Assembly: GCA_016203205.1 (NCBI GenBank)
Contig: JACQNE010000004.1
Coordinates: forward strand, 1 to 49,083
Length of the DNA: 49,083 bases
DNA from: Candidatus Woesearchaeota archaeon
Lineage (GTDB): Archaea; Nanobdellota; Nanobdellia; Woesearchaeales; GW2011-AR9
Direction of reading: 5' to 3'
Shown: piece after piece, positions 1-49,083 of the stretch
How positions within the stretch are numbered: position 1 is the stretch's first letter
Layout: every line of letters begins with the position of its first letter
The notes under the pieces: model-generated
Told to the model about the DNA's origin: nothing
Seen by the model: only the letters and a program-made list of their open reading frames with translations
The model's database searches: none
Made by a program: the position numbers and the translations under genes

Positions 1-132
1 AGGGATACAGAAGAAAATCGGACCAGTTCCAGTAACGAAAACTCGCCACTCGAGCCTATCCACGAACTTCGTCCGTGGCCATCTCGCATTTTCTAGTATT
101 ATAGCTATCCTTCAGCGACGGCTCATCATCAC

Positions 133-522
133 TTACTCTTCGGATTGTGCCTCTGTCTCTCTCCCAATCAACGCTTCCAATTCGGAACGGGCCAGAACCG
201 GCCGAAAAGCACCCCTGAATTCTAAGAGCAATGGTCGAGTTTTGGGGATATTGGGATTAAACAATTCCCCATTTAATTGAGGATGATACACGCTTCCTTG
301 AGTCAGGAGAGCATAAAAGTCTCCCCCCGTTTTATCTTGATCAAGCTTCTCTTTTGTTTCCTGGTCTACGGCAAACCAGATTCCTTCGCCATTGCCGGAA
401 TGATATTTTTTCCAGGTATCAGGAAGATTGCCTTTGATGAGAAAATATGTTGGCCCCTCATCAGCAATGGCTTCTTCACGGATTTCGATCCATTCATCAA
501 CAGTGTATTGGCGGTTTTCCAT
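133..522 (-). CDS. hypothetical protein (129 aa, acidic)
   Basis: Intact ORF with no motif I recognise. The overlapping + strand ORF 277..561 looks like a shadow frame. Confidence 0.45.
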   Translation of the reverse strand: MENRQYTVDEWIEIREEAIADEGPTYFLIKGNLPDTWKKYHSGNGEGIWFAVDQETKEKLDQDKTGGDFYALLTQGSVYHPQLNGELFNPNIPKTRPLLLEFRGAFRPVLARSELEALIGRETEAQSEE

Positions 523-751
523 TATATCTCCCTTTTTTGTTTCTGTTTTAAAATGTTATGACTCTCCAGATCTGCACACTCCGGACCTGGCCAACGTTCG
601 TATTTAGTTTGCCGCTGGCTCGGCGTTTTTCCGTAATTTTCCCTGAAGTGAAAAAGCTGTTTTCCCGAAGAAAAACGCTCCAACCTCGTCTGACGAGGAG
701 ATTCTCTCGCTCGCACATTGGCGAAACTAAATACGTACGCACCAACGCAAG

Positions 752-761
752 CTATATAAAA
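752..761 (+). promoter_or_regulatory. TATA box (CTATATAAAA) upstream of AMP phosphorylase
   Basis: AT-rich TATA-like octamer about 40 nt upstream of the ATG at 797. A GAGG Shine-Dalgarno-like element lies at 786-789. Confidence 0.5.
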
Positions 762-796
762 TAATCCCCCTTACATCTCTCAAAAGAGGTTGTCTG

Positions 797-2275
797 ATGA
801 AGTTCCGCGTCAAAGATATGGATATTGCTTCCGGTGGTATCCTGATTGCCATTCTCAATCAGAAAGATGCGGCAAAGCTTGATCTCCATTCTGGTGATCG
901 TATTCTCCTGCGTAATGATGGCAGCGAAGCGACGTGTATCCTCGACATTTCTGAAAGCGACAAAGCTGTTCCTGAAGGGAAAATCGGCTTATTCGAAGAA
1001 GTGTTAGACCGCCTGCGGCTGAAAAACAACAGCATGGTGACGTTGCGCTTTACCGGAAAACCAGAATCCGTTGTGCATATCCGGGATAAATTGTATGGGA
1101 AACGTCTCGCCTATCAGGAATTATATCACATCATGGATGATATTACTCACGATCGCCTGACCGATATTGAAAAGACGTATTTTGTTTCTGCCGGCCTGGT
1201 CAACGGCTGGAATACAGATGAAGTCGTCGATATGACGCGGGCAATGGTGGAGACCGGCAAACGAGTAAAATTTAAGGGCAGGACTCTAGATAAACATAGT
1301 ATTGGTGGTGTTCCCGGGAATAGGACGACAATGCTCATCATCCCGATCGTCGCCGCCGCCGGCTTCACCATCGCGAAAACGAGTTCACGGGCAATCACTT
1401 CCCCGGCAGGAACAGCCGACACGATGGAATGTCTGGCAAATGTGGAATTGCCGGAGAAAAAGATCAAACAGGTGGTGCGTAAAACAAAAGCCTGCATGGT
1501 TCATGGCGGGGCGATGAATCTGGCGCCGGCAGACGACAAGATCATCGAAGTTGAACATCCACTGTCCGTCGATCCGGAAGGGCAGCTTCTCGCTTCAGTG
1601 ATGGCCAAGAAATATTCCGTGACGGCACGGCATGTACTTATTGATGTGCCCATGGGTAAAAGCACGAAAGCTAATACGTGGAAGAAAGCAAAACGGCTGC
1701 GCAAGATGTTCCGGCTCGTGGGGAAAAAATTGGGAATGGATGTTCGGGTGATTATTACCGATGGTTCTCATCCCATCGGCAATGGCATCGGTCCGTTGTT
1801 GGAAGCGGAAGATGTGATGGCTGTCTTACGCAACGATCCGCTGGCTTCTGAGGATCTGCGGCGGAAGTCTTTGATGATGGCCGGGATACTGTTAGAGATG
1901 ACGGGAAAATATAAAAAAGGAAAAGGGCTGGCAAAAGCGCGGGAGATCTTGGAAAGTGGAAAAGCGCTCAAGAAGATGGAAGAGATAATTCGAGCGCAGG
2001 GCCGGAAAAAGAGACCAAAGTTAGGCGTATTCTGCCACCATGTCTGTTCTGGAAAGATTGGGCGGGTAAGTCAGATCGATAATGATGTGATCGCGAAGAT
2101 TGCGCGGATCGCCGGTGCGCCAGCGGACAAAGGGGCAGGCCTGTTCCTGCGCAAGAAGATCCATGAAGTTGTAAAAAAAGGGGAGTCTCTCTACACGGTT
2201 TATGCCGAAAACAAGTTTAAGCTGGATTTGGCGATGGAGTTTATCCGTAAGAACACCGGGTACGTCGTGAAATGA
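797..2275 (+). CDS. deoA: AMP phosphorylase (archaeal thymidine-phosphorylase family enzyme with N-terminal extension)
   Basis: 492 aa. The N-terminal beta-domain (MKFRVKDMDIASGG..LNQKDAAKL) is followed by a glycosyltransferase family 3 core (DKHSIGGVPGNRTT, TSSRAITSPAGTADTME, DPEGQLLASVMAKK), typical of archaeal AMP phosphorylases. Confidence 0.85.
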   Translation: MKFRVKDMDIASGGILIAILNQKDAAKLDLHSGDRILLRNDGSEATCILDISESDKAVPEGKIGLFEEVLDRLRLKNNSMVTLRFTGKPESVVHIRDKLYGKRLAYQELYHIMDDITHDRLTDIEKTYFVSAGLVNGWNTDEVVDMTRAMVETGKRVKFKGRTLDKHSIGGVPGNRTTMLIIPIVAAAGFTIAKTSSRAITSPAGTADTMECLANVELPEKKIKQVVRKTKACMVHGGAMNLAPADDKIIEVEHPLSVDPEGQLLASVMAKKYSVTARHVLIDVPMGKSTKANTWKKAKRLRKMFRLVGKKLGMDVRVIITDGSHPIGNGIGPLLEAEDVMAVLRNDPLASEDLRRKSLMMAGILLEMTGKYKKGKGLAKAREILESGKALKKMEEIIRAQGRKKRPKLGVFCHHVCSGKIGRVSQIDNDVIAKIARIAGAPADKGAGLFLRKKIHEVVKKGESLYTVYAENKFKLDLAMEFIRKNTGYVVK

Positions 2276-2817
2276 TGGTCAAGCGCCTATTTCAAGGATT
2301 GGGAAAAGAAAAAAAGAAAATAGAATTGGATCTACGCTCCGCCTTGCGGCGGAGGGAGCGTCTTGGTTCTGTTGATATTTTAACTATCCTCCAGAAAGAG
2401 ATTCATCGTGTTGAACAGAACCTGCAAAGAATTGATGAATTCTATCGAAAGAACTTACGGTTCAGTGATCGTCTCTCGGATCGGATTGCGGAAGTGGGTG
2501 GGAGCTGGGCATTTATCATCTCTTTTTTAGTATTTCTCTTTGCCTGGATGATCTTAAATAGCTTGATCTTGGCTGGAAAAGCTTTTGACCACTATCCTTA
2601 TATCCTCTTGAATCTCATCTTATCCACGCTGGCGGCGATCCAGGCACCGATTATCTTGATGAGCCAGAACCGGGCATCGAAACGTGATCAGGCGCGGATG
2701 GAGATCGACTTAGAAAAAGATTTGAGAGATCTGCACGTTGATGAAGCATCGCACCGGATCTTGTTAGACTTGCGGCGGGATCTGGAAGCGGTGAAGAAGA
2801 AGATTGGCGTGAAATAA
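2272..2817 (+). CDS. DUF1003 family membrane protein
   Basis: Motifs SDRLSDRIAEVGGSWAFII, two TM helices, YPYILLNLILSTLAAIQAPIILMSQNR and a C-terminal coiled segment. ATGA overlap with the upstream gene. Confidence 0.75.
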   Translation: MMVKRLFQGLGKEKKKIELDLRSALRRRERLGSVDILTILQKEIHRVEQNLQRIDEFYRKNLRFSDRLSDRIAEVGGSWAFIISFLVFLFAWMILNSLILAGKAFDHYPYILLNLILSTLAAIQAPIILMSQNRASKRDQARMEIDLEKDLRDLHVDEASHRILLDLRRDLEAVKKKIGVK

Positions 2818-2827
2818 GTTTTTATTT
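2818..2827 (+). terminator. oligo-T tract after the DUF1003 gene
   Basis: GTTTTTATTT lies immediately after the stop codon. Archaeal termination typically uses T-runs. Confidence 0.35.
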
Positions 2828-2860
2828 GGATGAGCTGATTGTTGTTTGAAAGACCGCAAG

Positions 2861-2870
2861 TTATATAAAT
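2861..2870 (+). promoter_or_regulatory. TATA box (TTATATAAAT) for the MNT/HepT pair
   Basis: Centred about 27 nt upstream of the GTG start at 2893, suggesting a leaderless transcript. Confidence 0.55.
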
Positions 2871-2892
2871 CATTAAATGAATAATATTTTCC

Positions 2893-3291
2893 GTGAAAAT
2901 AGGACATTCTACGGAGTTAAAGAGAATTGCACGAAAGTACAAATTAGAGTTGCTCTTGCTGTTTGGATCGCAGGCCAAGGGCGGGACTCATTCAAAAAGT
3001 GATATTGATCTCGCCTTCTTTTCACAGGTAAAAATAGATGAACAACGATTGTATGAAGATATAATGAAGATATTTCGGCGTGGAGATGTTGACCTCATCA
3101 ATCTTTATACCACCCACAATCATTCTCTACGCTATGAAATTTTAAGTAAAGGACTGATAATTTATGAAAGAAAGAAGGGGATAAAAAGTAAAATGGAAGG
3201 CCAAAGTTTCATTGATTATCTGGATTTCCAACGGTATTATACTTTGCGCAGCAAACTGCTGGACTCCAAATTGAGCGCAATGGTGAGTTGA
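2893..3291 (+). CDS. nucleotidyltransferase-domain protein (MNT-type antitoxin)
   Basis: LLLFGSQAKGGTHSKSDIDLAF is the GSx10-12DxD minimal nucleotidyltransferase signature. 4-nt overlap with the downstream HEPN gene. Confidence 0.8.
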   Translation: MKIGHSTELKRIARKYKLELLLLFGSQAKGGTHSKSDIDLAFFSQVKIDEQRLYEDIMKIFRRGDVDLINLYTTHNHSLRYEILSKGLIIYERKKGIKSKMEGQSFIDYLDFQRYYTLRSKLLDSKLSAMVS

Positions 3292-3713
3292 TGGAAAAAG
3301 TCGTTGTTGAGAATAAGATTGAATCGTTCATCAATCTCCTGGAGATATTGAAGAATATCCTAAATGAACATACTCGGCAGAAAGATAGTTCACTGCAGGA
3401 ATATCTTCTCTATGCTGCCGAGAAGAAAGCGGAGGAGATCGTGGAATTAGCTGTTTCTGTTAATCAGGAACTATTGCGCGGGAAAGGCAAGATCAGTTCT
3501 AGCTATTACGAAAGCTTTTTGGACTTAAAGTTGTTCTCTGTCTTTTCCGATGCAGAGTTACGCGTGCTGGCGGGCACGGCAGGATTTCGTAATCGCTTAG
3601 CCCATGAGTACTTAGAAGTTGATCCACATATTGCCCTGAAAACAATGAAGCAGATGCTGGTTATGTATCCACCCTATCTTCAAAAGGTAAAAAAGCTACT
3701 TTCCAAGCTGTAG
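3288..3713 (+). CDS. DUF86/HepT HEPN-domain protein (toxin of the MNT-HepT pair)
   Basis: Contains FRNRLAHEY, the Rx4HxY HEPN motif. Size (141 aa) and pairing with an upstream MNT gene are typical. Confidence 0.8.
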   Translation: MMEKVVVENKIESFINLLEILKNILNEHTRQKDSSLQEYLLYAAEKKAEEIVELAVSVNQELLRGKGKISSSYYESFLDLKLFSVFSDAELRVLAGTAGFRNRLAHEYLEVDPHIALKTMKQMLVMYPPYLQKVKKLLSKL

Positions 3714-3736
3714 TTTTTCGTCCGGGCAACAGCAAA

Positions 3737-3746
3737 GTATATAAAT
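3737..3746 (+). promoter_or_regulatory. TATA box (GTATATAAAT) for the 3783-10298 surface-protein operon
   Basis: About 40 nt upstream of the ATG at 3783, with an AAGGAG Shine-Dalgarno-like element at 3771-3776. Confidence 0.5.
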
Positions 3747-3782
3747 CTCCACAGATTCTTTTTATTCGTAAAGGAGATGTAG

Positions 3783-6700
3783 ATGGTACGGAAAGTAAAA
3801 CAGAATATTCCTCGAAATAGAATTTTCATTCTTGTCGCCAGTGTCTTGGTTCTCGCTGTTCTCATTGGAGTTCTTTATCCGCTGGTGAAGGAGCAAGGCG
3901 TGGCGGGGAAGGCGGTGGCGGCTGTTGAGCAGCCGGCCAAACAGTGTGGGGTTAGTGGGTCTGTTGTTGCTTACTCATCTGATTTGTCTGTGTTATGCAC
4001 TGACAAAAACAAGGGAGTGATATGTGATCCAAAAAAAAATCTCGGCTTCATCCAAAATATCAACGGCCAGTTTGATGTGCGCTGTTCAAAGAAAACTACT
4101 GGCGAACCGTTCTGGATGGAATGTAACGCTGACGGGACTTTGGGTGGTTCTGGAAAAATCGTTCCCGTCGCCGCCGGAGCGGTCTCCCAGGGCAATACAC
4201 TCTGTGCGCAAAATGGAAAATATGAATCCTGGTTTGTCTGTCCGCTTGGTTCAAAAGTAGGTAAAGACGGCGTTGATGATCAAGCACTGGTGCAGACAGA
4301 AAATGGGGATTTTCTGTGTTCGGATGCCAAGCAAAAATGGCTCTTATGTGATAAACCCCTCCAAAATCAGGATTTTTTTGAAAAAGACGGTAAGACCGTA
4401 TTGTTCTATTGCCAGGAGGAAGCAGGTGAATTAAAGTGGAGTAAGTGTTCTTATGTTAATCTTGGAAAAATGACCAATAACAAATTCAGATACTGTGACG
4501 GCAGCGAGTGGAAAAAATGTGATGCTTCGAGCCTTGGCGTAAGTCCTACTGGACAGTTTTATTGCGCCAGCGGTTCTGATCAGAAATGGCAGGAATGTAA
4601 TCAGGATACTGTCAAAAACTCGTTCAGTTCCGACTATAAAGCACTCTGTAAAGATGGGGCATGGCAGATGTTACCTGAAGCCGCCACTCCTCCCCCTGGT
4701 TACGCTTGGGAAGTTGCGCCTGTTGTGCAGAGCAGTGTTGGTACGGGTACAGTTATTTTGAATAAAGTAAGGCAGGGCCCAATCGTGCAGGTCGTCGGTA
4801 ACTCAAAATATTATTGTCCAAGCACCCAATATTGTCCGGGGGCATCGTATAAAACCGGTGAACAAGATACATCTTATTGTTATGAAAAGAATAGTCTCTC
4901 TCCACAACTTGGCCTGCCTGCTCGGTTGTGTACTCTCGAGAAAAATAGTCAGGGGGATGATGAAGGTGTTTGGAGGCTATGCTCTAACGTACTCCCGCAA
5001 GAGTATAAGCTCTACAATGAAAAATATCTTTGTGTAACCAAACCCAACAAAGCGTTCTGGGACAAGTGCGACCAAGACAAAGTTTCCGGTGATAACAATG
5101 AATATTATTGTGATGGCACAACCTGGACAGAATGCACCTCCGCCCGCGAAGGGATGGCCAGCACTAATGATAATTATCTCTGCATCAATAAAAGATGGAC
5201 CTCCCATTTTGTTCTCCATGAAGAGGAAATTTTTGAAACCAAAGTAGAGAAAGGCGGGAAAGCAAAAATGATCACTAACTCTGCTCTTGACCCTGGTTTA
5301 GCCGACGTGGCTACACTCTGTGACACGGGCACGGAAAATGTGCAGTTTAAAGCGACGCTCTGTGACGGCACAGCACCACCAAAAACATTGACCGTCTCTT
5401 CACTGTCTTTTCTCCGCGGGTCTAATCAGCCGCTGACCGTGCAAAACGATCTGCTCTACACGTATGCTGAAGTTGAGCCAAAAACAGTGAGTGTGCATGC
5501 CATTGTTCACCCAGAAACTGCTGCCGTAACCCTTGCTGAGTCAGTTCTCGCTAATAATTTTGCCCATGGCCGCCGTCTGGCTGTGGAAGTGGACGGACAA
5601 TATTATCTCTTAGTTCAATCTCCGGCTGGACCGCTGAACTTAGCGGCGCTGCAGTTAATCTCCTTGCCTTCCGAAGAGGCGGTACCTGTGACCGCACTAG
5701 CTTCAGATAAATATCAATTTGAAATTCAAGCAAAAAAAGTATTGACGTTGACCTATGACGGGACAAAAATAGTTATTGCCGTCGGAAAACCAACCGAAGC
5801 GTTGGCCGGGCAGGTCACGCAGCACACGCTGGCGGGCGAGTACGAAGTGTCGTTCTCCAAAAAAGAGCCGATATTACTGCAGGATTTTGGCGGTACAAAA
5901 CTGGTGCCCTGTCTTTCCGATAAGCCGAATGATCCCTTGACACTACAAGTGTGTCTGACTGATGAATCGCAAAAGCCATTCGTAACATTGCAGAGAGATG
6001 TGCTGACCGAAACTAAATTATTGGATATTCCGGTAGCGCTGCTTTACCAGTGGGATCTAGAAACGAACAGCAAGCAGGCTTCCATCTTTTATTTGAAACA
6101 ATTAGATGGCTCAACCGCTGCCCAGCCAACAGAATTGGTGTATGAAGATTTTGTGGACAATCTGGTCACGGGAGGAAAGGGGGTTGCCCTTTCTTTTGCC
6201 GGCGATCTGTACTTGATGAGCCATGGCGGAAAAGTTTTGTCCCTGCCTCTGATCAACTTGACGGCGTATACCGACGGAAGCATTACTCTTTATAGTTCTG
6301 GTTCGCAAAGCGAGAAGACGGTGGACTTTTTAGTAGAGGGGGGAATGATCTCATTGACAAGGGGATTTACTGCCCCGCCGCCGCCGTTTACGCTTTCCGT
6401 GCAGACAACAGAAGAATTGCTGGCAAATCCATTGGATCTGGTTCAGGAATTGTCTACTTCTTTCTCTTCGCAAGTGCCGGTGATGATCACCAGCCCCATC
6501 AATTATGGCATCCTTGGTCAGGATACAACCAGCGCAAATCCGGATGTCCTGGGTTTCAAGCCATTGTTTAAAGTGAAAGGCGATGCCACAGGCCAGGCGC
6601 AATTGGCCTTGCCGTTCCAGAAGCCGTTGATCAACGGCAGGACACTTCTCTATTATTATGGCGCTGAACTTAAAGAAGGGGAATTGATCAAAACCGCACG

Positions 6701-7913
6701 TGTCTTTCATTATTTTAATCTGACGGACAAGGCTGCCGACAGCCAGGCGTTTGATGATCAATTCTTGGATATGTTCATGGGAAAAGGAAAAGAGATCGCG
6801 TTGGGATTGGGCAACGGATATTATGTATTAAGTTACGCTGGCGCAACGCCAGAACAAAAATCATTCTATGAATTTGAACAGCTGCAACTGGCATCATTAG
6901 ACGGAACGCAGAAAATCACTCCCACAGTTGATGAACTGCAGGCGTCATTTGCTGTTCCACAGGGAACGATCATGGTCAGCGTCGATCAAGCTGTCACAAA
7001 GATGACTTTTACCAAGAAAGGGGCACAAGAAATCGCTAAAGAAGCTGTTACAGAATCATTTGATCCGGCGGTGGATTATAAATATACCTTGGTTCCGGGA
7101 AAGATCGTGAATGTCGCTGGTGACACCTATGAAATCTGTGATAAAGGGGTGTTTCTCACAGTTTTTGACCGCGTACGACTCTGTAAAAATGGGGATTTTT
7201 ATAAGACCATAAAAGGAAAAGAATTTCTGACGGAGAATAATGTTTTGATTTATTATTCCAACTATGATTCTGAACTTAAACAGAAATCGGTTATTCTGGA
7301 AAAATATGTAGACTTTTCCGCGTCTAAAGGCGGCGCAACAGTTACTAACGACCAATTCTTCTCACTTCCTCCCGAAAAAATGGGTCTTGGTCTGAAATGG
7401 AATGATAAATGGTATGAATTTGGTTCTAATGGGTTTATTTCTCTCTCTAGTGCGGGGTATTGCGCTGGCAACCTTTTTACAGTAGATGTTGAAAAAATGA
7501 GTAGTACTGGCTATATCATTTGTACTCACAGTGAAGTGAAAAAAGACAAGAAAGACAAGATTGTCACTTCCACCACAAATCTATTGAGAGTAGAAAAGGA
7601 GATCATTGAGCTAACTGGCGATGTTATCTACACGATCACTCCGACGACGTTCAAATTAGCGTCATCTGTCCCTGTTGAAGTGAAAGATATTGAGACCTTC
7701 TTCGAGCCGGCAGGTGAGAAGTCATTTGCCTACGTAGTCAAAGTAACGTCCGGAAAGGTCTTGGCAGATGTCGTGTTTTCGGTAGAAAACAATGTCATCT
7801 TTAAGGCATCTCTGCCGGAAGGTGTGACCAGGGCAGTTCTGCTCCCTAACAGTCAAACGATTAAAGTTACAGTTGTCGATCTCCAGAAAAATATAATCAC
7901 GGTGTCAACATGA
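3783..7913 (+). CDS. giant membrane-anchored/secreted cysteine-repeat surface protein (1376 aa)
   Basis: N-terminal basic stretch plus TM helix (IFILVASVLVLAVLIGVLY). Residues about 55-480 carry about 10 copies of a [FY]xC-x(3-12)-W-x(1-2)-C unit. The remainder is a Cys-poor beta-rich region. Confidence 0.8.
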   Translation: MVRKVKQNIPRNRIFILVASVLVLAVLIGVLYPLVKEQGVAGKAVAAVEQPAKQCGVSGSVVAYSSDLSVLCTDKNKGVICDPKKNLGFIQNINGQFDVRCSKKTTGEPFWMECNADGTLGGSGKIVPVAAGAVSQGNTLCAQNGKYESWFVCPLGSKVGKDGVDDQALVQTENGDFLCSDAKQKWLLCDKPLQNQDFFEKDGKTVLFYCQEEAGELKWSKCSYVNLGKMTNNKFRYCDGSEWKKCDASSLGVSPTGQFYCASGSDQKWQECNQDTVKNSFSSDYKALCKDGAWQMLPEAATPPPGYAWEVAPVVQSSVGTGTVILNKVRQGPIVQVVGNSKYYCPSTQYCPGASYKTGEQDTSYCYEKNSLSPQLGLPARLCTLEKNSQGDDEGVWRLCSNVLPQEYKLYNEKYLCVTKPNKAFWDKCDQDKVSGDNNEYYCDGTTWTECTSAREGMASTNDNYLCINKRWTSHFVLHEEEIFETKVEKGGKAKMITNSALDPGLADVATLCDTGTENVQFKATLCDGTAPPKTLTVSSLSFLRGSNQPLTVQNDLLYTYAEVEPKTVSVHAIVHPETAAVTLAESVLANNFAHGRRLAVEVDGQYYLLVQSPAGPLNLAALQLISLPSEEAVPVTALASDKYQFEIQAKKVLTLTYDGTKIVIAVGKPTEALAGQVTQHTLAGEYEVSFSKKEPILLQDFGGTKLVPCLSDKPNDPLTLQVCLTDESQKPFVTLQRDVLTETKLLDIPVALLYQWDLETNSKQASIFYLKQLDGSTAAQPTELVYEDFVDNLVTGGKGVALSFAGDLYLMSHGGKVLSLPLINLTAYTDGSITLYSSGSQSEKTVDFLVEGGMISLTRGFTAPPPPFTLSVQTTEELLANPLDLVQELSTSFSSQVPVMITSPINYGILGQDTTSANPDVLGFKPLFKVKGDATGQAQLALPFQKPLINGRTLLYYYGAELKEGELIKTARVFHYFNLTDKAADSQAFDDQFLDMFMGKGKEIALGLGNGYYVLSYAGATPEQKSFYEFEQLQLASLDGTQKITPTVDELQASFAVPQGTIMVSVDQAVTKMTFTKKGAQEIAKEAVTESFDPAVDYKYTLVPGKIVNVAGDTYEICDKGVFLTVFDRVRLCKNGDFYKTIKGKEFLTENNVLIYYSNYDSELKQKSVILEKYVDFSASKGGATVTNDQFFSLPPEKMGLGLKWNDKWYEFGSNGFISLSSAGYCAGNLFTVDVEKMSSTGYIICTHSEVKKDKKDKIVTSTTNLLRVEKEIIELTGDVIYTITPTTFKLASSVPVEVKDIETFFEPAGEKSFAYVVKVTSGKVLADVVFSVENNVIFKASLPEGVTRAVLLPNSQTIKVTVVDLQKNIITVST

Positions 7914-9361
7914 AACAGATAACCTCGCGGGCAACAACAAATAAAAAACAGAATGATTCTTCTGTCAATAATTCTTCGGTTAAGAGGAGAAATTCTTCGT
8001 TGTCGAAAGGCCTTTCCGTCAGGCTGGCTGTGGTGATCGGCATCTTGATCCTGATTGTTTTGGGCGGATTGTGGTATCAGTTTGCCTCTGTCGGGAAAGC
8101 AGTGGAAGCTCCCCTGCCCACTGCCGTTGATCTTGACCTCCAAGCTTCCGAAGAGATCAATATTGAAAATGTTCCGACAATCCAAATCAAGGTAACTCGT
8201 TCTGATGCTAAATCGAGCGCAGAATATTCTTTAGATTTAACTGTCAATGATGACGAGAGCAGTTACCCGAGCTTCAGTTCCAGTTATGTCTTGAAAGATT
8301 CAACCAAGACCATTTTGGCGCAAGAGCTGTTGAACGATCTCTCCTCGGGCAAGGAGATTTATCTTCCCGGCGATGAACATCCGGATTTGTTGATCAGCTA
8401 CGCTGCGCCCTACCTCAAAATTGCGAATCTGAATTACATCTCCCCTGAAGCAGTCAAGATCACCGTCTTTGATAGTGCTGAGAAAGTAGTCTCTTCACCA
8501 TTCTTGTCATTAACGGATGGCAAAGCGCATTTTGTGTTTAATGCGACGAGCAGTGCCGCGCCGACCTTGACGGCGCAGTGGGCAGATGGTACGCCATTGG
8601 ATGAGGGCGTGTTTGTGGTGACGATGCCAACGGAGATGCCGGTGGAGATACCCGAAGAAGGTGCTCCATCAACTAAAGCAACACTAGCAACACTAGATTG
8701 GAGTCAAGAACAGGATGGAGCCTACCCTTTTGTTGTCGTGGGAAAGGTCGGCGATCAGCAGACAGTTAAGAGATATGTCTTAAGTGTCGGCGGCATCTTA
8801 TACGATTTGGATAAAACTAATCTTCCTGCTGTTTCCGTGAAGCAGCTTGATGCCAACACGATCGCGGTCACTTATACTTTTGTTGAAACGACAGATCCCC
8901 AGCCTTTTTCCCTGCCCTGCGGCAAACTAGAGCTTGTCGATGGGACTATTTCAGATGATCTCAAAGCGAAGATTGACATCATTTCCTCTTATGGTGGTGG
9001 AATTAAGCAATGGAAGAAAGATGTTCCCTCTAATTTCAAAGAACTGCAATCAAATAAAGGTTATTTTCTCCAACGCAAGACTGCATCGGGAGATTTAAGT
9101 TTCACGGTGCAATGTAAATCCAGCAAGAACATACTTCCTCCCGATTCCACACCGCTCTTTTCTCTTCCGGTGCTGAATAAAGGCTGGAACCTGATCGGGA
9201 TCAGCGGTTATGAATCGGTTGCTGTAGAAAAATTAGAAACCTCCCTCCCGCCCTATACAGCTATCTCCGCTCTCTATTCCCTGACCGGACAAGGGGCGGA
9301 TACGAGCACTCCCGTTAGCGAATTAGAACCAGGCCGAGCCTATTGGGTGAGGGTACAATGA
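7910..9361 (+). CDS. N-terminally anchored extracellular protein (483 aa)
   Basis: ATGA overlap with the upstream gene. A polar leader is followed by a TM helix (LAVVIGILILIVLGGLWY), then a beta-rich ectodomain with no recognised catalytic motif. Confidence 0.7.
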   Translation: MKQITSRATTNKKQNDSSVNNSSVKRRNSSLSKGLSVRLAVVIGILILIVLGGLWYQFASVGKAVEAPLPTAVDLDLQASEEINIENVPTIQIKVTRSDAKSSAEYSLDLTVNDDESSYPSFSSSYVLKDSTKTILAQELLNDLSSGKEIYLPGDEHPDLLISYAAPYLKIANLNYISPEAVKITVFDSAEKVVSSPFLSLTDGKAHFVFNATSSAAPTLTAQWADGTPLDEGVFVVTMPTEMPVEIPEEGAPSTKATLATLDWSQEQDGAYPFVVVGKVGDQQTVKRYVLSVGGILYDLDKTNLPAVSVKQLDANTIAVTYTFVETTDPQPFSLPCGKLELVDGTISDDLKAKIDIISSYGGGIKQWKKDVPSNFKELQSNKGYFLQRKTASGDLSFTVQCKSSKNILPPDSTPLFSLPVLNKGWNLIGISGYESVAVEKLETSLPPYTAISALYSLTGQGADTSTPVSELEPGRAYWVRVQ

Positions 9362-9371
9362 GGAAATTACA

Positions 9372-10298
9372 ATGAAGAGATCAGCATTATCTTTGATGGT
9401 TATCTGTGCACTTGTTATCTCCGCTTTTTCTCTTCTTGCCCAAGAAGCGCCGCCTTCGCTGGAGAATCATCAATTTTATGGTGCAGTACATTGGGATAAG
9501 ACGGCAAAAGATCCAGTTACGGTCGTTGCTAAAGTCGGAACTAATTCTTTTTCAGCAGTGATCAAAAAAGAATCCTGTGGTGAAAAAACCTGTTCTGGTT
9601 CGTATGGAAAAGATGCAGATAATATTTTACGTGTTCAGGCAAGTGCCGGGGCAACGATCCAGTTTTATCTTGATACCGTTAAGTTACCGCTCACTTCTGT
9701 GTATAAAGCGGGCGAGGTTACGATATTAGATCTGAATGTCGCAACTTCTCCGGTGGAGAAGCCGGGATGTGTCGCTGATTGGAAATGCAGCGAATGGAGC
9801 GTCTGCAGTGCGGGGAAACAGGCGCGGAGTTGTACCGATGCCAACCAATGTGATCCTGACAAATTGAAGAAGTCGGAAACGCAGGGCTGCGGTGCCGGCA
9901 TGGTCCAGAAAACAGCGGCGGATGTCTTGGAATGTTCTTATCAATGGGATTGCACTGACTGGAGCGCTTGTGTCGGCGGGCAGCAGACACGAGCTTGTGA
10001 GCAAATCGATGACTGTGACAGTGAGTTTGCGGCAGGAACTGTTTCTTCTGTTGCGGGGTATTCTGAACCGGCAGAATTGCAGACCTGTGTTGTTGGTTTG
10101 GGGGGAAGTTTGCCGTTGAAAGCGGCGGGAGCAACTGCTGGTCTGCCAAAATCGACCCTGCCGTCGGTAAAAGAAGATGTTTCGGAACAAGCCGGCCTTT
10201 CGCTGTGGGTTTATGCGGGGATTGTCGTGATACTTTTGGGAATGATTGGCCTGTGGCTGGTGTTAAGGAAGAGATCGGCAGGTCCTCCACAATATTAA
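9372..10298 (+). CDS. secreted protein with duplicated W/C-rich (TSP1-like) module and C-terminal TM anchor (308 aa)
   Basis: Signal peptide MKRSALSLMVICALVISAFSLLAQE. Two copies of C-x3-W-x-C-x2-WS-x-C-x2-G-x-Q-x-R-x-C-x-D-x2-x-C-D. C-terminal anchor LSLWVYAGIVVILLGMIGLWLVLRKR. Confidence 0.8.
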   Translation: MKRSALSLMVICALVISAFSLLAQEAPPSLENHQFYGAVHWDKTAKDPVTVVAKVGTNSFSAVIKKESCGEKTCSGSYGKDADNILRVQASAGATIQFYLDTVKLPLTSVYKAGEVTILDLNVATSPVEKPGCVADWKCSEWSVCSAGKQARSCTDANQCDPDKLKKSETQGCGAGMVQKTAADVLECSYQWDCTDWSACVGGQQTRACEQIDDCDSEFAAGTVSSVAGYSEPAELQTCVVGLGGSLPLKAAGATAGLPKSTLPSVKEDVSEQAGLSLWVYAGIVVILLGMIGLWLVLRKRSAGPPQY

Positions 10299-10316
10299 CC
10301 GGAACAGACAGTAGAT

Positions 10317-10748
10317 TTATTTCAGTCCTGTGCTGCCAAATCCACTGCGGTCTTGGTTGCCCATTACCTCCACTTCTTCAAAATTAACTATATGATGATT
10401 CATGATTAGCATCTGGGCAATTCTTGTGCCGCGTTCGATTGTTACTTCTTTGTCGGTGTAATTTAATGCCGCGAAATGGTACTCGTCGTTATCTCCACAA
10501 AAATCACTATCCCCAATTCCGATGCCGTTGACGGAGGTAATTCCTAACTTATGGGTGGAACTTCTATTTGCCAATAAGACAAAAGTCCCCGGAGGAATGT
10601 TGAGACAGATGTTTAAGGGGATATAAGCGACTTCTTTCGCTTTGATGGCCAGCGTCACTCGGGCATAGACATCAAAAGCCGCTGCGCCTTTCGTCTTATA
10701 TTCCGGCAAGGGGAGAGACTTATCAATGCGTTTGATGCGGATGTGCAT
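10317..10748 (-). CDS. dut: dUTP diphosphatase (trimeric dUTPase)
   Basis: Five dUTPase motifs are visible: LPEYKTKGAAAFDV, NRSS, GIGIGDSDFCGD, GTRIAQM and RSGFGSTG. Confidence 0.85.
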   Translation of the reverse strand: MHIRIKRIDKSLPLPEYKTKGAAAFDVYARVTLAIKAKEVAYIPLNICLNIPPGTFVLLANRSSTHKLGITSVNGIGIGDSDFCGDNDEYHFAALNYTDKEVTIERGTRIAQMLIMNHHIVNFEEVEVMGNQDRSGFGSTGLK

Positions 10749-10803
10749 GCTTCTAAGAATGAAGAGGATATTATTTAATGATTATTGTTTTAGAATGATA
10801 ATG

Positions 10804-11418
10804 TTACTTCGTACTTTCAGTTTGCGATCTCGCCGTTAATTCCCGACTTTTAAAATAACTGAAACTGCCCTTTGCCGTTGCTCTGCGTAACAGATAATTG
10901 GGTAAAACATTAAGCGCTTTTTGTGACGATTCTCGCGGTGAATCACCTCTGATCGGAAGATCCTCCATCTGGGCCGCTAAATCAGTAATCCTCTGTTCAA
11001 GATCACCACTACAGCGCCGGATCAATGATTTCCTGCTTTCGGCCAATTGCATCTTTGCCAGCGGCACCAAGTATCGGCCTTCCCCGCGCACAGATACCAT
11101 TGCACTGATCGGATCGTAGCGAGAATCGAGAAAATCAGAGATCTCCAAAGGTGGATTTCCGTGATAATTCTCCCGAAATTTTTTTCCGTCTCCGTAAAAA
11201 AAAACTTGTTCTGGGTCAAACGTAAAAAAGTATTTATCTTGATTTTGTGTTAAGCAGCCGGGGATGGTAATTCCATTAATCATGCTGGTCACCCTTCCGC
11301 GCTGTCTTTCCCGGGCATAGAGTCTTACGATGGTATCTGGTCCATCATCCGTATCATCCGGGATGGACACCACTGTATAGACGATGCTGATGGCGCTTGT
11401 AAATTGATGGTTAAACAT
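10804..11418 (-). CDS. hypothetical protein (204 aa)
   Basis: Long intact ORF with coding-like composition and no recognisable motif. Confidence 0.5.
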   Translation of the reverse strand: MFNHQFTSAISIVYTVVSIPDDTDDGPDTIVRLYARERQRGRVTSMINGITIPGCLTQNQDKYFFTFDPEQVFFYGDGKKFRENYHGNPPLEISDFLDSRYDPISAMVSVRGEGRYLVPLAKMQLAESRKSLIRRCSGDLEQRITDLAAQMEDLPIRGDSPRESSQKALNVLPNYLLRRATAKGSFSYFKSRELTARSQTESTK

Positions 11419-11540
11419 ATGGCTTGTGTATGGATTGTCTTTAATCCTGCAAATTATTTGTTAAGATCTCTTTTGAGTGGCGTTATTTAAAAACTTTCAC
11501 TTCGAAAAGTCACAATCCCAAAAGTGAGTGATAACCCCTC

Positions 11541-12281
11541 TCACAACTTCCTTGCAAACGTCAGAAAGCCCGTATGCCCCAGCATCTCAAACTCCGGACG
11601 CATGATCCTGTCTTCGATCTTCCATTTGCGTTCAATTAATTCCAAAGTCTCCAGAACATAGATCTTTGTCTTCTTTGTCGCTTCAATGAATTCTTTTACT
11701 TGCAGCAGATTGGGGAGGTAGACAACAAGCCATCCCCCCGTTTTCAAGGCTTTTTCCCCGTGTTCCAGGGCCAGCCAGGGTTCGGGCAGGTCAAACGTGA
11801 CAAGATCGATATCTGTCTCTGAAATTCCCTTATAGACATTCTCTTGTTTGAGCGTGATGTTCGTGAATCCCATCATGTTGATATTTTTTTGCACAATATC
11901 ATAATGCTCGGGATTGATTTCATAGACAGAGATTTCTTTGCAGACGTTGGCCAGCGAGAGACAAAGAGAACCACTGCCGCCGCCGGCATCAACGACGCGT
12001 GACTCTTGATTCACCCCTGTTTTTGCTAGGATCAGGCCAATATCTTTCTGGATCATGACCTGCGGACCGCGCTGGAGTTGGTGATACAGATCGGAGAACG
12101 AGGGTTGTAAAACTGTAAAGAGTTCTCCCTTATCGCTCTTGATCTTTTCTTTGCTGCTCTGCAGATCGGCTTTGGAAAGAGTGCCAAAAGGGGTATGAAA
12201 GTTATCGGCGAGGTCTTTGACCAGGAACAGCTTCTTACTTTTGTGGTGCAGGAGGACTCTTTCTATCTTTCTCATCAACAC
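11541..12281 (-). CDS. trmI: tRNA (adenine-N1)-methyltransferase TrmI (Gcd14/Trm61 family)
   Basis: N-terminal beta-domain, SAM motif VVDAGGGSGSL, DLVTFDLPEPW and overall Gcd14-like layout. Confidence 0.8.
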   Translation of the reverse strand: MLMRKIERVLLHHKSKKLFLVKDLADNFHTPFGTLSKADLQSSKEKIKSDKGELFTVLQPSFSDLYHQLQRGPQVMIQKDIGLILAKTGVNQESRVVDAGGGSGSLCLSLANVCKEISVYEINPEHYDIVQKNINMMGFTNITLKQENVYKGISETDIDLVTFDLPEPWLALEHGEKALKTGGWLVVYLPNLLQVKEFIEATKKTKIYVLETLELIERKWKIEDRIMRPEFEMLGHTGFLTFARKL

Positions 12282-12328
12282 CTGATTTTAGGCAATATTT
12301 TTAAAATGTTCTCTCCAAATAGTAAATC

Positions 12329-12883
12329 ATGACATTCGAGAATGAAAAGAAGACCTATTTGGTAAAGATTGACAAGAGTAAAAAAGGGGAGATTGACCAG
12401 AAAATAAAGCCACTTTTGGCTGCCTTTAACGCTCTCCCAGAGTATTACACGACATCTTCCTGCTCTGGCCGGGTTTATCTCTGGCGTGGTTCCGGGAAGA
12501 AAAATGAGATTGAATGGCTCAAGATGAGCCATGATTTGATCGATCTTGATTTTTTAAAGATAAACACCCACAGCGGTTTAGTCTGGCTGCGTCTGGAAGG
12601 GGTGATCCTGCATCTTGCCTGCCGTGATCTCGCTGCTGCAAATCTGCTCTTGGAGAAAGTACGACATCTGTATAAGAAGAGCTGTCTCTTGAGCGCAAGC
12701 AATAAGATCATCGTTGAAATCCGTGGCAGTGAACTGATAGAGATGCCATTATACAATGGAGAGGAATTGTTGTTTTCAGGAGATAAAGATTGGTTAGTTG
12801 GATTGATCAATCAGAAGCTGGAAAAGATGTGGAATGGTATCGAGAAGCTAACCGGAGAACTTGCCAAAACTAACTGGAACTAA
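12329..12883 (+). CDS. taw3: tRNA wybutosine-synthesizing protein 3 homolog (Taw3/TYW3)
   Basis: Hallmark YTTSSCSGRV motif and the size of the archaeal Taw3 family. Confidence 0.8.
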   Translation: MTFENEKKTYLVKIDKSKKGEIDQKIKPLLAAFNALPEYYTTSSCSGRVYLWRGSGKKNEIEWLKMSHDLIDLDFLKINTHSGLVWLRLEGVILHLACRDLAAANLLLEKVRHLYKKSCLLSASNKIIVEIRGSELIEMPLYNGEELLFSGDKDWLVGLINQKLEKMWNGIEKLTGELAKTNWN

Positions 12884-12918
12884 TTAGGTATTGCTGTTAA
12901 TCTGCCACTAATCTGCCG

Positions 12919-13233
12919 CTAATCTTTTTCTCTTCTCGGTTCATAGATGATATCATCGATTGACGCGATAGTTCCAAAAAGATAATCGCCGGCTTTGAAC
13001 GGGTCTTGGCATTCTTCGACCCTCTGTTCATTTCTGAGAAAGTTGGCAGTTACCGTCAATCGTTCCGCTTGGGTAATCGCCAAGCCATATCTTTCTTCAA
13101 AAGCATCAGCGACGTCTCCTCTCATGATGAGCGTTGCTCTTTCCGGCCCGATAGAAAGATAGGCTTCGTAATGGGTATGCTTCTCAACAATATTCTTTCC
13201 CCAAAATTCAACGGTGTATTGTGTGGTAGTCAT
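12919..13233 (-). CDS. hypothetical protein (104 aa)
   Basis: Intact ORF directly downstream of 13244..13639 on the same strand. No motif recognised. Confidence 0.45.
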   Translation of the reverse strand: MTTTQYTVEFWGKNIVEKHTHYEAYLSIGPERATLIMRGDVADAFEERYGLAITQAERLTVTANFLRNEQRVEECQDPFKAGDYLFGTIASIDDIIYEPRREKD

Positions 13234-13243
13234 CTTTCACTTC

Positions 13244-13639
13244 TTACTCGGCAATGTCTTCCAGACCAATGATCCGATATCCTGTTGGGAGTTCAAATTC
13301 AGATCTCACCACTTCTTCTCTTTGATAATCTCTCAATCCAGATACACTCGTCTCACGGCCTTTTCGTATTCTCCTGTGGATGATCAACAGCGGTTCTATT
13401 CCATCATGGAATTGCACCATTGCTGAATGATATGGAACTTCTACCATTGATCTTTGATCCCCTCGTGTTCTTCCTTGTTGTTCGTCTCCAACATTTCCAA
13501 CCGGCTGACTTACAACCTGAAATCGGTCTGCCTGAAATCGGTCTGATCGTTCGGGGAAACCAGTTTTAGGGAAAAATCTGATTTCGTGTACCCTATACCT
13601 GTCGTTCCATTCTTGGGTTATCTGAGATGTCAATTCCAT
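13244..13639 (-). CDS. hypothetical protein (131 aa)
   Basis: Intact ORF. It contains an in-frame perfect 15-nt tandem duplication (DRFQA x2). Confidence 0.45.
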   Translation of the reverse strand: MELTSQITQEWNDRYRVHEIRFFPKTGFPERSDRFQADRFQVVSQPVGNVGDEQQGRTRGDQRSMVEVPYHSAMVQFHDGIEPLLIIHRRIRKGRETSVSGLRDYQREEVVRSEFELPTGYRIIGLEDIAE

Positions 13640-13703
13640 TTTCAGAGCAGATCAAAAACGTTGTTTAAAGAAGAAAAAAAAATAGAAAAAAAATAAACAG
13701 CGT

Positions 13704-16394
13704 TTATCTCTTCCTCCAGATCAAAGCCATGGCCAAGACCAAAGCGACAAAGATAAGTACAACCATCCCGCCAAGAAGCAGGGTGTAATTGCTGCTGTCG
13801 CGCAGGGAACTATTGACCTGCGGCTGGTTCAGGGCCAGCTTTGCATTCAACTGCTCTTGCAGCTGTTTGGCCAGCGCATCCTGCCCCGTCTCTCCACTGC
13901 CGCCGAGAACGGCTGCTCCCGTTACGCCGCAGTTCTGGATGTTCAGCGTCACGGTCGATGTCGTCTGCAAGACCCCGTCCCGCAGAACTTCAATCGTCAA
14001 AGGATAGCTTCCCGGTGCAGCTTTTTGAAGATCGATCGTAAATGTCGTCTTGTATTCGCTGTCGGAATCACTGAACTTGTCCAGCTTGATGTTTTTCTTG
14101 GACAGATCCAGCTTCAAAGCGCTGTTCTTGACGCGGATTTCAACATTATCCTCGTCATTGCTGCCGAGATTCTTGATCGCGACATCAAGTGTTTCATACT
14201 GCTGGCTGCAGAAAGCATTTCCGCTAAGCAGAGCCGCCTGCTTGACGATGATGTCGTGGCTTTTCACATCTACATCGACGATAACGGTTGCGGTTGTCTC
14301 ATGGACAGTATTATCATTGGCTTTTCCATGGACGGTAACCAAAAGCGTATATTGCTTTTTATCAACGTTTTCATCGCGGAGATCAAAGGTCACTTTGACT
14401 TTGTCGTCATCTCCGCCGCTGCTTAACTTGAACGTGTCTGATTCTTCTTCAAGGTCATCCCCGTCAACATTGAGGATCTGGACATTGACATAGACATCAT
14501 CCATCGTTTCGCTGTAATCATTCTTTACAACTACTTCCACCGTGTTTTCATCAACTAAAGAGAACTTTCCGGTCGTCTTGTCATTGATCTTGATCGTATC
14601 AATGGTCAGGAAACTCTTGGAATTGATGTACACGGGAATTGATTTTGCGCCTTTATCGCTGGAAACTTTGATCGTTCCAACCAGCTTCTTGCCGGAGTTG
14701 CTATTCTTGCTGGAATCAATCTGCAGCGTGACGGTCTTGCTCTCTTCTGGAGCAAGTTCTGCCGGAGCGTTCAACAATTTGGCATTTGCCGTGCTGGCAA
14801 AACCGCTGAGTTCAAAGACGATGCTCTTCACGCTTTCTGTCGTTCCCAGATTCTGGATGGGAAATGACGTACTCAGCGTGGTTGCTGTCTTGTTGTCGTC
14901 AAGGACGATCTCGCTCGGTACGGCTAATTCTGCCGTTTTCTGCTGCATGGCAACGTACGTGGAGAAGCCGGCTACGGAAAAAGTGAATCCGCTGGCGGGC
15001 TGCGGGCTTGCCGGTGTACAGCTGGTCTCTGGACAGAGCACAGCCTGATTAACGATCGTTGCGTCGGCGAAGCCGTCATATTTGTACAATTTGACGGGCG
15101 CTTTTCCGTCAACATTTTTCAAGAAAACTGTCGCTGGCTTGTTCAATCCCGGCGCTTTCACGCTATCCAAAGCGACGAAATTGCTGCCGATCTTGACAAC
15201 TTCGTCAAGATAAAGGGTATTGCTCAAATCAACGACCTGGCTGAACGTCAATGTTCCCGCGGCAGTGCTTAACACGAGATCTTTGACACTGGCTGGGTTG
15301 CTCAGCTGATCGATCTGGCTCTGGGTCCAGCCAAACGCAGCGAGATCCAGCGGCTTATCGGCAACGGTCACTTTCCACGTTTTTGCTTCCTGGTCAAGTG
15401 TTGCTTTGACGGTGAATGTTCCCGCTTTGCTGAACTTGTAATTGAAATTTTTACCCGTGCCTTTTTGTGTTCCATCGACGGTCCAGACGACGGAATTATC
15501 GTAATTCCCTTCGTTGGCCGTAACACCGAAAGAAACAGTTTTTCCATCAAGGATCTTAAAGTCAGTTTCAGTGGGTATGACCGTGCCGCTGAGGCAGGCT
15601 TGCTTGGTAAGAGTTACTGATTCAGTATTCGCCGTACTGCCGGGGATATTGTTGATGTAGTTAAATCCCGTTTCTACGCTCAGCGCGTGCTGTCCTTCTG
15701 TGGTGATCGTAACGGGCAAAGCGAGTGTTTTGCTTTCTCCCGGTTCAAGGGTAAGATCCACGCCCATTTTGGCAGAATTATACAATTCTACAGATCCATC
15801 CATTACTTTCATCACGACATCATCTTCGGCAACTTTGCCGGTATTGGTGATCGTCGCGGTCAATGTTGCGGATGTGAAACAGGTGAGCGTCTTTTTCTCT
15901 GCGGGAAGCGGCTCCAATTTCACAACGATTTCTGCTTTTTCTTTCTTTACGGTGAAATTGAATTCGGTTGCTGTACGGAGCGGCAAATCATCAAGAGTTT
16001 GCCCTTCGGTGGCCAGCAGGAGGGTATATTTCCCTTCGGGGAGATCGGCAGGAAGGGTGGTCGTGATTTTCTGAACCTGGCTTTCCTGTCCGGCGTCAAG
16101 ATGGAATTCTGTTTTTTCAGCAATCGAGAATTCGTATCCGTCTCCATCCCCATTTTCATCAAGGACAAAGTTCGTGATCTTGATCACTTTTTCATTCAGC
16201 GTATTTTTTACTTTGAATGAGACTTCTAATGTATCTAATGGTTTTAGGGTAACGTTCTCTGTCGTGGAGATATCCTTCCCGTTAAGCGAAACGCTGGTCT
16301 GCGTGAGTCCGTCGCCGTTGGCTAGGGCAATCGCTGCCGTTGCCAGGATCAGCAGAACAACGAGCACAACGCTCAGTATGGTTTGTTTTTTCAT
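13704..16394 (-). CDS. S-layer-like / CARDB-type multi-Ig-domain surface protein with C-terminal TM anchor (896 aa)
   Basis: Sec signal peptide MKKQTILSVVLVVLLILATAAIALANG. Repeated beta-sandwich modules with V.N.G...-type CARDB signatures. C-terminal anchor LLLGGMVVLIFVALVLAMALIWRKR. Confidence 0.8.
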   Translation of the reverse strand: MKKQTILSVVLVVLLILATAAIALANGDGLTQTSVSLNGKDISTTENVTLKPLDTLEVSFKVKNTLNEKVIKITNFVLDENGDGDGYEFSIAEKTEFHLDAGQESQVQKITTTLPADLPEGKYTLLLATEGQTLDDLPLRTATEFNFTVKKEKAEIVVKLEPLPAEKKTLTCFTSATLTATITNTGKVAEDDVVMKVMDGSVELYNSAKMGVDLTLEPGESKTLALPVTITTEGQHALSVETGFNYINNIPGSTANTESVTLTKQACLSGTVIPTETDFKILDGKTVSFGVTANEGNYDNSVVWTVDGTQKGTGKNFNYKFSKAGTFTVKATLDQEAKTWKVTVADKPLDLAAFGWTQSQIDQLSNPASVKDLVLSTAAGTLTFSQVVDLSNTLYLDEVVKIGSNFVALDSVKAPGLNKPATVFLKNVDGKAPVKLYKYDGFADATIVNQAVLCPETSCTPASPQPASGFTFSVAGFSTYVAMQQKTAELAVPSEIVLDDNKTATTLSTSFPIQNLGTTESVKSIVFELSGFASTANAKLLNAPAELAPEESKTVTLQIDSSKNSNSGKKLVGTIKVSSDKGAKSIPVYINSKSFLTIDTIKINDKTTGKFSLVDENTVEVVVKNDYSETMDDVYVNVQILNVDGDDLEEESDTFKLSSGGDDDKVKVTFDLRDENVDKKQYTLLVTVHGKANDNTVHETTATVIVDVDVKSHDIIVKQAALLSGNAFCSQQYETLDVAIKNLGSNDEDNVEIRVKNSALKLDLSKKNIKLDKFSDSDSEYKTTFTIDLQKAAPGSYPLTIEVLRDGVLQTTSTVTLNIQNCGVTGAAVLGGSGETGQDALAKQLQEQLNAKLALNQPQVNSSLRDSSNYTLLLGGMVVLIFVALVLAMALIWRKR

Positions 16395-18028
16395 GGTTCT
16401 TCCCTCGCTAGTTTGTTTTTATTGATTGATTTTTTGTCTGATTTTTGGTCTACTACTGCTTTTTCTGGTTTTTTTTGTTTCTCTTCGTTATTGAATTTTT
16501 CATTTTCTGTCTCTTCCTCTTTTGTGCGTTGTTCCACGCCGCGAAAAAGAAGGACAAGCATCCAGGTGATAAACGCAAGAATGATGACCATGCCGGTAAT
16601 CAGCAAGGCAGCAGCGATGTCATCGTTAGTATAAGGATCTTCCACGGTCTGGACAACAAGCGCTGTTTTTGCAGACGAAGTGGAAGCTTTATCTCCCACC
16701 TTATCTCCCCCTGCCGTTCCACCAGTCGCTAAACCTAATCCTTTTTCGGCCGCAGAAACTACAGTCTTGTCGAGAGTTTTTGCCGGCTCATTTTCTTCAG
16801 CTTTATTTTCTGCAGAAACTGGTTCGGGGAGAGTACATTTCTCTAATTTGAACGGGATAATCTGCCGATCACTGTCTTGATTTTTTCTGATCAGCAAAGT
16901 GACATCCAAGGGGTATGCGCCCGGCGGCAGATCCTTGGGGATGAGGAACGAAGTGGTAAAATCATAGCTATTGCCGCTTTTGCTGCTACGAGGAAGAGAA
17001 ATGTCCGGGATGTTTTCTTTTACTCCCAATTTTTGGTTGAAAATGATCAAGCCAACATTTTCCTGATCATTTGTCCCAAAATTCTTGATGATGAGGTGTA
17101 CACTCGCGCTCTGTTCGCACGCTGCTGTTGCCGGTGTTATTTCCGCCGTCGTTATCCGCACATCATCCCGAATTCTTTCTACGGAAAAAGTCAGTTCTTT
17201 CTTAACTTCGTGGAGAAGATTCTTTCCGTCTTCAGCACTCAACGTAATCTCAAAAACAAATTCGTCAGGATCAACTTCATCGTCGATCGTGAAGGTGATG
17301 ACCTTGCTGTCTTTCTTTTGGGCATCGAGGTCATCAAAAGTATAAATCTCATCAAACTCCCGGTCAACAAAAAGATCTAAATCATCTGGTTCAATCTCCA
17401 ATTCGAGATCAACTAATTCGGCATCATCCTGATCATAATCGCGGTCAAAGAGATTTTCGATGTCAAAGGTCATCTTCACTTCCGAACCAGGTTTAAGGCT
17501 ATTATCCAGCGTTAATTCTGCGTTTTTTTCGGTAGCAAATTGCTGGGTCTGGATTTTTCCGTTCTTATCTGTATATTCCACTTTTAGTTCAGAAAGGATG
17601 AGCATGGATTTGGTATTTTGCGTGAGCGTTTTGCTGGCTAATACTTGTTTCGTCAGCGCATCTTTGACGGTCAGCGTGCCGATCGGCGACTCGCCGGAAC
17701 CTTTCTTATGCGGCACTTTAACCGTAAATGAGATCGTTTTTGTTTCTCCTGCGGCAAGCGTCGCCGTCACTTCTCCAGCTTGATAATCGGTCGGAAGATT
17801 GCTCAATTCGATGCTGACCTGTGTGCTTTCAGTTCCATCATTAGCAAGATTTACCTTGCCGTTCACATCAATCTGCTTCTGTGATTCTTCCGTAAACTGG
17901 TTATAATCAACTTCGATGCTGACTTTTTCATCGGTGATCTGAACGGCTGCTGCCGCGCCGATTGTAGTGATTAGTATTAACAATAAAGTGATGGTCAGAT
18001 GCCTGAATACGGGGTTGAATGAAGCCAT
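16391..18028 (-). CDS. acidic CARDB-type surface protein with C-terminal TM anchor and Lys/Glu-rich tail (545 aa)
   Basis: Signal peptide, very acidic middle region, and a module (IIKNFGTNDQENV...PPGAYPLDVTLL) paralogous to the C-terminal module of the 896-aa protein. TM anchor is present. ATGA overlap with the downstream gene. Confidence 0.8.
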   Translation of the reverse strand: MASFNPVFRHLTITLLLILITTIGAAAAVQITDEKVSIEVDYNQFTEESQKQIDVNGKVNLANDGTESTQVSIELSNLPTDYQAGEVTATLAAGETKTISFTVKVPHKKGSGESPIGTLTVKDALTKQVLASKTLTQNTKSMLILSELKVEYTDKNGKIQTQQFATEKNAELTLDNSLKPGSEVKMTFDIENLFDRDYDQDDAELVDLELEIEPDDLDLFVDREFDEIYTFDDLDAQKKDSKVITFTIDDEVDPDEFVFEITLSAEDGKNLLHEVKKELTFSVERIRDDVRITTAEITPATAACEQSASVHLIIKNFGTNDQENVGLIIFNQKLGVKENIPDISLPRSSKSGNSYDFTTSFLIPKDLPPGAYPLDVTLLIRKNQDSDRQIIPFKLEKCTLPEPVSAENKAEENEPAKTLDKTVVSAAEKGLGLATGGTAGGDKVGDKASTSSAKTALVVQTVEDPYTNDDIAAALLITGMVIILAFITWMLVLLFRGVEQRTKEEETENEKFNNEEKQKKPEKAVVDQKSDKKSINKNKLAREEP

Positions 18029-18209
18029 AGTATTGTACCTATTCTGAAGTAGTATTCCGGTTTGGTCTATTTTGGAGTTTCTATTTAAATGTTGTGGTGT
18101 TTTGGGGGCTGGGGGCGGCAGGTTAATACTTCTTTGGAGTGATAAAAATAGGAAGATTAATAAACAAAATGGGGTTTTTCAAAAAATACACCAATAAAAT
18201 TACAACAAT

Positions 18210-18221
18210 AAAATATAAAAT
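18210..18221 (+). promoter_or_regulatory. TATA-like box (AAAATATAAAAT) upstream of 18234
   Basis: AT-rich box about 20 nt upstream of the ATG. It lies in the divergent intergenic region shared with the S-layer-like operon. Confidence 0.4.
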
Positions 18222-18233
18222 ATCTCTGCGGCA

Positions 18234-19232
18234 ATGGATCTTACACAGACAAATTCAGAACTTGAACGAAAAATAAATGAATTGAGAGATTTACCTAAAA
18301 CCTGGTCAGCTAAAGACCGGGATAATCTTGAGCAGGCGCGCAGAATTGCTGTTGAGCTTAATACCGTTTTGCATACAGCAATACATCACTTCGTTCCCGA
18401 TGTTAATGCCGTTCAGATTGTATTAGAACCTCAAGCTCAAGATGACATCATAAGCATGGTCAGGCGAGAGATTTACTTTAATTTGAATAGACACGATTGG
18501 GAGAGTTATGTAAAATCACGATTCCCTTTAGCCCCTCCTGAACCTTTTGTTTTTAATGCCCATCTTCCATTTAATTTTACGACAGGTACACATGGCAGTG
18601 GAGAACGTGATGCAATTGGTGCCTCGCATACAACTGTTTCATGTTCAGTTTTGGCAAATTTACCTGATCTCTGCCCAGTATTACAATTAAACTTAGAATC
18701 TTCTGACTACGCAGCTATTAAAACCCCCTATTTTCTGATCGGCGATGAAGTGAAATCAGTGAGATTGGTTTCCATTGACGATCGGGATTTTAGTCCGCTT
18801 TATGGTGGATTTAGTTCTGATTTAGGGAAGAGATCTGCGTTGTCTCATTATTTGTTTTTTAAAGGTTTTTCCCGGACATTAATTAATGGAAATTTGATTC
18901 CTGATTGTGAATGGAAAGAAGAAGTAGTGAATATAATGCGTAATGTATCGTACCTATCAACAACTTCTTTTACTGATTTTTACCAGAACAATAGGTGGTC
19001 CGGGTTTGCTGCTCTGCAGGAGCCACAAGGTATAACTTTATATGATGTAAATGATCTTGCTCTGCCCTCAGAATTGGTGGGGGTTGATCTAGGAATACAA
19101 AAATCTTTAGTATGTGCGGCATATGCAGTTTTTTTACAGAGACAAGGTAACGCATCAGAAGAAATAACTGCTTATAGTGGAAAGAAAGCCATTGGGATCC
19201 TGAGCCCGGTTGAGACGAAAAGAAGATTTTGA
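18234..19232 (+). CDS. hypothetical protein (332 aa), partner of the proteasome-beta-like gene
   Basis: Intact ORF in a visibly AT-rich segment. Its stop lies 3 nt before the next ATG. No known motif recognised. Confidence 0.6.
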   Translation: MDLTQTNSELERKINELRDLPKTWSAKDRDNLEQARRIAVELNTVLHTAIHHFVPDVNAVQIVLEPQAQDDIISMVRREIYFNLNRHDWESYVKSRFPLAPPEPFVFNAHLPFNFTTGTHGSGERDAIGASHTTVSCSVLANLPDLCPVLQLNLESSDYAAIKTPYFLIGDEVKSVRLVSIDDRDFSPLYGGFSSDLGKRSALSHYLFFKGFSRTLINGNLIPDCEWKEEVVNIMRNVSYLSTTSFTDFYQNNRWSGFAALQEPQGITLYDVNDLALPSELVGVDLGIQKSLVCAAYAVFLQRQGNASEEITAYSGKKAIGILSPVETKRRF

Positions 19233-19235
19233 AAA

Positions 19236-20006
19236 ATGACTTTACTCTTGAGCTTACGATTTACTGATGGAGTACTCCTTGCTGCAGATTGTTTAACGAT
19301 TTATTATCCAGAAAAATTACCTTTATTAGAAAATAAAATACATTTTGCTATCAATCAAGAACAAGACTCATCTTTTAGCGGCAATGGACTATATCTTGGA
19401 TTCGCTGGTCTTGACATGACTTATGGTGGTTCTATCGATAGATTTTTAGCCCATATCTCTCGTGATTTTACTCGATTAGGACATTTAACAGTGGATCATT
19501 TACTGGATAAGGATTGTTTTCAATTGCAAACAGAAATGAAGAATATCAAACGAGGAAGAGCAATTTGGGAGTTGTCAGATGACGAACATAAAGCCTATTT
19601 TTTATTAGATGATTTGCATGTCACTCGAGCATTTGTTCATACTTCAGAACGATTTTTAACTTATCAAGCTGTACGAATGTCTCCAGGAATTGGCCTGGAT
19701 TTACTTCATATCAAAGAAGGGAAAGTATTAGTTAATCCCCCTTATGCCATTAGTGGTTCTGGTGCAGAGATAGTTAGTCCATTCGTGGAAAGTCATTACC
19801 ATCCTCATATGTCTTCTTCTGAAGCAGTAGATTTAGCCTGCACTACAATGAATAAAGTATTGGAGGATAGCTCAGATTATAAAGGGTATTCATTAGTGCA
19901 TGTTGAAAAAACAGATGACATCTTCTATAAAATATCAACGGCAATTGACATTGAAGCAACAAGTATGCAAAGTATGTGTCTCCGAGAAAATCCTGCTTTT
20001 ATGTAA
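19236..20006 (+). CDS. divergent proteasome beta-subunit / HslV-like Ntn threonine peptidase (256 aa)
   Basis: After Met removal the sequence TLLLSLRFTDGVLLAAD...ENKIHF places Thr1, Asp17 and Lys33 at canonical proteasome spacing. It also has LGFAGL, SGSGAEIVSPFVESHY (compare GSGS..A.G.LE..Y) and MSSSEAVDLA. No propeptide is present. Confidence 0.7.
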   Translation: MTLLLSLRFTDGVLLAADCLTIYYPEKLPLLENKIHFAINQEQDSSFSGNGLYLGFAGLDMTYGGSIDRFLAHISRDFTRLGHLTVDHLLDKDCFQLQTEMKNIKRGRAIWELSDDEHKAYFLLDDLHVTRAFVHTSERFLTYQAVRMSPGIGLDLLHIKEGKVLVNPPYAISGSGAEIVSPFVESHYHPHMSSSEAVDLACTTMNKVLEDSSDYKGYSLVHVEKTDDIFYKISTAIDIEATSMQSMCLRENPAFM

Positions 20007-20048
20007 ACACATTCTTTCTTTGGAATAAATCTATTATGGGTAATTCTC

Positions 20049-20552
20049 TCACTTGCTTCCCATATAGAAGAACTTCTCGATAGAGACATCCTGTTCGTTG
20101 TAATTCCCCGAACGGGGATGCTGCATGCCACCATTTGCTTTCCCTGTCTCGGCCGGCTTGGGACGGGCTTGCGGCGCTTCGACAATGATCTCCTTGGCAG
20201 TGGGGATGCTCTGATAACGCAGTTTTGTTTTCAGCGCCTCTAATTCTTTTTCCATGCCTCCCATCTTTTCCTGGAAATCTTTGATCGTGGACACGAGAAA
20301 CTTTGTGTTTTTCTCCAATATATCTTTAATCTGTTCCTGAGAAAGATCTACTGTTGATTCTTGTTCTTTTTTGGGAGCGGCATCGGCTCTGACTTCTTTC
20401 AGTGTTTCCCGAAGAGAAGTATAACTTTCCGTGTCGGTATTACGATAAATTTGTTCAGCTTGGACGACGGCATTTTCCCGGTCGGTAGCCAGACCTTTTT
20501 TCATCAATTCTACAGCAAGACTATTTATTTTTTGAATTCGTTCAACATCCAT
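20049..20552 (-). CDS. hypothetical coiled-coil protein (167 aa)
   Basis: Intact ORF, helical and charged, with a conserved-looking C-terminus (RSGNYNEQDVSIEKFFYMG). Function not recognised. Confidence 0.55.
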   Translation of the reverse strand: MDVERIQKINSLAVELMKKGLATDRENAVVQAEQIYRNTDTESYTSLRETLKEVRADAAPKKEQESTVDLSQEQIKDILEKNTKFLVSTIKDFQEKMGGMEKELEALKTKLRYQSIPTAKEIIVEAPQARPKPAETGKANGGMQHPRSGNYNEQDVSIEKFFYMGSK

Positions 20553-20666
20553 AATTCCACCTCAAAGATATGGGTGCTACTTCATCGACTGCTCTTATAA
20601 CCTTTTCGATGATGGCAGATATATATGGGAGAAAGGGGATAATGAAGATTGGAGCGACTTAATTGT

Positions 20667-20807
20667 CTATCCACAAACCAACGGAACCTTAAACGGAATC
20701 ACGCCAGAAGAGCCCAATCCCACGACAATGATTATCGCAATCAGCCCGATAAACAAGCCAACGATGAAATACTTAAATTCAATGATGCCCAGCTGTCCTT
20801 TTTTCAT
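20667..20807 (-). CDS. small membrane protein (46 aa) with pilin-like N-terminus; below the ORF-track cutoff
   Basis: Hand translation: MKKGQLGIIEFKYFIVGLFIGLIAIIIVVGLGSSGVIPFKVPLVCG. ATGA overlap with an upstream paralog. Confidence 0.45.
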   Translation of the reverse strand: MKKGQLGIIEFKYFIVGLFIGLIAIIIVVGLGSSGVIPFKVPLVCG

Positions 20808-20965
20808 ACCGGTTTCACCGCCGGACAGGCAAAAGGGATGCTAAACGGAATAATTCCTTTTGATCCCAAATAAATCAGAACAAGACCGATGACGATCCCG
20901 ATAATGAGCCCTACTATAAAATATTTGAATTCAATAAATCCCAACTGACCTCTTTTTGCTAACAT
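20804..20965 (-). CDS. small membrane protein (53 aa) with pilin-like N-terminus; below the ORF-track cutoff
   Basis: Hand translation: MLAKRGQLGFIEFKYFIVGLIIGIVIGLVLIYLGSKGIIPFSIPFACPAVKPV. A TATA box lies 28 nt upstream, consistent with a leaderless transcript. Confidence 0.5.
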   Translation of the reverse strand: MLAKRGQLGFIEFKYFIVGLIIGIVIGLVLIYLGSKGIIPFSIPFACPAVKPV

Positions 20966-20987
20966 CTGGGAACTGTTAAATATTGTA

Positions 20988-20999
20988 GCTATATAAAGG
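20988..20999 (-). promoter_or_regulatory. TATA box (minus strand CCTTTATATAGC) for the small-protein tandem
   Basis: Centred about 28 nt upstream of the ATG at 20965. Confidence 0.5.
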
Positions 21000-21064
21000 T
21001 TTCTGGACAGTTTGGGTTGCTGGCGGCCGGCCGTTTTTGGATGAAATGCGGATTTTCCAAAAGA

Positions 21065-21074
21065 TTTATAAATA
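21065..21074 (+). promoter_or_regulatory. TATA box (TTTATAAATA) upstream of tfb
   Basis: Strong TATA preceded by an A-rich BRE-like AAAAGA. A second TATTTAAA occurs at 21090-21097. Confidence 0.5.
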
Positions 21075-21132
21075 ATTACGGAAATTACTATTTAAACTTA
21101 ACTCTTTGGTGGTGGATTCTTTGGTACAGACA

Positions 21133-22056
21133 ATGATGAGAAAAACATTGAAAGAATGTCCGGAATGCACGAGCAAGAATATTTTTCGCGATGTGGAAAA
21201 AGGGGAGACAATCTGCCGCGACTGCGGCTTGGTCATCGAAGACCGCATGGTTGATTTCTCGCAGGAATGGCGTGATTTTGAAGAAGATGGCGGCGCCAGC
21301 AAGCGCCGGACAGGAGCGCCGACATCCCAGACTCAGTTTGATCAGGGTTTAGGAACAGAAGTAGGAACAACCTCCGATTTTTATAAATTAAGTTCAGATA
21401 AAGAACGCGACCGCTTCTTTCGCCTGCGTAAATGGAATATCCGGATCAGCACGGCGATCGAACGTAATCTTAAAGTTGCGCTTGCCGAATTGAAACGGGT
21501 CAGCTCCTTCTTACGCCTGCCGCGTTCGGTGGAAGAAGAAGCGGCAACGATCTATCGGCAGGCTGTGCAAAAAGGATTGGTGCGGGGCAGATCGATGGAA
21601 TCAGTTATCGCTGGCGCTTTGTACGCCGCGTGCCGTCGGCATGAAATCCCCCGGACCTTGGATGAGATGGGTGAAGCTTCAGGCATCGAGAAAAAAGAGA
21701 TTGGCCGAACGTATCGCTTTGTAACCCGCGAGTTGGGGATCAGCATCAAACCGAGCAATCCCGCCGATTATATCCCGCGTTTCGCTTCGGCGTTGAAATT
21801 AAGCCCGGAATCACAATCTAAAGCCGTCGAAATCCTGGAAATGGCGCGTGATATTGAATTGACTTCGGGCCGTGGCCCAACGGGCATCGCAGCTGCTGCA
21901 CTGTATGTTTCTTCGTTAATTCACGGTGAGAAACGCACCCAGCGGGAAGTTGCTGATGTTGCCGGCGTGACAGAAGTGACGATCAGAAATCGTTATAAAG
22001 AATTGATCAAGAAGCTGAAGTTAGGCAAGAATGTTGAGAAGAGCAAGAGAAGATAG
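21133..22056 (+). CDS. tfb: transcription initiation factor IIB (TFB)
   Basis: N-terminal Zn ribbon CPEC-x15-CRDC, a B-reader/linker, and two cyclin-fold repeats (RGRSMESVIAGALYAACR; GRGPTGIAAAALYV). The ORF track extends to a TTG at 21106, but I prefer the ATG at 21133. Confidence 0.9.
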   Translation: MMRKTLKECPECTSKNIFRDVEKGETICRDCGLVIEDRMVDFSQEWRDFEEDGGASKRRTGAPTSQTQFDQGLGTEVGTTSDFYKLSSDKERDRFFRLRKWNIRISTAIERNLKVALAELKRVSSFLRLPRSVEEEAATIYRQAVQKGLVRGRSMESVIAGALYAACRRHEIPRTLDEMGEASGIEKKEIGRTYRFVTRELGISIKPSNPADYIPRFASALKLSPESQSKAVEILEMARDIELTSGRGPTGIAAAALYVSSLIHGEKRTQREVADVAGVTEVTIRNRYKELIKKLKLGKNVEKSKRR

Positions 22057-22075
22057 GATGTTTTTGGAGGATAAA

Positions 22076-22315
22076 ATGTCACTGTCATTATTGGAAATAA
22101 TATTCGGTAAGAGCTTTGATTATGAGGTAGAAGGTTCTGCTCCAAACCGAGAAGATGCATTGCGTAATGCTGAATCCAGACTTCCTTTTCCATTGTCAGA
22201 AGCAGACAAATATAAACGCTTTGAAACAGATTTTGATTATGGTTCTAGCAATTATACAATCACAATAAAATATTCTCTCAGTGAAAAAGGCGCCTCGATC
22301 TTAAGCGGGAGGTAA
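22076..22315 (+). CDS. hypothetical small protein (79 aa)
   Basis: The ORF track starts at 22031, inside tfb. The ATG at 22076 is preceded by GGAGG at -12. No motif recognised. Confidence 0.4.
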   Translation: MSLSLLEIIFGKSFDYEVEGSAPNREDALRNAESRLPFPLSEADKYKRFETDFDYGSSNYTITIKYSLSEKGASILSGR

Positions 22316-22325
22316 TTTTTATTTT
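22316..22325 (+). terminator. oligo-T tract
   Basis: TTTTTATTTT lies directly after the stop at 22315. Confidence 0.35.
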
Positions 22326-22375
22326 CTATAGATCAAGATCTTGGCCTCGCCGCCAGTGAAATAAATACGTTTTTC

Positions 22376-23338
22376 TTAAAACAAGAAAAAACCTATTGAA
22401 AAGTAAGGTGCTGCTAATCCAAAAAGAAAAGCAGAAGTATTAGCAATACCCTCTCTTCTCCAAACTCTCTGATAAAAATGATGAAATTCCCGCGGGTCGT
22501 TGTTTAATAATTCCGCATCCTTTTGTGCAAGGTCAACAATTTGCGAATCTTTTGTTCCTTTCTCCAGAAAATGGATGATTTCAGTCACATGACCTGCTCC
22601 CGCGGTTATTGTCTTAGATGGAGCACGGTTATCCCACGTTCGAAGAAATTCGGCCATATAGGCTGAGCGCCGCTGGACGGTGGTGTAATGCGCTGGCCGT
22701 GTTCTTTCGGCAAGTTCCAGACTTAAATGGAGAGGAAAATTGAAATTCTGTTCGGGGAATGTCTGAAAAAAAGAAGTCGCTTCATGCTGGGTCAATTCCT
22801 GTTTCTCTTCTTCACTTTCTGTTTTCTGTATTTCTTTTGCAGATTTTCCAAACGGGGAGAGCAAGAGTGCACATGGCAACAATAAGCTGTTGGCAACGCC
22901 ACGTGCAATAAATTTTTGGACCGCTTCGTATTCTTTCCACTTACCGGCATGATGATCTGGAATTGAGATACCTGATGAGTACTTGAATCGTTCTCGAATT
23001 CCTTCTTCCCACAAACCAGCCAAGGCCGGAGCTGTATTTTTCACAATGTGCAGATAAGGTTGAGATGGTTTCGGCCCATGTACTATTCCAAAAACAGTAT
23101 ACGTTATTCCATCTTTCTCCGTTTCAAGATGGGGAAGCTGATCTGGGAGAGGAAAATGTCTGTAATCTTCTTTAAATTTTTTGAGTTGATATTTGACCCA
23201 TTCTTCGCCCAGCTGCTTCAATAAAGTATCTTCATCTTTCACTACGTGCCCTTCCTGACCGGCGAGAGCGACAAAATCATCTATCGATTCTGCCTGCAAC
23301 GCTAATTCGGGAAGAGTTAATTTGGAAAGACGTTTCAT
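22376..23338 (-). CDS. hypothetical protein with C-terminal hydrophobic segment (320 aa)
   Basis: Intact ORF. The segment ITYTVFGIVHG faintly resembles TraB-family GTxH motifs, but this is not secure. Confidence 0.55.
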   Translation of the reverse strand: MKRLSKLTLPELALQAESIDDFVALAGQEGHVVKDEDTLLKQLGEEWVKYQLKKFKEDYRHFPLPDQLPHLETEKDGITYTVFGIVHGPKPSQPYLHIVKNTAPALAGLWEEGIRERFKYSSGISIPDHHAGKWKEYEAVQKFIARGVANSLLLPCALLLSPFGKSAKEIQKTESEEEKQELTQHEATSFFQTFPEQNFNFPLHLSLELAERTRPAHYTTVQRRSAYMAEFLRTWDNRAPSKTITAGAGHVTEIIHFLEKGTKDSQIVDLAQKDAELLNNDPREFHHFYQRVWRREGIANTSAFLFGLAAPYFSIGFFLF

Positions 23339-23358
23339 GTGATCTGTTTTTCATCGAT

Positions 23359-23369
23359 TCTATAAAAAC
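23359..23369 (-). promoter_or_regulatory. TATA box for 22376..23338 (minus)
   Basis: TCTATAAAAAC lies about 26 nt from the ATG at 23338, read on the minus strand. Confidence 0.45.
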
Positions 23370-23372
23370 ATT

Positions 23373-23380
23373 CTTATATC
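23373..23380 (+). promoter_or_regulatory. TATA-like box (CTTATATC) for the HIT gene
   Basis: About 24 nt upstream of the ATG at 23401. Confidence 0.4.
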
Positions 23381-23400
23381 AAAAGTGAATTCTCTGTGCT

Positions 23401-24453
23401 ATGCAGCTGACTCCAGAACTTAAAGCCCAAATGGCTGAGCAGAAGAAACAATGTGTCTATTGCAAGATCGTCGCCAAAGAAATTCCGGGAAAAATCGTCT
23501 TTGAAGATTCAATCACTACGGGTATCTTGGACATTTATCCGGCAAAGAAAGGCCATACTGTCTTTACGCTGAAAGAACATTATCCGATCGTGCCGTTGAT
23601 CCCCGCGGAAGAATTTGCTCATTTCTTCGGCCTCGTCCCCCAGTTCAGCAAAGCGCTCCAATCAGCGATGGTCGCAACCGGTGTAAATCTTTTCATTGCC
23701 AACGGCGGCGCGGCGGGGCAGTCCTATCCGCACTTTTTGGGACATTTCTTTCCCCGTGATCAAGGAGATGGATTCTTCAACTTCTTGTTCAAACTGGGGA
23801 AGAGCCTGGAAGTCGAGAAAGTGAATGTGGTGCAGCGGCAGTTATTGGGGTTGATGCAGAATTATTTTGCCAAAAATCCGCAAGCGTGGCATACTGGTTC
23901 GGAAGAAATTCCCTCTTTTCTTCAACATATCGAGAAAGAAGCTCCGGTTCTCTATCAGGATGAGAAAATCCTCTGCGTCCTCCCGCAGAAAAGCGCTGTT
24001 CCGGGGCATATCGAGGTATACAGCAAAATGGAAGAAAAAGATATTGCCAAATTGTCGCAAGAGGGCAGCACACATCTGTTCTTTGTTGCTTCCTTTGCGG
24101 CCTCAGCCTTATTCGACGGCTTGGGCGCGCAAGGGACAAATATTATCTTAAAATCTGGTTTCAGCGATGATAATCCAGAGGGGAAGTTATGTGTCCATGT
24201 CCTGCCGCGCTTTCCGGGGGATGTTCTGCAGGGAATGCTCTGGCAGCCCAAACAACCGGAATATAATCTTGACGATATTGCCGCTAAGATCAAGGATAAG
24301 ATGTGGAATGTGAAATACAAAGCAGTGAAGAGGGAAACAGTCGTGGAAAAAAAACACGCTCTTCAGCCGGCACTCCCCTCCAAAGAAGAAAAAACATCTC
24401 GTTCGAATAGTGAAGAAGAGATCGATGCGGCGATTCAAAAAATAATACGATAG
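23401..24453 (+). CDS. tandem HIT-domain protein with degenerate histidine triads (350 aa)
   Basis: Domain 1 has CVYCKI..IPGKIVFEDS..ILDIYPAKKGHTV and AAGQSYPHFLGHFFPR. Domain 2 has LCVLPQKSAVPGHIEV and KLCVHVLPRF. Confidence 0.7.
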   Translation: MQLTPELKAQMAEQKKQCVYCKIVAKEIPGKIVFEDSITTGILDIYPAKKGHTVFTLKEHYPIVPLIPAEEFAHFFGLVPQFSKALQSAMVATGVNLFIANGGAAGQSYPHFLGHFFPRDQGDGFFNFLFKLGKSLEVEKVNVVQRQLLGLMQNYFAKNPQAWHTGSEEIPSFLQHIEKEAPVLYQDEKILCVLPQKSAVPGHIEVYSKMEEKDIAKLSQEGSTHLFFVASFAASALFDGLGAQGTNIILKSGFSDDNPEGKLCVHVLPRFPGDVLQGMLWQPKQPEYNLDDIAAKIKDKMWNVKYKAVKRETVVEKKHALQPALPSKEEKTSRSNSEEEIDAAIQKIIR

Positions 24454-24484
24454 ATTTTTAAAGAAATCTCCCCGCTGAGGAGTA

Positions 24485-25510
24485 ATGAATCGCCCATTTA
24501 TCATTCATCACGGTGAAGATCCAGACGGGATTATCGCCGCCAGTATTCTCACAGAGTATTGTTTCCGTCAAGGAATAGACACAGCACAGTGCTTTCCCGT
24601 ACGCTATGATACTCTTAGCGAGGAATTTCCGAATATCCTCGAAGCGGCGAGAAAAGAACAGCCGCAGCGGATTCTCGTCGCCGATGTCAATGCGCAGCAA
24701 GCCCTCGTCCGAAGCAACATCCTCTCCGGCCTTGCCGCTACTGTCTATCCGCTTTCCGGAGAGAAAAGCATCACCTGGATCGATCATCATCCGGCGACGG
24801 ATCAGCATCGTGAAGATCTTGAACAGCAGGGAATCAGCGTTGTTCATCACTCTCAACGCTGTGCCGCTTTGCTTGGCCTGCGCTATGCCGGCCTAAAAGA
24901 CGATCCGTATTTCCATCAGCTGGCAGCCATCGCCCAGGCGCACGACTATGCAAAGCCGGGAAAGACGAATCGGCTGCTGTCCGCAGGAAATCAATTAGAA
25001 GAAATCATCGCGTTAGCCAATGCGGTGGGTGATGAAGACCTTTTACGGAGATTAGTGGCCGATCTGCAGCATAACCGTTATTTTGACGATAATAGTCTTG
25101 CCGAGCCATGGCAAAGCTGGTTAGGAGAATCACAGAAACAGCGGAAAAAAGCGTTCCGCGACTTAGAAGATTCACTCGTTCGAGAAACTATCGGGGACTA
25201 TACCGTTCTCTTTGCCTTCGCGCCGCCGATCTTGTCACAGAAGCCAGCACCACGCTATCTGCAGGAAAAATATGGTGCTGAGATCGATCTTGTCTTTTGT
25301 CTCTTTGCCGCGCCGTTCCGCAATCATATGATCTTTGGCAGGAAAGATGTTTCTTTTGATGTTGTCGGTTTCTGCCAGCAGATGGGCGGCGGCGGCAGGA
25401 ATAACGGAGGTGGATTTACACGTGATTCTGTGATCACTAATGCGGAATATCCGGCTGTGCGCGAAGAGATGAAAGAGAGAATGGCGCAGTATCTTCAAGA
25501 GAAAGGCTGA
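24485..25510 (+). CDS. DHH-family phosphoesterase (NrnA/RecJ-like)
   Basis: DHH motifs are present: HHGEDPDGIIAASIL (DxD), VADVN, ITWIDHHP (DHH) and GGGGRNNGGG (GGGH-like DHHA1). Confidence 0.7.
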   Translation: MNRPFIIHHGEDPDGIIAASILTEYCFRQGIDTAQCFPVRYDTLSEEFPNILEAARKEQPQRILVADVNAQQALVRSNILSGLAATVYPLSGEKSITWIDHHPATDQHREDLEQQGISVVHHSQRCAALLGLRYAGLKDDPYFHQLAAIAQAHDYAKPGKTNRLLSAGNQLEEIIALANAVGDEDLLRRLVADLQHNRYFDDNSLAEPWQSWLGESQKQRKKAFRDLEDSLVRETIGDYTVLFAFAPPILSQKPAPRYLQEKYGAEIDLVFCLFAAPFRNHMIFGRKDVSFDVVGFCQQMGGGGRNNGGGFTRDSVITNAEYPAVREEMKERMAQYLQEKG

Positions 25511-25516
25511 GTATCC

Positions 25517-26593
25517 TCACAAAAGTTCAGCGTAGGCGTGGGCTAATCGAAAGTAGCCTGTTGCTGTTTGTTTTGTCCTCTCTTTTTCTTCTGTACTCAG
25601 GTTTTGGTCATCGTAGGTAAAGCCGGCGATCTTCCCGCGGATATAGGCGCGGTAGCACTTGTAAAAATTGAGCAGTCGGGGAATATCCCCATCATTGCTG
25701 AGTTTTTGGTATTCCTCAATGAATATTTTAGAGAATTCTTCTTGGTGATGATAATCCAAATCCATCGCCATAAACGCGACTTCTGCGATGACATCTGAAC
25801 ACGGAAAGCGTTTGTTGAAGACGATACCGTCAAAAATATGGATCTTCTTTTGATTCTTCAGGTTCTTATTTTGATTATTACTTTCATCATTATCTTTATT
25901 ATCATCATCGATAAAAACATTGCCAGAATGAAAATCACCGTGACAATGCTTGATCTTGTTTTTTTGGACGCGTTGATTAATCACTTCTTTGTTTTTGACA
26001 AGGAATGAATTTATTTTCTGTTGGATGATATTGAATGTTCTCATCGGCAAGAGTACGTCTTTATATTTTTCTGTCTGCTGGAAATTCTCATCCCAATTGA
26101 ATTTAACGGTTTCAAACTGTCCATATGTTCTAATCTCGTCATCTTCCGGCGCTTTCTGGTGGAATTGATGGATTTGTTTTGCTAATTGGATAATATTTTC
26201 TGTAGTGATTTTGTTTTCTCTGAGGAGATTATTCATCGTGCTCTCCGGATCCATCTGTTTCATCTTGACGGCATATTCGATGATCTTGCCTTTGCCATCG
26301 ATGGTGATTTTTCCCGATTCGTCTTGATTGATGGTGGAGAGGCCGAGGTAGAGTTGGGGGGAGATAATAGAATTGAAAGCTATTTCTTTTTCACATTGAT
26401 CTTTGCGTTTTTCCAGCGTAGAAAAATCAAGGAAGCCAAGATTTAACGGCTTGTTAAACTTGTAGGCGAATGTGCCCGAGAGAAATACTACGGAAACAGC
26501 AGTAATAATCTTTGTAATCTCCTTGACGGGGTGAGGGTAAGATTCTGGTTTTTCCAGAGAAGATATTACGAATGCAACATGATCAACAGCCAT
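25517..26593 (-). CDS. phosphotransferase-family (APH-like) kinase
   Basis: Catalytic loop HCHGDFHSGNVFID and downstream IFDG (DFG-like), with a low-complexity N/D/K insert. The segment is AT-rich. Confidence 0.65.
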   Translation of the reverse strand: MAVDHVAFVISSLEKPESYPHPVKEITKIITAVSVVFLSGTFAYKFNKPLNLGFLDFSTLEKRKDQCEKEIAFNSIISPQLYLGLSTINQDESGKITIDGKGKIIEYAVKMKQMDPESTMNNLLRENKITTENIIQLAKQIHQFHQKAPEDDEIRTYGQFETVKFNWDENFQQTEKYKDVLLPMRTFNIIQQKINSFLVKNKEVINQRVQKNKIKHCHGDFHSGNVFIDDDNKDNDESNNQNKNLKNQKKIHIFDGIVFNKRFPCSDVIAEVAFMAMDLDYHHQEEFSKIFIEEYQKLSNDGDIPRLLNFYKCYRAYIRGKIAGFTYDDQNLSTEEKERTKQTATGYFRLAHAYAELL

Positions 26594-26613
26594 CGTGTTC
26601 TCCCGAAACCTAA

Positions 26614-26623
26614 TCTATATAAG
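26614..26623 (-). promoter_or_regulatory. TATA box for the kinase gene (minus)
   Basis: TCTATATAAG lies about 26 nt from the ATG at 26593. Confidence 0.5.
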
Positions 26624-26695
26624 CTTTTAGAAACTAAAATTTTAGAAACAAGAAACCATGCCGCGCCACTCCCCACTGGTCAGGTGCGGATGAAG

Positions 26696-26704
26696 TTTAT
26701 ATAC
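26696..26704 (+). promoter_or_regulatory. TATA box (TTTATATAC) for the BRO-N gene
   Basis: About 27 nt upstream of the ATG at 26727. Confidence 0.5.
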
Positions 26705-26726
26705 CCCCTTCTTTCTTAAGATATTC

Positions 26727-27587
26727 ATGAAAACAACACCTACACAACTCTCCGTCTTTGAAGGTCAGCACATTCGTAAGATCTGGCATAATGACGAATG
26801 GTATTTTTCGGTCATTGACGTCGTTGGCGCTTTGACTGAAAGTAGTAATCCTCGAAATTATTGGAATATGCTCAAAACGCGTGAGGAAGAGCAAGGAATT
26901 GAACTGTACACAAATTGTGTACAATTAAAACTTTTAGCGGATGATGGTAAGATGAGAGAAACAGACTGTGCTAATACTGAAGCTCTTTTCCGTATAATTC
27001 AATCAATCCCTTCCAAGAAAGCAGAACCATTTAAGCTTTGGCTGGCCAAAGTAGGCTACGAACGTGTCCAAGAAATCGAAAATCCAGAATTGGCCCAACA
27101 GCGGATGAAAGAGATATACAAAGCTAAGGGCTATTCTGATAGTTGGATCGAGAAACGTGTGAGAGGAATTGCTATTCGGGATGAATTAACGGATCAATGG
27201 AAAAATCGTGGGACTCAAACCGAAAGAGAGTTTGCGATATTAACAGCTGAGATTTCTAAAGCAACATTTGGTATGACTCCCAATGAATACAAGGATTTCA
27301 AAAACTTAAAGAAAGAGAACTTACGAGACCACATGGATGATATGGAACTCGTTCTGACAATGCTTGGCGAAGCGACAACCACAAGATTAACCACAGAAAG
27401 AGATTCCCAGCAGTTTCCAGAACTAAAGAAAGATGCCAAAGACGGTGGTGATGTTGCCGGAAGCGCCAGAAAAGATATTGAACACAAGCTAGGTAAAAGT
27501 ATTGTTTCCGAAGATAATTTTCTCGAACAATCTGAGGAACAGAAAAGGATTGAACACGGCAAAGGCAAATTATCAAAATCTATATAA
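26727..27587 (+). CDS. BRO-N domain / DinD-like DNA-damage-inducible protein
   Basis: N-terminal LSVFEGQHIRKIWHNDEWYFSVIDVVGAL matches the BRO-N pattern. The central AEPFKLWLAKVGYERV...ELTDQWKNRG region resembles E. coli DinD-type proteins (from memory). Confidence 0.6.
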   Translation: MKTTPTQLSVFEGQHIRKIWHNDEWYFSVIDVVGALTESSNPRNYWNMLKTREEEQGIELYTNCVQLKLLADDGKMRETDCANTEALFRIIQSIPSKKAEPFKLWLAKVGYERVQEIENPELAQQRMKEIYKAKGYSDSWIEKRVRGIAIRDELTDQWKNRGTQTEREFAILTAEISKATFGMTPNEYKDFKNLKKENLRDHMDDMELVLTMLGEATTTRLTTERDSQQFPELKKDAKDGGDVAGSARKDIEHKLGKSIVSEDNFLEQSEEQKRIEHGKGKLSKSI

Positions 27588-27610
27588 ACCTGCTTCATTT
27601 CTTCCTTTTC

Positions 27611-28900
27611 ATGCCTCAACACGGCGACATTGTCAAAGTAACCACAAAGAAAGGTACAGAACAAGGAATGCTGATGCCTTCTCCCCAGAAAGATGTTGTT
27701 CTGATTAAATTAGATACAGGCTATAATCTTGGCTTCAAGAAGCAGGATGTCAAGAGCCTCATTGTTGTTGAAAAAAGTAAAGAAACGAAAGCCGTTGTTT
27801 CTAAACCAATATCCCCCTCAAAAAATCTCCCGATTATCTCTATTCTTCATACCGGAGGAACAATTGCCAGTAAAGTTGATTATCGCACCGGTGGAGTAAA
27901 GTCAGACTTCGGCCCCGAAGAATTAGTCTCATTATTCCCCGAGTTAAAACAAATCGCTAACATTAAGTCGGAATTAATCTCACAGATGTGGAGCGATGAT
28001 TTACGCTTTAAACACTTCACGTTAATCGCCAAAAAGATTGAAGAACACGTTAAAGCCGGCTCGCGTGGCATTATCATCGGGATGGGTACAGATAATCTCG
28101 CTGTTGCCGCCGCTGCTCTCTCGTTTATTGTTGAAAAGACGCCTGTGCCGATTGTTCTCGTTGGCGCGCAGCGCTCATCTGATCGCGGCAGCAGCGATGC
28201 AGCGATGAATCTGATCTGTGCGGCAGAATTTGTGAGCAAGACGGATTTTGGCGGCGTGGGTATCTGTATGCATGAGAAAGAAAGTGATGATTATTGTGTT
28301 ATTCTTCCGGCAAATAAAACGTACAAACTTCATTCTTCAAGAAGAGATGCATTTAAAGCAGTCAATGCCGGACCGCTTGCCCGTGTTGGCTACAAAGACC
28401 GGAAGATTGTCTTTTTGAATAAGAATTATCCCCAAGTAACAAAAGAATTGGTATTGAAACCAAAGATGGAAGAGAAAGTTGGCTTGTTGAAGATTCATGT
28501 TAATATGTTTCCTGAGCAATTTTCTTTTTATCAGGGATATAAAGGGTTGATCATTGAAGGTACTGGTTTGGGACATACGCCAGGACAAGTGCCTAATCCC
28601 GAATGTGAAATTCATCGCAAAATCTATCCCGCTCTCCAGAAATTGATTGATTCTGGTTGTGTCGTGGTCATGACTACACAATGTTTATTTGGCGGCGTGA
28701 ACATGAATGTCTATGACAAAGGGCGTGACTTATTGGAATTGGGTGTTATCCCCGGAAAAGATATGTTGGCAAATACTGCTTTGGTCAAATTAGCGTGGCT
28801 GCTGGGAAATTACAAATTGCCTGATGTGAAGAGGATGGTCAGCGAGAATCTGCGTGGTGAGATTGATGAGAGATTGGAATATGAAGAGGAATTTATATGA
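27611..28900 (+). CDS. gatD: Glu-tRNA(Gln) amidotransferase subunit D
   Basis: GatD-specific N-domain (GDIVKV...LKLDTGYNLG) plus an asparaginase fold (ILHTGGTIAS, GMGTDNL, HGTGLGH-like EGTGLGH). Confidence 0.9.
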   Translation: MPQHGDIVKVTTKKGTEQGMLMPSPQKDVVLIKLDTGYNLGFKKQDVKSLIVVEKSKETKAVVSKPISPSKNLPIISILHTGGTIASKVDYRTGGVKSDFGPEELVSLFPELKQIANIKSELISQMWSDDLRFKHFTLIAKKIEEHVKAGSRGIIIGMGTDNLAVAAAALSFIVEKTPVPIVLVGAQRSSDRGSSDAAMNLICAAEFVSKTDFGGVGICMHEKESDDYCVILPANKTYKLHSSRRDAFKAVNAGPLARVGYKDRKIVFLNKNYPQVTKELVLKPKMEEKVGLLKIHVNMFPEQFSFYQGYKGLIIEGTGLGHTPGQVPNPECEIHRKIYPALQKLIDSGCVVVMTTQCLFGGVNMNVYDKGRDLLELGVIPGKDMLANTALVKLAWLLGNYKLPDVKRMVSENLRGEIDERLEYEEEFI

Positions 28901-29169
28901 ATACTAAATGGGGTTGGTGGAGTTTGTGTTCATTATTAATTGCTATTGCAGTTTTCTTTCTCCTGATAGCATTTGGTGTCGTAGTTACCGTGGCATTTGG
29001 TTCTGTTACCATTTTTCTTCTTCTTTCAATTTTCCTTGGAGTTGCTGCTATCGTAAAGCGAAACACCGAGTCTAAAACCAGCTTTGTAATGAGCATCGTT
29101 AGTCTTATCTTTAGCTTTTTATTATTACTTTTTGAGATTTTTATTATTCCTAATCTTAAAGCAGGGTAA
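28897..29169 (+). CDS. small integral membrane protein (90 aa, 3 TM)
   Basis: ATGA overlap with gatD. Three clear hydrophobic helices. Confidence 0.5.
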   Translation: MNTKWGWWSLCSLLIAIAVFFLLIAFGVVVTVAFGSVTIFLLLSIFLGVAAIVKRNTESKTSFVMSIVSLIFSFLLLLFEIFIIPNLKAG

Positions 29170-29183
29170 TAGGGAAGACCAAC

Positions 29184-29447
29184 ATGAAACTCACATCTTT
29201 TATCTTCATCATCTTTTCATTAATTTTCATTTCCTCCTGTTCTTCCATTCCCGCAGAGCAGCGTTGTTCTCTTGATGCCGATTGTGTTCCCGACGCCTGC
29301 TGCCATGCTGCCGGCGTGGTCAATGCCCAATTCGCTCCCGATTGCAGCGAGACGTTGTGTACGTTGGAATGCCGTCCAGAAACGCTCGACTGCGGCTTTG
29401 GGAAAATACAGTGCGTGAAGAATGAGTGTGTGGTGATTTTTGAGTGA
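29184..29447 (+). CDS. small secreted cysteine-rich protein, possible lipoprotein (87 aa)
   Basis: Signal peptide ends in the lipobox-like FISSC. The mature part is about 65 aa with 10 further Cys. Confidence 0.55.
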   Translation: MKLTSFIFIIFSLIFISSCSSIPAEQRCSLDADCVPDACCHAAGVVNAQFAPDCSETLCTLECRPETLDCGFGKIQCVKNECVVIFE

Positions 29448-29916
29448 ATTGTAAATAAATATTATAAGATTCATTCTATTTCAACAGGAAATGGGCGAGG
29501 GCACATTTTTTGGTCATAGATTATACGATAGACAGAAAGATCAGCCTGAAGAAGAACAACGTCTGCCACTGTATCTTCCGGTTCCACCGCCAAGGTTACC
29601 GGAAGACCGTCTTTATGAGAAAGGTGAAAAGCTGGAAATAATCATCGCGCCGGAGACAGAAGATGGTGTGATCGTGATTGAGTTGTGAGTGTCAATTTGG
29701 GAGTTCCGGCCCTGTAGAAAAAGTCGTCCTGACCATTGACCGTGGCGAAAACCAGCCGTGTTCAAGATCGCAGAACCAGTCATTCAAGCTGGATGATTTT
29801 CGCACCTGTTCCCATAAATCGCTTCCCACGGTCAATCTCTTGGCCAGGCGGACGATTTTTTCCACTAAGCCAGGAGTTCCATAACTTTTTTAAAGTCACA
29901 TTTTGTTTTTCAGGAG

Positions 29917-30525
29917 ATGGAATATGCGTATATCTCCGTTGATGTTGAAACATCGGGAGCTGTTCCCGGGATCTATAATCTTCTTTCCATTGGCGCTTGC
30001 CTTGTTGGAGATCGTGAAAAGCAATTTTATCGAGAATTACAGCCAATAAACAGTCATTTTGATATCGAGGCAATGCGTGTGGGATGTTTAGGATTGCAGT
30101 GTCTTGCGTCGTTCAAAGCTAATCCCATGTATAATCCTCTAGACCGGCGATTTTCCCCCTCCTCTGTCCTCGGACTTCTGGAGGAGAAAGGAACATTTCC
30201 ACTGACTGCGATGCGGGATTTTGGCGATTGGATACAAAAGGTGAGAAGAGACAAAAAACCCTTGCTGGTTACTGACGTCCAACCTTTTGATGGGAGTTTT
30301 ATCAACTGGTATTTTGCCAAATTCTTGCCTGATCGAGAGAATCCTTTTGGTCATAAAGGGCTGAATATCGATGTTCTCTATCGCGGCTTGCGCGGAGATA
30401 TTACCGCGAGGCTTTCTGATCTCGGACTAGAAGACGATCGGAAAACACCGCATAATGCCCTGGATGATGCCGTTTTCCAGGCACGTCTGGCCGAGAAAGT
30501 ATTTGAATTGATGAAAAGGGTTTAG
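29917..30525 (+). CDS. DEDDh 3'-5' exonuclease (DnaQ/RNase T-like)
   Basis: ExoI ISVDVETSG, ExoII PFDGSFINWYF and ExoIII HNALDDAVFQA. Confidence 0.7.
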   Translation: MEYAYISVDVETSGAVPGIYNLLSIGACLVGDREKQFYRELQPINSHFDIEAMRVGCLGLQCLASFKANPMYNPLDRRFSPSSVLGLLEEKGTFPLTAMRDFGDWIQKVRRDKKPLLVTDVQPFDGSFINWYFAKFLPDRENPFGHKGLNIDVLYRGLRGDITARLSDLGLEDDRKTPHNALDDAVFQARLAEKVFELMKRV

Positions 30526-30706
30526 ATTAATTGGGCTAATATGAAACCCTATGGTTACTGCCCTTTGCGGAGCACTCTCGATAGAAATATCAAAAGCGAC
30601 AAGGGGGTTGCCCCCTACGGGGAACGTCGCTGATCTTGTTCTACAGCAAGTGCGGAGCTTGGCAGTAACCGAGCAACGCGAGAGGGTTTCATATTAGCCA
30701 ATTAAT
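30526..30706. repeat. 181-nt element closed by a 24/25-nt inverted repeat plus a nested 10-bp helix (structured RNA, MITE or bidirectional terminator)
   Basis: 30526-30550 ATTAATTGGGCTAATATGAAACCCT pairs with 30683-30706. 30553-30562 GGTTACTGCC pairs with 30661-30670. Internal hairpins include GATA-GAAA-TATC and AGCGAC..GGGGG-TTG-CCCCC..GTCGCT. Confidence 0.6.
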
Positions 30707-30716
30707 AGGATCAGTT

Positions 30717-31061
30717 TTAAATTAATTTTATCTTTATTCCCAGAACACCATATTTCTGCTCGTCTTCTTCCGAATAATAGGTGCGCATCAGTTCGGCAGC
30801 AATATCTTTATTGAAGTCCAGAGGATAGCCGTACAATGTCGGCGGGATGTCCTGGATTAGCTCACGAAATGTCCGATAGCGCAAAAGGCCGATCACCTCC
30901 ACTTGTATCCGTTCTGAAAGATTATCTCGTTTTGAGAATTGAATGTGATCTCCGAGATCAAGTTTTGATCTCTTTTCATCAAAAAGGCGCATTTCAATCG
31001 TCTGCCGGCCGGTTTTGATTCGTTCAAACGGCTTCTCCTGTAAGTGCAGGTGGTGTTGCAT
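30717..31061 (-). CDS. ASCH-domain protein
   Basis: 114 aa with FERIKTGRQTIEMRLFDEKR..LGD.I.F, the typical ASC-1 homology beta-barrel signature. Confidence 0.7.
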   Translation of the reverse strand: MQHHLHLQEKPFERIKTGRQTIEMRLFDEKRSKLDLGDHIQFSKRDNLSERIQVEVIGLLRYRTFRELIQDIPPTLYGYPLDFNKDIAAELMRTYYSEEDEQKYGVLGIKIKLI

Positions 31062-31083
31062 TGATCACTTTTCTTACCGTTGA

Positions 31084-31093
31084 TTTTTTAAAC
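31084..31093 (+). promoter_or_regulatory. TATA-like box (TTTTTTAAAC) for the glycosylase gene
   Basis: About 26 nt upstream of the ATG at 31115. Confidence 0.4.
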
Positions 31094-31114
31094 ATTGCGC
31101 ATTTCTTTTCTTTA

Positions 31115-31666
31115 ATGAAACCTCTCCCCCTATCATTTTTCGCCCGCGACACGGTGGAAGTTGCCCGTGATCTTTTGGGAAAAGTGATCGTGGTTCATGG
31201 CACCTCGGGAAAGATCGTGGAAACAGAAGCCTACAAACGCGATCCTGCATCGCATGCGTATACAAAAACAGAACGCAGCCGGATCATGTATGAAACGCAG
31301 GGCCATGTATACGTTTATCTGATCTACGGGATGTATCATTGCTTGAATTTCACCACTGAAAAAAATGATGCCGGCGCGGTGCTGATCCGGGCGGTGGAGC
31401 CGTTGTCGGGAATAGAAGAGATGAAACGGCGGCGGAAGACCACCACAGAAACAAATCTTTGCTCCGGGCCGGGAAAAGTTTGCCAGGCGTTTGCCATCGG
31501 TAAACAACATAGTGGAATCCGGTTAGGGAAAGACATAAAAATATACGATGATTTGTCGGTTGTACCGGCAATAAAGACCGGTCCGCGGATCGGGATCAGT
31601 GAGGCAAAAGAATTGCCCTGGCGTTTTTATCTTGAAGGGAATACATTTGTAAGCAAAAGGAAATAA
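31115..31666 (+). CDS. 3-methyladenine DNA glycosylase (AAG/Mpg family)
   Basis: VARDLLGK, IVETEAY, DPASHAY, YVYLIYGMYHCLN, GAVLIRAVEP and LCSGPGKVCQAF. The ORF track starts at a TTG at 31061; the ATG at 31115 is more plausible. Confidence 0.85.
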   Translation: MKPLPLSFFARDTVEVARDLLGKVIVVHGTSGKIVETEAYKRDPASHAYTKTERSRIMYETQGHVYVYLIYGMYHCLNFTTEKNDAGAVLIRAVEPLSGIEEMKRRRKTTTETNLCSGPGKVCQAFAIGKQHSGIRLGKDIKIYDDLSVVPAIKTGPRIGISEAKELPWRFYLEGNTFVSKRK

Positions 31667-31667
31667 G

Positions 31668-32675
31668 ATGGCATCAAAAAAAGCGTTAGAGAAACATTCC
31701 CGGGCTGATGAGCTTTACCATTCCGCAGAAGATATCCGCTGGGCAACTCCAGAGGTTGTCGCCGATTATCGAGCGAAGCGTTTGCAGTGCAAGACGATCG
31801 TCGATGTGGGCTGCGGCATCGGCTTTCAAACATTTGCCTTTGCGAAAAAGTGTGATCATGTTTTTGCGATTGATATCGATCCGGAGAAAATAGAAAAAGC
31901 AGAGAAGAATGCTGCTGTGCTCTGGTTGAAGAATATTACATTTATTGCTGGTGATGCGCTGTCGCCGCAGGTTATCAGGCAATTGAAAAATGTCGATATT
32001 GTTTTCTGTGATCCGGCGCGCCTGCCAGAAGAAACTGAGCGGACGACGGCGACGATTCAGCCAAATATCTCGGAACTGTTGCGCTTGTATGGGAAATTAA
32101 CGGACAGGATCGCCATCGAATTCCCCCCCCAGATCCAAGAAATTCCCTTCGCCTGCGAGAGAGAATATCTTTCCTGGCAGGGAAAATTGAATCGGCTGAA
32201 TCTCTATTTTGGCGGATTGAAAAAATCAGAGAGAAGTGCCGTGACACTGCCGACGGAAGAGCAGATCGTTCCTCAAAAAGGGGCGGTCTTACGGGAAGTG
32301 CCTGCTCCCCAGCAATATCTTTTTGATGTTGATCCGGCTGTCGTCAAAGCAGGATTATTGGCTGAACTTTCCGCGAAGACTGGTGCGGCGCTGCTGCAGC
32401 GCGGGAAAAATATCGTGTTTACTGCTCCTCGTCTGGTCAAAGATGCTTTTTTTGTGCATGTGTATAAAATATTGGAGACAGTTTCATTTGAACAGAAGTT
32501 ATTATTGAGGGCGTTGCGGAAACAGGGTGCGGGGACAATTATCCTGCGTTATTCAATTGATCCTAATGAATACGCCGCTGTCCGCCGGTCGTTGGAGAAA
32601 GAATTGAAAGGACAGAAGGTAGTCTGTCTGTTTCGGTTAGATGACCAAGCGCTGATCACAGAAGAGGTGCGCTGA
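31668..32675 (+). CDS. class I SAM-dependent methyltransferase with extra C-terminal (THUMP-like?) domain
   Basis: SAM motif IVDVGCGIGFQTFAFA, AIDIDPEK, IAGDAL and VFCDPAR. The substrate is not inferable. Confidence 0.6.
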   Translation: MASKKALEKHSRADELYHSAEDIRWATPEVVADYRAKRLQCKTIVDVGCGIGFQTFAFAKKCDHVFAIDIDPEKIEKAEKNAAVLWLKNITFIAGDALSPQVIRQLKNVDIVFCDPARLPEETERTTATIQPNISELLRLYGKLTDRIAIEFPPQIQEIPFACEREYLSWQGKLNRLNLYFGGLKKSERSAVTLPTEEQIVPQKGAVLREVPAPQQYLFDVDPAVVKAGLLAELSAKTGAALLQRGKNIVFTAPRLVKDAFFVHVYKILETVSFEQKLLLRALRKQGAGTIILRYSIDPNEYAAVRRSLEKELKGQKVVCLFRLDDQALITEEVR

Positions 32676-32720
32676 GCATGATTCTATTCTCCCCCAAATA
32701 ACTATTTTCCAAAGTTCTCT

Positions 32721-33590
32721 TTAGATAAATGTGTCGTGTAAGAGTTCTTCGTACACCCCTAATGGTAATTTTGCAATGAGTGTATCCAGCATTTTTTCAG
32801 AGAGATGAACCGAACTGATGATCGCGGCCGCTTGTTTCTTGGTGAGTGTTCTCTCTCTTTTTTTATACAGATCAATCAATGCATCTCTCAAGCCATTGCG
32901 CAATTTTTTATCGCGCTGAAGATGCAGTTTCTGAATAAGATATTGGCTGTCCGTCGGCTCTTCAAGAGGGGAAATGGTGATGATCGCTGACAATACTTTC
33001 GGCTGCGGATAAAATGCCTCTTTTGGGACTTCTTTGATCAGCGTAATTTCGAAGAACGAGGAAAAGATGGGGTGTCTTTGTACTTTGCTGGCAAACGCAT
33101 TAGGCACGGTTAAGACCGTATGTTCAATGTTTTTTGCTTTCGTTAAATATTGCAATATCGGCTCGCAGATCTGATAGGGGAGGTTGGAGATCAGTTTATT
33201 GAAATCAGTTCTTCTGGGGAGATAAGCAAGGGCGTTAGCGAAGACGAGTTCAACATTTTTGGGAAGATCATCCAGGAGAAACGTCAAGCTGCGATCGATC
33301 TCGACGGCAATGACTTTCTTGACTTTTTGTGCGATTGCTTTTGTTAATATTCCCGGTCCCGGGCCGATTTCAGCGACAACATCATTCTTCTTTAATTCTG
33401 CGGTTTGGAGGATTGTCTGAAAGATAGTCTCATCGATACAGAAATGTTGATCTTTAAGGACATCGGGAGAGAGGTGCTGTTTTTGTAATCGTTCTTTTAG
33501 CTGGGCGAGACCGTTCATGGTGAGTATTATTCTCTTTTTGTATTTGTTTAGCTTTTCCGGCAGGCCGTGCATCCGAGCGGAAATCAGCAA
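32721..33590 (-). CDS. rsmA: 16S rRNA (adenine1518/1519-N6)-dimethyltransferase KsgA/Dim1
   Basis: DQHFCID, VVAEIGPGPGILT, AVEID, ISNLPYQI and a C-terminal helical domain. The true start may be an internal Met (33572 or 33518). Confidence 0.85.
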   Translation of the reverse strand: MLISARMHGLPEKLNKYKKRIILTMNGLAQLKERLQKQHLSPDVLKDQHFCIDETIFQTILQTAELKKNDVVAEIGPGPGILTKAIAQKVKKVIAVEIDRSLTFLLDDLPKNVELVFANALAYLPRRTDFNKLISNLPYQICEPILQYLTKAKNIEHTVLTVPNAFASKVQRHPIFSSFFEITLIKEVPKEAFYPQPKVLSAIITISPLEEPTDSQYLIQKLHLQRDKKLRNGLRDALIDLYKKRERTLTKKQAAAIISSVHLSEKMLDTLIAKLPLGVYEELLHDTFI

Positions 33591-33735
33591 ATATATTCTC
33601 TGCTTCTCGCTGTAAACAGGAAGATTTCCGCACCAAGGGAGGAATAAAGCATCTTGGGATGCACTTTGTGGCCGCGCCGCCAGCTAAACAAATACTCTCT
33701 TTTAATATAAATTAGACCATAAAGAAAGCGTTAAT

Positions 33736-33745
33736 CTTTTAAAGA
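33736..33745 (+). promoter_or_regulatory. TATA-like box (CTTTTAAAGA) for the tRNA gene
   Basis: Centred about 27 nt upstream of tRNA position 1 (33768). Confidence 0.5.
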
Positions 33746-33767
33746 AGATTGTGTTTTGCCTGTTTGT

Positions 33768-33918
33768 GCGAGGGTGGGAGAGTGGTCAAATCCGCTAGCT
33801 TGAGGGGCTAGTCCCTTAGTGGGTACGCGTGTTCAAACGCCAGTATCCTAGGCGAAATGGGCGGGCTGAAGCCCACCACACGAAAACTAGGAGCTGCTTG
33901 AAAGTCACGTCCCTCGCA
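33768..33918 (+). tRNA. tRNA-Leu(GAG) interrupted by a 67-nt intron in the T-loop (position 59/60)
   Basis: Hand fold. Acceptor GCGAGGG/CCCTCGC plus discriminator A. 3-bp D stem GGA/TCC. Anticodon stem CTAGC/GCTAG with loop TTGAGGG. Long variable arm CCC-TTAGT-GGG. T stem GCGTG/CACGT. Removing 33838-33904 restores the canonical GTTCAAATC. Confidence 0.8.
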
Positions 33919-33921
33919 TTC

Positions 33922-33928
33922 TTTTTTT
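33922..33928 (+). terminator. T7 tract immediately after the tRNA
   Basis: TTTTTTT begins 4 nt after the discriminator base. Confidence 0.55.
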
Positions 33929-34061
33929 ATGGTTTAACCGCACAGACATCAAGCCCTAGTGGTATTGTCCCCTGTGCAGCGTAGTACATGACCACCATGC
34001 CTAGAATAAACGCGATGACGATCCACGTTGCCGGATGATGGAGAATCGCTTTTTTATTCAT
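33927..34061 (-). CDS. small membrane protein (44 aa), third member of the GxIP[FL]..C mini-protein family
   Basis: Hand translation: MNKKAILHHPATWIVIAFILGMVVMYYAAQGTIPLGLDVCAVKP. GAGGA lies at -12 and a TATA-like box about 40 nt upstream. The C-terminus matches the 20804..20965 product. Confidence 0.4.
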   Translation of the reverse strand: MNKKAILHHPATWIVIAFILGMVVMYYAAQGTIPLGLDVCAVKP

Positions 34062-34145
34062 TGATCTAATCCTCTTTGTGTAAGAAGTATTCTGGAAGTA
34101 TAAAAGATTAACTATTTTTCGTGCGTATTTAGTTGTTGACCTACT

Positions 34146-34937
34146 TCAGATTCTTCTGATTGTAATGCCGTGATCTGGGTAGAGATCAACCAGTGAGTGT
34201 TCTCCAATACAGTGGCTCAGGCCGACGGCGACGACAGATGGCTCTTCGAGATAGGACAAAGATCGCTGCACCATATTATCATTTCGTTGGCTATGGGATG
34301 GTAAACTCTTTTGAAAATGGTTGGTCAAAACGGCGGCTTCACTCCCCGAAAAATAATTGAAGAATGTCAGATAAGTGAATCTATGAACTGAACCGGGCTC
34401 TCTTCTTTCCATCTCCAGAATTCTCGCAAGACTATCCGGCAGATTTTGATTTATCTCTTGATTATAACGGATCATTTCTTCACGGGTTTCTAATCCACTG
34501 CAGGAGATTGGGGGGACATGATTTTCTGCTTCAGATTTAAGTATCTCCTCGATGCCCGGAATTAGTTTCTGTCCTGCGGCCCGAAAGAGATCGTACATCA
34601 GTAATATTGGTGGTTGTGTGGCCAGTTGTTCTGGTGGTTTCCCCGCCAGATTTCCCAGAAGTACACGTTCATCTTCGGTCAATCCCTGCCAATAATCTTC
34701 AACTCGATGTTTCTTTACTTCATCATATACCGCTCTCAGATCATTGCCTTCCAAATGGCTTTCCAGAAGAAGATTTTTCTTGCCAGAGAGAAGTTCGTGA
34801 GCAATAGTCTCCAGTTGGAAAAGGTTAGACCATTCTGGCAAAAGATGCATCGTCCCGATTAAGCACGAAGTTATTCCTTTGTTATCCAGTTCCCAGACAA
34901 AAGGTAAGTTGATCATACGTATAATTTTGAGGTTCAA
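34146..34937 (-). CDS. TraB/GumN-family protein
   Basis: The N-terminal FVWELDNKGITSCLIGTMHLLP motif is typical of the TraB/GumN family. 263 aa. Confidence 0.55.
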   Translation of the reverse strand: MNLKIIRMINLPFVWELDNKGITSCLIGTMHLLPEWSNLFQLETIAHELLSGKKNLLLESHLEGNDLRAVYDEVKKHRVEDYWQGLTEDERVLLGNLAGKPPEQLATQPPILLMYDLFRAAGQKLIPGIEEILKSEAENHVPPISCSGLETREEMIRYNQEINQNLPDSLARILEMERREPGSVHRFTYLTFFNYFSGSEAAVLTNHFQKSLPSHSQRNDNMVQRSLSYLEEPSVVAVGLSHCIGEHSLVDLYPDHGITIRRI

Positions 34938-34994
34938 TTCTTAAATCTTTCTAAAAAATAATAACTATAAAGTAACAATTCAACCAAACAAAAT

Positions 34995-35004
34995 GATTAT
35001 AAAC
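34995..35004 (+). promoter_or_regulatory. TATA box (GATTATAAAC) for the PAC2 gene
   Basis: About 27 nt upstream of the ATG at 35027. Confidence 0.5.
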
Positions 35005-35026
35005 TTTCAGACTTTTCCCTACTCAC

Positions 35027-35827
35027 ATGGCCTGGATTATTACGAAAGAAGCAAAAACGACACCCAAATTACAAAATCCCCTTTTCATTGAAGGCCTGCC
35101 GGGCATCGGCAACGTCGGCAAGATCGCCGTTGATGTCTTGATCGATGAGTTGAAAGCGGAAAAATTATATTCGTTCTTTTCTCACAAATTTCCCCATTCG
35201 GTGTTTATCAATGAAAAGAACATGGTGGAGATGCCCAAGCTGGAGTTATATTACAAGAAATTCGGGAAAGGAAAAAAACGCGACCTGCTCCTGCTTACCG
35301 GCGATATCCAGCCGATCGATGAAGAGAGCTGCTACCAGTTCTGTGAGGAGATCCTGCAAATCTTACAACAATACGGCTGTTCGGAGATGGTTACCACCGG
35401 CGGCATCGGCCTGCAGAATATCCCCGAAAAACCGCTGGTCTATTGCACGGCAAATGATCAGAAGCTGCTCAAAGAATATTCTTCAAAAAATCTGGGTGTA
35501 GAAAAAGAAATCTTTGGTGTCGTCGGGCCGATCATCGGCGTGACCGGCATTCTTCTGGGGCTGGGCAAACGGCGCGGCGTGAAAGGTGCGGCGTTATTGG
35601 CAGAAACATTTGGCCATCCTCTTTATTTGGGAGTAAAAGGAGCGAAGGAGATCCTGCGCGTCCTGGAAACCCATTTTCATTTCGGCCTGGACATGAAAAA
35701 GATGTCCAAAGAGATTGTGCAGATGGAACAGGAGCTGATGAAGCGAACCCAGGAGTGGGCGGCAGAGATGATTCATACCAAAGCCGGGGCAAAGAAAGTT
35801 GATCAGGAAGCGAATTATATCGGGTAG
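35027..35827 (+). CDS. PAC2-family proteasome assembly chaperone
   Basis: LFIEGLPGIGNVGKIAVD, LLLLTGDIQP and GVVGPIIGVTGILLG. Typical archaeal PAC2/PbaA-B layout. Confidence 0.8.
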   Translation: MAWIITKEAKTTPKLQNPLFIEGLPGIGNVGKIAVDVLIDELKAEKLYSFFSHKFPHSVFINEKNMVEMPKLELYYKKFGKGKKRDLLLLTGDIQPIDEESCYQFCEEILQILQQYGCSEMVTTGGIGLQNIPEKPLVYCTANDQKLLKEYSSKNLGVEKEIFGVVGPIIGVTGILLGLGKRRGVKGAALLAETFGHPLYLGVKGAKEILRVLETHFHFGLDMKKMSKEIVQMEQELMKRTQEWAAEMIHTKAGAKKVDQEANYIG

Positions 35828-35913
35828 GGCTGCACTGAGAAAAGCAGAAAGCCCTCATCTTTAGATGGAGTGAGATGCATTCGACGAATTTTTCATGGAT
35901 TTTGAGAAGTAAA

Positions 35914-35924
35914 TCTTATAAATA
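35914..35924 (+). promoter_or_regulatory. TATA box (TCTTATAAATA) for the ClpX-like gene
   Basis: About 26 nt upstream of the ATG at 35945. Confidence 0.5.
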
Positions 35925-35944
35925 GGCTTCTTTTTTAAATAATC

Positions 35945-37615
35945 ATGACCTATCGTTCCCTTGCAGAAGTAATCGTCCAGCAGCTTCCCATTCCACCGTT
36001 TACATATAGGTCTACTTCTTCAGGCATTGAGCAGTTAACTCGGTTCTACCTTCTGCCGATTGTTAACGACACCGTTGATGAAATCACACGCGGGATATTC
36101 TCCGTTCATGGCCAAGTTGGCACTAGTGCGTTCCTATTTTCCTATGATGATCGCCGGTATATCTGTCCTAAACAAGGCGGGCTGACCCTGCTTTCGATAC
36201 ATAATAAATACGATTTTCTTCAACTCCCTCTCCAGAAAACCGAGTTTACTATTAATCTTGAGAAAGATGGTAAGCCTCTTCCGGGTTCTCCTTTTCCAGT
36301 CATGGGTATCGCGGGTAGCTCCGGAATCTTACCATTAACTCTGATATCCAAAGTCCAGGAACGGTGGGAGTGTATACAAGGAATATATAAAGCAGAGAAT
36401 AACTTGTATTCTTGTTATCTTTCGAATGAAGCCGAAGAATTTGCCGCTTTTGTAGAAGAATTTCTGTCCAGAATGGATCAGCCATCGGCTGAGGCAAGTT
36501 CGATCTCATTGTCTTTTCCGGCAGTTCACACCTCTCGAAAGAGTGCTGTAGATCAAGAAGTGGATTGTACCGATCCGCAATCAGTTGTCCGTTATCTTGA
36601 CGATTATGTCATCGGCCAGGAAGAAGCCAAGAAAGATGTTGCCGTCGCTGTTTCCAGCTTAATGATGCGAAAAGCGACAGGTGACGAGACGCTTCCCAAG
36701 ATGAACACCATGCTCATCGGGCCGACAGGAGTAGGTAAGACATACATGATGAAAATTTTAGCAAGGAAAGCAGGAATCCCTTTTGCTTTCACCAAGCTCG
36801 TCGGCAGAAGTGCCGAAGGTTATTATGGACAGAATGTGTCCAAAGTCTTTGATCAAATCCATCTGCAAGCAAAAGGCAAGGAAGAAGATGAAGAAGCACC
36901 GTATGGCATCGTCTTTCTCGATGAAATTGATAAAATAGTCTACGGCGGGGTTGGCGGTAAATTTAGTTTTGGCGAACAGATGCAGAACGAACTGATCGGC
37001 TGGGTTGAAGAAGATCATCTTTCCCGAGCATTGGGCGAAGGAAATTCTAGAACTGCCTATCAGTTGAATACTAAAAATCTCTTATTCGTCGTTGCCGGAG
37101 CATTTCAGGGACGGGGAAAACAGCACGATGGTCTTTCCGAGATCATCGCCAGCCGTCTTGCCGGGGGCAGACAGATCGGGTTTGGCGCAGCACACCCGCA
37201 ACGCGCGGAGAAAGACTCGTTATTGCATCAAGTACAGCCGGAAGATTTGATGTCCTGGGGCTTCTTACCGGAATTGGTCGGCCGGTTTCCCGTCGTCTCC
37301 ACGCTGGATCGACTGACAGAAGAACAGCGTGTCCGGATCTTGACGGAAGCAAAGGATTCTACGTTGGCCGGCCACGTCCGTCTTCTGACCGCGCAAGGTT
37401 ATACTATTAAAGATCCTACCCTTCTGGCACAGCTGATCGTAAGCCGCTGTCCGGCGGAGACCGGAGCAAGAGGACTGGCCTCGGTTTGCAGCCAGCTCTT
37501 TCGGGACGTGCTCTTCGACCCTTCCGCTTTTGCCGATAATAACAAAAATATTTGTATCGACCGATTAACTGGTGCATTGCCGGCAAGCGCAGCTGTGGCT
37601 GTTAGTGAAATGTGA
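35945..37615 (+). CDS. ClpX-like AAA+ unfoldase with a novel ~215-aa N-terminal domain
   Basis: LDDYVIGQEEAKK, Walker A GPTGVGKT, pore loop EGYYGQNV (compare GYVG), Walker B IVFLDEIDKI, IGF loop GGRQIGFGA, sensor/arginine region LPELVGRFPVVSTLDRLTEEQ, and TGARGL. There is no C4 zinc-binding N-domain. Confidence 0.8.
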   Translation: MTYRSLAEVIVQQLPIPPFTYRSTSSGIEQLTRFYLLPIVNDTVDEITRGIFSVHGQVGTSAFLFSYDDRRYICPKQGGLTLLSIHNKYDFLQLPLQKTEFTINLEKDGKPLPGSPFPVMGIAGSSGILPLTLISKVQERWECIQGIYKAENNLYSCYLSNEAEEFAAFVEEFLSRMDQPSAEASSISLSFPAVHTSRKSAVDQEVDCTDPQSVVRYLDDYVIGQEEAKKDVAVAVSSLMMRKATGDETLPKMNTMLIGPTGVGKTYMMKILARKAGIPFAFTKLVGRSAEGYYGQNVSKVFDQIHLQAKGKEEDEEAPYGIVFLDEIDKIVYGGVGGKFSFGEQMQNELIGWVEEDHLSRALGEGNSRTAYQLNTKNLLFVVAGAFQGRGKQHDGLSEIIASRLAGGRQIGFGAAHPQRAEKDSLLHQVQPEDLMSWGFLPELVGRFPVVSTLDRLTEEQRVRILTEAKDSTLAGHVRLLTAQGYTIKDPTLLAQLIVSRCPAETGARGLASVCSQLFRDVLFDPSAFADNNKNICIDRLTGALPASAAVAVSEM

Positions 37616-37766
37616 TCCGGGCGGCGGTTCTTGACAGATTTCTTGCCGATATTTAGTATCAATAGTCTTTTGTTAAATGCAATCATTTCACTTCCAAGCA
37701 CTTCATTAAACCGGCAGCCCTCCTTGCTTTTTTTACTGGTATTCCCTCTCTCCATTCCAGCATAAT

Positions 37767-37776
37767 CTTTATATAC
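37767..37776 (+). promoter_or_regulatory. TATA box (CTTTATATAC) for the 37799-48499 operon
   Basis: About 27 nt upstream of the ATG at 37799. A T-run terminator-like tract (CTTTTTTTAC) lies just upstream. Confidence 0.55.
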
Positions 37777-37798
37777 TCTCCAGCCATAGCAAAAGACA

Positions 37799-39799
37799 AT
37801 GGAACAAAAGAGGAAGAGGTGTGCTATTTGTCGTTCTATCTCTCGGCTTTCCCCACAAAAACGCGGGCAAGTAACCTTGTTTATCATCATCGGCATCCTG
37901 CTTGTTCTTGCGCTGATCGTGGTTGTGTTTGTGCGCAAGGAATTGCTGACCACCACGCCTGATGAACTGATCACCACCGGCAAAGGGCCGGTAGCCGATT
38001 TTATTGCCATGTGCATCAAGCAATTGGGAGAAGAGGCTCTGCTTAAAGCAGGAGAACAGGGCGGGTATGTGACACTGCCGGCAGAAATTGCCCAGAATGG
38101 CTACGTTCACCTGAAGACCTCGCCTTTTACCGCCGTTCCCTATTGGGCTTACGGCACGACGCGGGCCGTGCCCTCGCTTCCGGCAATCAAATCTCAGATC
38201 GATGCCCACATCCGGCAGCATCTGCGCTCCTGTCTTTTTGATCAGGGCGCGTTCTCCGCAACGAATAACATCATTGAGAAAAGTGAGATCACGGCGGACA
38301 CGAATCTTGCCGAAAATAAAGTAATCTTTAATGTCCGCTGGGATCTGGAAGTTCAGACTAAAGCGGGTGAGAAAATTATCGATCTCCTGGACCACGCCGC
38401 AGAATCGCCGGTGAAGTTCAAGCGCCTGTACGATGCCGCCGTGCGGGTTATCGATGTTGAGCTGCGCGAGCTTAAACTGGAAGACATCACTCAGGACTTG
38501 ATCGCCTTAGAGCATCCCAACGTGCCTGTCGTCGGCTTTGAATTATCCTGCTCACCCAAACAATGGGACGTGGAAACGGTACAACAGACCGTGCGAGATC
38601 TGCTGCGGGTGAATATCGGCCAGCTGCGTGTGCGGGGGACGGATGTCGTTGAATTCCCTGACGAGCTGCCTTATTACCAGAATCATTATGTCTGGGATCT
38701 CGGCGCTGATTTTGCACCCAAGAATGTGGTCATCGATTTCCATTACGATAATAGTTATCCCTTCACGTTTGACGTCCGGCCGCGCAGTGGAAGTACATTA
38801 AAAAGCGCAGCGCTGGCCGCCGGTTCCAATCCGCTGCTTTCTGCATTCTGCGCCCAAAGCTGGAAATTCACCTACGATGTAAGCTATCCGGTTTTGGTTA
38901 CGCTGCGTGACGCGACGACGGGCTACACATTTAAAACTGCCCTGACTGTGCATCTGCAGAAGAACATCCCCAATCGGGAAGAGATCATCCCCGCAGTCGC
39001 ACCACCTTTTATCACTGAAACGTATTCCGACCAGCAATTTTGCGCCACGCGGAATGTGCCGCTGCTGATCACGACCAGCGAGGCAGTTGATAACGGAAAA
39101 GATGTTTCATTCAGCGAGCCGTTAGCTGGCGTGAATATTACCTATAACTGTCTTCAGTATCAGTGTTCTCTCGGCCAGACTGAATATGACTATGCCGGCA
39201 TGGGCGACGTGGCGGCATATCAATTTACCGTTCCTTATTGCGCCAATGCGGTTATCCGCGCCGATAAAGACGGTTATGCAGACGGCTGGACAAATCTGGT
39301 CGCCAAACCAGGCGCGCGTGCTGACATTCAATTGATCCCGACTCTTGCTTTTCCGGCGGCGAATATTTCGCTGGTAAAACATTATCTCAGCGGTGATGCC
39401 CAGTTTAGCGCCGGCATCGCGCTGGCGAAAGACGAGACAACGATCATCAAGCTCAGTTCAGTCCAAAAAGACGTGCGGACAAATCTTCCTGTAGTAGAAA
39501 GCACGGTCGTTCTTTCCTCTGATCTTTCCGAAGATGTCCTGCAAAACCAGCCGCTGAAACTGCTGGCCAAAGCCGATTTCATGTATAATGTTGATATTGC
39601 CGTCTTGAACGGCGAACGCTTCAGCGCCGGCTACAAAGCTAACTGGACTGCATCCTGGCAGGAATTGGAACACGCCCAGCGCCTGACGTTTCATGTTGTC
39701 GGACAGCAAAGCGCATCTGATGCTGACACATTTGGGTTGTATGCCGAATTGGCGGAAAGAAGCGCGGCATTGCCCTTGCCTGAGCTGCATGAAAAGTAA
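37799..39799 (+). CDS. large extracellular protein with class III (pilin-type) signal-like N-terminus (666 aa)
   Basis: A 22-aa basic leader ends in KRGQ, followed by VTLFIIIGILLVLALIVVVFV. The ectodomain has no recognised catalytic motif. Confidence 0.75.
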   Translation: MEQKRKRCAICRSISRLSPQKRGQVTLFIIIGILLVLALIVVVFVRKELLTTTPDELITTGKGPVADFIAMCIKQLGEEALLKAGEQGGYVTLPAEIAQNGYVHLKTSPFTAVPYWAYGTTRAVPSLPAIKSQIDAHIRQHLRSCLFDQGAFSATNNIIEKSEITADTNLAENKVIFNVRWDLEVQTKAGEKIIDLLDHAAESPVKFKRLYDAAVRVIDVELRELKLEDITQDLIALEHPNVPVVGFELSCSPKQWDVETVQQTVRDLLRVNIGQLRVRGTDVVEFPDELPYYQNHYVWDLGADFAPKNVVIDFHYDNSYPFTFDVRPRSGSTLKSAALAAGSNPLLSAFCAQSWKFTYDVSYPVLVTLRDATTGYTFKTALTVHLQKNIPNREEIIPAVAPPFITETYSDQQFCATRNVPLLITTSEAVDNGKDVSFSEPLAGVNITYNCLQYQCSLGQTEYDYAGMGDVAAYQFTVPYCANAVIRADKDGYADGWTNLVAKPGARADIQLIPTLAFPAANISLVKHYLSGDAQFSAGIALAKDETTIIKLSSVQKDVRTNLPVVESTVVLSSDLSEDVLQNQPLKLLAKADFMYNVDIAVLNGERFSAGYKANWTASWQELEHAQRLTFHVVGQQSASDADTFGLYAELAERSAALPLPELHEK

Positions 39800-39813
39800 G
39801 TAAAAAAAAGCAA

Positions 39814-42800
39814 GTGAAAAGAAAAACCAGTGAAAAGAGCAAGTACAAAAAAATAAGTGAGAAAGAGATGGTGAGAAACAATACGATAACTCCTGTGAAC
39901 AGAAAAAAGAAGCAGAACTTTCTCCGCGCCCAAGCGCTATTTGTAATCATGCTCTTTGTCCTTCTTCCGGCGGCTGCCGCTCTGGAAATTTCCGCTGTTT
40001 CGGCGCAGCCCGTGACCTCGACGGGAGCGACGATCAGCTGGACGACTGACGAGCCGGCAGATTCGTTTGTCCATTATGGTACTGATGCGGCCTCATTGAA
40101 GACGGCCGGCGATGCCAAAGCGACGACAAGCCATTCTTTGCAGATCAGCGGCTTGGCGGCAGAAACAAAATATCTTTATTCCGTGGAAAGCCAGGGGGTT
40201 GTTGATGATAATGGCGGGTCTTTGTATTCATTTGAAACGCCGGCGCCGGACACTGCCGCGCCGGCATTAAAAGTTGAATTTCCCGCAAAAGTTGCCGGGA
40301 CGCGCGGGACATTTTCGGGAGAAACAGAAATTGGCGTACAGGTGACGCTGATCCTTAACGGCAAAAAAAGTGGAACTGTGACGGCAGAACCAAGTACGGT
40401 CGATGCCAAGAAAGGATTTTTTACATTCAGTGAAATCATTCTGCAGGAAAATGCCGCAAATACGTTGCTTGTGGAAGCCGTTGATGCCGCCGGCAACAAA
40501 GCGGCAGCTTCCGGAAGCGTCTTTGCCGACGCGAAAAAACCGACGGTAGACGTAAAAAGCATCCCCGCTTTTGTTACGGAAAATTCTTACAAATTAATGC
40601 TGACTGTTTCCGAAGCGGTAAAATATGAAATTTTTGTCAATAACAAATCCGTTTCCAAAGGCGAAGGAGCAAAGATCGATGTGTCTGTGCCGCTGCAGGA
40701 AGGGCAGAATAAGATTGTGCTAAAATTGACGGATGATGCCGGCTGGGTGACTGAAGAAGAAATCACCATCGAAGCCAGCGCCAAGCCGCCGATGATCAAA
40801 GCAGAGATCGAGCGCGGAAAGGAATTCTATGAAGGCCGGGCCACTTCGCCGATCAGCGGGACGACCAGTCCGGGCGCCAAAGTCTATCTCTACGTCTACA
40901 AACCGCAGTTGAATGAATATACACCATCATTTGACCGGCCGCGTCAGACCGTGACGGCCAATGAGAAAGGAGAATTCCGCTTTGCTGATATTTCGTTTAC
41001 TTCTTCCATCGCTGATATCTCACTGGAAAAAGTGGTGCCCAAAGAAATCCCTGCGGACTTGGTGAAGATCAAGATCTTTCCCCTTGGCGAAGGCGTGCAG
41101 CAGCAGACGTATTATGTCTATCTCATCGCTGAGGATAAAGCGGGGAGAAGCGCTTCCTGGCAGCAGCAAGTCTTGATCCAAAGCTGTTTCTCGGGAAATC
41201 TGGACTTTTCGATCGAATCTGTCCCGGAATTTCAGGCGCCGCTGCGTCTTGTTCCCCAGCTCGTCGATCAGGGCAGACAGGACGTGCAGGCAGTATTCAA
41301 GCTGAATTATAACGGCTTGGGCGTGCCCGTCAGAACAGCGGATGGAAAAATCATCGAGCAAGGCGTGCGCGTGACCAATGTCCAGATCGGAGAGGCCTGT
41401 ACGACGGGGATGGCGAAAGATGAGAAATTCAGCCTCGGCTGCAGTCTGCTGCCGAGCCGGCCGACGCGTTCGCTGCCGAATCCCGATCAATCAGCAGTCT
41501 ATGCCAGCTGGACGCTGCATCAGGGAGAAGAACTGAGCGCTGCCAAAGAGAGTTTCTGGAACGAATTTAAAAATCGGCAGGTCGTTTTCCCATTAAAGAT
41601 CCAGGTAAGTTATCAGGAAGTAGAAAGCCGTGATGCGGCAGGAAATGCGGTGTATGGAAAAGCAAAGATCCAGAACAGCTGTACGGACTTAAGTTATTTT
41701 GTGGACATTCCGCTGGATAGCAAGGACATGATCCCCGATTTTCTCGCCGACGAAGGCGTTGATGCGTTGAATTGGACAATCACCCAGATCAATGTTGTTA
41801 CGCCGTACATTGAGAAAGCATACTTAATCACGGGAATTACGGGCATGGCCGCGTTCCTGTTGCGGACAGTCGCGCGCTGGGTGCGCATCTTCGCCACAAA
41901 GCTGGAACAGTATTATTCTATCCTGAACAAGAATGAAACTGGCTGTCGTAATCCAGAACAATACTATCTTGATGATACTTTGAAAGATTGGAAAGAAGCC
42001 GGTGTGGCCAACGGCCCGGATCCTTTGCTGGGTGCGCTCAAGAGCGAACAGGGAAGCGAGGCATGGAATGCTGTTTCTCTCGACAAGCGCTGTCCTTCCA
42101 CGGCGAGCGCCTGGAAATTTGAGGCGATCATGGATCAGGCCTACAAATGGAGTTGGGATCGCGCGTTCTGCCGCGCCGTACCCGCACGCTGGACGGAGGA
42201 TAAGAAGCAAAGTGAAATTGCCTTGCGCGTGGCGGACCAGCAGCAATGCGCTGTGACGGGAAGCGGTGTGCCTTTGGAACTGATTGAAAATTGCAAAGAA
42301 TTTATCTCCAAGAACAAGATCCTTCTCGACACCGGGATCGATCAAGACACGCTGAGCCTCTGCTGGCGGACAAAAGATTCTGACCTGTATGTACGGACGC
42401 CGCAGGTTGATCTAACAACAGCAGAACAGGGAGACCAGGCCAAAGGATTTTATTACCTAACCCATATCGGCAATACCTACACGGTTGCGTCTTCGGCATT
42501 GATCACCTACGGTCCGCGGCTGAAAGTGTACAAACCGCAGGGCGCGCAGACTTTTTTCGTAGCGAAAGATCAGACCTGCACGGCTACGTGCAACAACCCG
42601 CAGAAGCCGGGCTATCAGGCAGACCGCACGTTAGGGAATGCAAATGGCTGTTACGATCAGAAAGGGGGGCTGTTTTATGACGGGTTCGGCGATCCCCTTC
42701 TTCAAGGCCGTTATGCTGCCGGCTACACTAAAGATTGTTTCATCAAAGATGATAATCAGAAAAACATCCTGCGTGATGCTGCCGGCAATCCGCAGCTGCA

Positions 42801-45699
42801 GCAATGCGTCTGCATGCCGGATACGACGCCGAAGAAAATTGCCGACGGGGGAGGAATGCGTGTCGCTCAGGAAAAGAACAAAGATACGGGTGTGGTGGAA
42901 TCCTGGTCATATCAGCAAGACCGGATGTATCAGGAAACGGGCGGCGGGCAAGGAACGTTTTACCCAGCGGAACGTTATTCTGGCGGACGCGATCTCTCCG
43001 GCGCGTTCGGCGCAAATTATCTTCTGGATTATGCGCGTGCAGAAGAAAAAGAGCCAAAAATTAATCCAAATACTCAGATCATCGGCACATTCCAGACCGT
43101 CTGTCTTTCAGGGATCTTGAAGAACTTGAAATTGTTGCAAAGCATGTTAGCGGGCGTGCAGGCCTGTTTAGTGGAAGCAAAATATACCGGTTTGCATGAT
43201 GCGGGGATGTGCAAAACACTGTTTACGCAGCAGGTCTGCGGACTGCTGTATCAAGGAATTGCTTTCCTGGCGAGCAGCAACAGCTGTATGCCGCTGGATT
43301 TCAATTCCGTCGGCAAGGAAGGGCCGATCGCCGATGCCGGAACAATCATCTCCGGCGGTTTCAGCGCAATGACTCAAGCTTTAGATACATCGTTTGAAGA
43401 TGCGCGTAATGAATACGGCAATGCCGCGCTCAATCAATACTTTAAAGGCGGGACGCAGGGTTTTGCCCAATCAATCTGCCTGGCTGCCTTTGGCTATGAC
43501 TTCCCACTGTTCAGCGAAGATTTCCTGCTTGATGCAGCGTATGCTTTTCCGACGAAAACCTTTCCAGTCATCGCGCCGGCGAGCCGGGAATTAAGCAGCT
43601 ATGACCCGACGAAGCAGATGGCCATCTTTAATTATAATATTGGCGGGGCAATCTTTCCCGGTTGTAAAGTCAAAACAGCGACGGTAAAATTGAAATGCAT
43701 CGGTCCGGGCGATCGGGGAAATCCCAACGTGGATGAGTCCTGCGGCGGACAAGGCTGCGACTGCCTGAATGTTCCCGGAACGGGAGCCGCGTTTGAAGCG
43801 CAGAAAGAGCAGCAGCTGGGAACTTGGTTTAATCTGCCGCCGGCGCAGATGTTCTCCATTCCGTTGGAATCGCCGCAGCACGTTACCGCACCATACCGTT
43901 ATGATCATGTCGTCGTGGAATTATTCTTAGATCCGAGCGAGAAGGATAATTATGATAAATGCGTGGAAAGCGAATTCCTGCAGGGGAATAAAGCGGTCTT
44001 TTATTATCCGTTGAGTGATGTTTCTCCGCCGAGCGCGTTGGCGTGTACTGTTGATCTGACGACGGGGCGTTACCAGTGTCCTGAATTGTATTCGCTCTTT
44101 GGCTATGGCGGCGCGTTTTTAGAAGATCCATACGTCTCTTGTTGGAACAAGAAAACTGAGACCTGGATGTCCTGCGATACACCCAACTTGTTTGTCATCG
44201 GCGATGAGATCAAAGTGCGGGCGCACGTGAATACGGATGGAAAAGGACAGTGCTTGAAACGAACGGTGAATCCATTAGTTCCGGGTATATTGGCCGAAGC
44301 GCCGCCGCGCCAGATCGTGCAGAATGTGCAGGGTGCGCAATACGTGAGTGATACTTTGGGGATTGTGCAGGCCGGCATGTTCGGCGGCAGTACACCGATC
44401 ATCACTTTAGCGAAAGAAGAAAGCGGCCTGAATTGCGGCCCGATCACACAGGATTTGACACCAACGGCGTTGACATCCGGTGAAAAAGTAACCTTTGGCT
44501 TTGATGCCGGCAGTTTGCCTAATACTGTTCGGTTGATTGTGCCGGCGACAGTAAATATTAACACGCCCGGTTACAGCCGCAGCGGGAATTATTTAGCGAA
44601 GGGCAGCGTGGTCGATCTGGCTGTTCAGGAGATAAATCTGGTGCAATTCAGCGCGCTTGGCTTTACGTTCCGCAATGTCTTGGGCGGGGTTAATCCGACG
44701 GATCAAAAGAGACAGTGCGTCTATCAGATCATCGAACAGAATGTGTATTCGCAGGGCGTGAACAGCCGCGACTTTACCGTGACGTATCAATTATTGGAGA
44801 AAGATGAAGCCGGCGGCTGCTATCTGGCCAATCAGCCGGTAAAAACATCATTGGGCAAGGCGACGCACGGACAGAAAATCACCATCCAGAAAGAAGAAAC
44901 TGCCGTCAGCGGCTTGCAGCAGAGCTTTGCTACGGGCAATTATCAACAGACTTTGGACTATGCGGTCATCGTCTTGAATCAGCGGCGCGGCGATATGGAA
45001 AATGCGCTGGCCTATTATTATTATATCGCCAGTTTTGTGATGCTGGGCAAGAACAATCCTGCGCAGTTTGAAGGGCAGATCAAAGAGGCGCTGAGTGGAT
45101 TCTTCAATCGGAAATGGGCAGAGCAAGATGCACAGCCGTATCCTGCCGATGTTGCGGCAATTACGGAATATCAGAAGATCAGGAAATATCTTTGTGAAGT
45201 TGACGGGAAGTATGGTTCGGTGAATGCGGGGATGTGTGGGGGAGGTGCAGTATCACCTTCGTCTAGTTCTAGCGCTACCTGCGAAGGAAAAGGTTTCACG
45301 ATCGACATTGGTGATGGTTTCTTGCACAGATGTCTCAGTACGACGCGGGCAGAAGGCTGTCGTCCATCTACCGGCTTGCCCACGAATGAGTATGATATTA
45401 GTAAAGTGCCGACTCCAGCACACAAACAAAAATTAGAAGAGGCTTGTAAAGAAGGTGCGACGGGAGGTACGTTCACAGCGACGGTTACTTTGCCGGATTC
45501 CTCAAATAAATGTTCTTCTGGGGATTATCCAATCAATGATCTTCCTGGTGATAACGCGCCTTATGCGTTTCGATGCGATGGTCAAACTAAAGCGTATTCC
45601 TGCACGAAATCAACGGGCGATACATCTCCCGGCTCAGGCCCTCAGCCATTTACGATCCCCGCATCTTCCGCTGATCTGTTAGCGAGGTGTAAGTCTTGA
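39814..45699 (+). CDS. giant cysteine-rich surface protein (1961 aa) with N-terminal FN3/Ig-like domains
   Basis: Uninterrupted 5.9 kb ORF. Leader ..KKKQNFLRAQ-ALFVIMLFVLLP. FN3-like SAQPVTSTGATISWTTDEPADSFVHYG...YLYSV. Ig-like repeats are followed by an internal hydrophobic segment and a very Cys-rich 1250-aa C-terminal part. The start is the GTG at 39814 or the ATG at 39868. Confidence 0.85.
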   Translation: MKRKTSEKSKYKKISEKEMVRNNTITPVNRKKKQNFLRAQALFVIMLFVLLPAAAALEISAVSAQPVTSTGATISWTTDEPADSFVHYGTDAASLKTAGDAKATTSHSLQISGLAAETKYLYSVESQGVVDDNGGSLYSFETPAPDTAAPALKVEFPAKVAGTRGTFSGETEIGVQVTLILNGKKSGTVTAEPSTVDAKKGFFTFSEIILQENAANTLLVEAVDAAGNKAAASGSVFADAKKPTVDVKSIPAFVTENSYKLMLTVSEAVKYEIFVNNKSVSKGEGAKIDVSVPLQEGQNKIVLKLTDDAGWVTEEEITIEASAKPPMIKAEIERGKEFYEGRATSPISGTTSPGAKVYLYVYKPQLNEYTPSFDRPRQTVTANEKGEFRFADISFTSSIADISLEKVVPKEIPADLVKIKIFPLGEGVQQQTYYVYLIAEDKAGRSASWQQQVLIQSCFSGNLDFSIESVPEFQAPLRLVPQLVDQGRQDVQAVFKLNYNGLGVPVRTADGKIIEQGVRVTNVQIGEACTTGMAKDEKFSLGCSLLPSRPTRSLPNPDQSAVYASWTLHQGEELSAAKESFWNEFKNRQVVFPLKIQVSYQEVESRDAAGNAVYGKAKIQNSCTDLSYFVDIPLDSKDMIPDFLADEGVDALNWTITQINVVTPYIEKAYLITGITGMAAFLLRTVARWVRIFATKLEQYYSILNKNETGCRNPEQYYLDDTLKDWKEAGVANGPDPLLGALKSEQGSEAWNAVSLDKRCPSTASAWKFEAIMDQAYKWSWDRAFCRAVPARWTEDKKQSEIALRVADQQQCAVTGSGVPLELIENCKEFISKNKILLDTGIDQDTLSLCWRTKDSDLYVRTPQVDLTTAEQGDQAKGFYYLTHIGNTYTVASSALITYGPRLKVYKPQGAQTFFVAKDQTCTATCNNPQKPGYQADRTLGNANGCYDQKGGLFYDGFGDPLLQGRYAAGYTKDCFIKDDNQKNILRDAAGNPQLQQCVCMPDTTPKKIADGGGMRVAQEKNKDTGVVESWSYQQDRMYQETGGGQGTFYPAERYSGGRDLSGAFGANYLLDYARAEEKEPKINPNTQIIGTFQTVCLSGILKNLKLLQSMLAGVQACLVEAKYTGLHDAGMCKTLFTQQVCGLLYQGIAFLASSNSCMPLDFNSVGKEGPIADAGTIISGGFSAMTQALDTSFEDARNEYGNAALNQYFKGGTQGFAQSICLAAFGYDFPLFSEDFLLDAAYAFPTKTFPVIAPASRELSSYDPTKQMAIFNYNIGGAIFPGCKVKTATVKLKCIGPGDRGNPNVDESCGGQGCDCLNVPGTGAAFEAQKEQQLGTWFNLPPAQMFSIPLESPQHVTAPYRYDHVVVELFLDPSEKDNYDKCVESEFLQGNKAVFYYPLSDVSPPSALACTVDLTTGRYQCPELYSLFGYGGAFLEDPYVSCWNKKTETWMSCDTPNLFVIGDEIKVRAHVNTDGKGQCLKRTVNPLVPGILAEAPPRQIVQNVQGAQYVSDTLGIVQAGMFGGSTPIITLAKEESGLNCGPITQDLTPTALTSGEKVTFGFDAGSLPNTVRLIVPATVNINTPGYSRSGNYLAKGSVVDLAVQEINLVQFSALGFTFRNVLGGVNPTDQKRQCVYQIIEQNVYSQGVNSRDFTVTYQLLEKDEAGGCYLANQPVKTSLGKATHGQKITIQKEETAVSGLQQSFATGNYQQTLDYAVIVLNQRRGDMENALAYYYYIASFVMLGKNNPAQFEGQIKEALSGFFNRKWAEQDAQPYPADVAAITEYQKIRKYLCEVDGKYGSVNAGMCGGGAVSPSSSSSATCEGKGFTIDIGDGFLHRCLSTTRAEGCRPSTGLPTNEYDISKVPTPAHKQKLEEACKEGATGGTFTATVTLPDSSNKCSSGDYPINDLPGDNAPYAFRCDGQTKAYSCTKSTGDTSPGSGPQPFTIPASSADLLARCKS

Positions 45700-46265
45700 T
45701 GAACACAAAAGGAACAGGCGTCATTGAACTGATCATCTTTTTGATCATCGTCGTCGTAATCAGCGCGACCGTATTATTATTGATTAAATTTAATGTAGTG
45801 GAAGTAAAAGAGGACGGTGCGCAGGAGCCGGTCTTAAATGTCGAGTTTATCCCATATGCCCGCGAAGGAGTACTTGTCGTGAAAGAGTTCTCGTTCTGCC
45901 GTTCGGTTGATGAAGCGTATGATTGTCTTGGTGCGGGAAATCAGTTTGTTTTTGGCCAGCCCGTCTATTATCGTTTTGGCGTGGAGAGCAGCACGTATCA
46001 AGGGCAGATTAAAGTGGTGAAAAATTATCGCATCAAAGGGCCGTCAGGAGAAGTTTTATTAGACGTGGGAACAGATCAGCAGTCTCAATTTGATTCTGTA
46101 AGCAATAATGTTCAAGAAGTTGTTTTGTTCAAAGATTATTTTGTCGTTCCGGCGGGATTTCCGGCCGGAGAATATACGTTTGAATTGGTGGTAGAGAATC
46201 CATTGTTGACGAAACAGGCAACATTGATACAGAGGTTTGTTATTGGTAGTGGGGTGGAAGGATGA
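45699..46265 (+). CDS. type IV pilin-like protein (188 aa)
   Basis: The N-terminus MNTKG-TGVIELIIFLIIVVVISATVLLLI has a short basic leader, a Gly at the putative cleavage site, Glu at +5 and a hydrophobic helix. The ATG overlaps the upstream TGA by 1 nt (the ORF track lists the TTG at 45696). Confidence 0.7.
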   Translation: MNTKGTGVIELIIFLIIVVVISATVLLLIKFNVVEVKEDGAQEPVLNVEFIPYAREGVLVVKEFSFCRSVDEAYDCLGAGNQFVFGQPVYYRFGVESSTYQGQIKVVKNYRIKGPSGEVLLDVGTDQQSQFDSVSNNVQEVVLFKDYFVVPAGFPAGEYTFELVVENPLLTKQATLIQRFVIGSGVEG

Positions 46266-48499
46266 GGAAAGAACGATTGTTTTTGCTGTTTGTGCTGGTA
46301 GTGTTGGGTTCTTCGATGGTGTTGGGGTCTAAACATTCGTATGGGCTTATTGATGAAATCCCCTCCTCTTGGGTAATAGAGAAAAAATTGAATGGCCCGG
46401 TAAACAGCGGAGAATTTCCGATTAAATGTTCTGGTGGAATTTGTGGTGCCCTTCAATGGGAATCGGGGTCTAATATCCATACCCTCTATTCCACGACTTT
46501 AAATAAGAAGAAAATATATATCGGTGTTGGGGGGGGCGGTAGTGGAGCAAAGTATCTTACGGTTACTTTTGATGATAATTATGAACAAATTGGGCTGGTT
46601 GTTCAAAGCCCTTCTGATTTAGCTATAACCTCTGATGTAAAAACAATTAAACTCAACTTTTTTTTTATTATAGGGGGCACTACAGAGAGGGAGGGAAATG
46701 CTAAAAAATATGGCTCTTGGACGTTTGAAGACCTCTATGTAGCGGGAGGTAAGTATAATCTATATCCTCGCATCCAAGTGATATATAATGATCATGCAAT
46801 AGTCTGCCAAAAATTAGGACATATTGTATTCCTGGGTGACGGTTATTGGCATAAATGCCTGAGTGCAACAGAAGCACAAGGCTGTGATCCCAAAACTGGA
46901 TTACCGATAAATAAATATGTAATCTCAAAGGTTAAAAATTCTGAACATAAAGAATCTCTGCAGCAAATATGTCCTAGATCTTATGCCGCCACTGTTCCCG
47001 GCAGCAGCAGTGTCTGCAAATACAAATCAATCGCCATCATCGGCGCTTCCAATACGGTTAAGCAGAATGGGAACAGTTTTGGTGAATTGATTGAAAAAAG
47101 TTGTCCGGAGTCTAAAGTCTATATCTTGGCTGCAAGTGGCGCTACGCCGACAAAGCAGAAAGAGTTGCAACTTCCTGTTGCGTTATCTTTAAACCCAGAT
47201 CTCTTGATCATCGATCCTTCGGCAAACGGTATTACTGATATAGCTTATTATAACTCGGTCAAAGCCATGACTGTAGCAGCAAAAGCGTCTGACTCTAACA
47301 TGCAAGTCGTGGTCATGACCATCTCCCCCCATAAAAATTATGATTATGGCGGCGGCGCTCAATGGAATCAGAAAATTCAGAATGAGATTGAGATTTTTAA
47401 TGATGATCTTGTCCTACATAAACTATCGACAGAAAACATTAATCAAGCCGTGAATACCTATCCCACACTGGGCAGCCCTAGTGATAAAGATGTCTGCGGC
47501 TTTTGCAAATCAGATCTGGGGCATTTAAACGCAGAAGGACATAAACGTGTCGCCGCGCAAATCTTAAAAGAAGTGTTTGGACTAATTGTTGATATATCGT
47601 CTTGGGCTGGGGGGGGCAGTGGCGGCATCCAAGTTGGTACGGCATCTGCGGCACAGCAGATCCAGCAGAACTGCCAGATCGAGCAGCGCTGTAAAGATAT
47701 TGATTCGGCGTGGGTGACGTTCAGCGGTGTGTTAGGCTTGCGTTCCGGAGAAGTCTGGGTGCCGCCGCTGAAAGCATGGAGAACATTTGCGGATGTGTAT
47801 AATCCGAAAGCGGTGGCTGCTCCGGCCGCAGTCAGTTCTCCGGGGAGTGGAAAAAGCGGCGCGGGTATTGTTGAATGTGCAACTGCAGATGCGAGCATGA
47901 CAAATGAACAAAAAGCTTTCTTGGATACAATTGCCTATGCTGAAGGAACGACCAATTGCGGGATAAAGCATGGTGTTTCCAGCTATAATATCCTCGTTGG
48001 ATGTACTGTGTTCACGGATCTTTCGAACCACCCCAATAGTCTTGTTTCGACGGGGGATGTAAAATCAAAAGCTGCCGGAAGATACCAAAATCTCCACGTT
48101 TCTCAGTTTGGTCCAGGTAAGAAATATCCCGATTTCCAACCCGCCACACAAGACAGAGCTGCATTGGATTTAGCAACAAGTGAAGGCAGCATATCTCAGA
48201 GTTCTTTTGCCTTAAGCCCAAACTGGGAAGTTATCTGGAACAGTGCAGCAAAAACGTGGGCGGCAATTAGTTATACCCAGACTATCTCCCCGGATAGTAA
48301 CTGGCATAAGAATAATAAAAAAGTTAATGGTGGTGTTGTTGATTCTTCCTGTGGCAATGGAAACAGTTATTATTGTCAAGGCAGCGGCGTTAACCATGCG
48401 ACATTGACCAAAGTATATAATCTCTGTTTGAAAAACTACCAAAGTGGCGGCGCGAAAGGCACACGGTTCAAATTATCCAGCGGTGAAAAAATATCATAA
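46262..48499 (+). CDS. secreted multidomain hydrolase: N-domain + SGNH esterase + lambda-R-like (GH104) lytic transglycosylase (745 aa)
   Basis: Signal peptide MRKERLFLLFVLVVLGSSMVLGS. SGNH blocks IAIIGASNT, ..GATP.., DPSANGI and DLGHLNAEGH (nt about 47030-47580). A Gly-rich linker follows. The C-terminal QKAFLDTIAYAEGT..YNILVG..FTDLSNHP..AAGRYQ..DFQPATQDRAAL (nt 47897-48290) closely parallels phage lambda endolysin R. Confidence 0.8.
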   Translation: MRKERLFLLFVLVVLGSSMVLGSKHSYGLIDEIPSSWVIEKKLNGPVNSGEFPIKCSGGICGALQWESGSNIHTLYSTTLNKKKIYIGVGGGGSGAKYLTVTFDDNYEQIGLVVQSPSDLAITSDVKTIKLNFFFIIGGTTEREGNAKKYGSWTFEDLYVAGGKYNLYPRIQVIYNDHAIVCQKLGHIVFLGDGYWHKCLSATEAQGCDPKTGLPINKYVISKVKNSEHKESLQQICPRSYAATVPGSSSVCKYKSIAIIGASNTVKQNGNSFGELIEKSCPESKVYILAASGATPTKQKELQLPVALSLNPDLLIIDPSANGITDIAYYNSVKAMTVAAKASDSNMQVVVMTISPHKNYDYGGGAQWNQKIQNEIEIFNDDLVLHKLSTENINQAVNTYPTLGSPSDKDVCGFCKSDLGHLNAEGHKRVAAQILKEVFGLIVDISSWAGGGSGGIQVGTASAAQQIQQNCQIEQRCKDIDSAWVTFSGVLGLRSGEVWVPPLKAWRTFADVYNPKAVAAPAAVSSPGSGKSGAGIVECATADASMTNEQKAFLDTIAYAEGTTNCGIKHGVSSYNILVGCTVFTDLSNHPNSLVSTGDVKSKAAGRYQNLHVSQFGPGKKYPDFQPATQDRAALDLATSEGSISQSSFALSPNWEVIWNSAAKTWAAISYTQTISPDSNWHKNNKKVNGGVVDSSCGNGNSYYCQGSGVNHATLTKVYNLCLKNYQSGGAKGTRFKLSSGEKIS

Positions 48500-48568
48500 A
48501 TACTTGAGAGAACTTTGAATGATTCACTTTACGTCAAAAAAATAAATTATAATTAGGATACATTTTGG

Positions 48569-49009
48569 TCATTTCCTAAATAAAATTAATTTGATAATAT
48601 CATCCAAAGATACACCTATTTCTATGCCACTTTTACAAAGTTCTTTTATTTCTTCATCAGAAACTTCTTTTCCGTCATAAATGTTTATGTGTCCAAGTTG
48701 TCTATTACGTTTGTTGTTAAAATTTGATAATTTGTTTTTAAGTGGTTCATCTATAATCCCTGTAATGAATAAATCTCTAAGAATTTGAGCAAAAGATTTA
48801 TCTTCAATAATTTTCCATTTTTCTTTATGATTGCCGAAAGGCTTACCATTTTCATCTTTATCAAATTTATAACGGAGAATTATGCGTAACTGGTGGTGTA
48901 TACCTGCATGAATTGTCGCAAAAGCTTTCCAAATATTTGTTTCTATAAGATTATTAAAGTAATTTAAGGACAATTTATTTCCAGTATAAAGTAATTCTTT
49001 TTTGCTCAT
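48569..49009 (-). CDS. hypothetical protein with possible HEPN-like Rx5H motif (146 aa)
   Basis: Intact ORF in a strongly AT-rich segment. It is predicted all-helical, and NKRNRQLGH fits Rx4-6H. Confidence 0.45.
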   Translation of the reverse strand: MSKKELLYTGNKLSLNYFNNLIETNIWKAFATIHAGIHHQLRIILRYKFDKDENGKPFGNHKEKWKIIEDKSFAQILRDLFITGIIDEPLKNKLSNFNNKRNRQLGHINIYDGKEVSDEEIKELCKSGIEIGVSLDDIIKLILFRK

Positions 49010-49083
49010 CTTATCTTAGCTGTCAAGATAGTTATATTTTTATATATTGTGTATAATGTATGTTTTAATGAGCGAAACAAAGG

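Follow-up and report, generated by a model that had tools for sequence, protein, structure and literature searches.

A 256-aa open reading frame in a 49,083-nucleotide stretch of the Candidatus Woesearchaeota contig JACQNE010000004.1, which was analyzed over its whole length and is called the window here, encodes a protein that, judged by its sequence, belongs to the proteasome alpha/beta superfamily and is very divergent within it. The likely explanation is that this gene is accessory, that it arrived by the replacement of a single gene, and that it stands next to a 332-aa gene by chance. An earlier note on this DNA had read the two genes as one cassette. The two ORFs were recovered exactly as that note gave them, with a spacer of three nucleotides (AAA) after the TGA stop and with tfb as a neighbor, at 21106..22056. 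The features are listed in Table 1.

Table 1. Features of the window around the proteasome-like gene (positions are those of the window).
Feature	Position	Strand	Evidence
Divergent intergenic region, candidate promoter	18029..18233	+	Direct reading of the sequence
332-aa gene, conserved neighbor	18234..19232	+	Homologues, alignment, orthology, synteny
256-aa propeptide-less proteasome-like gene (Ntn, Thr1)	19236..20006	+	ORF, PF00227, family alignment, alignment to mature beta subunits
Strain-specific swapped segment (body of the 256-aa gene and 3' intergenic spacer)	19240..20046	.	blastn, junction sequences

A sister Woesearchaeota genome (JAGVZN01) is collinear with the window at 83–88% nucleotide identity outside the swapped slot. 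In blastn, this collinearity ends at 19239 and restarts at 20047, and the two boundaries coincide with the start codon of the 256-aa gene on one side and the stop codon of the next gene on the other. The same slot in the sister genome contains an unrelated ORF of 348 aa, while the genes flanking the slot share 94–96% protein identity with their counterparts. The 256-aa gene is thus a strain-specific replacement of a single gene. Flanking repeats and mobile-element signatures were sought around the swapped segment, and only short repeats at chance level were found. Composition was compared with that of the 39 ORFs of the window. The 256-aa gene has a GC content of 0.354 and a GC3 of 0.230 (z −2.5), and its codon usage is the most deviant of all 39 (z +2.9). 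The 332-aa gene has a GC content of 0.390 and a GC3 z of −1.9, and its codon usage is ordinary (z +0.55). The proposal that both genes are AT-rich with unusual codons is therefore correct for the 256-aa gene, whose composition is foreign, and must be reduced to a mild AT shift with ordinary codons for its neighbor. Horizontal acquisition divides in the same way: it fits the 256-aa gene and does not extend to the 332-aa gene, which belongs to the orthologous backbone. The absence of the 256-aa gene from the sister slot, together with its foreign composition, fits a recent acquisition and an accessory role.

The 332-aa gene is, by sequence and synteny, a conserved orthologous backbone gene of Woesearchaeota. 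It is collinear with the sister genome at 76–84% nucleotide identity, and this collinearity reaches the start codon of the protease gene. Its family carries an invariant FTTGTHGSGER motif within LPFxFTTGTHGSGER (residues 111–125). As the earlier note had stated, the protein has no recognizable domain, since no match was found in Pfam, NCBIfam, PDB sequences, or fold searches. A profile search of PDB sequences gave 0 matches, and a structural model (pLDDT 70, pTM 0.74) compared with PDB and BFVD found nothing at E ≤ 0.001, with a query-normalized TM of at most about 0.16. The protein was also considered as a cryptic alpha-like partner, and this was rejected at an hhalign probability of 1.2% against proteasome subunits.

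The 332-aa and 256-aa ORFs share strand and reading frame. The TGA that closes the 332-aa ORF is taken as a true stop because TGA is the most frequent stop in the window, where it ends 17 of the 39 ORFs. A read-through fusion of the two ORFs was rejected on this ground, and it is further contradicted by the sister genome, in which the 332-aa gene terminates at the same TGA, and by the Met-Thr start of all 17 of the 17 protease-family members. Because the genes lie on the same strand with a spacer of only three nucleotides, the 256-aa gene is probably cotranscribed with its neighbor. The spacer before 19236 is too short to hold a promoter, which is therefore placed upstream of the 332-aa gene; the divergent intergenic region there, with an A/T-rich TATA-like stretch at about 18208–18223 just 5' of the start codon, is likely an archaeal promoter for a transcript of both genes. 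A scan for sigma-70 promoters and terminators stayed at shuffle or chance level, and the sigma-70 model is not applicable to archaea. The three-nucleotide spacing might still mean that the two genes are functionally coupled in this single strain.

The 256-aa protein passes the Pfam model PF00227 (Proteasome) with 30.5 bits against a gathering threshold of 22.4, over residues 167–221 only. The same model is matched by 17 of the 17 aligned family members at E ≤ 0.01, with a best value of 1.7e-12. Against PDB sequences, the family profile matches both beta and alpha chains of 20S proteasomes with E-values as low as 1e-8, and T1, D17, and K33 are aligned. In HMM alignments to mature beta subunits of solved structures, Thr1, Asp17, and Lys33 correspond to T2, D18, and K34, which supports the catalytic residues originally assigned; the threonine directly after the initiator methionine and the absence of a propeptide were likewise confirmed. 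M1, T2, D18, G58, G174, N206, and G217 are invariant in the family alignment, and K34 and G176 are kept in at least 90% of the family (17 full-length relatives). G58 aligns with Gly47, the oxyanion-hole position of beta subunits. The GSG loop (G174-S175-G176) and the C-terminal helices with the motif VESHY...SSEAVDLA are both in place, as described. The further claim of a full Ntn constellation stands for Thr1, Asp17, Lys33, and Gly47 and falls for Asp166 and Ser169, which are not conserved in the family; [FY]-x-G-[YF] is found at these positions. At Ser129, 3 of the 17 members differ, and Arg147 and Asn206 are invariant residues specific to this family. The protein is probably catalytically competent on the basis of these residues, and its activity may be weak or altered, given the unconserved Asp166 and Ser169 and the variable Ser129. 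An AF2 model built from the single sequence reached a pLDDT of 31; it was unfit for a fold search and was discarded.

The approximately 45 extra residues that had been noticed were also confirmed, as K34 and G174 are 140 residues apart, whereas the same span in canonical beta subunits covers about 95. About 10 of the extra residues lie in the stretch from K33 to G47 and about 35 in that from G47 to strand S6, and the residue ranges that carry the extra length are 35–57 and about 60–145. The extra length falls in the segment that holds helices H1 and H2. The approximately 35 additional residues of the H1/H2 region appear helix-like, with helicity and exact site predicted from the sequence. There is no H3/H4 insertion, because the stretch from GSG through EAVDLA equals in length that of the Thermoplasma and Desulfurococcaceae beta subunits, and the C-terminal tail is short (about 25 aa).

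The protease family is apparently small, ancient, and confined to environmental sequences, with DPANN archaea as hosts. In a search of 1.84 billion representatives, 23 belonged to the family at E < 1e-3; these are 244–275 aa long, and all of them align from residue 1. Pairwise identity within the family is 20–50%, and no relative of the 256-aa protein exceeds about 31% identity among 15 billion proteins, the sister genome included. A word-index homology search with the 256-aa protein matched only itself, and the same search with the family profile returned nothing besides P0024 and a single canonical beta subunit. The family alignments contain no conserved stretch of 7–10 columns, and a degenerate DNA pattern of the family N-terminus had no match in genome contigs. 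The family profile scored 37.5 bits on an archaeal beta subunit, 35.4 bits on a Woesearchaeota PsmA, and 6.2 bits on a sequence entered by hand as E. coli HslV. Among the NCBIfam models, the archaeal beta model matched 15 of the 17 members, the alpha model 13, and the HslV model none (E ≤ 1).

Contigs of the family carry archaeal genes, including those for TFB, GatD/GatE-like proteins, TFIIS, and an archaeal-type DNA ligase. One member is labeled 'Candidatus Buchananbacteria', but this was not taken as evidence for a CPR host, as its contig carries genes for a GatE-like protein, an archaeal-type DNA ligase, and a Ski2-like helicase; the bacterial label is a probable case of mis-binning. The 7 other independent loci of the family have no conserved neighbors, and no AAA+ gene lies beside the protease gene either at these loci or in the window. 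A ClpX-like gene (35945..37615) is present on the same contig, 16 kb from the 256-aa gene and unlinked to it. No viral, phage, or plasmid relatives were found in IMG/VR or in phage and plasmid records.

Among described proteasome homologues, the family architecture fits that of PHI, a class of uncharacterized homologues represented by WP_012956871.1 (Fuchs, Alva and Lupas 2021; PMC8665760); the likeness is one of description, not of sequence. PHI proteins have no propeptide, have one insertion, long and helical, after H1/H2 and none at H3/H4, and cluster tightly with both the alpha and the beta proteasome groups (PMC8665760). The present family is similarly propeptide-less, keeps Thr1, Asp17, Lys33, and Gly47, and would have one long insertion in the H1/H2 and pore-loop region, at a site placed from sequence, with none at H3/H4. 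It also lies near both alpha (35.4 bits) and beta (37.5 bits), and it shares with PHI its rarity, its archaeal distribution with some bacterial-labeled members, its uninformative gene neighborhood, and the absence of a co-occurring AAA+ partner. It differs in that all the members found here are metagenomic and none comes from a cultured organism.

With the canonical beta subunit PsmB (TIGR03634), the protein shares the PF00227 fold family, Thr1/Asp17/Lys33, Gly47, the GSG loop, and an almost identical H3-H4 motif (LE..Y...S.EEAVDLA). In contrast to PsmB, it lacks a propeptide, is about 45 residues longer, does not conserve Asp166 and Ser169, is as near to alpha as to beta, and is encoded by an accessory, strain-specific gene rather than a core one. 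Its description as HslV-like survives only for the missing propeptide, since the family profile gives about 6 bits on HslV against 35–37 on archaeal alpha and beta subunits. Both proteins have a Met-Thr start at which Thr1 would be bared by removal of the methionine, and one gene suffices for each. HslV is about 175 aa long and has a very short pore loop, whereas the present protein has 256 aa with a long insert. The two also differ in that the hhalign probability on the hand-entered E. coli HslV sequence is 20% (6.2 bits), no NCBIfam HslV match was obtained, and no hslU adjoins the gene.

Anbu, BPH, PMI-3/PMI-4, ACC, and connectase, all compared by description, belong to the same superfamily as Ntn proteins that have Thr1 or Ser1 and lack a propeptide. 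The Anbu operon is bacterial and includes ATP-grasp, alpha-E, and transglutaminase-like genes; no operon of this type occurs at the 8 independent family loci, the window included. BPH and the group I homologues are described as compact, insertion-free, and bacterial, unlike the present protein. PMI-3 and PMI-4 have an insertion after H1/H2, and PMI-2 to PMI-6 have one at H3/H4 (PMC8665760). The former is a likeness by description, whereas the latter is absent from the 256-aa protein. ACC has a C-terminal coiled coil, and connectase is without H1/H2 and has a two-helix S3/S4 insertion (PMC8665760). By the same descriptive comparison, the tail of about 25 aa sets the protein apart from ACC. It differs from connectase in that its segment from Gly47 to S6 is lengthened rather than deleted, with about 10 extra residues near S4/S5.

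In the preferred explanation, methionine aminopeptidase would strip Met1 and so bare Thr1, and autocatalytic cleavage of a propeptide would be unnecessary. The N-terminal nucleophile acting on a putative substrate would then be Thr1; Lys33 and Asp17 would relay the proton, and Gly47 would form the oxyanion hole. The approximately 35 extra residues of the H1/H2 and pore-loop region may change ring assembly or cap the active site. The replacement would have placed the gene directly 3' of the conserved Woesearchaeota 332-aa gene, and the two would be adjacent through an accident of insertion rather than as a functional module.

The reading originally proposed makes the 332-aa protein and the protease the two parts of a self-contained module, either a regulator or adaptor with its protease or a defence/toxin pair, acquired together. 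Several observations agree with it: the short spacer on one strand makes cotranscription likely, the GC content of both genes is under the window mean, the 332-aa protein has diverged more than any other syntenic protein in the sister comparison (71% identity against 91–96% for most neighbors), and the slot 3' of its gene is filled by different genes in two close genomes, which recalls swappable effectors. Co-occurrence, however, was found only in this window. At the roughly 14 independent 332-aa-family loci outside the window, no protease-family gene is adjacent, and at the 7 such loci of the protease family no 332-aa-family gene is; in distant members of the 332-aa family, the gene that comes next is convergent or unrelated, for example one for a HAD hydrolase or YchF. 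The co-occurrence test thus goes against a module and largely refutes it, and the two-gene cassette is undercut further by the collinearity, ordinary codons, and hhalign result of the 332-aa gene given above. A defence or toxin function also lost ground, as the 256-aa, 332-aa, and 348-aa proteins had no match in PADLOC and no meaningful match in PHROGs. A module is therefore quite improbable. It is more improbable still, to the point of being very nearly dismissed, that the 256-aa protein is the housekeeping PsmB of the organism, divergent as many DPANN proteins are. The passed PF00227 model, the archaeal 20S subunits that are its best matches, and the lack of a second proteasome subunit within the 49-kb window are in its favor. 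In opposition, the TIGR03634 score is 23 bits, where 224 would be required, and the match covers residues 167–224 only, which bears out the earlier view that this is not a canonical PsmB. The gene also has no counterpart at the syntenic locus of a sister genome with about 85% nucleotide identity, it has foreign codon usage and nothing closer than about 31% identity in 15 billion proteins, and its family is equidistant from alpha and beta. Another Woesearchaeote has a normal PsmA in its exosome superoperon, and a PAC2 assembly-chaperone gene lies within the window; both point indirectly to a canonical psmA/psmB pair in this organism.

The Thr1 Ntn center could instead serve a role other than bulk proteolysis, as a sequence-specific ligase or transpeptidase or a processing enzyme in the manner of connectase, or the protein could be a scaffold with weak or no activity. 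Connectase demonstrates that a proteasome homologue can work as a monomer and as a specific ligase (PMC7980362; PMC8665760), and ring formation is predicted to be impeded by large H1/H2-region insertions (PMC8665760). The unconserved equivalents of Asp166 and Ser169 and the family-specific invariant Arg147 and Asn206 point in the same direction. Nevertheless, the connectase traits (H1/H2 loss and a two-helix S3/S4 insertion) were not seen, the H1/H2 segment being longer instead; no conserved substrate gene adjoins the family loci; and the retention of Thr1, Asp17, Lys33, and Gly47 is compatible with ordinary hydrolysis. Such a role is considered unlikely. A bolder extension of the preferred explanation is speculative, although slightly less doubtful than a non-proteolytic role. 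The family might be an undescribed, DPANN-only clade separate from the 22 subfamilies of the 2021 catalogue, passed from strain to strain as a single-gene cassette, with a helical insert that gives a new quaternary form or gating, and it might perhaps be served by the unusual ClpX-like unfoldase 16 kb away as an archaeal analogue of HslUV.

Outside the canonical 20S proteasome, HslV, Anbu, BPH, and connectase, proteasome homologues are almost wholly uncharacterized, and the precedent of connectase indicates that unexpected chemistry can hide among them. No new principle is established here, as the literature already documents many proteasome homologues that carry inserts, lack a propeptide, and have no informative gene context (PMC8665760). 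The 256-aa gene contributes a further, very divergent archaeal case, from the genome of a DPANN episymbiont. The comparative evidence indicates that this gene is dispensable, recently swapped in, and accessory; therefore, the 256-aa protein should be studied alone and not together with its 332-aa neighbor.

The 256-aa gene is predicted to encode a distinct, horizontally acquired proteasome-like protease that stands outside any two-gene cassette; the interpretation given in the earlier note is thus partly supported. ORF calling in the window confirmed both ORFs of the earlier note, 332 aa and 256 aa long on the plus strand (table). They share one frame and are separated by a TGA stop followed by AAA. 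A read-through fusion was rejected because TGA ends 17 of the window's 39 ORFs, more than any other stop, and the orthologue of the 332-aa gene in a sister genome stops at the identical TGA. There is no space for a promoter belonging to the 256-aa gene itself. Judging from the sequence, it is probably carried on a transcript that begins in A/T-rich sequence ahead of the 332-aa gene.

Positions and base composition of genes and residues (window coordinates unless a locus or protein is named)
Feature	Position	Strand	GC	GC3
39 window ORFs, mean (sd)			0.445 (0.046)	0.456 (0.089)
896-aa and 545-aa surface proteins	13704..18028	-
332-aa ORF	18234..19232	+	0.390	0.289 (z -1.9)
256-aa ORF	19236..20006	+	0.354	0.230 (z -2.5)
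Bro-N domain protein	26727..27587	+
PAC2 family gene	35027..35827	+
ClpX-like 556-aa protein	35945..37615	+
146-aa ORF	48569..49009	-	0.27 (z -3.8)	0.19
Thr1 (mature numbering)	T2 of 256-aa protein
Asp17 (mature numbering)	D18 of 256-aa protein
Lys33 (mature numbering)	K34 of 256-aa protein
Gly47 (mature numbering)	G58 of 256-aa protein
GSG loop	residues 174-176 of 256-aa protein
348-aa ORF, sister genome	L001/L002 7007..8053		0.383
Extra 182-aa gene, sister genome	L002 8698..9330 (window 20638..20657)
Tandem 302/318-aa genes, sister genome (one 320-aa gene in window)	L002 10766..12630 (window 22376..23338)
Exosome/proteasome superoperon locus with 332-family gene, another Woesearchaeote	L004 / L020 2342..3094

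The Pfam Proteasome model matched the 256-aa protein at 30.5 bits (cutoff 22.4) over residues 167-221 only, and the NCBIfam archaeal PsmB equivalog gave 23 bits against a cutoff of 224. In a phmmer comparison with PDB sequences, MTLLLSLRFTDGVLLAADCLT of the 256-aa protein pairs with TSIMAVTFKDGVILGADSRT of mature yeast beta1, and its GSG / H3-H4 region aligns to many beta and alpha chains. The protein has no propeptide. Thr1, Asp17, Lys33 and the GSG loop are present, as the earlier note described, and its term "full Ntn catalytic constellation" is slightly overstated because the canonical Asp166 and Ser169 positions are unconserved among the metagenome relatives (the protease family). Methionine aminopeptidase clips Met1 when the second residue is small, such as Thr. 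Since Thr is the second residue here, Met1 would be removed, exposing the amine and hydroxyl of Thr1. From what is known of Ntn hydrolases, Thr1 would be activated by Lys33 and Asp17, and the oxyanion would be stabilised by Gly47. The estimate of about 45 extra residues was right, as K34 and G174 are 140 residues apart compared with about 95 in a canonical beta subunit. About 10 of them fall in the K33-G47 interval and about 35 in the stretch from G47 to strand S6, which contains H1, H2 and the pore loop; no insertion was found in the H3-H4 interval.

A word-index homology search with the 256-aa protein returned only the query itself. When phmmer was run exhaustively over 1.84 billion cluster representatives, 23 proteins matched at E < 1e-3; some 17 of these are complete, at 244-275 aa, with the alignment beginning at residue 1 in all. 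M1, T2, D18, G58, R147, G174, N206 and G217 are invariant in the family alignment, K34 and G176 are kept in at least 90% of aligned members, and the long middle segment is common to all of them. Pairwise identity is only 20-50%, and the window protein shares 21-29% with every other member. PF00227 was matched at E <= 0.01 by 17/17 members, NCBIfam archaeal beta by 15/17, archaeal alpha by 13/17 and HslV by 0/17; the proposed likeness to HslV is thus limited to the propeptide-less N-terminus. Against PDB, the family profile retrieved beta and alpha chains of the 20S proteasome at E-values as low as 1e-8, and T1, D17 and K33 were aligned in register. It scored a Desulfurococcaceae beta at 37.5 bits, a Woesearchaeota PsmA at 35.4, Thermoplasma beta at 27.4 and E. 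coli HslV at 6.2. All members found come from metagenomes. One of them, OGY48304.1 (locus L016), lies on a contig whose record assigns it to Candidatus Buchananbacteria. That contig also encodes a GatE-like protein, an ATP-dependent DNA ligase of archaeal type and a Ski2-like (DSHCT) helicase, so it is probably archaeal and the bacterial (CPR) label probably a binning error.

A catalogue by Fuchs, Alva and Lupas (2021, PMC8665760) lists 22 new proteasome-like subfamilies. Thr/Ser1, Asp17, Lys33 and Gly47 are kept in all homologues, propeptides are limited to beta subunits and HslV, and an H3/H4 insertion is also present in PMI-2 to PMI-6 (PMC8665760). Added residues in the H1/H2-pore-loop segment are argued to block ring assembly or make a cap, PHI and WPH are nearest to the alpha and beta clusters alike, and for none of the catalogued homologues did the gene neighbourhood prove informative or reveal an AAA+ partner (PMC8665760). 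The protease family is PHI-like on every feature compared with the published description of PHI. The defining features of canonical PsmB, HslV, PMI-2 to PMI-6, ACC, connectase and Anbu are absent from the family. A literature search for later characterisation of the catalogued homologues found none.

The sister genome (GCA_018302605.1, contig JAGVZN010000021) carries a 332-aa homologue and matches the window in gene order: 896-aa, 545-aa, 332-aa, X, 167-aa and tfb, X being the slot after the 332-aa gene. Nucleotide identity by blastn is 83-88% from 12294 to 19239 and again from 20047, so collinearity is lost immediately after the gene X start codon and returns at the stop codon of the convergent 167-aa gene. 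In the sister, a 348-aa ORF occupies slot X; it shows no relation to the 256-aa protein and has no Pfam or family match. Protein identities are 90.7% (896-aa), 81.5% (545-aa), 71.4% (332-aa), 94.0% (167-aa) and 96.5% (TFB). Nucleotide identity across the 332-aa gene is 76-84% throughout, with no sudden fall before 19239, which argues that this gene is a fast-evolving backbone orthologue and that gene X alone was swapped. No repeats flanking the swapped segment were found. The 348-aa replacement in the sister is likewise AT-rich, which suggests that foreign genes are taken up at this slot. In the comparison of the two genomes, which share about 85% nucleotide identity, the slot acts as a small hypervariable site, and insertions and deletions abound throughout its neighbourhood, including an extra gene and a tandem pair in the sister (table).

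The codon-usage distance of the 256-aa gene is the window maximum (z +2.9), and that of the 332-aa gene is ordinary (z +0.55). Horizontal acquisition, proposed for both genes, is supported for the former and not for the latter. Composition and the sister comparison point to a recent acquisition of the 256-aa gene by itself; together with the low PsmB equivalog score, they uphold the claim of a distinct, acquired protease. The 146-aa ORF at the contig end, without a Pfam match, is the sole ORF more AT-rich than the 256-aa gene and may be foreign too. A gene for a protein with a Bro-N domain (PF02498, 1.2e-12), typical of viruses and mobile elements, lies where GC is low (about 0.39-0.40).

HMMs of both families were run against every fetched locus. 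The 332-family loci (four protein look-ups, five genome loci and twelve metagenome loci) comprised about 14 independent ones, and seven independent protease-family loci were searched besides the window. The two families adjoin in the window only, and, with the swap limited to gene X, the proposed two-gene cassette is not borne out. Otherwise the protease profile matched only a canonical PsmA, encoded within an exosome superoperon of a different Woesearchaeote. At loci L004 / L020, a 332-family gene lies just downstream of this Rpp14-PsmA-Rrp4-Rrp41-Rrp42-Rpo6 exosome/proteasome superoperon, whose PsmA indicates that the lineage has a canonical proteasome alpha subunit. No other conserved neighbours of either family were found among the loci searched.

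The 332-aa family is small and occurs mostly in Woesearchaeota (loci L001-L009 and L019-L036), with one homologue at 71% identity and others at 25-33%. Weaker partial matches lie on L023, a contig binned as Gottesmanbacteria, and L021, binned as Gammaproteobacteria. The 332-aa protein had no match in Pfam, NCBIfam, PADLOC or PDB sequences. An AF2 model from eight homologues (pLDDT 70, pTM 0.74) had no fold relative in PDB or BFVD (all E > 0.001, query-normalised TM-score <= ~0.16). A remote proteasome homology was rejected (hhalign probability 1.2%). The invariant motif LPFxFTTGTHGSGER suggests an enzyme or ligand-binding site.

Elsewhere in the window, a gene of the PAC2 / proteasome-assembly-chaperone family (166 bits with TIGR00162) stands immediately before a ClpX-like AAA+ gene, the latter about 16 kb from the 256-aa gene and with ClpP absent nearby. 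Residues 209-539 of the ATPase align to PDB ClpX (1.9e-48); the protein scores 208 bits with NCBIfam ClpX (under the cutoff of 359) and 101 bits with HslU, and has an N-terminal extension of about 200 aa. A ClpX-type unfoldase on an archaeal contig without nearby ClpP is unusual. Both the 896-aa and the 545-aa protein are predicted to be surface proteins: each starts with a signal-peptide-like stretch and ends in a membrane anchor, and their only matches, to CARDB / NPCBM-associated models, are faint.

The 256-aa protein is very divergent, and its kind of protein has already been described. What is noteworthy in its gene is the clean gene-for-gene replacement and the rarity of the protease family.

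What the first reader, a model, noticed from the sequence alone, without database searches (positions are those of the whole stretch)
35945..37615. ClpX-like unfoldase retaining an IGF docking loop but with a novel N-domain, in an archaeal context next to PAC2
The C-terminal ~340 aa are an unmistakable ClpX/HslU-clade AAA+ module: GPTGVGKT, a GYYG pore loop, IVFLDEIDKI, LPELVGRFPVV and TGARGL. It keeps the IGF tripeptide (nt 37175-37183, GGRQIGFGA) that bacterial ClpX uses to dock onto ClpP. The bacterial C4 zinc-binding N-domain is replaced by about 215 aa (35945-36590) with no motif I recognise. ClpXP is generally regarded as absent from archaea, and no ClpP is visible in this window. The gene sits directly downstream of a PAC2 proteasome-assembly chaperone and 16 kb from the HslV-like orphan protease. 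This raises the question of which peptidase, if any, it partners.
Basis: partly seen in the sequence, partly recalled or inferred. Interest (0 to 1): 0.65.

Follow-up and report, generated by a model that had tools for sequence, protein, structure and literature searches.

The report
Archaeal ClpX-like unfoldase, new N-domain
This gene encodes a ClpX-type protein-unfolding motor from a tiny groundwater archaeon (Woesearchaeota). It has swapped the bacterial zinc-finger head for a new all-beta domain but kept the loop that bacterial ClpX uses to dock onto its protease, so an unidentified partner protease is predicted in a lineage thought to lack Clp proteases.

Summary
ORF 35945..37615 (+, 556 aa) has a complete ClpX-type AAA+ module at residues ~209-545 (best PDB matches are ClpX, E~1e-48). 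Its IGF (nt 37175-37183) aligns with E. coli ClpX I268-G269-F270.

The gene is not an artefact or an isolated oddity. At least 105 representative clusters (50% identity) share the same two-part architecture. Species-representative genomes carrying it are almost all DPANN archaea, mainly Woesearchaeota, plus one CPR bacterium.

In a rough HslU-rooted NJ tree the family is one clade, sister to bacterial ClpX and not nested within it. It has lost the zinc ribbon (0/105) and the RKH loop (3/105). An IGF-type tripeptide remains in 82/98 members.

No ClpP was found in the window or in 483 kb flanking 41 family loci. Whole genomes could not be searched. PAC2 adjacency is lineage-local synteny, and the HslV-like protein has no detectable homologue, so neither identifies the partner.

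Best reading: a hexameric unfoldase that docks through IGF onto a ring peptidase, probably a ClpP-type one encoded elsewhere. The partner is unverified.

The parts
35916..35923 (+). Putative archaeal TATA box (TTATAAAT), centred ~25 nt upstream of the ATG. This would imply a leaderless or near-leaderless transcript.
   Evidence: Read directly from the sequence. The spacing matches the established archaeal TATA position of about -26. Inference only; not tested.
35945..37615 (+). ClpX-like AAA+ unfoldase gene, 556 aa plus stop codon.
   Evidence: ORF. In-frame stop 9 nt upstream. Best PDB sequence matches are ClpX, E~1e-48. Best structural matches are also ClpX.
35945..36478 (+). Novel N-terminal domain, aa 1-178: a short helix, 12 antiparallel beta-strands and a C-terminal helix. 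Proposed role: substrate or adaptor recognition.
36479..36568 (+). Variable linker predicted to be disordered, aa 179-208.
   Evidence: pLDDT below 50 for residues 178-203 in the full-length model. Length and sequence vary across the family.
36569..37579 (+). ClpX-type AAA+ module (large and small domains), aa 209-545.
36719..36742 (+). Walker A motif, GPTGVGKT.
   Evidence: Conserved across the family (GP[ST]G[VST]GKT).
36818..36829 (+). Pore-1 loop GYYG. Canonical ClpX has GYVG.
   Evidence: Most family members keep an aromatic residue at the second position. The commonest forms are GYVG (34), GYKG (18) and GYIG (7).
36908..36934 (+). Walker B motif, IVFLDEIDK.
36983..37012 (+). Family signature QNELIGWVEE. 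It replaces canonical ClpX QQALLKxxEG. The pore-2 loop just upstream and the RKH loop just downstream both differ from ClpX.
   Evidence: RKH is present in 106/111 canonical ClpX but only 3/105 family members.
37175..37183 (+). IGF tripeptide of the peptidase-docking loop.
   Evidence: Aligns with E. coli ClpX I268-G269-F270. [ILVMF]-G-[FYL] is retained in 82/98 full-length family members, although the loop flanks vary in length and sequence.
37265..37297 (+). LPELVGRFPVV box containing the arginine finger. It is equivalent to E. coli ClpX IPEFIGRLPVV.
   Evidence: The assignment of this arginine as the finger residue comes from established ClpX knowledge.
37460..37477 (+). Sensor-2 motif, TGARGL.

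Best explanation
The gene encodes a member of a previously undescribed, mainly DPANN-archaeal (chiefly Woesearchaeota) clade of ClpX-family AAA+ unfoldases.

Shown:
- The AAA+ module has every catalytic and pore element of ClpX.
- The family is a separate clade, sister to bacterial ClpX.
- The bacterial C4 zinc ribbon is replaced by a ~175-aa all-beta domain with no known structural relative.
- The RKH loop, which recognises the ssrA tag in bacteria, is lost, and the pore-2 loop differs from that of ClpX.
- The IGF docking tripeptide is retained in about 84% of very divergent members.

Inferred:
- The protein forms a hexamer and recognises substrates or adaptors through the new N-domain.
- It pulls substrates through the central pore using the pore-loop tyrosine and ATP hydrolysis.
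- It docks through its IGF loops onto the hydrophobic clefts of a ring peptidase. The most likely partner is a ClpP-type (S14) peptidase encoded elsewhere in the genome and not adjacent to this gene.
For: Identity of the motor:
- ClpX is the best match by sequence and by fold.
- Walker A and B, the arginine finger, sensor-2 and the pore tyrosine are conserved across the family.

A real, sizeable family:
- At least 105 of the top 150 representatives from a 1.84-billion-protein library carry the same N-domain fused to this module.
- 18 species-representative genomes carry it, 17 of them labelled archaeal and mostly Woesearchaeota.

Phylogeny:
- An NJ tree rooted on E. coli HslU places the family as one clade, sister to bacterial ClpX.
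- Identity to bacterial ClpX from many phyla is flat at 34-39%.

IGF loop under constraint:
- 82/98 family members keep [ILVMF]-G-[FYL], although the loop flanks vary.
- Two clusters that deleted the loop carry IGF at the extreme C-terminus (..PSRIGF..KTIGFL).
- The IGF loop is the established ClpP-docking element (PMC7547079).

N-domain:
- The fold is confident but has no known relative, and there are no invariant polar residues. This fits a binding role rather than a catalytic one.

Lineage context:
- Woesearchaeota are reported to carry other bacterial-type proteostasis systems, GroEL/ES and DnaK-DnaJ-GrpE (PMC8204110).
Against: - No ClpP was found in the window or in 483 kb flanking 41 family loci. 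The same HMM hit 51 ORFs in 80 bacterial clpX loci.
- No conserved neighbour of any kind was found across the loci.
- ClpP is conventionally regarded as absent from archaea. Five full-text searches pairing ClpX, ClpP or Clp protease with DPANN lineage names, plus term searches inside four DPANN genomics papers or their supplements, found no report of ClpX or ClpP in DPANN.
- The pore-2 loop, which is the second ClpP contact in ClpX, differs in sequence and length.
- The NCBIfam ClpX equivalog score is below its cutoff.
- Whole genomes could not be searched, so the partner is unverified.
Confidence: 0.5

Rival explanations
1. It is a stand-alone unfoldase or remodelling chaperone with no peptidase partner, as in the ClpP-independent functions of mitochondrial ClpX and yeast Mcx1. 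The IGF loop would be retained for a structural reason or for another binding role.
For: No ClpP was found in any of 41 flanking regions or in the window, and no conserved neighbour exists. ClpX has documented ClpP-independent roles (PMC7547079). 16/98 family members lack a strict IGF-type tripeptide (four keep [SA]-G-F), and the pore-2 loop differs from that of ClpX.
Against: 84% of members keep a specific hydrophobic-G-aromatic tripeptide inside an otherwise hypervariable loop, in a family with only ~41% mean internal identity. In one subclade the motif reappears at the C-terminus. Both patterns are hard to explain unless something binds the motif.
Confidence: 0.25
2. It docks onto a non-ClpP peptidase, either the archaeal 20S proteasome or a proteasome/HslV-like ring. 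That would make it a Clp-type motor rewired to the proteasome system.
For: 19/98 family members end exactly in hydrophobic-Tyr-X (LYG, LYK, LYN), which is the form of the proteasome-activator HbYX motif. Only 1/111 canonical ClpX do. A proteasome subunit is part of the single-copy core of Nanobdellota (bioRxiv 10.64898/2026.05.13.725050). PAC2 lies upstream in the window's subclade. The window also encodes an Ntn hydrolase with an intact-looking active site (Thr2, Asp18, Lys34, GSG).
Against: The window protein itself ends ..AVAVSEM, with no HbYX. The LYG motif is homologous to the internal I-Y-G of E. coli ClpX and sits at the end of a predicted helix with no flexible tail. PAC2 adjacency is restricted to one subclade. 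The HslV-like protein has no detectable homologue anywhere. An internal IGF loop cannot supply the C-terminal carboxylate that HbYX docking uses (established knowledge).
Confidence: 0.15
3. It is a routine recent bacterial clpX transfer, or a bacterial contaminant contig in an archaeal bin.
For: One family member lies on a genuine CPR bacterial contig, next to bacterial-type rplJ-rplL (L103). DPANN are known to acquire bacterial genes.
Against: The window carries TFIIB, GatD, TYW3 and PAC2. The gene order is conserved in several independent archaeal assemblies. Identity to all sampled bacterial ClpX is flat at 34-39%, and the family is a separate, internally very divergent clade. The zinc ribbon is missing in 0/105 members against 109/111 canonical ClpX. 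No clpP is adjacent.
Confidence: 0.03
4. The N-terminal ~210 aa are an annotation artefact, caused by a separate upstream gene or a wrong start codon.
For: In one MAG (L083) the orthologue is called as a 90-aa fragment plus a 432-aa fragment.
Against: The window has one uninterrupted ORF with a stop codon 9 nt upstream of the ATG. A sibling assembly has the intact 578-aa form (P0124). At least 105 representatives show the same fusion. The domain folds confidently.
Confidence: 0.01

Closest known systems
Bacterial ClpX (for example E. coli ClpX; PDB 6WR2, 6PO1, 3HWS)
   Same: It has the same AAA+ large and small domain fold. Walker A and B, the arginine finger, sensor-2 and the pore-1 Tyr loop are all present. 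The IGF loop sits at the homologous position. The C-terminal [IL]-Y-G element is also homologous.
   Different: There is no C4 zinc-ribbon N-domain; a ~175-aa all-beta domain of unknown fold takes its place. The RKH loop is absent. The pore-2 loop region is shorter and different in sequence. The family signature Q-x-E-L-I-G-W replaces QQALLK. Identity is 34-39%. The NCBIfam equivalog score is below its cutoff. The gene sits in archaeal genomes with no adjacent clpP.
Mitochondrial CLPX and yeast Mcx1
   Same: These are ClpX-clade proteins with an N-terminal extension. They set a precedent for ClpP-independent function.
   Different: The sequence match is weaker (E~1e-34), the N-terminal region is different, and the organisms are not eukaryotic.
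HslU
   Same: It belongs to the sister family of ClpX within the same AAA+ clade. It docks onto a proteasome-like peptidase through a terminal peptide.
   Different: The match is much weaker (101 bits against a 362-bit cutoff; PDB E~1e-22 over the N-terminal part only). There is no I-domain insertion. The family groups with ClpX when HslU is used as outgroup.
Archaeal proteasomal ATPases (PAN, Cdc48/VAT)
   Same: These are archaeal hexameric unfoldases. A subclade of this family ends in an HbYX-like Hb-Y-X motif.
   Different: They belong to a different AAA+ clade and match only weakly (17-35 bits). There is no coiled-coil/OB or Cdc48 N-domain. The window protein has no HbYX.

Membership tests
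ClpX (AAA+ unfoldase of ClpXP) | ClpX-type AAA+ module with Walker A and B, arginine finger, sensor-2 and a pore-1 aromatic loop | tested here: met
   Motifs located. Aligned to E. coli ClpX. PDB E~1e-48. Foldseek top hits are all ClpX.
ClpX (AAA+ unfoldase of ClpXP) | Score at or above the curated equivalog cutoff (NCBIfam NF003745 or TIGR00382) | tested here: not met
   208 bits against a 359-bit cutoff, and 188 bits against a 371-bit cutoff.
ClpX (AAA+ unfoldase of ClpXP) | N-terminal C4 zinc-binding domain (zf-C4_ClpX) | tested here: not met
   No PF06689 hit. 0/105 family members have two CxxC pairs at the N-terminus, against 109/111 canonical ClpX.
ClpX (AAA+ unfoldase of ClpXP) | IGF (or LGF) ClpP-docking loop | tested here: met
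   IGF at aa 411-413 aligns with E. coli residues 268-270. 82/98 family members keep the motif.
ClpX (AAA+ unfoldase of ClpXP) | RKH loop, and the pore-2 loop that contacts ClpP | tested here: not met
   RKH is absent here and present in only 3/105 family members, against 106/111 canonical ClpX. The pore-2 region differs in length and sequence.
ClpX (AAA+ unfoldase of ClpXP) | A ClpP partner encoded in the same genome, often adjacent | tested here: inconclusive
   No ClpP in the window or in 483 kb around 41 family loci, against 51 hits in 80 bacterial clpX loci. The rest of the genomes could not be searched with these tools.
ClpX (AAA+ unfoldase of ClpXP) | Phylogenetic position within ClpX or next to it, rather than with HslU | tested here: met
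   In an NJ tree rooted on E. coli HslU the family is one clade, sister to bacterial ClpX. The method is rough (NJ on BLOSUM62 distances with a single outgroup).
HslU | Curated equivalog score, I-domain insertion and an adjacent HslV partner | tested here: not met
   101 bits against a 362-bit cutoff, with three separate matched stretches. PDB HslU matches cover only residues ~210-300. No HslV gene is adjacent.
Proteasome-activating AAA ATPases (PAN/Rpt, Cdc48) | Classic-clade AAA module, and a C-terminal HbYX motif on a flexible tail | tested here: not met
   PAN and Cdc48 models and PDB chains score only 17-35 bits. The window protein ends ..AVAVSEM. An HbYX-like ending occurs only in a subclade of 19/98 members.

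The most novel reading that the evidence does not exclude
These archaea have no ClpP. The family would then be a Clp-type motor that uses its conserved IGF element to dock onto a non-ClpP peptidase such as the archaeal 20S proteasome. In some subclades the docking element would be a C-terminal IGF or an HbYX-like LYx end. This would be a hybrid between the bacterial Clp system and the archaeal proteasome system, with substrates chosen by an N-domain of a new fold.
Probability: 0.15. Interest if true: 0.85.

Novelty: new variant of a known kind. Interest (0 to 1): 0.6.

Why it matters
ClpXP is textbook-absent from archaea, where regulated proteolysis is attributed to 20S with PAN or Cdc48, and to LonB. 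This finding matters for three reasons.

- A diverse, mainly archaeal ClpX clade keeps the peptidase-docking IGF motif under constraint. That predicts either an overlooked archaeal ClpP or a new unfoldase-peptidase pairing. Either outcome can now be tested directly with a defined protein family.
- The N-domain is a confidently predicted fold with no known relative. It is a candidate new substrate- or adaptor-recognition module for AAA+ proteases.
- The distribution, DPANN archaea plus one CPR bacterium, adds a proteostasis example to the gene exchange reported between these two ultrasmall groundwater lineages.

Tried and rejected
1. The first genome-collection scan used the whole-protein alignment. 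Generic ClpX motifs flooded it and it returned only bacterial clpX loci. I reused those loci to build a ClpP HMM and as a positive control.
2. A word-index homologue search with the N-domain alignment returned nothing, not even the family's own members. That was a tool limitation. The exhaustive profile search plus a local N-domain HMM recovered the family.
3. HslV-like protein as partner: rejected as a general partner. It has no homologue in 5.8 billion proteins and none in any family locus.
4. PAC2 as a functional neighbour: rejected. Adjacency is confined to the window's own subclade, and other genes are inserted between the two in L083 and L089.
5. A conserved operon partner: none was found. 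All-versus-all BLAST and phmmer of neighbours in 41 loci recovered only the window subclade's local synteny.
6. Viral origin: no family member in IMG/VR.
7. N-domain as a built-in protease: unlikely, because it has no invariant polar residues.
8. Complementary distribution of the IGF loop and the HbYX-like ending: not seen. Roughly 3 of 12 truly IGF-less members have an LYx ending, against 16 of 82 IGF-bearing members.
9. Literature: no paper on ClpX or ClpP in DPANN was found. The supplements of four DPANN genomics papers hold no clpP or clpX entries as stored.
10. Genome-wide ClpP presence could not be tested. The collections can only be scanned by motif, and any ClpP motif is swamped by bacterial hits.

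Full report
**Observation.** The window has a single ORF at 35945..37615 on the + strand, encoding 556 aa. An in-frame TAA lies 9 nt upstream of the ATG. A TTATAAAT element at 35916-35923 sits about 25 nt upstream, where an archaeal TATA box would be expected for a leaderless transcript (the promoter is an inference). IGF is at nt 37175-37183.

**Match to ClpX.**
- Pfam sees only generic AAA_2 and AAA domains.
- The NCBIfam ClpX equivalog is the best family, at 208 bits and E 2e-61. This is below its 359-bit cutoff. HslU follows at 101 bits.
- Against PDB sequences, the top hits are ClpX chains at E~1e-48 over residues 209-539. HslU is at about 1e-22.
- An AF2 model of the full protein finds ClpX as the best structural match.
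- An alignment with E. coli ClpX, taken from NC_000913, puts IGF on I268-G269-F270. The same alignment shows no RKH loop, a shorter and different pore-2 region, and QNELIGWVEE where ClpX has QQALLKLIEG.

**Organism.**
- The window encodes TFIIB, GatD, TYW3, a GCD14-type tRNA methyltransferase and PAC2, so it is archaeal.
- The closest relatives of the protein carry NCBI names 'Candidatus Woesearchaeota archaeon'.
- Gene order around the gene is shared with several independent assemblies, one of which is labelled Woesearchaeota (L083, L089, L090, L108, L118, L119). The shared order is MPG, methyltransferase, RrnaAD, TraB-like, PAC2, ClpX-like, a 666-aa protein, a ~1,950-aa surface protein and a 189-aa protein.
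- The DNA occurs in groundwater metagenome runs.

**A family, not a one-off.**
- A word-index search found only eight close relatives, followed by a sharp drop to canonical bacterial ClpX at 182 bits.
- An exhaustive profile search of 1.84 billion representative proteins was much richer. A local HMM of the N-domain hits 105 of the proteins retrieved, typically 520-620 aa long.
- A scan of one genome per GTDB species with the family-specific motif QxE[LM]IGW[LVF]E returned 18 loci. Seventeen carry archaeal labels: Woesearchaeota, 'archaeon', Micrarchaeota, ainarchaeum, Euryarchaeota SM23-78, and some bins labelled Methanosarcinales.
- One locus (L103) is a genuine CPR bacterial contig. The family gene there is followed by bacterial-type L10 and L7/L12 genes.
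- No member is in IMG/VR viral contigs.

**Phylogeny.** I built an NJ tree of the AAA+ module, rooted on E. coli HslU. The family, comprising 85 N-domain members plus 23 fragments or divergent sequences, forms one clade. That clade is sister to the clade holding 37 sampled bacterial ClpX and E. coli ClpX. Mean identity is 41% within the family, 69% among the bacterial ClpX, and 32% between the two groups. The window protein is 34-39% identical to bacterial ClpX regardless of phylum. The tree is rough, but nothing suggests a recent transfer from a particular bacterial group.

**N-domain.**
- Modelled alone on a 34-sequence alignment, residues 1-182 give pLDDT 88 and pTM 0.84. The fold is a short N-terminal helix, twelve antiparallel strands and a C-terminal helix. 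A variable, disordered linker follows.
- Foldseek against the PDB gives nothing better than E 0.11 and TM 0.20.
- Pfam finds nothing consistent across the 34 members, and a profile search of PDB sequences finds nothing.
- Only a Gly and a Pro are invariant. This argues for a binding module rather than an enzyme.
- The domain replaces the zinc ribbon, which is present in 109/111 canonical ClpX and 0/105 family members.

**Docking elements.**
- An IGF-type tripeptide is present in 82/98 full-length family members, against 111/111 canonical ClpX. The surrounding loop varies from a few residues to more than 30.
- Four of the 16 exceptions keep [SA]-G-F.
- Two clusters (P0129, P0166) deleted the loop but end in ..PSRIGF and ..KTIGFL.
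- Separately, 19/98 members end exactly in hydrophobic-Tyr-X, against 1/111 canonical ClpX.
- That LYG is homologous to the internal I-Y-G near the end of E. coli ClpX, so the protein simply stops there.
- The window protein has neither an HbYX-like end nor a C-terminal IGF.

**Partner search.**
- I built a ClpP HMM from 36 ClpP ORFs found next to bacterial clpX in the loci. It hits 51 ORFs in those 80 bacterial loci. It hits none in the window or in 483 kb around 41 family loci, even at E 0.1 with filters off.
- Clustering of neighbours found no gene that recurs beyond the window's own synteny group.
- PAC2 is upstream only in that subclade. In L083 and L089 other genes are inserted between PAC2 and the ClpX-like gene.
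- The proteasome-like ORF 19236..20006 looks catalytically intact, with Thr2, Asp18, Lys34 and GSG. It has no homologue other than itself in the 5.8-billion-protein collection and none in any family locus.
- Whether ClpP is encoded elsewhere in these genomes could not be tested.
- Literature searches found no report of ClpX or ClpP in DPANN. One paper documents bacterial GroEL/ES and DnaK systems in Woesearchaeota (PMC8204110). Another lists a proteasome subunit in the Nanobdellota single-copy core.

**Interpretation.** The architecture and family membership are shown. The mechanism is inferred from ClpX: a hexameric, ATP-driven translocase, with substrate or adaptor choice made by the new N-domain. 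Loss of the RKH loop, which handles ssrA-tag recognition in bacteria, fits organisms without tmRNA tagging. That point rests on established knowledge and is an inference.

The retention of IGF in a fast-evolving family is the strongest clue that a ring peptidase with ClpP-like clefts is bound. I rate a ClpP-type partner encoded elsewhere at about 0.5. I rate a partner-less remodelling role at about 0.25, and docking to 20S or another non-ClpP peptidase at about 0.15. Recent transfer or contamination, and annotation artefact, are effectively excluded.

**Verdict.** This is a real and apparently undescribed variant of a known kind of machine. It is of moderate to high interest.

Noticed in passing
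window 19236-20006 (+): This is a 256-aa proteasome-beta/HslV-like Ntn hydrolase with no propeptide. Thr follows Met1 directly, and Asp18, Lys34 (beta-subunit positions 17 and 33) and a GSG at residue 174 are present. About 45 extra residues lie between Lys33 and GSG. It has no homologue other than itself in the 5.8-billion-protein collection. The 332-aa ORF that ends 4 nt upstream (18234-19232) has no Pfam or PDB match.
   Followed up: partly
P0129 (L087/L088 10001-11707) and P0166: In two family clusters the internal IGF loop is deleted, but the extreme C-terminus carries IGF (..AQPSRIGF, ..KRKTIGFL). The docking motif appears to have moved to a terminal tail.
   Followed up: partly
family members P0004, P0005, P0007, P0130-P0133 and others (for example L084, L086, L094): 19 of 98 family members end exactly in hydrophobic-Tyr-X (LYG, LYK, LYN), the form of the proteasome-activator HbYX motif. 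Only 1 of 111 canonical ClpX do. The motif is homologous to the internal I-Y-G of E. coli ClpX. The window protein lacks it.
   Followed up: partly
L103 122-3047: A family member sits on a genuine CPR (Vogelbacteria) bacterial contig, directly upstream of bacterial-type rplJ (L10, 162 aa) and rplL (L7/L12). The family therefore crosses the DPANN/CPR domain boundary.
   Followed up: partly
L083 9564-11299: In MAG GCA_053533455.1 the orthologue is split into a 90-aa N-terminal fragment (P0126) and a 432-aa remainder (P0003). The sibling assembly GCA_053534075.1 has the intact 578-aa gene (P0124). The split is either a frameshift or an assembly error.
   Followed up: partly
window 37799-46265 (+): Three downstream genes are conserved with the ClpX-like gene in all close relatives: a 666-aa protein with an N-terminal membrane segment, a 1,961-aa giant protein with fn3/Ig-like domains, and a 189-aa protein. 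Their function is unknown. They are typical of DPANN surface proteins.
   Followed up: no
N-termini of family members (A2, A4): Many members begin with a conserved M-[GS]-[LI]-F-[TS]-F motif followed by S-x-L-E-K-A-L. The window protein and its nearest relative start about 12 residues later and lack the motif.
   Followed up: no
representative-search hits P0186, P0163, P0212, P0219, P0248, P0251, P0255, P0270: Other unusual ClpX-like architectures appeared in the profile search. One is a 1,238-aa protein with tandem modules, and several proteins are 800-940 aa long. A separate group of 525-600-aa proteins lacks this N-domain and ends in LPxxY[KS][IF].
   Followed up: no
window 26727-27587 (+): This ORF encodes a BRO-N domain protein, a domain common in viruses and mobile elements. 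A weak Bro-N hit also lies about 450 bp downstream of the family gene in L084.
   Followed up: no

Follow-up and report, generated by a model that had tools for sequence, protein, structure and literature searches.

A conserved Woesearchaeota surface operon that appears to join an extracellular scaffold to an exchangeable murein-lytic enzyme

Large extracellular proteins with murein transglycosylase domains, proposed to bind bacterial walls, have been published for Woese- and Pacearchaeota (PMC8204110, PMC9723730). A wide range of peptidoglycan hydrolases has also been described for Nanoarchaeota, and archaeal enzymes of this kind demonstrably kill bacteria (PMC12352652). The initial annotation of the locus presented here stated that no such system had been described. 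In view of these papers the statement holds only in part: the large transglycosylase proteins and the hydrolase diversity are known, while the operon itself, its scaffold families and its cassette polymorphism appear to be undescribed. The window, i.e. the whole stretch of DNA analysed, comprises positions 1-49,083 of contig JACQNE010000004.1 (GCA_016203205.1), and all coordinates follow this numbering. We read the locus, with somewhat better than even confidence, as a conserved surface operon of Woesearchaeota (GTDB Nanoarchaeota), in which a scaffold carries a murein-lytic enzyme that can be exchanged and is directed against bacteria. The features are listed below.

37761-37775, + strand: promoter, BRE-like CATAATC followed by the TATA box TTTATATA at 37768-37775
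37799-39799, + strand: g1, ORF of 666 aa; hydrophobic helix (aa 24-50), novel alpha/beta domain (aa ~63-400), Ig-like beta-sandwiches (aa ~420-660)
39814-45699, + strand: g2, ORF of 1961 aa with a GTG start
39814-45242, + strand: conserved part of g2 (aa 1-1810 of 1961)
45243-45698, + strand: variable C-terminal tail of g2 (aa 1811-1961)
45277-45453, + strand: four-Cys module in the g2 tail (aa 1822-1880, ~58 aa), also present inside g4
45699-46265, + strand: g3, 188 aa when counted from the ATG, with a TTG at 45696
46262-48499, + strand: g4, ORF of 745 aa
g4, aa 1-~22: Sec signal
g4, aa ~26-180: unknown N-terminal domain
g4, aa 181-238: four-Cys module
g4, aa ~255-440: SGNH-like esterase (Ser263, Asp418/His421)
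47616-47823, + strand: signature ("adaptor") module of g4, core aa 468-517
g4, aa ~540-745: lambda-R-type lytic transglycosylase, catalytic Glu in AYAEGT (558-563)

The junctions are as first described: a 14-nt spacer between g1 and the GTG start of g2, a TGATG in which the start of g3 overlaps the stop of g2, and an ATGA in which g4 starts within the last 4 nt of g3. The gene call of the sequence collection places the start of g2 at ATG 39868 (1943 aa); the resulting 68-nt spacer would also be compatible with co-transcription. The TATA box ends 23 nt 5' of the g1 ATG, and in 7 orthologous loci, with g1 identities as low as about 43%, the block CAYAAnCTTTATAWA is invariant and keeps the same spacing. 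The transcript is probably leaderless or very short-leadered. The g3/g4 ATGA overlap is retained in 19 of 37 loci despite the changing content of g4. The conserved promoter and overlap thus bear out both the proposed TATA box ahead of four + strand genes and the co-transcribed, translationally coupled operon.

The four-gene arrangement is not due to chance, as homologues exist for each of the four products and dozens of Woesearchaeota/Nanoarchaeota genomes share the order g1 (~665 aa), g2 (~1800-2300 aa), g3 (~185 aa), g4, which provides the synteny anticipated for relatives. In Woesearchaeota MAGs it occupies the same chromosomal site. Relatives of g1 are present in at least 378 species-representative genomes, and the family comprises 6,827 clusters at 50% identity. 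The g2 gene comes next after g1 in essentially every sufficiently long locus, and a g3-family ORF is found in 41 of the 51 loci with room after g2. One distant clade has g1-g2 without g3/g4. The invariant pair g1 and g2 may be an ancestral extracellular scaffold or adhesin, to which the add-on pair g3 and g4 would have been joined in the clade of the window.

A BRO-N protein is encoded 10 kb upstream of the operon. This gene, the phage-endolysin type of the g4 catalytic domain and the GC3 of the g4 cargo segments, which differs from that of g1/g2, could be taken as signs of a foreign region, either a chimera of bacterial or viral origin or the lysis cassette of a prophage, with g4 as the endolysin for virus release. 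However, the operon is flanked by the archaeal housekeeping genes TFB, GatD, PAC2, KsgA and TYW3, and the neighbourhood PAC2 - operon - bPH_2/Fpg - GrpE/DnaK is common to many MAGs, including contigs of 1.47 and 1.56 Mb; Woesearchaeota contigs of 1.4-1.5 Mb carry it as well. Holin, capsid and integrase genes are absent, and an archaeal virus needs no murein hydrolase to leave an archaeon. A foreign or prophage origin is essentially refuted by synteny, and the locus is accordingly assigned to an archaeal chromosome, as the initial annotation had assumed.

The g4 product was described as a secreted SGNH esterase fused to a lambda-R-type transglycosylase, and this is supported. For the transglycosylase, (i) residues 546-644 match the lambda lysozyme structures 1AM7/3D3D (E 5e-13); (ii) the catalytic Glu of the lambda-type domain is kept; (iii) these residues match the PHROG_90 endolysin at 3.5e-16; (iv) they match endolysins in 606 phage records. 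The SGNH assignment is based on a Pfam match below threshold (20.7 bits vs a gathering score of 32.9), together with block I GASN (Ser263) and block V DLGH (418-421). The protein has its own Sec signal, no anchor and 18 Cys; many of the Cys in g2 and g4 are invariant.

Among 46 distinct loci, 40 position 4/5 products possess a recognised murein-active domain (three of these rest on weak matches), representing the SLT, lambda-type LT, Phage_lysozyme2, glucosaminidase, Hydrolase_2, Amidase_2, M15_4, M23 and CE4 families. Such a domain is lacking in 5 of 46 position-4 products, three of which are incomplete at the locus end. In the fetched loci murein-active domains occur solely at position 4/5 or fused to g2, and SGNH is found alongside two unrelated transglycosylase families. 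That non-homologous peptidoglycan hydrolases substitute for one another at position 4 strengthens the case for a murein-directed role. Being so closely linked to envelope proteins, g4 could likewise act on the archaeon's own wall, as an autolysin or as a remodelling enzyme of some murein- or pseudomurein-like polymer. This is very improbable, since lytic transglycosylases, MurNAc-L-Ala amidases, D-Ala-D-Ala M15 and M23 enzymes are specific for bacterial murein bonds, the window has no mur-type synthesis genes, the cassettes turn over quickly between 85%-identical genomes, unlike housekeeping autolysins, and these lineages are regarded as wall-less with respect to murein (PMC8204110).

The signature module is a Cys/Trp segment of ~50 aa with the pattern C-x4-R-C-x-[DE]-I-D-x-[AV]-W ... 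V-W-V/D ... W. Across the fetched loci, the 46 ORFs matched by a local HMM of the module all occupy position 4 or 5; a search of the PDB with the module gave no relatives. In 51 loci, g3 and the module occur together in 33, g3 only in 8, neither in 10 and the module only in none, a co-occurrence that largely reflects one clade-level gain and hence is not independent evidence. Compared to the closest, 85%-identical relative (L008), g2 is colinear up to 45242, its tail is unrelated, and within g4 just the start and the module align. The module, with 87.5% nucleotide identity between two unrelated flanks, is thus the only conserved internal part of g4. It also forms a GC3 island (0.60 vs 0.38-0.39 in the flanks), the steps of which coincide with the alignment boundaries. 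These observations suggest that recombination at both flanks of the module swaps the catalytic cassettes. As the module usually lies directly N-terminal to the murein-cleaving domain, it could alternatively serve the enzyme itself, in substrate binding or regulation, and not act as a dock.

The g2 protein begins with a hydrophobic region ending in AAA|LEI, and the A-x-A|LEI site is conserved in orthologues. An FN3/Ig stalk (aa 64-321) precedes a novel, disulfide-rich core (aa ~330-1810) with a 63-residue helix (aa 642-704) and ~40 invariant or near-invariant Cys, out of 46 in the whole protein. About 50 full-length homologues at 34-76% identity have been found. Pfam matches are confined to the N-terminal part, and the sole match of the g2 profile in the PDB is a Bap-like Ig region. 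For the core, Foldseek searches of the PDB and viral libraries (AF2 model of aa 630-1815, pLDDT 77.5) return generic sandwiches only (TMq<=0.09). The four-Cys module of the tail is 45% identical to g4 aa 182-252 (E 5e-17), and its placement varies, being in g4 only in L004 and in g2 only in L006. A simple cohesin/dockerin pairing of these modules was rejected, as they do not consistently co-occur in g2 and g4. One distant g2 orthologue (25% identity over 1,437 aa) ends in a C-terminal SLT domain (QKETGG...GLMQIMP); the locus of this single fusion has no g3, g4 or signature module.

The N-termini read as earlier quoted, and each of the four products has an N-terminal signal or anchor and no further transmembrane segments. 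Class III/type IV pilin-like N-termini had been proposed for three products, and conservation supports this for g1 and g3. The g2 protein is rejected as a class III substrate: its LRAQ is not conserved (A, M, V or I at -1 in orthologues), and the A-x-A|LEI site is that of an ordinary Sec signal. In g1, a basic leader is followed by K-R-G|Q-V-T-L-F-I-I-I-G. At least 251 homologues share 41-91% identity. Many homologues have leaders of just 2-5 residues; Q24, T26, F28, I30 and G32 are invariant in the homologue alignment, Gln+1 and Thr+3 in 52 homologues. The motif K-[KR]-G|Q-V-T coincides with KGQV/KGQI, the EppA pilin sites whose processing has been shown experimentally in M. maripaludis (PMC4371748 Table 1). 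The g3 protein starts with M-N-T-K-G|T-G-V-I-E and a hydrophobic helix, followed by a beta-rich domain of ~140 aa in which two Cys are invariant. The K-[GA] of g3 and the Glu/Gln at +5 within the helix are retained across distant orthologues. It has no match in Pfam or PHROG, and the top PDB match of its profile, the N-terminus of an archaeal pilin-like "flagellin", is not significant (E 0.27). For g1-g3, HMM and structure searches (Pfam, PDB, Foldseek) found no relatives beyond generic Ig/FN3 sandwiches. All three are lineage-specific, and g1 founds a large family.

The N-termini raise the question of a type-IV-pilus-like fibre tip, which we regard as unlikely. There, g1 (a "modular" large minor pilin) and g3 would be true prepilins cut by an EppA/PibD-type peptidase, with the machinery encoded elsewhere, g2 a Sec-exported PilY1-like tip adhesin, and g4 a secreted partner riding on or released by the fibre, like CofJ/TcpF with type IVb pili. 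The EppA-like site and short leaders of g1 and the non-significant "flagellin" match of g3 point this way, a charge at +5 of g3 is hard to square with a plain anchor, and minor pilins plus a big non-pilin adhesin form the layout of the bacterial fimU-pilVWXY1 operon. However, pilin HMMs (N_methyl, Class_III_signal, archaeal flagellin/pilin) give no match to the g1 and g3 N-termini even at E<=10. As modelled (AF2, mean pLDDT 84), g1 is not a canonical pilin, having a low-confidence break past the first helix and no pilin-like structural match; it also lacks Glu+5, and g2 is clearly of Sec type. The polar residues of the g1 and g3 helices could instead form a transmembrane heterodimer. In agreement with the initial annotation, a domain search of the other window ORFs revealed no pilus ATPase, platform protein or prepilin peptidase, nor were these seen among the Pfam-annotated neighbours of ten related loci. 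No window ORF encodes a polytopic membrane protein.

It is also improbable that no apparatus exists, g1-g3 being S-layer-like or adhesin envelope proteins and g4 a co-regulated, freely diffusing bacteriolysin or necromass-scavenging enzyme. Big envelope proteins have archaeal precedents in S-layer pairs of the SlaA/SlaB type, made up of a large protein and an anchor, and in the tetrabrachion-protease complex. The g4 protein is secreted and anchorless, the g1-g2 pair without g3/g4 indicates that the scaffold is functional by itself, and free secreted archaeal hydrolases that kill bacteria are documented (PMC12352652). Against this stand the ATGA coupling kept through cassette turnover, the position-specific signature module that survives domain swaps, and the g2-SLT fusion. 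As weak evidence, g2 is unlike typical archaeal S-layer glycoproteins in its very low sequon density (0.2 N-glycosylation sequons per 100 aa) and its 46 Cys.

Under the favoured reading, a scaffold bearing an exchangeable enzyme, the signal or anchor of each product and the Cys richness of g2 and g4 predict an extracellular location. The g1 protein, with its class-III-type cleavage motif, would be anchored N-terminally, g2 (~200 kDa) would be Sec-secreted, and g3, small and pilin-like, would likewise be anchored and have its Glu/Gln buried. Since no informative structural relative emerged for the AlphaFold models of g1 or the g2 core, the putative scaffold role is based on gene order and localisation signals. 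The Sec-secreted g4, translationally coupled to g3, would be built in the order accessory esterase/deacetylase/phosphoesterase, Cys/Trp module and murein-cleaving domain, and the module may dock it on the g1-g3 scaffold in a physical complex. By analogy with Ape-type O-acetyl-peptidoglycan esterases, the SGNH domain may strip O-acetyl groups off MurNAc, after which the transglycosylase would cleave the MurNAc-GlcNAc bond, yielding 1,6-anhydroMurNAc. Archaea make no murein, and therefore the target of g4 is presumably the bacterial sacculus. Held at the archaeal surface, the enzyme would locally open or digest the bacterial wall for attachment, feeding or killing, and cassette exchange presumably follows differing bacterial wall chemistries. 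The operon thereby adds support to the published view of these tiny archaea as organisms that attack bacteria or attach to them.

The four plus-strand open reading frames (ORFs) proposed in the initial annotation, with a spacer, two stop/start overlaps and a TATA box ahead of the first gene, are all present, and the sole ambiguity relates to the start of g2. The operon is arranged as follows.

Features of the four-gene operon and its promoter
37768-37775, + strand: TATA box TTTATATA, 23 nt upstream of the g1 ATG
37799-39799, + strand: g1, 666-aa ORF
39814-45699, + strand: g2, 1961-aa ORF from GTG
45699-46265, + strand: g3, 188-aa ORF
46262-48499, + strand: g4, 745-aa ORF

The junctions g1/g2, g2/g3 and g3/g4 consist of a 14-nt spacer, TGATG and ATGA, respectively. 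An alternative g2 start, ATG at 39868, gives a 1943-aa product, which is the form found in the protein collection, and extends the g1-g2 spacer to 68 nt; no TATA-like element is present in this 68-nt spacer. In an alignment of seven orthologous loci, down to about 43% g1 identity, the block CAYAAnCTTTATAWA stays unchanged, as does its spacing from the ATG, whereas the surrounding DNA varies; phylogenetic footprinting thus marks an archaeal BRE/TATA promoter with a probably leaderless or near-leaderless transcript. The ATGA overlap of the g3 stop and g4 start is retained in 19 of 37 loci, and in several others the two lie within 2 nt.

The window encodes TFB, GatD, PAC2, a proteasome subunit, TYW3, KsgA and a GCD14-type tRNA methyltransferase, and the DNA is thus archaeal chromosome. 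The synteny expected by the initial annotation was found in independent metagenome-assembled genomes (MAGs), where the four genes are preceded by PAC2 and/or an AAA ATPase and followed by bPH_2, Fpg and, farther on, GrpE-DnaK-DnaJ; this neighbourhood also recurs on long MAG contigs, among them a 1.47-Mb contig of GCA_016188115.1 and JBAYIU010000001 of 1.56 Mb. A bacterial or viral chimera, the possibility that would have undermined the archaeal reading, is ruled out by this synteny together with the archaeal genes, and an explanation of the operon as foreign DNA is effectively excluded. Among named relatives, Candidatus Woesearchaeota RIFCSPLOWO2_01_FULL_44_20 is the closest (g1 identity 91%).

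Directly upstream of the operon lies a gene for an AAA_2/ClpX-like ATPase (35945-37615, + strand) with an N-terminal region of about 200 aa without known match; it occupies the same place in L004 and L008, two of the related loci fetched for comparison, whereas in L006 and L009-L011 no such gene separates PAC2 from g1. Downstream, at 48569-49009 (- strand), there is a 146-aa ORF without Pfam match, where relatives have a bPH_2 protein and Fpg, and the window ends 74 nt past this ORF. Elsewhere in the window, a protein with a BRO-N domain, typical of viruses and mobile elements, is encoded immediately upstream of GatD (26727-27587, + strand), and a Polbeta/MNT nucleotidyltransferase and HepT-like RNase pair (2893-3713, + strand) forms a type VII toxin-antitoxin module. 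The Rfam search of the window gave no match.

For g1, more than 251 full-length homologues (41-91% identity) were found, all “hypothetical” and all from Woesearchaeota or Nanoarchaeota. Searched with a profile, 1.84 billion cluster representatives yielded 6,827 clusters at E<=1e-3 and, at the stricter E<=1e-30, 938 clusters, and a scan with one genome per GTDB species placed g1 relatives in at least 378 genomes. About 50 full-length homologues of g2 (34-76% identity over about 90% of the length) occur in the same lineages, beyond which the matches are limited to the N-terminal FN3 region. Where the 80 fetched loci are long enough, g1 is essentially always followed by a g2-like giant, and a g3-family ORF follows g2 in 41 of the 51 loci having at least 2.5 kb beyond g2. 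The ten loci lacking g3 are the most divergent (g1 identity 26-32%), which makes g1-g2 the ancestral pair and g3-g4 an addition in the clade of the window. Many records with this Woesearchaeota-specific operon (L019, L021, L023 and others) are titled “uncultured Methanosarcinales archaeon” and look like mislabelled MAGs.

The slot after g3, referred to as position 4 (or 5) and held in the window by g4, is filled almost everywhere, despite the fact that only six proteins of 5.8 billion are similar to g4 over most of its length. The domains at this position were assigned by Pfam on 45 proteins, per-protein scans and family-tuned local HMMs, with the HMMs used instead for the last few. They comprise: (i) murein-cleaving or -modifying domains, namely SLT, lambda-type lytic transglycosylase (LT), Phage_lysozyme2, glucosaminidase, Hydrolase_2, Amidase_2, Peptidase_M15_4, Peptidase_M23 and CE4 deacetylase; (ii) DUF2272, which is uncertain; (iii) accessory domains, namely SGNH, EEP, metallophosphoesterase, lipase and FGE-sulfatase-like. 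A recognised murein-active domain is present at position 4 or 5 in 40 of 46 distinct loci, with three of the 40 being weak matches; of the other six, one has DUF2272 only and five are negative, three of which are cut off at the locus end. Apart from a fusion to one g2, no murein-active domain was found elsewhere in the approximately 1.5 Mb of fetched loci. That non-homologous murein hydrolases replace one another at a fixed position argues strongly that the slot is under selection for murein cleavage.

FGE-sulfatase-like domains are found in 11 of the 45 position-4 proteins (loci L016-L057), often with DUF2272 or phage-lysozyme domains. Some relatives carry a fifth gene, which encodes an additional murein hydrolase (SLT or M15) and in some cases bears a separate copy of the signature module described below, and an enolase gene stands beside or inside the array in L079, L068 and L010.

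Examples of the fifth gene, in coordinates of the related loci
L054, 16205-17743
L058, 20299-21852
L048, 20166-20969
L079, 19849-21606

The g4 product consists successively of a Sec signal, an N-domain (aa ~26-180, without known family, common to the homologue P0004), a four-Cys module, an SGNH-like domain, a Cys/Trp module and a lambda-R-type lytic transglycosylase. Of the description of g4 as a secreted SGNH esterase joined to a lambda-R-type transglycosylase, the transglycosylase was borne out by significant similarity, and the esterase is a probable one, with a sub-threshold Pfam match accompanied by block I and V motifs. Residues 546-644 aligned to residues 4-105 of lambda R (PDB 1AM7, 3D3D) at E 5e-13, the catalytic lobe matched the PHROG_90 endolysins at E 3.5e-16, and 606 phage records contain endolysins related to it (29-42% identity). 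The motif AYAEGT (558-563), kept in the homologues P0002-P0006, aligned to AWSEGT of lambda R, which contains the catalytic Glu19. The C-terminal domain is thus predicted to be a lambda-R-type lytic transglycosylase. Despite the similarity over the catalytic lobe, g4 differs from bacteriophage lambda R in that the transglycosylase, at this 29-42% identity, makes up only a single domain of a secreted archaeal protein with several domains and 745 aa, and is accompanied by no holin or lysis cassette.

The SGNH match of g4 (PF13472, E 6e-4, 20.7 bits) lies below the gathering score of 32.9, and homologous position-4 proteins reach 58-64 bits. The block I Ser is found in GASN (261-264) and block V as DLGH (418-421), and blocks II and III are not clearly identified. 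Lytic transglycosylases depend on an unblocked C6-OH of MurNAc, a group that bacteria shield by O-acetylation (Ape/Pat systems), so the esterase may prepare the substrate for the transglycosylase. The presence of SGNH domains beside both lambda-type and unrelated SLT-type transglycosylases at position 4 in other genomes is consistent with such a role.

A comparison with L008, a close relative of about 85% DNA identity, indicates how the slot changes. The two sequences are colinear from the upstream AAA gene via g1 and g2 to nt 45242, and again over g3 and the first 30 nt of g4 (45699-46293). From there on the similarity is confined to 47616-47823 (87.5% identity), and the rest of g4 as well as the g2 tail are unrelated; g4 of L008 encodes an alpha/beta-hydrolase-like domain and an M15 peptidase. 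The conserved island encodes C-x4-R-C-x-[DE]-I-D-x-[AV]-W...V-W-[VD]...W, a signature module of about 50 aa (core aa 468-517). An HMM of the module matched 46 ORFs, all at position 4 or 5 of the cluster, whatever their catalytic domains. The module and g3 occur together in 33 of 51 loci, g3 alone in 8, neither in 10 and the module alone in none, a pattern that largely reflects one clade-level gain. The GC3 of the module is 0.60 and that of g1/g2 is 0.57, against 0.38 and 0.39 for the N- and C-terminal segments of g4 flanking the module, and the GC3 steps inside g4 (46295-48499) coincide with the recombination breakpoints relative to L008.

The module is read here as the likely constant link of a variable enzyme to constant partners, and would most simply dock to g3 or to a g1-g3 complex. 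As its usual place is immediately ahead of the murein-cleaving domain, a role within the enzyme, in binding or regulation, is also possible. PDB searches with the signature module gave no meaningful match; a designed Kelch protein (E 1e-3), found in the searches with the four-Cys and signature modules, was judged spurious. The combination of a constant N-terminal part and an internal module with quickly exchanged catalytic domains, as in g4 of the window and L008, is known from polymorphic effector and toxin loci, and the position-4 proteins resemble modular phage lysins in combining a glycosidase, amidase or peptidase with an esterase or deacetylase. In contrast to polymorphic effector loci, there is no dedicated secretion ATPase, and g1-g3 are unrelated to known delivery systems. 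No immunity gene adjoins the operon, which is followed by bPH_2/Fpg or by the unrelated 146-aa ORF; such a gene is not expected in a producer without murein, and use of the enzymes for remodelling of its own wall is effectively excluded.

The fusion to one g2 mentioned above is found in L086, the g2 orthologue of which (11480-18142, 2,220 aa; 25% identity over 1,437 aa, E 2e-89) ends in an SLT domain with canonical Glu and GLMQ motifs (QKETGG...GLMQIMP), recognised by a local HMM at 2.7e-7 and by similarity to EmtA (6GI4) at E 0.008. The locus has no g3, g4 or signature module. As a “Rosetta-stone” fusion, it links the giant physically to murein-lytic function. In the window, g2 and g4 share the four-Cys module of about 58 aa (g4 aa 181-238 and g2 aa 1822-1880, 45% identity, E 5e-17).

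Four-Cys module regions in the window
45243-45698: g2 tail
46802-46975: within g4

This module also ends g4 of L001 and L004 and g2 of L006 and L021; it shifts between the C-termini of g2 and g4 among relatives and is not always in both genes. A cohesin/dockerin-like pairing of g2 and g4 was rejected as a simple model, as L004 and L006 do not have the module in both genes. No relative was found in the PDB, and its function as a common target-binding module is a guess.

The four genes could also encode no complex at all, but co-regulated envelope proteins accompanied by a free lysin. We consider this improbable in view of the conserved translational coupling of g3 and g4, the position-specific signature module and the g2-SLT fusion. 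On balance we lean towards a surface scaffold that would keep an exchangeable murein-lytic enzyme on the outside of the archaeal cell, where it would open or digest bacterial walls.

Pfam, PHROGs and NCBIfam searches of g1, g3 and the g2 core matched no family. In the AF2 model of g1 (pLDDT 84), an N-terminal helix (aa 23-50) leads into an alpha/beta region, and beta-sandwiches follow towards the C-terminus. In g2, an FN3/Ig stalk (aa 64-321; Pfam, and Bap-like at E 3e-4 in the PDB profile search) is followed by a core with about 40 invariant or near-invariant cysteines, and modelling of aa 630-1815 (pLDDT 77.5) gave a 63-residue helix along with helical bundles and numerous sandwiches. Foldseek comparison of both models with the PDB, and of g2 also with BFVD, gave only generic Ig/FN3-array matches (TMq<=0.14; integrin legs, arrestin and phage tail Ig), to which no weight was given. 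Sequence-profile searches of g1, g2 and g3 against the PDB returned only the Bap-like Ig repeat and, for g3, a non-significant archaeal “flagellin” N-terminus. All three are lineage-specific extracellular proteins without known overall fold relative. No second transmembrane (TM) segment was found in any of them, which suggests that g1 and g3 are N-terminally anchored or processed and that g2 is a soluble secreted protein. For the archaeal S-layer glycoprotein pair (SlaA/SlaB-like), abundant N-glycosylation sequons and lattice formation would be expected; the sequon density of g2, 0.2 per 100 aa, is low.

Other putative surface proteins are encoded in the window. The putative operon at 3783-10298 (+ strand) encodes products of 1376 aa (34 Cys, N-terminal TM helix), 483 aa (N-terminal anchor) and 308 aa (signal peptide and C-terminal TM), none with a Pfam match or BLAST similarity to g1-g4. 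Two overlapping genes at 13704-18028 (- strand) encode secreted proteins of 896 and 545 aa with C-terminal TM anchors, a style unlike that of g1 and g3, and only a weak NPCBM_assoc match. Paralogy of the four-gene operon with the other surface operons was rejected, as no BLAST similarity was detected.

Three pilin-like N-termini had been proposed, and this holds for g1 and g3, which have conserved class-III-like sites, but not for g2, which has a Sec signal; no pilin HMM or fold match was obtained. The g1 consensus (52 sequences) is K-K-G-Q-V-T-I-F-I-I-L-G, with Q24, T26, F28, I30 and G32 invariant; position -1 is Gly (Ala in L004), +1 is the invariant Gln, +5 is Phe, and many homologues have only 2-5 residues ahead of the motif. 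With the leader K-R-G/Q in the window (the slash separating -1 from +1) and [GA] at -1 in orthologues, g1 has the basic leader and hydrophobic stretch of class III signals. The g3 product likewise has a short basic leader, K-[GA], and a hydrophobic stretch, x-hydrophobic-x-hydrophobic-[E/Q], kept across distant orthologues (KGTGVIE, KGRIEIE, KAKIAME, KGGLLVQ), with Glu or Gln at +5 in most and a variable +1. Position -1 of g2 is A, M, V or I across orthologues, and the hydrophobic region ends in a conserved [AS]-x-A/L-E-I, as in an ordinary Sec signal. A class III site in g2 was rejected, the “RAQ” site not being conserved and an A-x-A Sec site following the hydrophobic region. The g4 N-terminus is also an ordinary Sec signal.

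Large functional proteins with pilin-type signals form the Sulfolobus bindosome, and g1 is alike as a large, non-filament-like protein with such a signal. The EppA-dependent pilins EpdB/C/E of Methanococcus maripaludis are processed, as experiments showed, at KGQV and KGQI and require Gln+1, and Glu at +5 is noted for EppA substrates (PMC4371748). The K-G/Q-V site with invariant Gln+1 is common to g1 and EpdB/EpdC; g1 differs from the EppA-substrate pattern in having no Glu+5 and g3 in having no Gln+1, and the Glu+5 of g3 is a bacterial-style feature also noted for EppA substrates (PMC4371748). Unlike known class III proteins, g1 and g3 have no pilin HMM match, no nearby assembly genes and processing sites that are predicted only. 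Pfam run on ten N-terminal segments at E<=10 gave transmembrane noise only and no pilin or flagellin family; the g1 model had no pilin-like PDB match in Foldseek and a low-confidence break after the first helix; the best PDB match of the g3 profile was the archaeal “flagellin” N-terminus at E 0.27. The reported absence of a pilus ATPase, platform protein and prepilin peptidase from the window was confirmed, the window being devoid of any polytopic membrane protein, and none of the three was found among the genes annotated on either side of the related loci.

The motifs thus make a good case that g1 and g3 carry class III signals; an assignment of the two to the pilin family would be tentative. 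A pilus carrying the enzyme at its tip, the specific form of the idea in the initial annotation, has real support in the motifs but fails the HMM, fold and neighbourhood tests, and is regarded as unlikely. Alternatively, the buried Glu/Gln of g3 and Gln/Thr of g1 plausibly pair both anchors in the membrane.

Bacterial minor-pilin/tip-adhesin and pilus-secreted-partner modules, such as fimU-pilVWXY1, CofB-CofJ and TcpB-TcpF, likewise mix pilin-like proteins (one large and modular), a big Sec-exported non-pilin and a secreted partner. Modular pilins are exemplified by S. sanguinis PilB (PMC8179133). The likeness is organisational; no sequence or structural homology was detected, and these modules belong to another domain of life.

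The view that no described system has this architecture stands for the operon itself: in open-access papers and preprints, no description was found of the four genes, the g1, g2-core and g3 families, the class-III-type termini, the signature module or cassette swapping at a fixed locus. It does not extend to the enzymes, since murein transglycosylases and giant LT proteins of these archaea, with a proposed bacterial target, have been published (PMC8204110, PMC9723730), and peptidoglycan hydrolases are prominent and diverse in Nanoarchaeota, archaeal ones being bactericidal (PMC12352652). In these sources, fam00969 (Castelle 2021, PMC8204110) comprises extracellular proteins of Woese- and Pacearchaeota of up to about 3,000 aa with a murein lytic-transglycosylase domain, and Vigneron et al. 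2022 deal with GH23 proteins (PMC9723730). These giants share with the present locus the lineages, the extracellular location, murein cleavage and the proposed role in binding or degrading host or prey walls, and the 2,220-aa fusion of L086 looks like one of them. They are described as single SLT proteins, whereas here the giant and the hydrolase are separate, coupled genes of a four-gene operon, the giant g2 lacks an LT domain, and it is the 745-aa g4 that bears one, of lambda-R type; the comparison of g2 with fam00969 used the published description of the family. The passages of PMC8204110 and PMC9723730 consulted contain no description of the g1, g2-core and g3 families, the signature module or the cassette polymorphism. 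The peptidoglycan hydrolases Woldo/Danwoldo of Halogranum salarium are likewise archaeal, signal-peptide-bearing, modular and bacteria-directed (PMC12352652), but they are stand-alone and Tat-secreted, with peptidoglycan-binding domains and no conserved operon partner or signature module (PMC12352652).

The locus described here is fixed in position and promoter-conserved, and ties three lineage-defining surface proteins to changing murein hydrolases. It turns a published hint of transglycosylases and speculation on hosts into a defined, testable genetic module, which supplies candidate structural proteins for cryo-ET, a docking candidate and enzymes for the sacculi of co-occurring bacteria. 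Hosts might be predicted by relating the specificity of the cassettes to the wall chemotypes of bacteria. The g2 core and the g1 family, which has 6,827 clusters at 50% identity, are two large families of unsolved fold that are worth solving.

Woesearchaeota are among the most diverse and widespread DPANN archaea, and the Woesearchaeales comprise thousands of uncultivated lineages. To our knowledge, their hosts and lifestyle are not known, and all cultivated DPANN live on other archaea. A broader, tentative reading, to which we give less credence than to the surface scaffold itself, is that Woesearchaeales share a contact-dependent organelle for breaching bacterial walls, in which g1-g2 and the pilin-like g3 would form the scaffold of an exchangeable lytic “warhead”, and the catalytic repertoire would encode the exploitable wall types and hence the hosts or prey. 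If true, the operon would offer direct evidence from genomes that archaea widely live on bacteria as episymbionts or prey on them, and would provide a marker for host prediction.

Follow-up and report, generated by a model that had tools for sequence, protein, structure and literature searches.

The 745-aa protein encoded at the end of a four-gene surface cluster in a Candidatus Woesearchaeota archaeon is, taken as a whole, probably a secreted murein-degrading enzyme that serves as the terminal effector of that cluster. Peptidoglycan hydrolases of archaea, including the DPANN, are already known, and the locus is the chief new result: it occurs in hundreds of species, and its last gene nearly always (40 of 42 loci examined) encodes a predicted secreted murein hydrolase, drawn from at least 10 catalytic families. 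The host is a tiny groundwater archaeon of the DPANN, amongst which the Woesearchaeota are one of the most widespread groups. To our knowledge, no bacterial partner is known for these archaea, and the evidence for one to date consists of scattered SLT-domain annotations.

Layout of the hydrolase gene

The window, meaning the whole stretch of DNA that was analysed (49,083 nt; contig JACQNE010000004.1, assembly GCA_016203205.1), encodes archaeal proteins including TFB, GatD, TYW3, PAC2 and a proteasome subunit, and the named homologues belong to Ca. Woesearchaeota or Nanoarchaeota. An archaeal host, proposed in an initial annotation made from the sequence alone, is borne out by the presence of TFB and GatD on the same contig as the hydrolase gene. 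The 745-aa protein was also recovered in a second, independent assembly. A BRO-N protein is encoded elsewhere in the window, and an Rfam scan of the window returned no match. The initial annotation placed the hydrolase reading frame exactly (46262-48499, +), and all of the motifs that it quoted are present: QKAFLDTIAYAEGT (residues 550-563), SYNILVGCTVFTDLSNHP (574-591), AAGRYQ (604-609), DFQPATQDRAAL (624-635), GASNT (261-265) and DLGH (418-421). The ATG of the gene overlaps the stop codon of the upstream p188 gene (ATGA). Its features are as follows.

46262..48499, +: probable secreted modular murein hydrolase gene in the effector slot of the cluster (745 aa)
46262..46330, +: predicted Sec-type signal peptide or N-terminal anchor (MRKERLFLLFVLVVLGSSMVLGS), read from the sequence
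46331..46831, +: N-terminal domain, residues 24-190, partly common to homologue P0004 only
46832..46972, +: 'GDG[YF]xH[KR]C' (GDGY) module of ~50 aa with conserved Cys, residues 191-237
47003..47590, +: SGNH/GDSL esterase domain, residues 248-443 (196 residues)
47048-47050, 47225-47227, 47513-47515 and 47522-47524, +: SGNH residues Ser263, Asn322, Asp418 and His421
47648..47812, +: LINK, a conserved 55-aa two-Cys module (QIEQRCKDIDSAW...VWVP)
47846..48496, +: lambda-R-type (GH104-like) lysozyme/lytic transglycosylase domain, residues 529-745
47942-47944, +: catalytic Glu561, aligned to lambda Glu19

The homologues begin with a similar basic and hydrophobic segment, as do the 40 slot proteins that were examined. 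The N-terminal domain (residues 24-190) has an AF2 pLDDT below 50, and a model of the first 255 residues (pLDDT 52), in which only the GDGY module is confident (pLDDT 80-93), returned no Foldseek match below E=2. The GDGY module recurs at the C-terminus of the giant protein in the window, and in other loci it forms the C-terminal end of one or the other, hydrolase or giant protein. The 745-aa protein contains 18 Cys, with invariant Cys in every domain, which are clues to a possible extracellular location. No recognised cell-wall-binding domain was found in the protein by Pfam.

The two catalytic domains

The alignment of the C-terminal domain with phage lambda endolysin R, catalytic Glu included, was the central claim of the initial annotation, and the match lies far above chance in sequence, family and fold comparisons. 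A phmmer search of the PDB returned 1AM7/3D3D (E=5e-13, residues 546-644), PHROG 90 'endolysin' was matched at E=3.5e-16 (residues 531-671), and Foldseek with the AF2 model (pLDDT ~90 for this domain) returned 3D3D (probability 1.00, TM(target) 0.70) and 1AM7 (~35% identity over 111 aligned residues). Glu561 is invariant in all six close homologues examined, and the equivalent position is Glu in 151 of 153 collected lysozyme domains. The alignment held but the extent first given, to about residue 680, did not, as the domain reaches about residue 740 and includes a Cys-containing insertion of ~30 aa. Pfam and NCBIfam scans gave no lysozyme match to the 745-aa protein at E<=1; phage-type relatives of 150-260 aa have no precomputed lysozyme Pfam domain either, so the silence of Pfam may be a coverage gap.

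Lambda endolysin R is a CAZy GH104 lytic transglycosylase, a 158-aa cytoplasmic phage protein that is released by a holin. It shares with the woesearchaeal domain the fold, the single catalytic Glu in A-x-x-E-G-T, and the AAGRYQ and FxPxxQD motifs. Unlike lambda R, the domain here forms the C-terminal part of an archaeal protein of 745 aa with a predicted signal peptide, carries extra Cys and the ~30-aa insertion, and goes unrecognised by Pfam and NCBIfam. As there is a single catalytic Glu, the domain would most likely act as a lytic transglycosylase rather than a hydrolase.

The nearest non-archaeal relatives of the domain are small phage-type lysozymes, which makes an ultimate bacterial or phage origin plausible. 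To this extent the acquisition proposed in the initial annotation stands, but not as a single event built into one protein: the gene is one cassette of an old, lineage-wide, recombining effector slot and not a one-off acquisition. The phylogeny that had been suggested for finding the donor identified no lineage; in a neighbour-joining tree built from the 153 lysozyme domains the archaeal SGNH/LINK-bearing sequences did not form one clade, and resolution at such divergence is too poor for any claim about the donor.

The SGNH domain with its GASNT and DLGH blocks, likewise proposed at the outset, was confirmed by profile, fold and conserved catalytic residues. In a six-sequence alignment, Ser263 of block I (G261-A-S263-N-T), Asn322 of block III (P-S-A-N322-G, aligned to the block III Asn of 4PPY) and His421 of block V (D418-L-G-H421) are invariant, the acidic position of block V is Asp or Glu in five of six homologues (Gly in P0004), and no invariant Gly could be assigned to block II. 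A profile of the six sequences matched 4PPY in the PDB (E=8e-6), and Foldseek gave a probability of 1.00 to many SGNH esterases, the nearest structures being carbohydrate acetyl-esterases and TesA. On its own, the SGNH domain drew no match in a word-index homology search. The Pfam check that had been recommended gave a divided result: orthologous SGNH domains pass the GDSL cutoffs (31.5-67.6 bits), but the protein itself matches Lipase_GDSL_2 only below threshold (20.7-24.9 bits; cutoff 32.9), and the lysozyme match is absent. Some homologues add an EEP domain (nuclease or phospholipase-C-type) and a second, DUF459-like SGNH domain.

The description of the esterase as 'Ape type' was not upheld, with no specific relationship to Ape1 detected in sequence, structure or domain layout. 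Ape1 (PDB 4K7J and related) was absent from the PDB profile matches at E<=10 and from the top 50 Foldseek matches, in which the CE3 esterase 2VPT was at rank 46, and PatB gave a weak profile match over block V only. Ape1 has a CBM35-like domain inserted in its SGNH fold (PMC6174289), an insert missing from the compact 196 residues and continuous SGNH fold of the AF2 model. The likeness is in the SGNH serine esterase chemistry and in the logic of O-acetyl removal: transglycosylases and lysozymes are blocked by an O-acetyl group at C6 of MurNAc, and an esterase therefore potentiates them. In Neisseria and Campylobacter, Ape1 acts alongside lytic transglycosylases (PMC6174289, PMC7083599) but as a separate protein, and both kinds are periplasmic and do housekeeping for the cell that owns the wall. 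In the present case one protein of a non-murein organism combines the two predicted activities, and the esterase is also joined to amidases and peptidases.

The breadth of these fusions counts against the rationale, put forward initially, that the transglycosylase requires a de-O-acetylase. In relatives, the SGNH-LINK chassis is joined to Amidase_2, VanY/M15, M23, M74, SLT, GH25 and Phage_lysozyme2 (tail-lysozyme) domains, and in P0051, L065, P0047 and P0072 the SGNH chassis carries amidase-only or peptidase-only warheads; de-O-acetylation on behalf of a transglycosylase is thus no general rule. SGNH domains accompany lambda-type domains in 8/12 cases versus 12/28 otherwise, which is not significant (Fisher p=0.30; p=0.15 with the second SGNH type counted).

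The four-gene locus and its exchangeable last gene

Upstream of the hydrolase gene, the cluster consists of three further genes, with an optional accessory gene before them.

35945..37615, +: ClpX-like AAA+ ATPase, optional accessory
37799..39799, +: p666, conserved, 666 aa, first gene of the cluster
39814..45699, +: giant surface protein of 1961 aa, rich in Cys, with a signal sequence and, in its N-terminal part, fn3/Ig-like domains; variable C-terminal tail at 45243-45699, GDGF module at 45295-45459
45699..46265, +: p188, conserved, 188 aa, N-terminal segment TM or pilin-like (MNTKGTGVIELII...)

The order p666, giant protein (~1,900 aa), p188 and hydrolase is constant in loci L001-L009 and L014-L018, with p188 directly upstream of the effector in all loci examined, and the chromosomal position is fixed beside bPH_2, Fpg and DnaK in many Woesearchaeota. 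The ClpX-like ATPase is found in the window, L005 and L009 and is missing from L004 and L007. At least 392 relatives of p666 occur in species-representative genomes, and of 80 loci retrieved, 49 have p188 downstream of p666 and a fully traced cluster. The N-terminus of p666 has an archaeal class-III (prepilin-like) signal motif (K-R-G-Q-V-T-L-F-I-I-I-G), and p666 and p188 may be termed pilin-like as judged by their N-terminal motifs only. Neither p666 nor p188 has a Pfam, PHROG or PDB match; the giant protein likewise had no match in a phmmer search of the PDB, nor did the downstream ORF in PHROGs.

The content of the last position varies widely. Across 42 species, the slot contained GDSL (12+8), lambda-type (12), SLT (10), Amidase_2 (6), M15_4 (3), Phage_lysozyme2 (3), Glucosaminidase (2), Hydrolase_2 (2), Polysacc_deac_1 (2), GH25 (1) and M74 (1) domains, and 40 of the 42 slot ORFs were signal-bearing proteins. 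At least 15 of the 20 SGNH1-bearing slot proteins also have a glycan-cleaving domain. The locus is mosaic even between close relatives. The closest relative, L009, is 84-86% identical to the window in DNA over 36758-45242 and 45699-46293; past 46293 only the LINK island matches, and the slot is occupied by an unrelated M15 peptidase. This island (47616-47823, 208 nt) is 87.5% identical to L009, with both flanks unrelated, and LINK has a GC content of 0.567 compared to 0.415 and 0.444 in its flanks.

Proposed function and alternative explanations

The hydrolases of the effector slot suggest that these archaea attack or feed on bacteria. The 745-aa protein would be a disulfide-rich, multi-domain, secreted enzyme that degrades bacterial murein, its C-terminal domain cleaving glycan strands and most likely yielding 1,6-anhydroMurNAc. 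The SGNH domain is predicted to be an active Ser-His(-Asp) esterase whose most likely substrate is the wall glycan or an envelope polymer associated with it; removing O-acyl (acetyl) groups there would improve access for whichever murein hydrolase is attached. Recombination, with LINK as the junction, would shuffle the composition of the effector between species. The cluster may form a cell-surface apparatus that contacts or breaches bacteria, or harvests their walls, in which the effector would presumably have a physical link to the giant protein and the pilin-like ones; its putative target is living bacteria. A fuller version of this model is tentative, and we regard it as somewhat doubtful: a lineage-wide apparatus of prepilin-like p666, giant adhesin, p188 and docked effector that attaches to or breaches bacteria, with warheads exchanged at LINK and the GDGY module as a docking element that moves between giant protein and effector. 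If it is correct, most Woesearchaeota would engage bacteria, rather than archaea, physically and antagonistically, and the wall chemistry of a host would be predictable from the type of warhead.

Two explanations were rejected. That the gene is an artefact or foreign DNA, such as a phage or prophage endolysin, or that the contig is bacterial (CPR) and mistaken for archaeal, could draw on the phage-type lysozyme domain, a syntenic locus labelled Ca. Nomurabacteria (L012) and the BRO-N protein, and is scarcely credible against the archaeal genes of the same contig, the fixed chromosomal locus, the independent assembly and a neighbourhood with no phage structural genes. Housekeeping, in which the enzyme remodels a murein-like or pseudomurein wall of the archaeon itself or of an archaeal host, is very improbable. 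No feature of the window was found to support it, and the scanned ORFs of the 49 kb hold no Mur, PBP, GT28 or GT51-type genes. The slot warheads include D-Ala-D-Ala carboxypeptidases, MurNAc-L-Ala amidases and M23/M74 peptidases, which are specific to bacterial murein; the substrate of such D-Ala-D-Ala peptidases and amidases is murein and not pseudomurein, which has neither MurNAc nor D-amino acids.

A murein hydrolase whose SGNH domain has another substrate is a genuine possibility, at slightly short of an even chance. The domain would then be a lipase, lysophospholipase or other esterase that opens a path through a lipoprotein, outer-membrane lipid, teichoic acid or the acetyl groups of capsule/EPS, and among its Foldseek neighbours, alongside acetyl-xylan esterases, are TesA/lysophospholipase L1 and generic GDSL lipases. 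Its best viral structural matches are SGNH-bearing tail and tail-spike proteins of phages. The amidases and peptidases to which the chassis is joined do not need a free MurNAc C6-OH, and the EEP and DUF459-like domains of homologues suggest a multi-substrate toolkit. Pointing back to wall glycan are the glycan-cleaving partners of most SGNH1-bearing slot proteins, the carbohydrate O-acetyl esterases at the top of the structural matches, and the classification of Ape with the CE3 acetyl-xylan esterases (PMC6174289). Scavenging, in which a metabolically reduced archaeon digests wall fragments or necromass for amino sugars and peptides with no cell-contact apparatus, is unlikely. It would suit a predicted secreted protein with no recognised cell-wall-binding domain, and DPANN archaea are auxotrophic scavengers (PMC8204110, PMC9723730), but the gene is tightly linked in every locus examined, with overlapping stop and start codons, to giant surface and pilin-like proteins, the GDGY module is common to giant protein and effector, and rapid warhead swapping among close relatives is seen more typically in loci of conflict or host range than in genes for catabolic enzymes.

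The preferred reading, a secreted effector acting on bacterial murein, has parallels in several known systems. The locus resembles polymorphic toxin loci (Rhs, CDI), by analogy only, in its conserved neighbourhood, its hypervariable terminal enzymatic module and in LINK, a short conserved junction forming an island of DNA identity between unrelated flanks. Unlike those loci, its N-terminal parts vary as well and no immunity gene was seen, nor would one be expected in a producer that lacks the target. Many phage tail proteins bear SGNH domains, and two BFVD models of phage virion/tail proteins (A0A6J5PIJ1, A0A6J5NSN6) align with the AF2 model over its SGNH and lysozyme domains alike; these are viral structural proteins with just 12-19% identity, whereas the present gene has a fixed position in an archaeal chromosome. 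Amongst archaea, Metcalf and colleagues reportedly described a GH25 peptidoglycan hydrolase of Aciduliprofundum boonei in 2014.

Large extracellular murein lytic transglycosylases (SLT/GH23) have been reported from Woesearchaeota and Pacearchaeota (Castelle 2021, PMC8204110; Vigneron 2022, PMC9723730), the same lineage and with the same inferred purpose of binding or degrading bacterial walls. Of the 42 loci, 10 have an SLT-bearing protein in the effector slot. The passages of those papers that treat such enzymes identify GH23/SLT via annotation; they mention neither a lambda-type domain nor the SGNH-LINK chassis, and neither the four-gene locus nor any swapping of cassettes. The mosaic locus offers a concrete, testable handle on the interaction of archaeon and bacterium through warhead type, expression and localisation. 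Archaeal peptidoglycan hydrolases have been found to kill bacteria, with Nanoarchaeota rich in such enzymes (Strock et al. 2025, PMC12352652), and those enzymes are likewise horizontally derived, modular and domain-shuffled. That survey used as its criterion at least one murein-cleaving and at least one wall-binding Pfam domain (PMC12352652); the 745-aa protein, with only a sub-threshold GDSL match, falls outside it and would be missed, as neither of its domains reaches Pfam thresholds. The locus is in this respect a source of unusual lysins, including a lambda-type domain that Pfam-based surveys miss. Unlike in the surveyed enzymes, the accessory module here is an esterase and not a binding domain, and the fused esterase may defeat O-acetyl-based resistance to lysozyme.

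Domain composition of the hydrolase

The hydrolase is encoded by the last gene of a four-gene cluster. The initial annotation had placed this reading frame exactly, all of the motifs it quoted were found at the residues named, and the same protein was independently assembled from groundwater run SRR12113383. The gene and its modules are:

46262–48499, + strand: hydrolase gene, 745 aa; its ATG start lies across the preceding gene's stop codon
Residues 1–23: signal-peptide-like N-terminus
Residues 24–190: domain of unknown fold
Residues 191–237: 'GDGYxHKC' module, ~50 aa, Cys-containing
Residues 248–443: SGNH esterase
Residues 463–517: LINK, a linker module of 55 aa with two Cys (QIEQRCKDIDSAW...VWVP)
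Residues 529–745: lambda-type lysozyme domain

Cysteines number 18 in all, some of them invariant in each module, as would fit an extracellular, disulfide-bonded protein.

A C-terminal domain resembling the lambda R endolysin (GH104) had been proposed, and three independent comparisons bear out its identity. Residues 546–644 match 1AM7/3D3D (E = 5e-13; phmmer, all PDB sequences), residues 531–671 match PHROG 90 'endolysin' (E = 3.5e-16), and an AlphaFold2 model of residues 250–745, with pLDDT ~90 for both catalytic domains, matches 3D3D (Foldseek probability 1.00, TM(target) 0.70). Glu561, the counterpart of the catalytic lambda Glu19, is invariant in six close homologues, and Glu occupies the equivalent position in 151 of 153 collected domains, a comparison whose lambda reference agrees with the PDB alignment from phmmer. 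The proposed extent was too short, as the domain runs to about residue 740 and contains a Cys-bearing insertion. None of 101 archaea had GH104 in a CAZy census of 2012 (PMC3541169).

The hydrolase's own SGNH domain scores 20.7–24.9 bits in Pfam, under the cutoff of 32.9, while orthologous domains of other species reach 67.6 bits. A profile of six orthologues matches the SGNH structure 4PPY (E = 8e-6), the modelled domain matches dozens of SGNH esterases (Foldseek probability 1.00), and Ser263, Asn322, and His421 are invariant, with Asp418 making up the rest of the DxxH block, all of which bears out the assignment to the SGNH/GDSL hydrolases.

The four-gene locus and its slot

Every family member that was placed on a contig occupies the same neighbourhood, in which three genes precede the hydrolase:

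37799–39799, + strand: p666, cluster gene 1
39814–45699, + strand: giant protein, cluster gene 2
45699–46265, + strand: p188, cluster gene 3

Across loci the proteins measure 658–668 aa (p666), 1,732–2,062 aa (giant protein), and 180–188 aa (p188), and a bPH_2 gene on the opposite strand usually follows the group. The p666 N-terminus conserves K/R-G-Q-V/I-T-x-F-I-I-I-G, an archaeal class-III (prepilin) signal pattern, and p188 has a conserved hydrophobic N-terminus (G-x-x-E-L-I). Pfam, PHROG, and PDB gave no match for either protein, and on these N-termini both may be unrecognised pilin-like proteins. With each species represented by one genome, a scan recovered at least 392 relatives of p666; records with a phylum-level name belong to Woesearchaeota, Nanoarchaeota, or Nanoarchaeia, while generic labels are common among the rest. 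Since the core proteins fall to ~35–45% identity between loci, the arrangement is old.

A ClpX-like AAA+ ATPase (35945–37615) with a ~200-aa N-terminal region lacking an assignment lies between PAC2 and p666; it also precedes p666 in loci L005 and L009 and is missing at that position in L004 and L007. Downstream of the hydrolase, 48500–49083 has a GC content of just 26.5% and a 146-aa minus-strand ORF (48569–49009) with no family match, at the position where relatives carry bPH_2. This region, in which the window stops, may have arisen by insertion or replacement.

When 1.84 billion representatives were scanned exhaustively with HMMER, 18 proteins reached E ≤ 1e-30, and the number was 53 at E ≤ 1e-10. 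Based on our own domain HMMs, ~20 cluster representatives have the order SGNH, LINK, lambda-type domain. Many other relatives keep SGNH-LINK but have another murein hydrolase at the end (VanY, Amidase_2 with or without M74, M23, Phage_lysozyme2, Hydrolase_2, or 3D), so the esterase-linker chassis is the constant part and the lambda-type domain is one attached hydrolase, or warhead, among many.

This variety recurs in the slot after p188. Among 80 retrieved loci, p188 was found downstream in 49 and a slot gene in 42; 40 of these 42 genes have a signal-like N-terminus and the remaining two encode enolase, i.e. the slot is empty. Additional slot-protein domains include FGE-sulfatase-like, DUF2272, EEP, DUF218, and Metallophos.

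Domain content of the 42 slot genes
Lipase_GDSL_2 + Lipase_GDSL: 12 + 8
SGNH1 (our own HMM for the esterase domain): 20
LINK: 18
Lambda-type: 12
SLT: 10
Amidase_2: 6
M15_4: 3
Phage_lysozyme2: 3
Glucosaminidase: 2
Hydrolase_2: 2
Polysaccharide deacetylase: 2
GH25: 1
M74: 1

The FGE-sulfatase-like domain (PF03781) sits beside murein hydrolase domains in 12 of the 42 slot proteins and DUF2272 occurs in six (examples of the two: slots L025, L030, L038, and L048; homologues P0046, P0060, P0061, P0065, and P0067). Both may be binding modules.

Exchange of modules between loci

The closest relative, Candidatus Woesearchaeota RIFCSPLOWO2_01_FULL_44_20 (loci L009, L011, and L019), shares 91% (p666), 89% (giant protein), and 87% (p188) identity with the window, and its slot protein consists of an alpha/beta-hydrolase-like domain, LINK, and an M15 peptidase. 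DNA identity is 84–86% over 36758–45242 and 45699–46293; beyond 46293 the sole match is a 208-nt island at 47616–47823 (87.5%), corresponding to LINK, whose GC content of 56.7% compares with 41.5% and 44.4% on either side. The giant protein's C-terminal tail (~150 residues; 45243–45699), including a GDGF module, is also replaced between the two genomes. This module (GDG[YF]xH[KR]C, ~50 aa, with Cys), compared in the window and in L001, L004, L005, and L007, forms the C-terminal end of the giant protein in some loci and belongs to the hydrolase in others; the window has it on both (45295–45459 and 46832–46972). The confidently modelled GDGY module (pLDDT 80–93) had no structural match and may be a docking element. 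In L004, a 206-aa ORF directly after the hydrolase gene (12737–13357) is the remnant of a second, DUF459-like SGNH domain that is fused in the homologue P0005, and was apparently separated by a frameshift, which would make it a case of domain loss in progress. Taken together, the mosaic DNA identity, GC contents, module placement, and L004 split suggest that modules have been shuffled by repeated recombination for which LINK serves as a junction.

Host, target and role of the esterase

The contig is archaeal, as the initial annotation held: TFB, GatD, TYW3, a Trm61-like methyltransferase, PAC2, and a proteasome subunit share it with the hydrolase. No murein-synthesis genes were found among the scanned ORFs of the 49-kb window, and homologues carrying names are Candidatus Woesearchaeota or Nanoarchaeota. 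Locus L012 (MFTJ01000013.1) is labelled Ca. Nomurabacteria, a CPR bacterium. It encodes a homologue of p188 (44% identity), after which come SGNH2+LINK and LINK+M15_4+Metallophos proteins and, last, bPH_2, as in the Woesearchaeal gene order. Mis-binning of an archaeal contig is the probable explanation, with transfer less likely. Many locus-bearing genomes (L026, L028, L030, and others) are titled 'uncultured Methanosarcinales archaeon', labels that look generic or wrong.

The slot warheads include D-Ala-D-Ala carboxypeptidases, MurNAc-L-Ala amidases, and M23/M74 endopeptidases, whose substrates occur in bacterial murein and not in pseudomurein, so the system as a whole is aimed at bacterial walls. 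Its substrate may be living bacteria or debris; the fixed linkage to giant surface and pilin-like proteins and the fast warhead turnover would favour contact-dependent attack.

For the esterase, it had been proposed that an Ape-type enzyme removes O-acetyl groups in the service of the transglycosylase. The chemistry is sound: neither transglycosylases nor lysozymes can act where MurNAc C6 is O-acetylated, and Ape, an SGNH enzyme, is grouped with CE3 (PMC6174289). The Ape type itself was too specific: a PDB profile search and Foldseek detected no relationship to Ape1, its CBM35-like insert is absent, and the closest solved structures are carbohydrate acetyl-esterases and also TesA-type lipases. 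Co-occurrence is mixed. A glycan-cleaving domain is present in at least 15 of the 20 SGNH1-bearing slot proteins, which is compatible with de-O-acetylation; P0051 (= L036), L065, P0047, and P0072 combine SGNH with solely amidase or peptidase domains, and the association of SGNH1 with the lambda-type domain among slot proteins was not significant (p = 0.30). Given these structural neighbours and co-occurrence data, the domain is likely a functional serine esterase contributing to wall degradation, and that it specifically de-O-acetylates peptidoglycan is possible but somewhat improbable.

Secreted murein hydrolases of DPANN and other archaea, the kind to which this gene belongs, are already known. 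Two reports interpret murein transglycosylases (SLT/GH23) of Woesearchaeota and Pacearchaeota as pointing to predation or to bacterial hosts (PMC8204110, PMC9723730), and bacterial killing by archaeal peptidoglycan hydrolases has been demonstrated in a survey that noted Nanoarchaeota as rich in such enzymes (PMC12352652). The hydrolase would not have qualified in that survey because Pfam catalytic and Pfam binding domains were both required. SGNH and lysozyme domains also exist together in phage proteins. The four-gene locus, the SGNH-LINK chassis, and cassette swapping had no apparent description in literature compared by title and abstract, with incomplete coverage. The added interest of the gene is this locus context, which the initial annotation missed while recognising the domains and the kind of organism: a hypervariable effector slot within a cluster widely conserved in Woesearchaeota.

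Elsewhere in the window, large genes without a Pfam assignment on the plus strand (3783–10298; 1376, 483, and 308 aa) and the minus strand (13704–18028; 896 and 545 aa, the latter with a weak NPCBM_assoc match) may encode further surface proteins. An Rfam search found no RNA family other than the window's only tRNA, tRNA-Leu(GAG) (33769–33853). A BRO-N domain protein (26727–27587), of a type typical of viruses and mobile elements, adjoins gatD, and adjoining nucleotidyltransferase (Polbeta/MNT) and HepT-like (HEPN) RNase genes at 2893–3713 have a type VII toxin-antitoxin layout.
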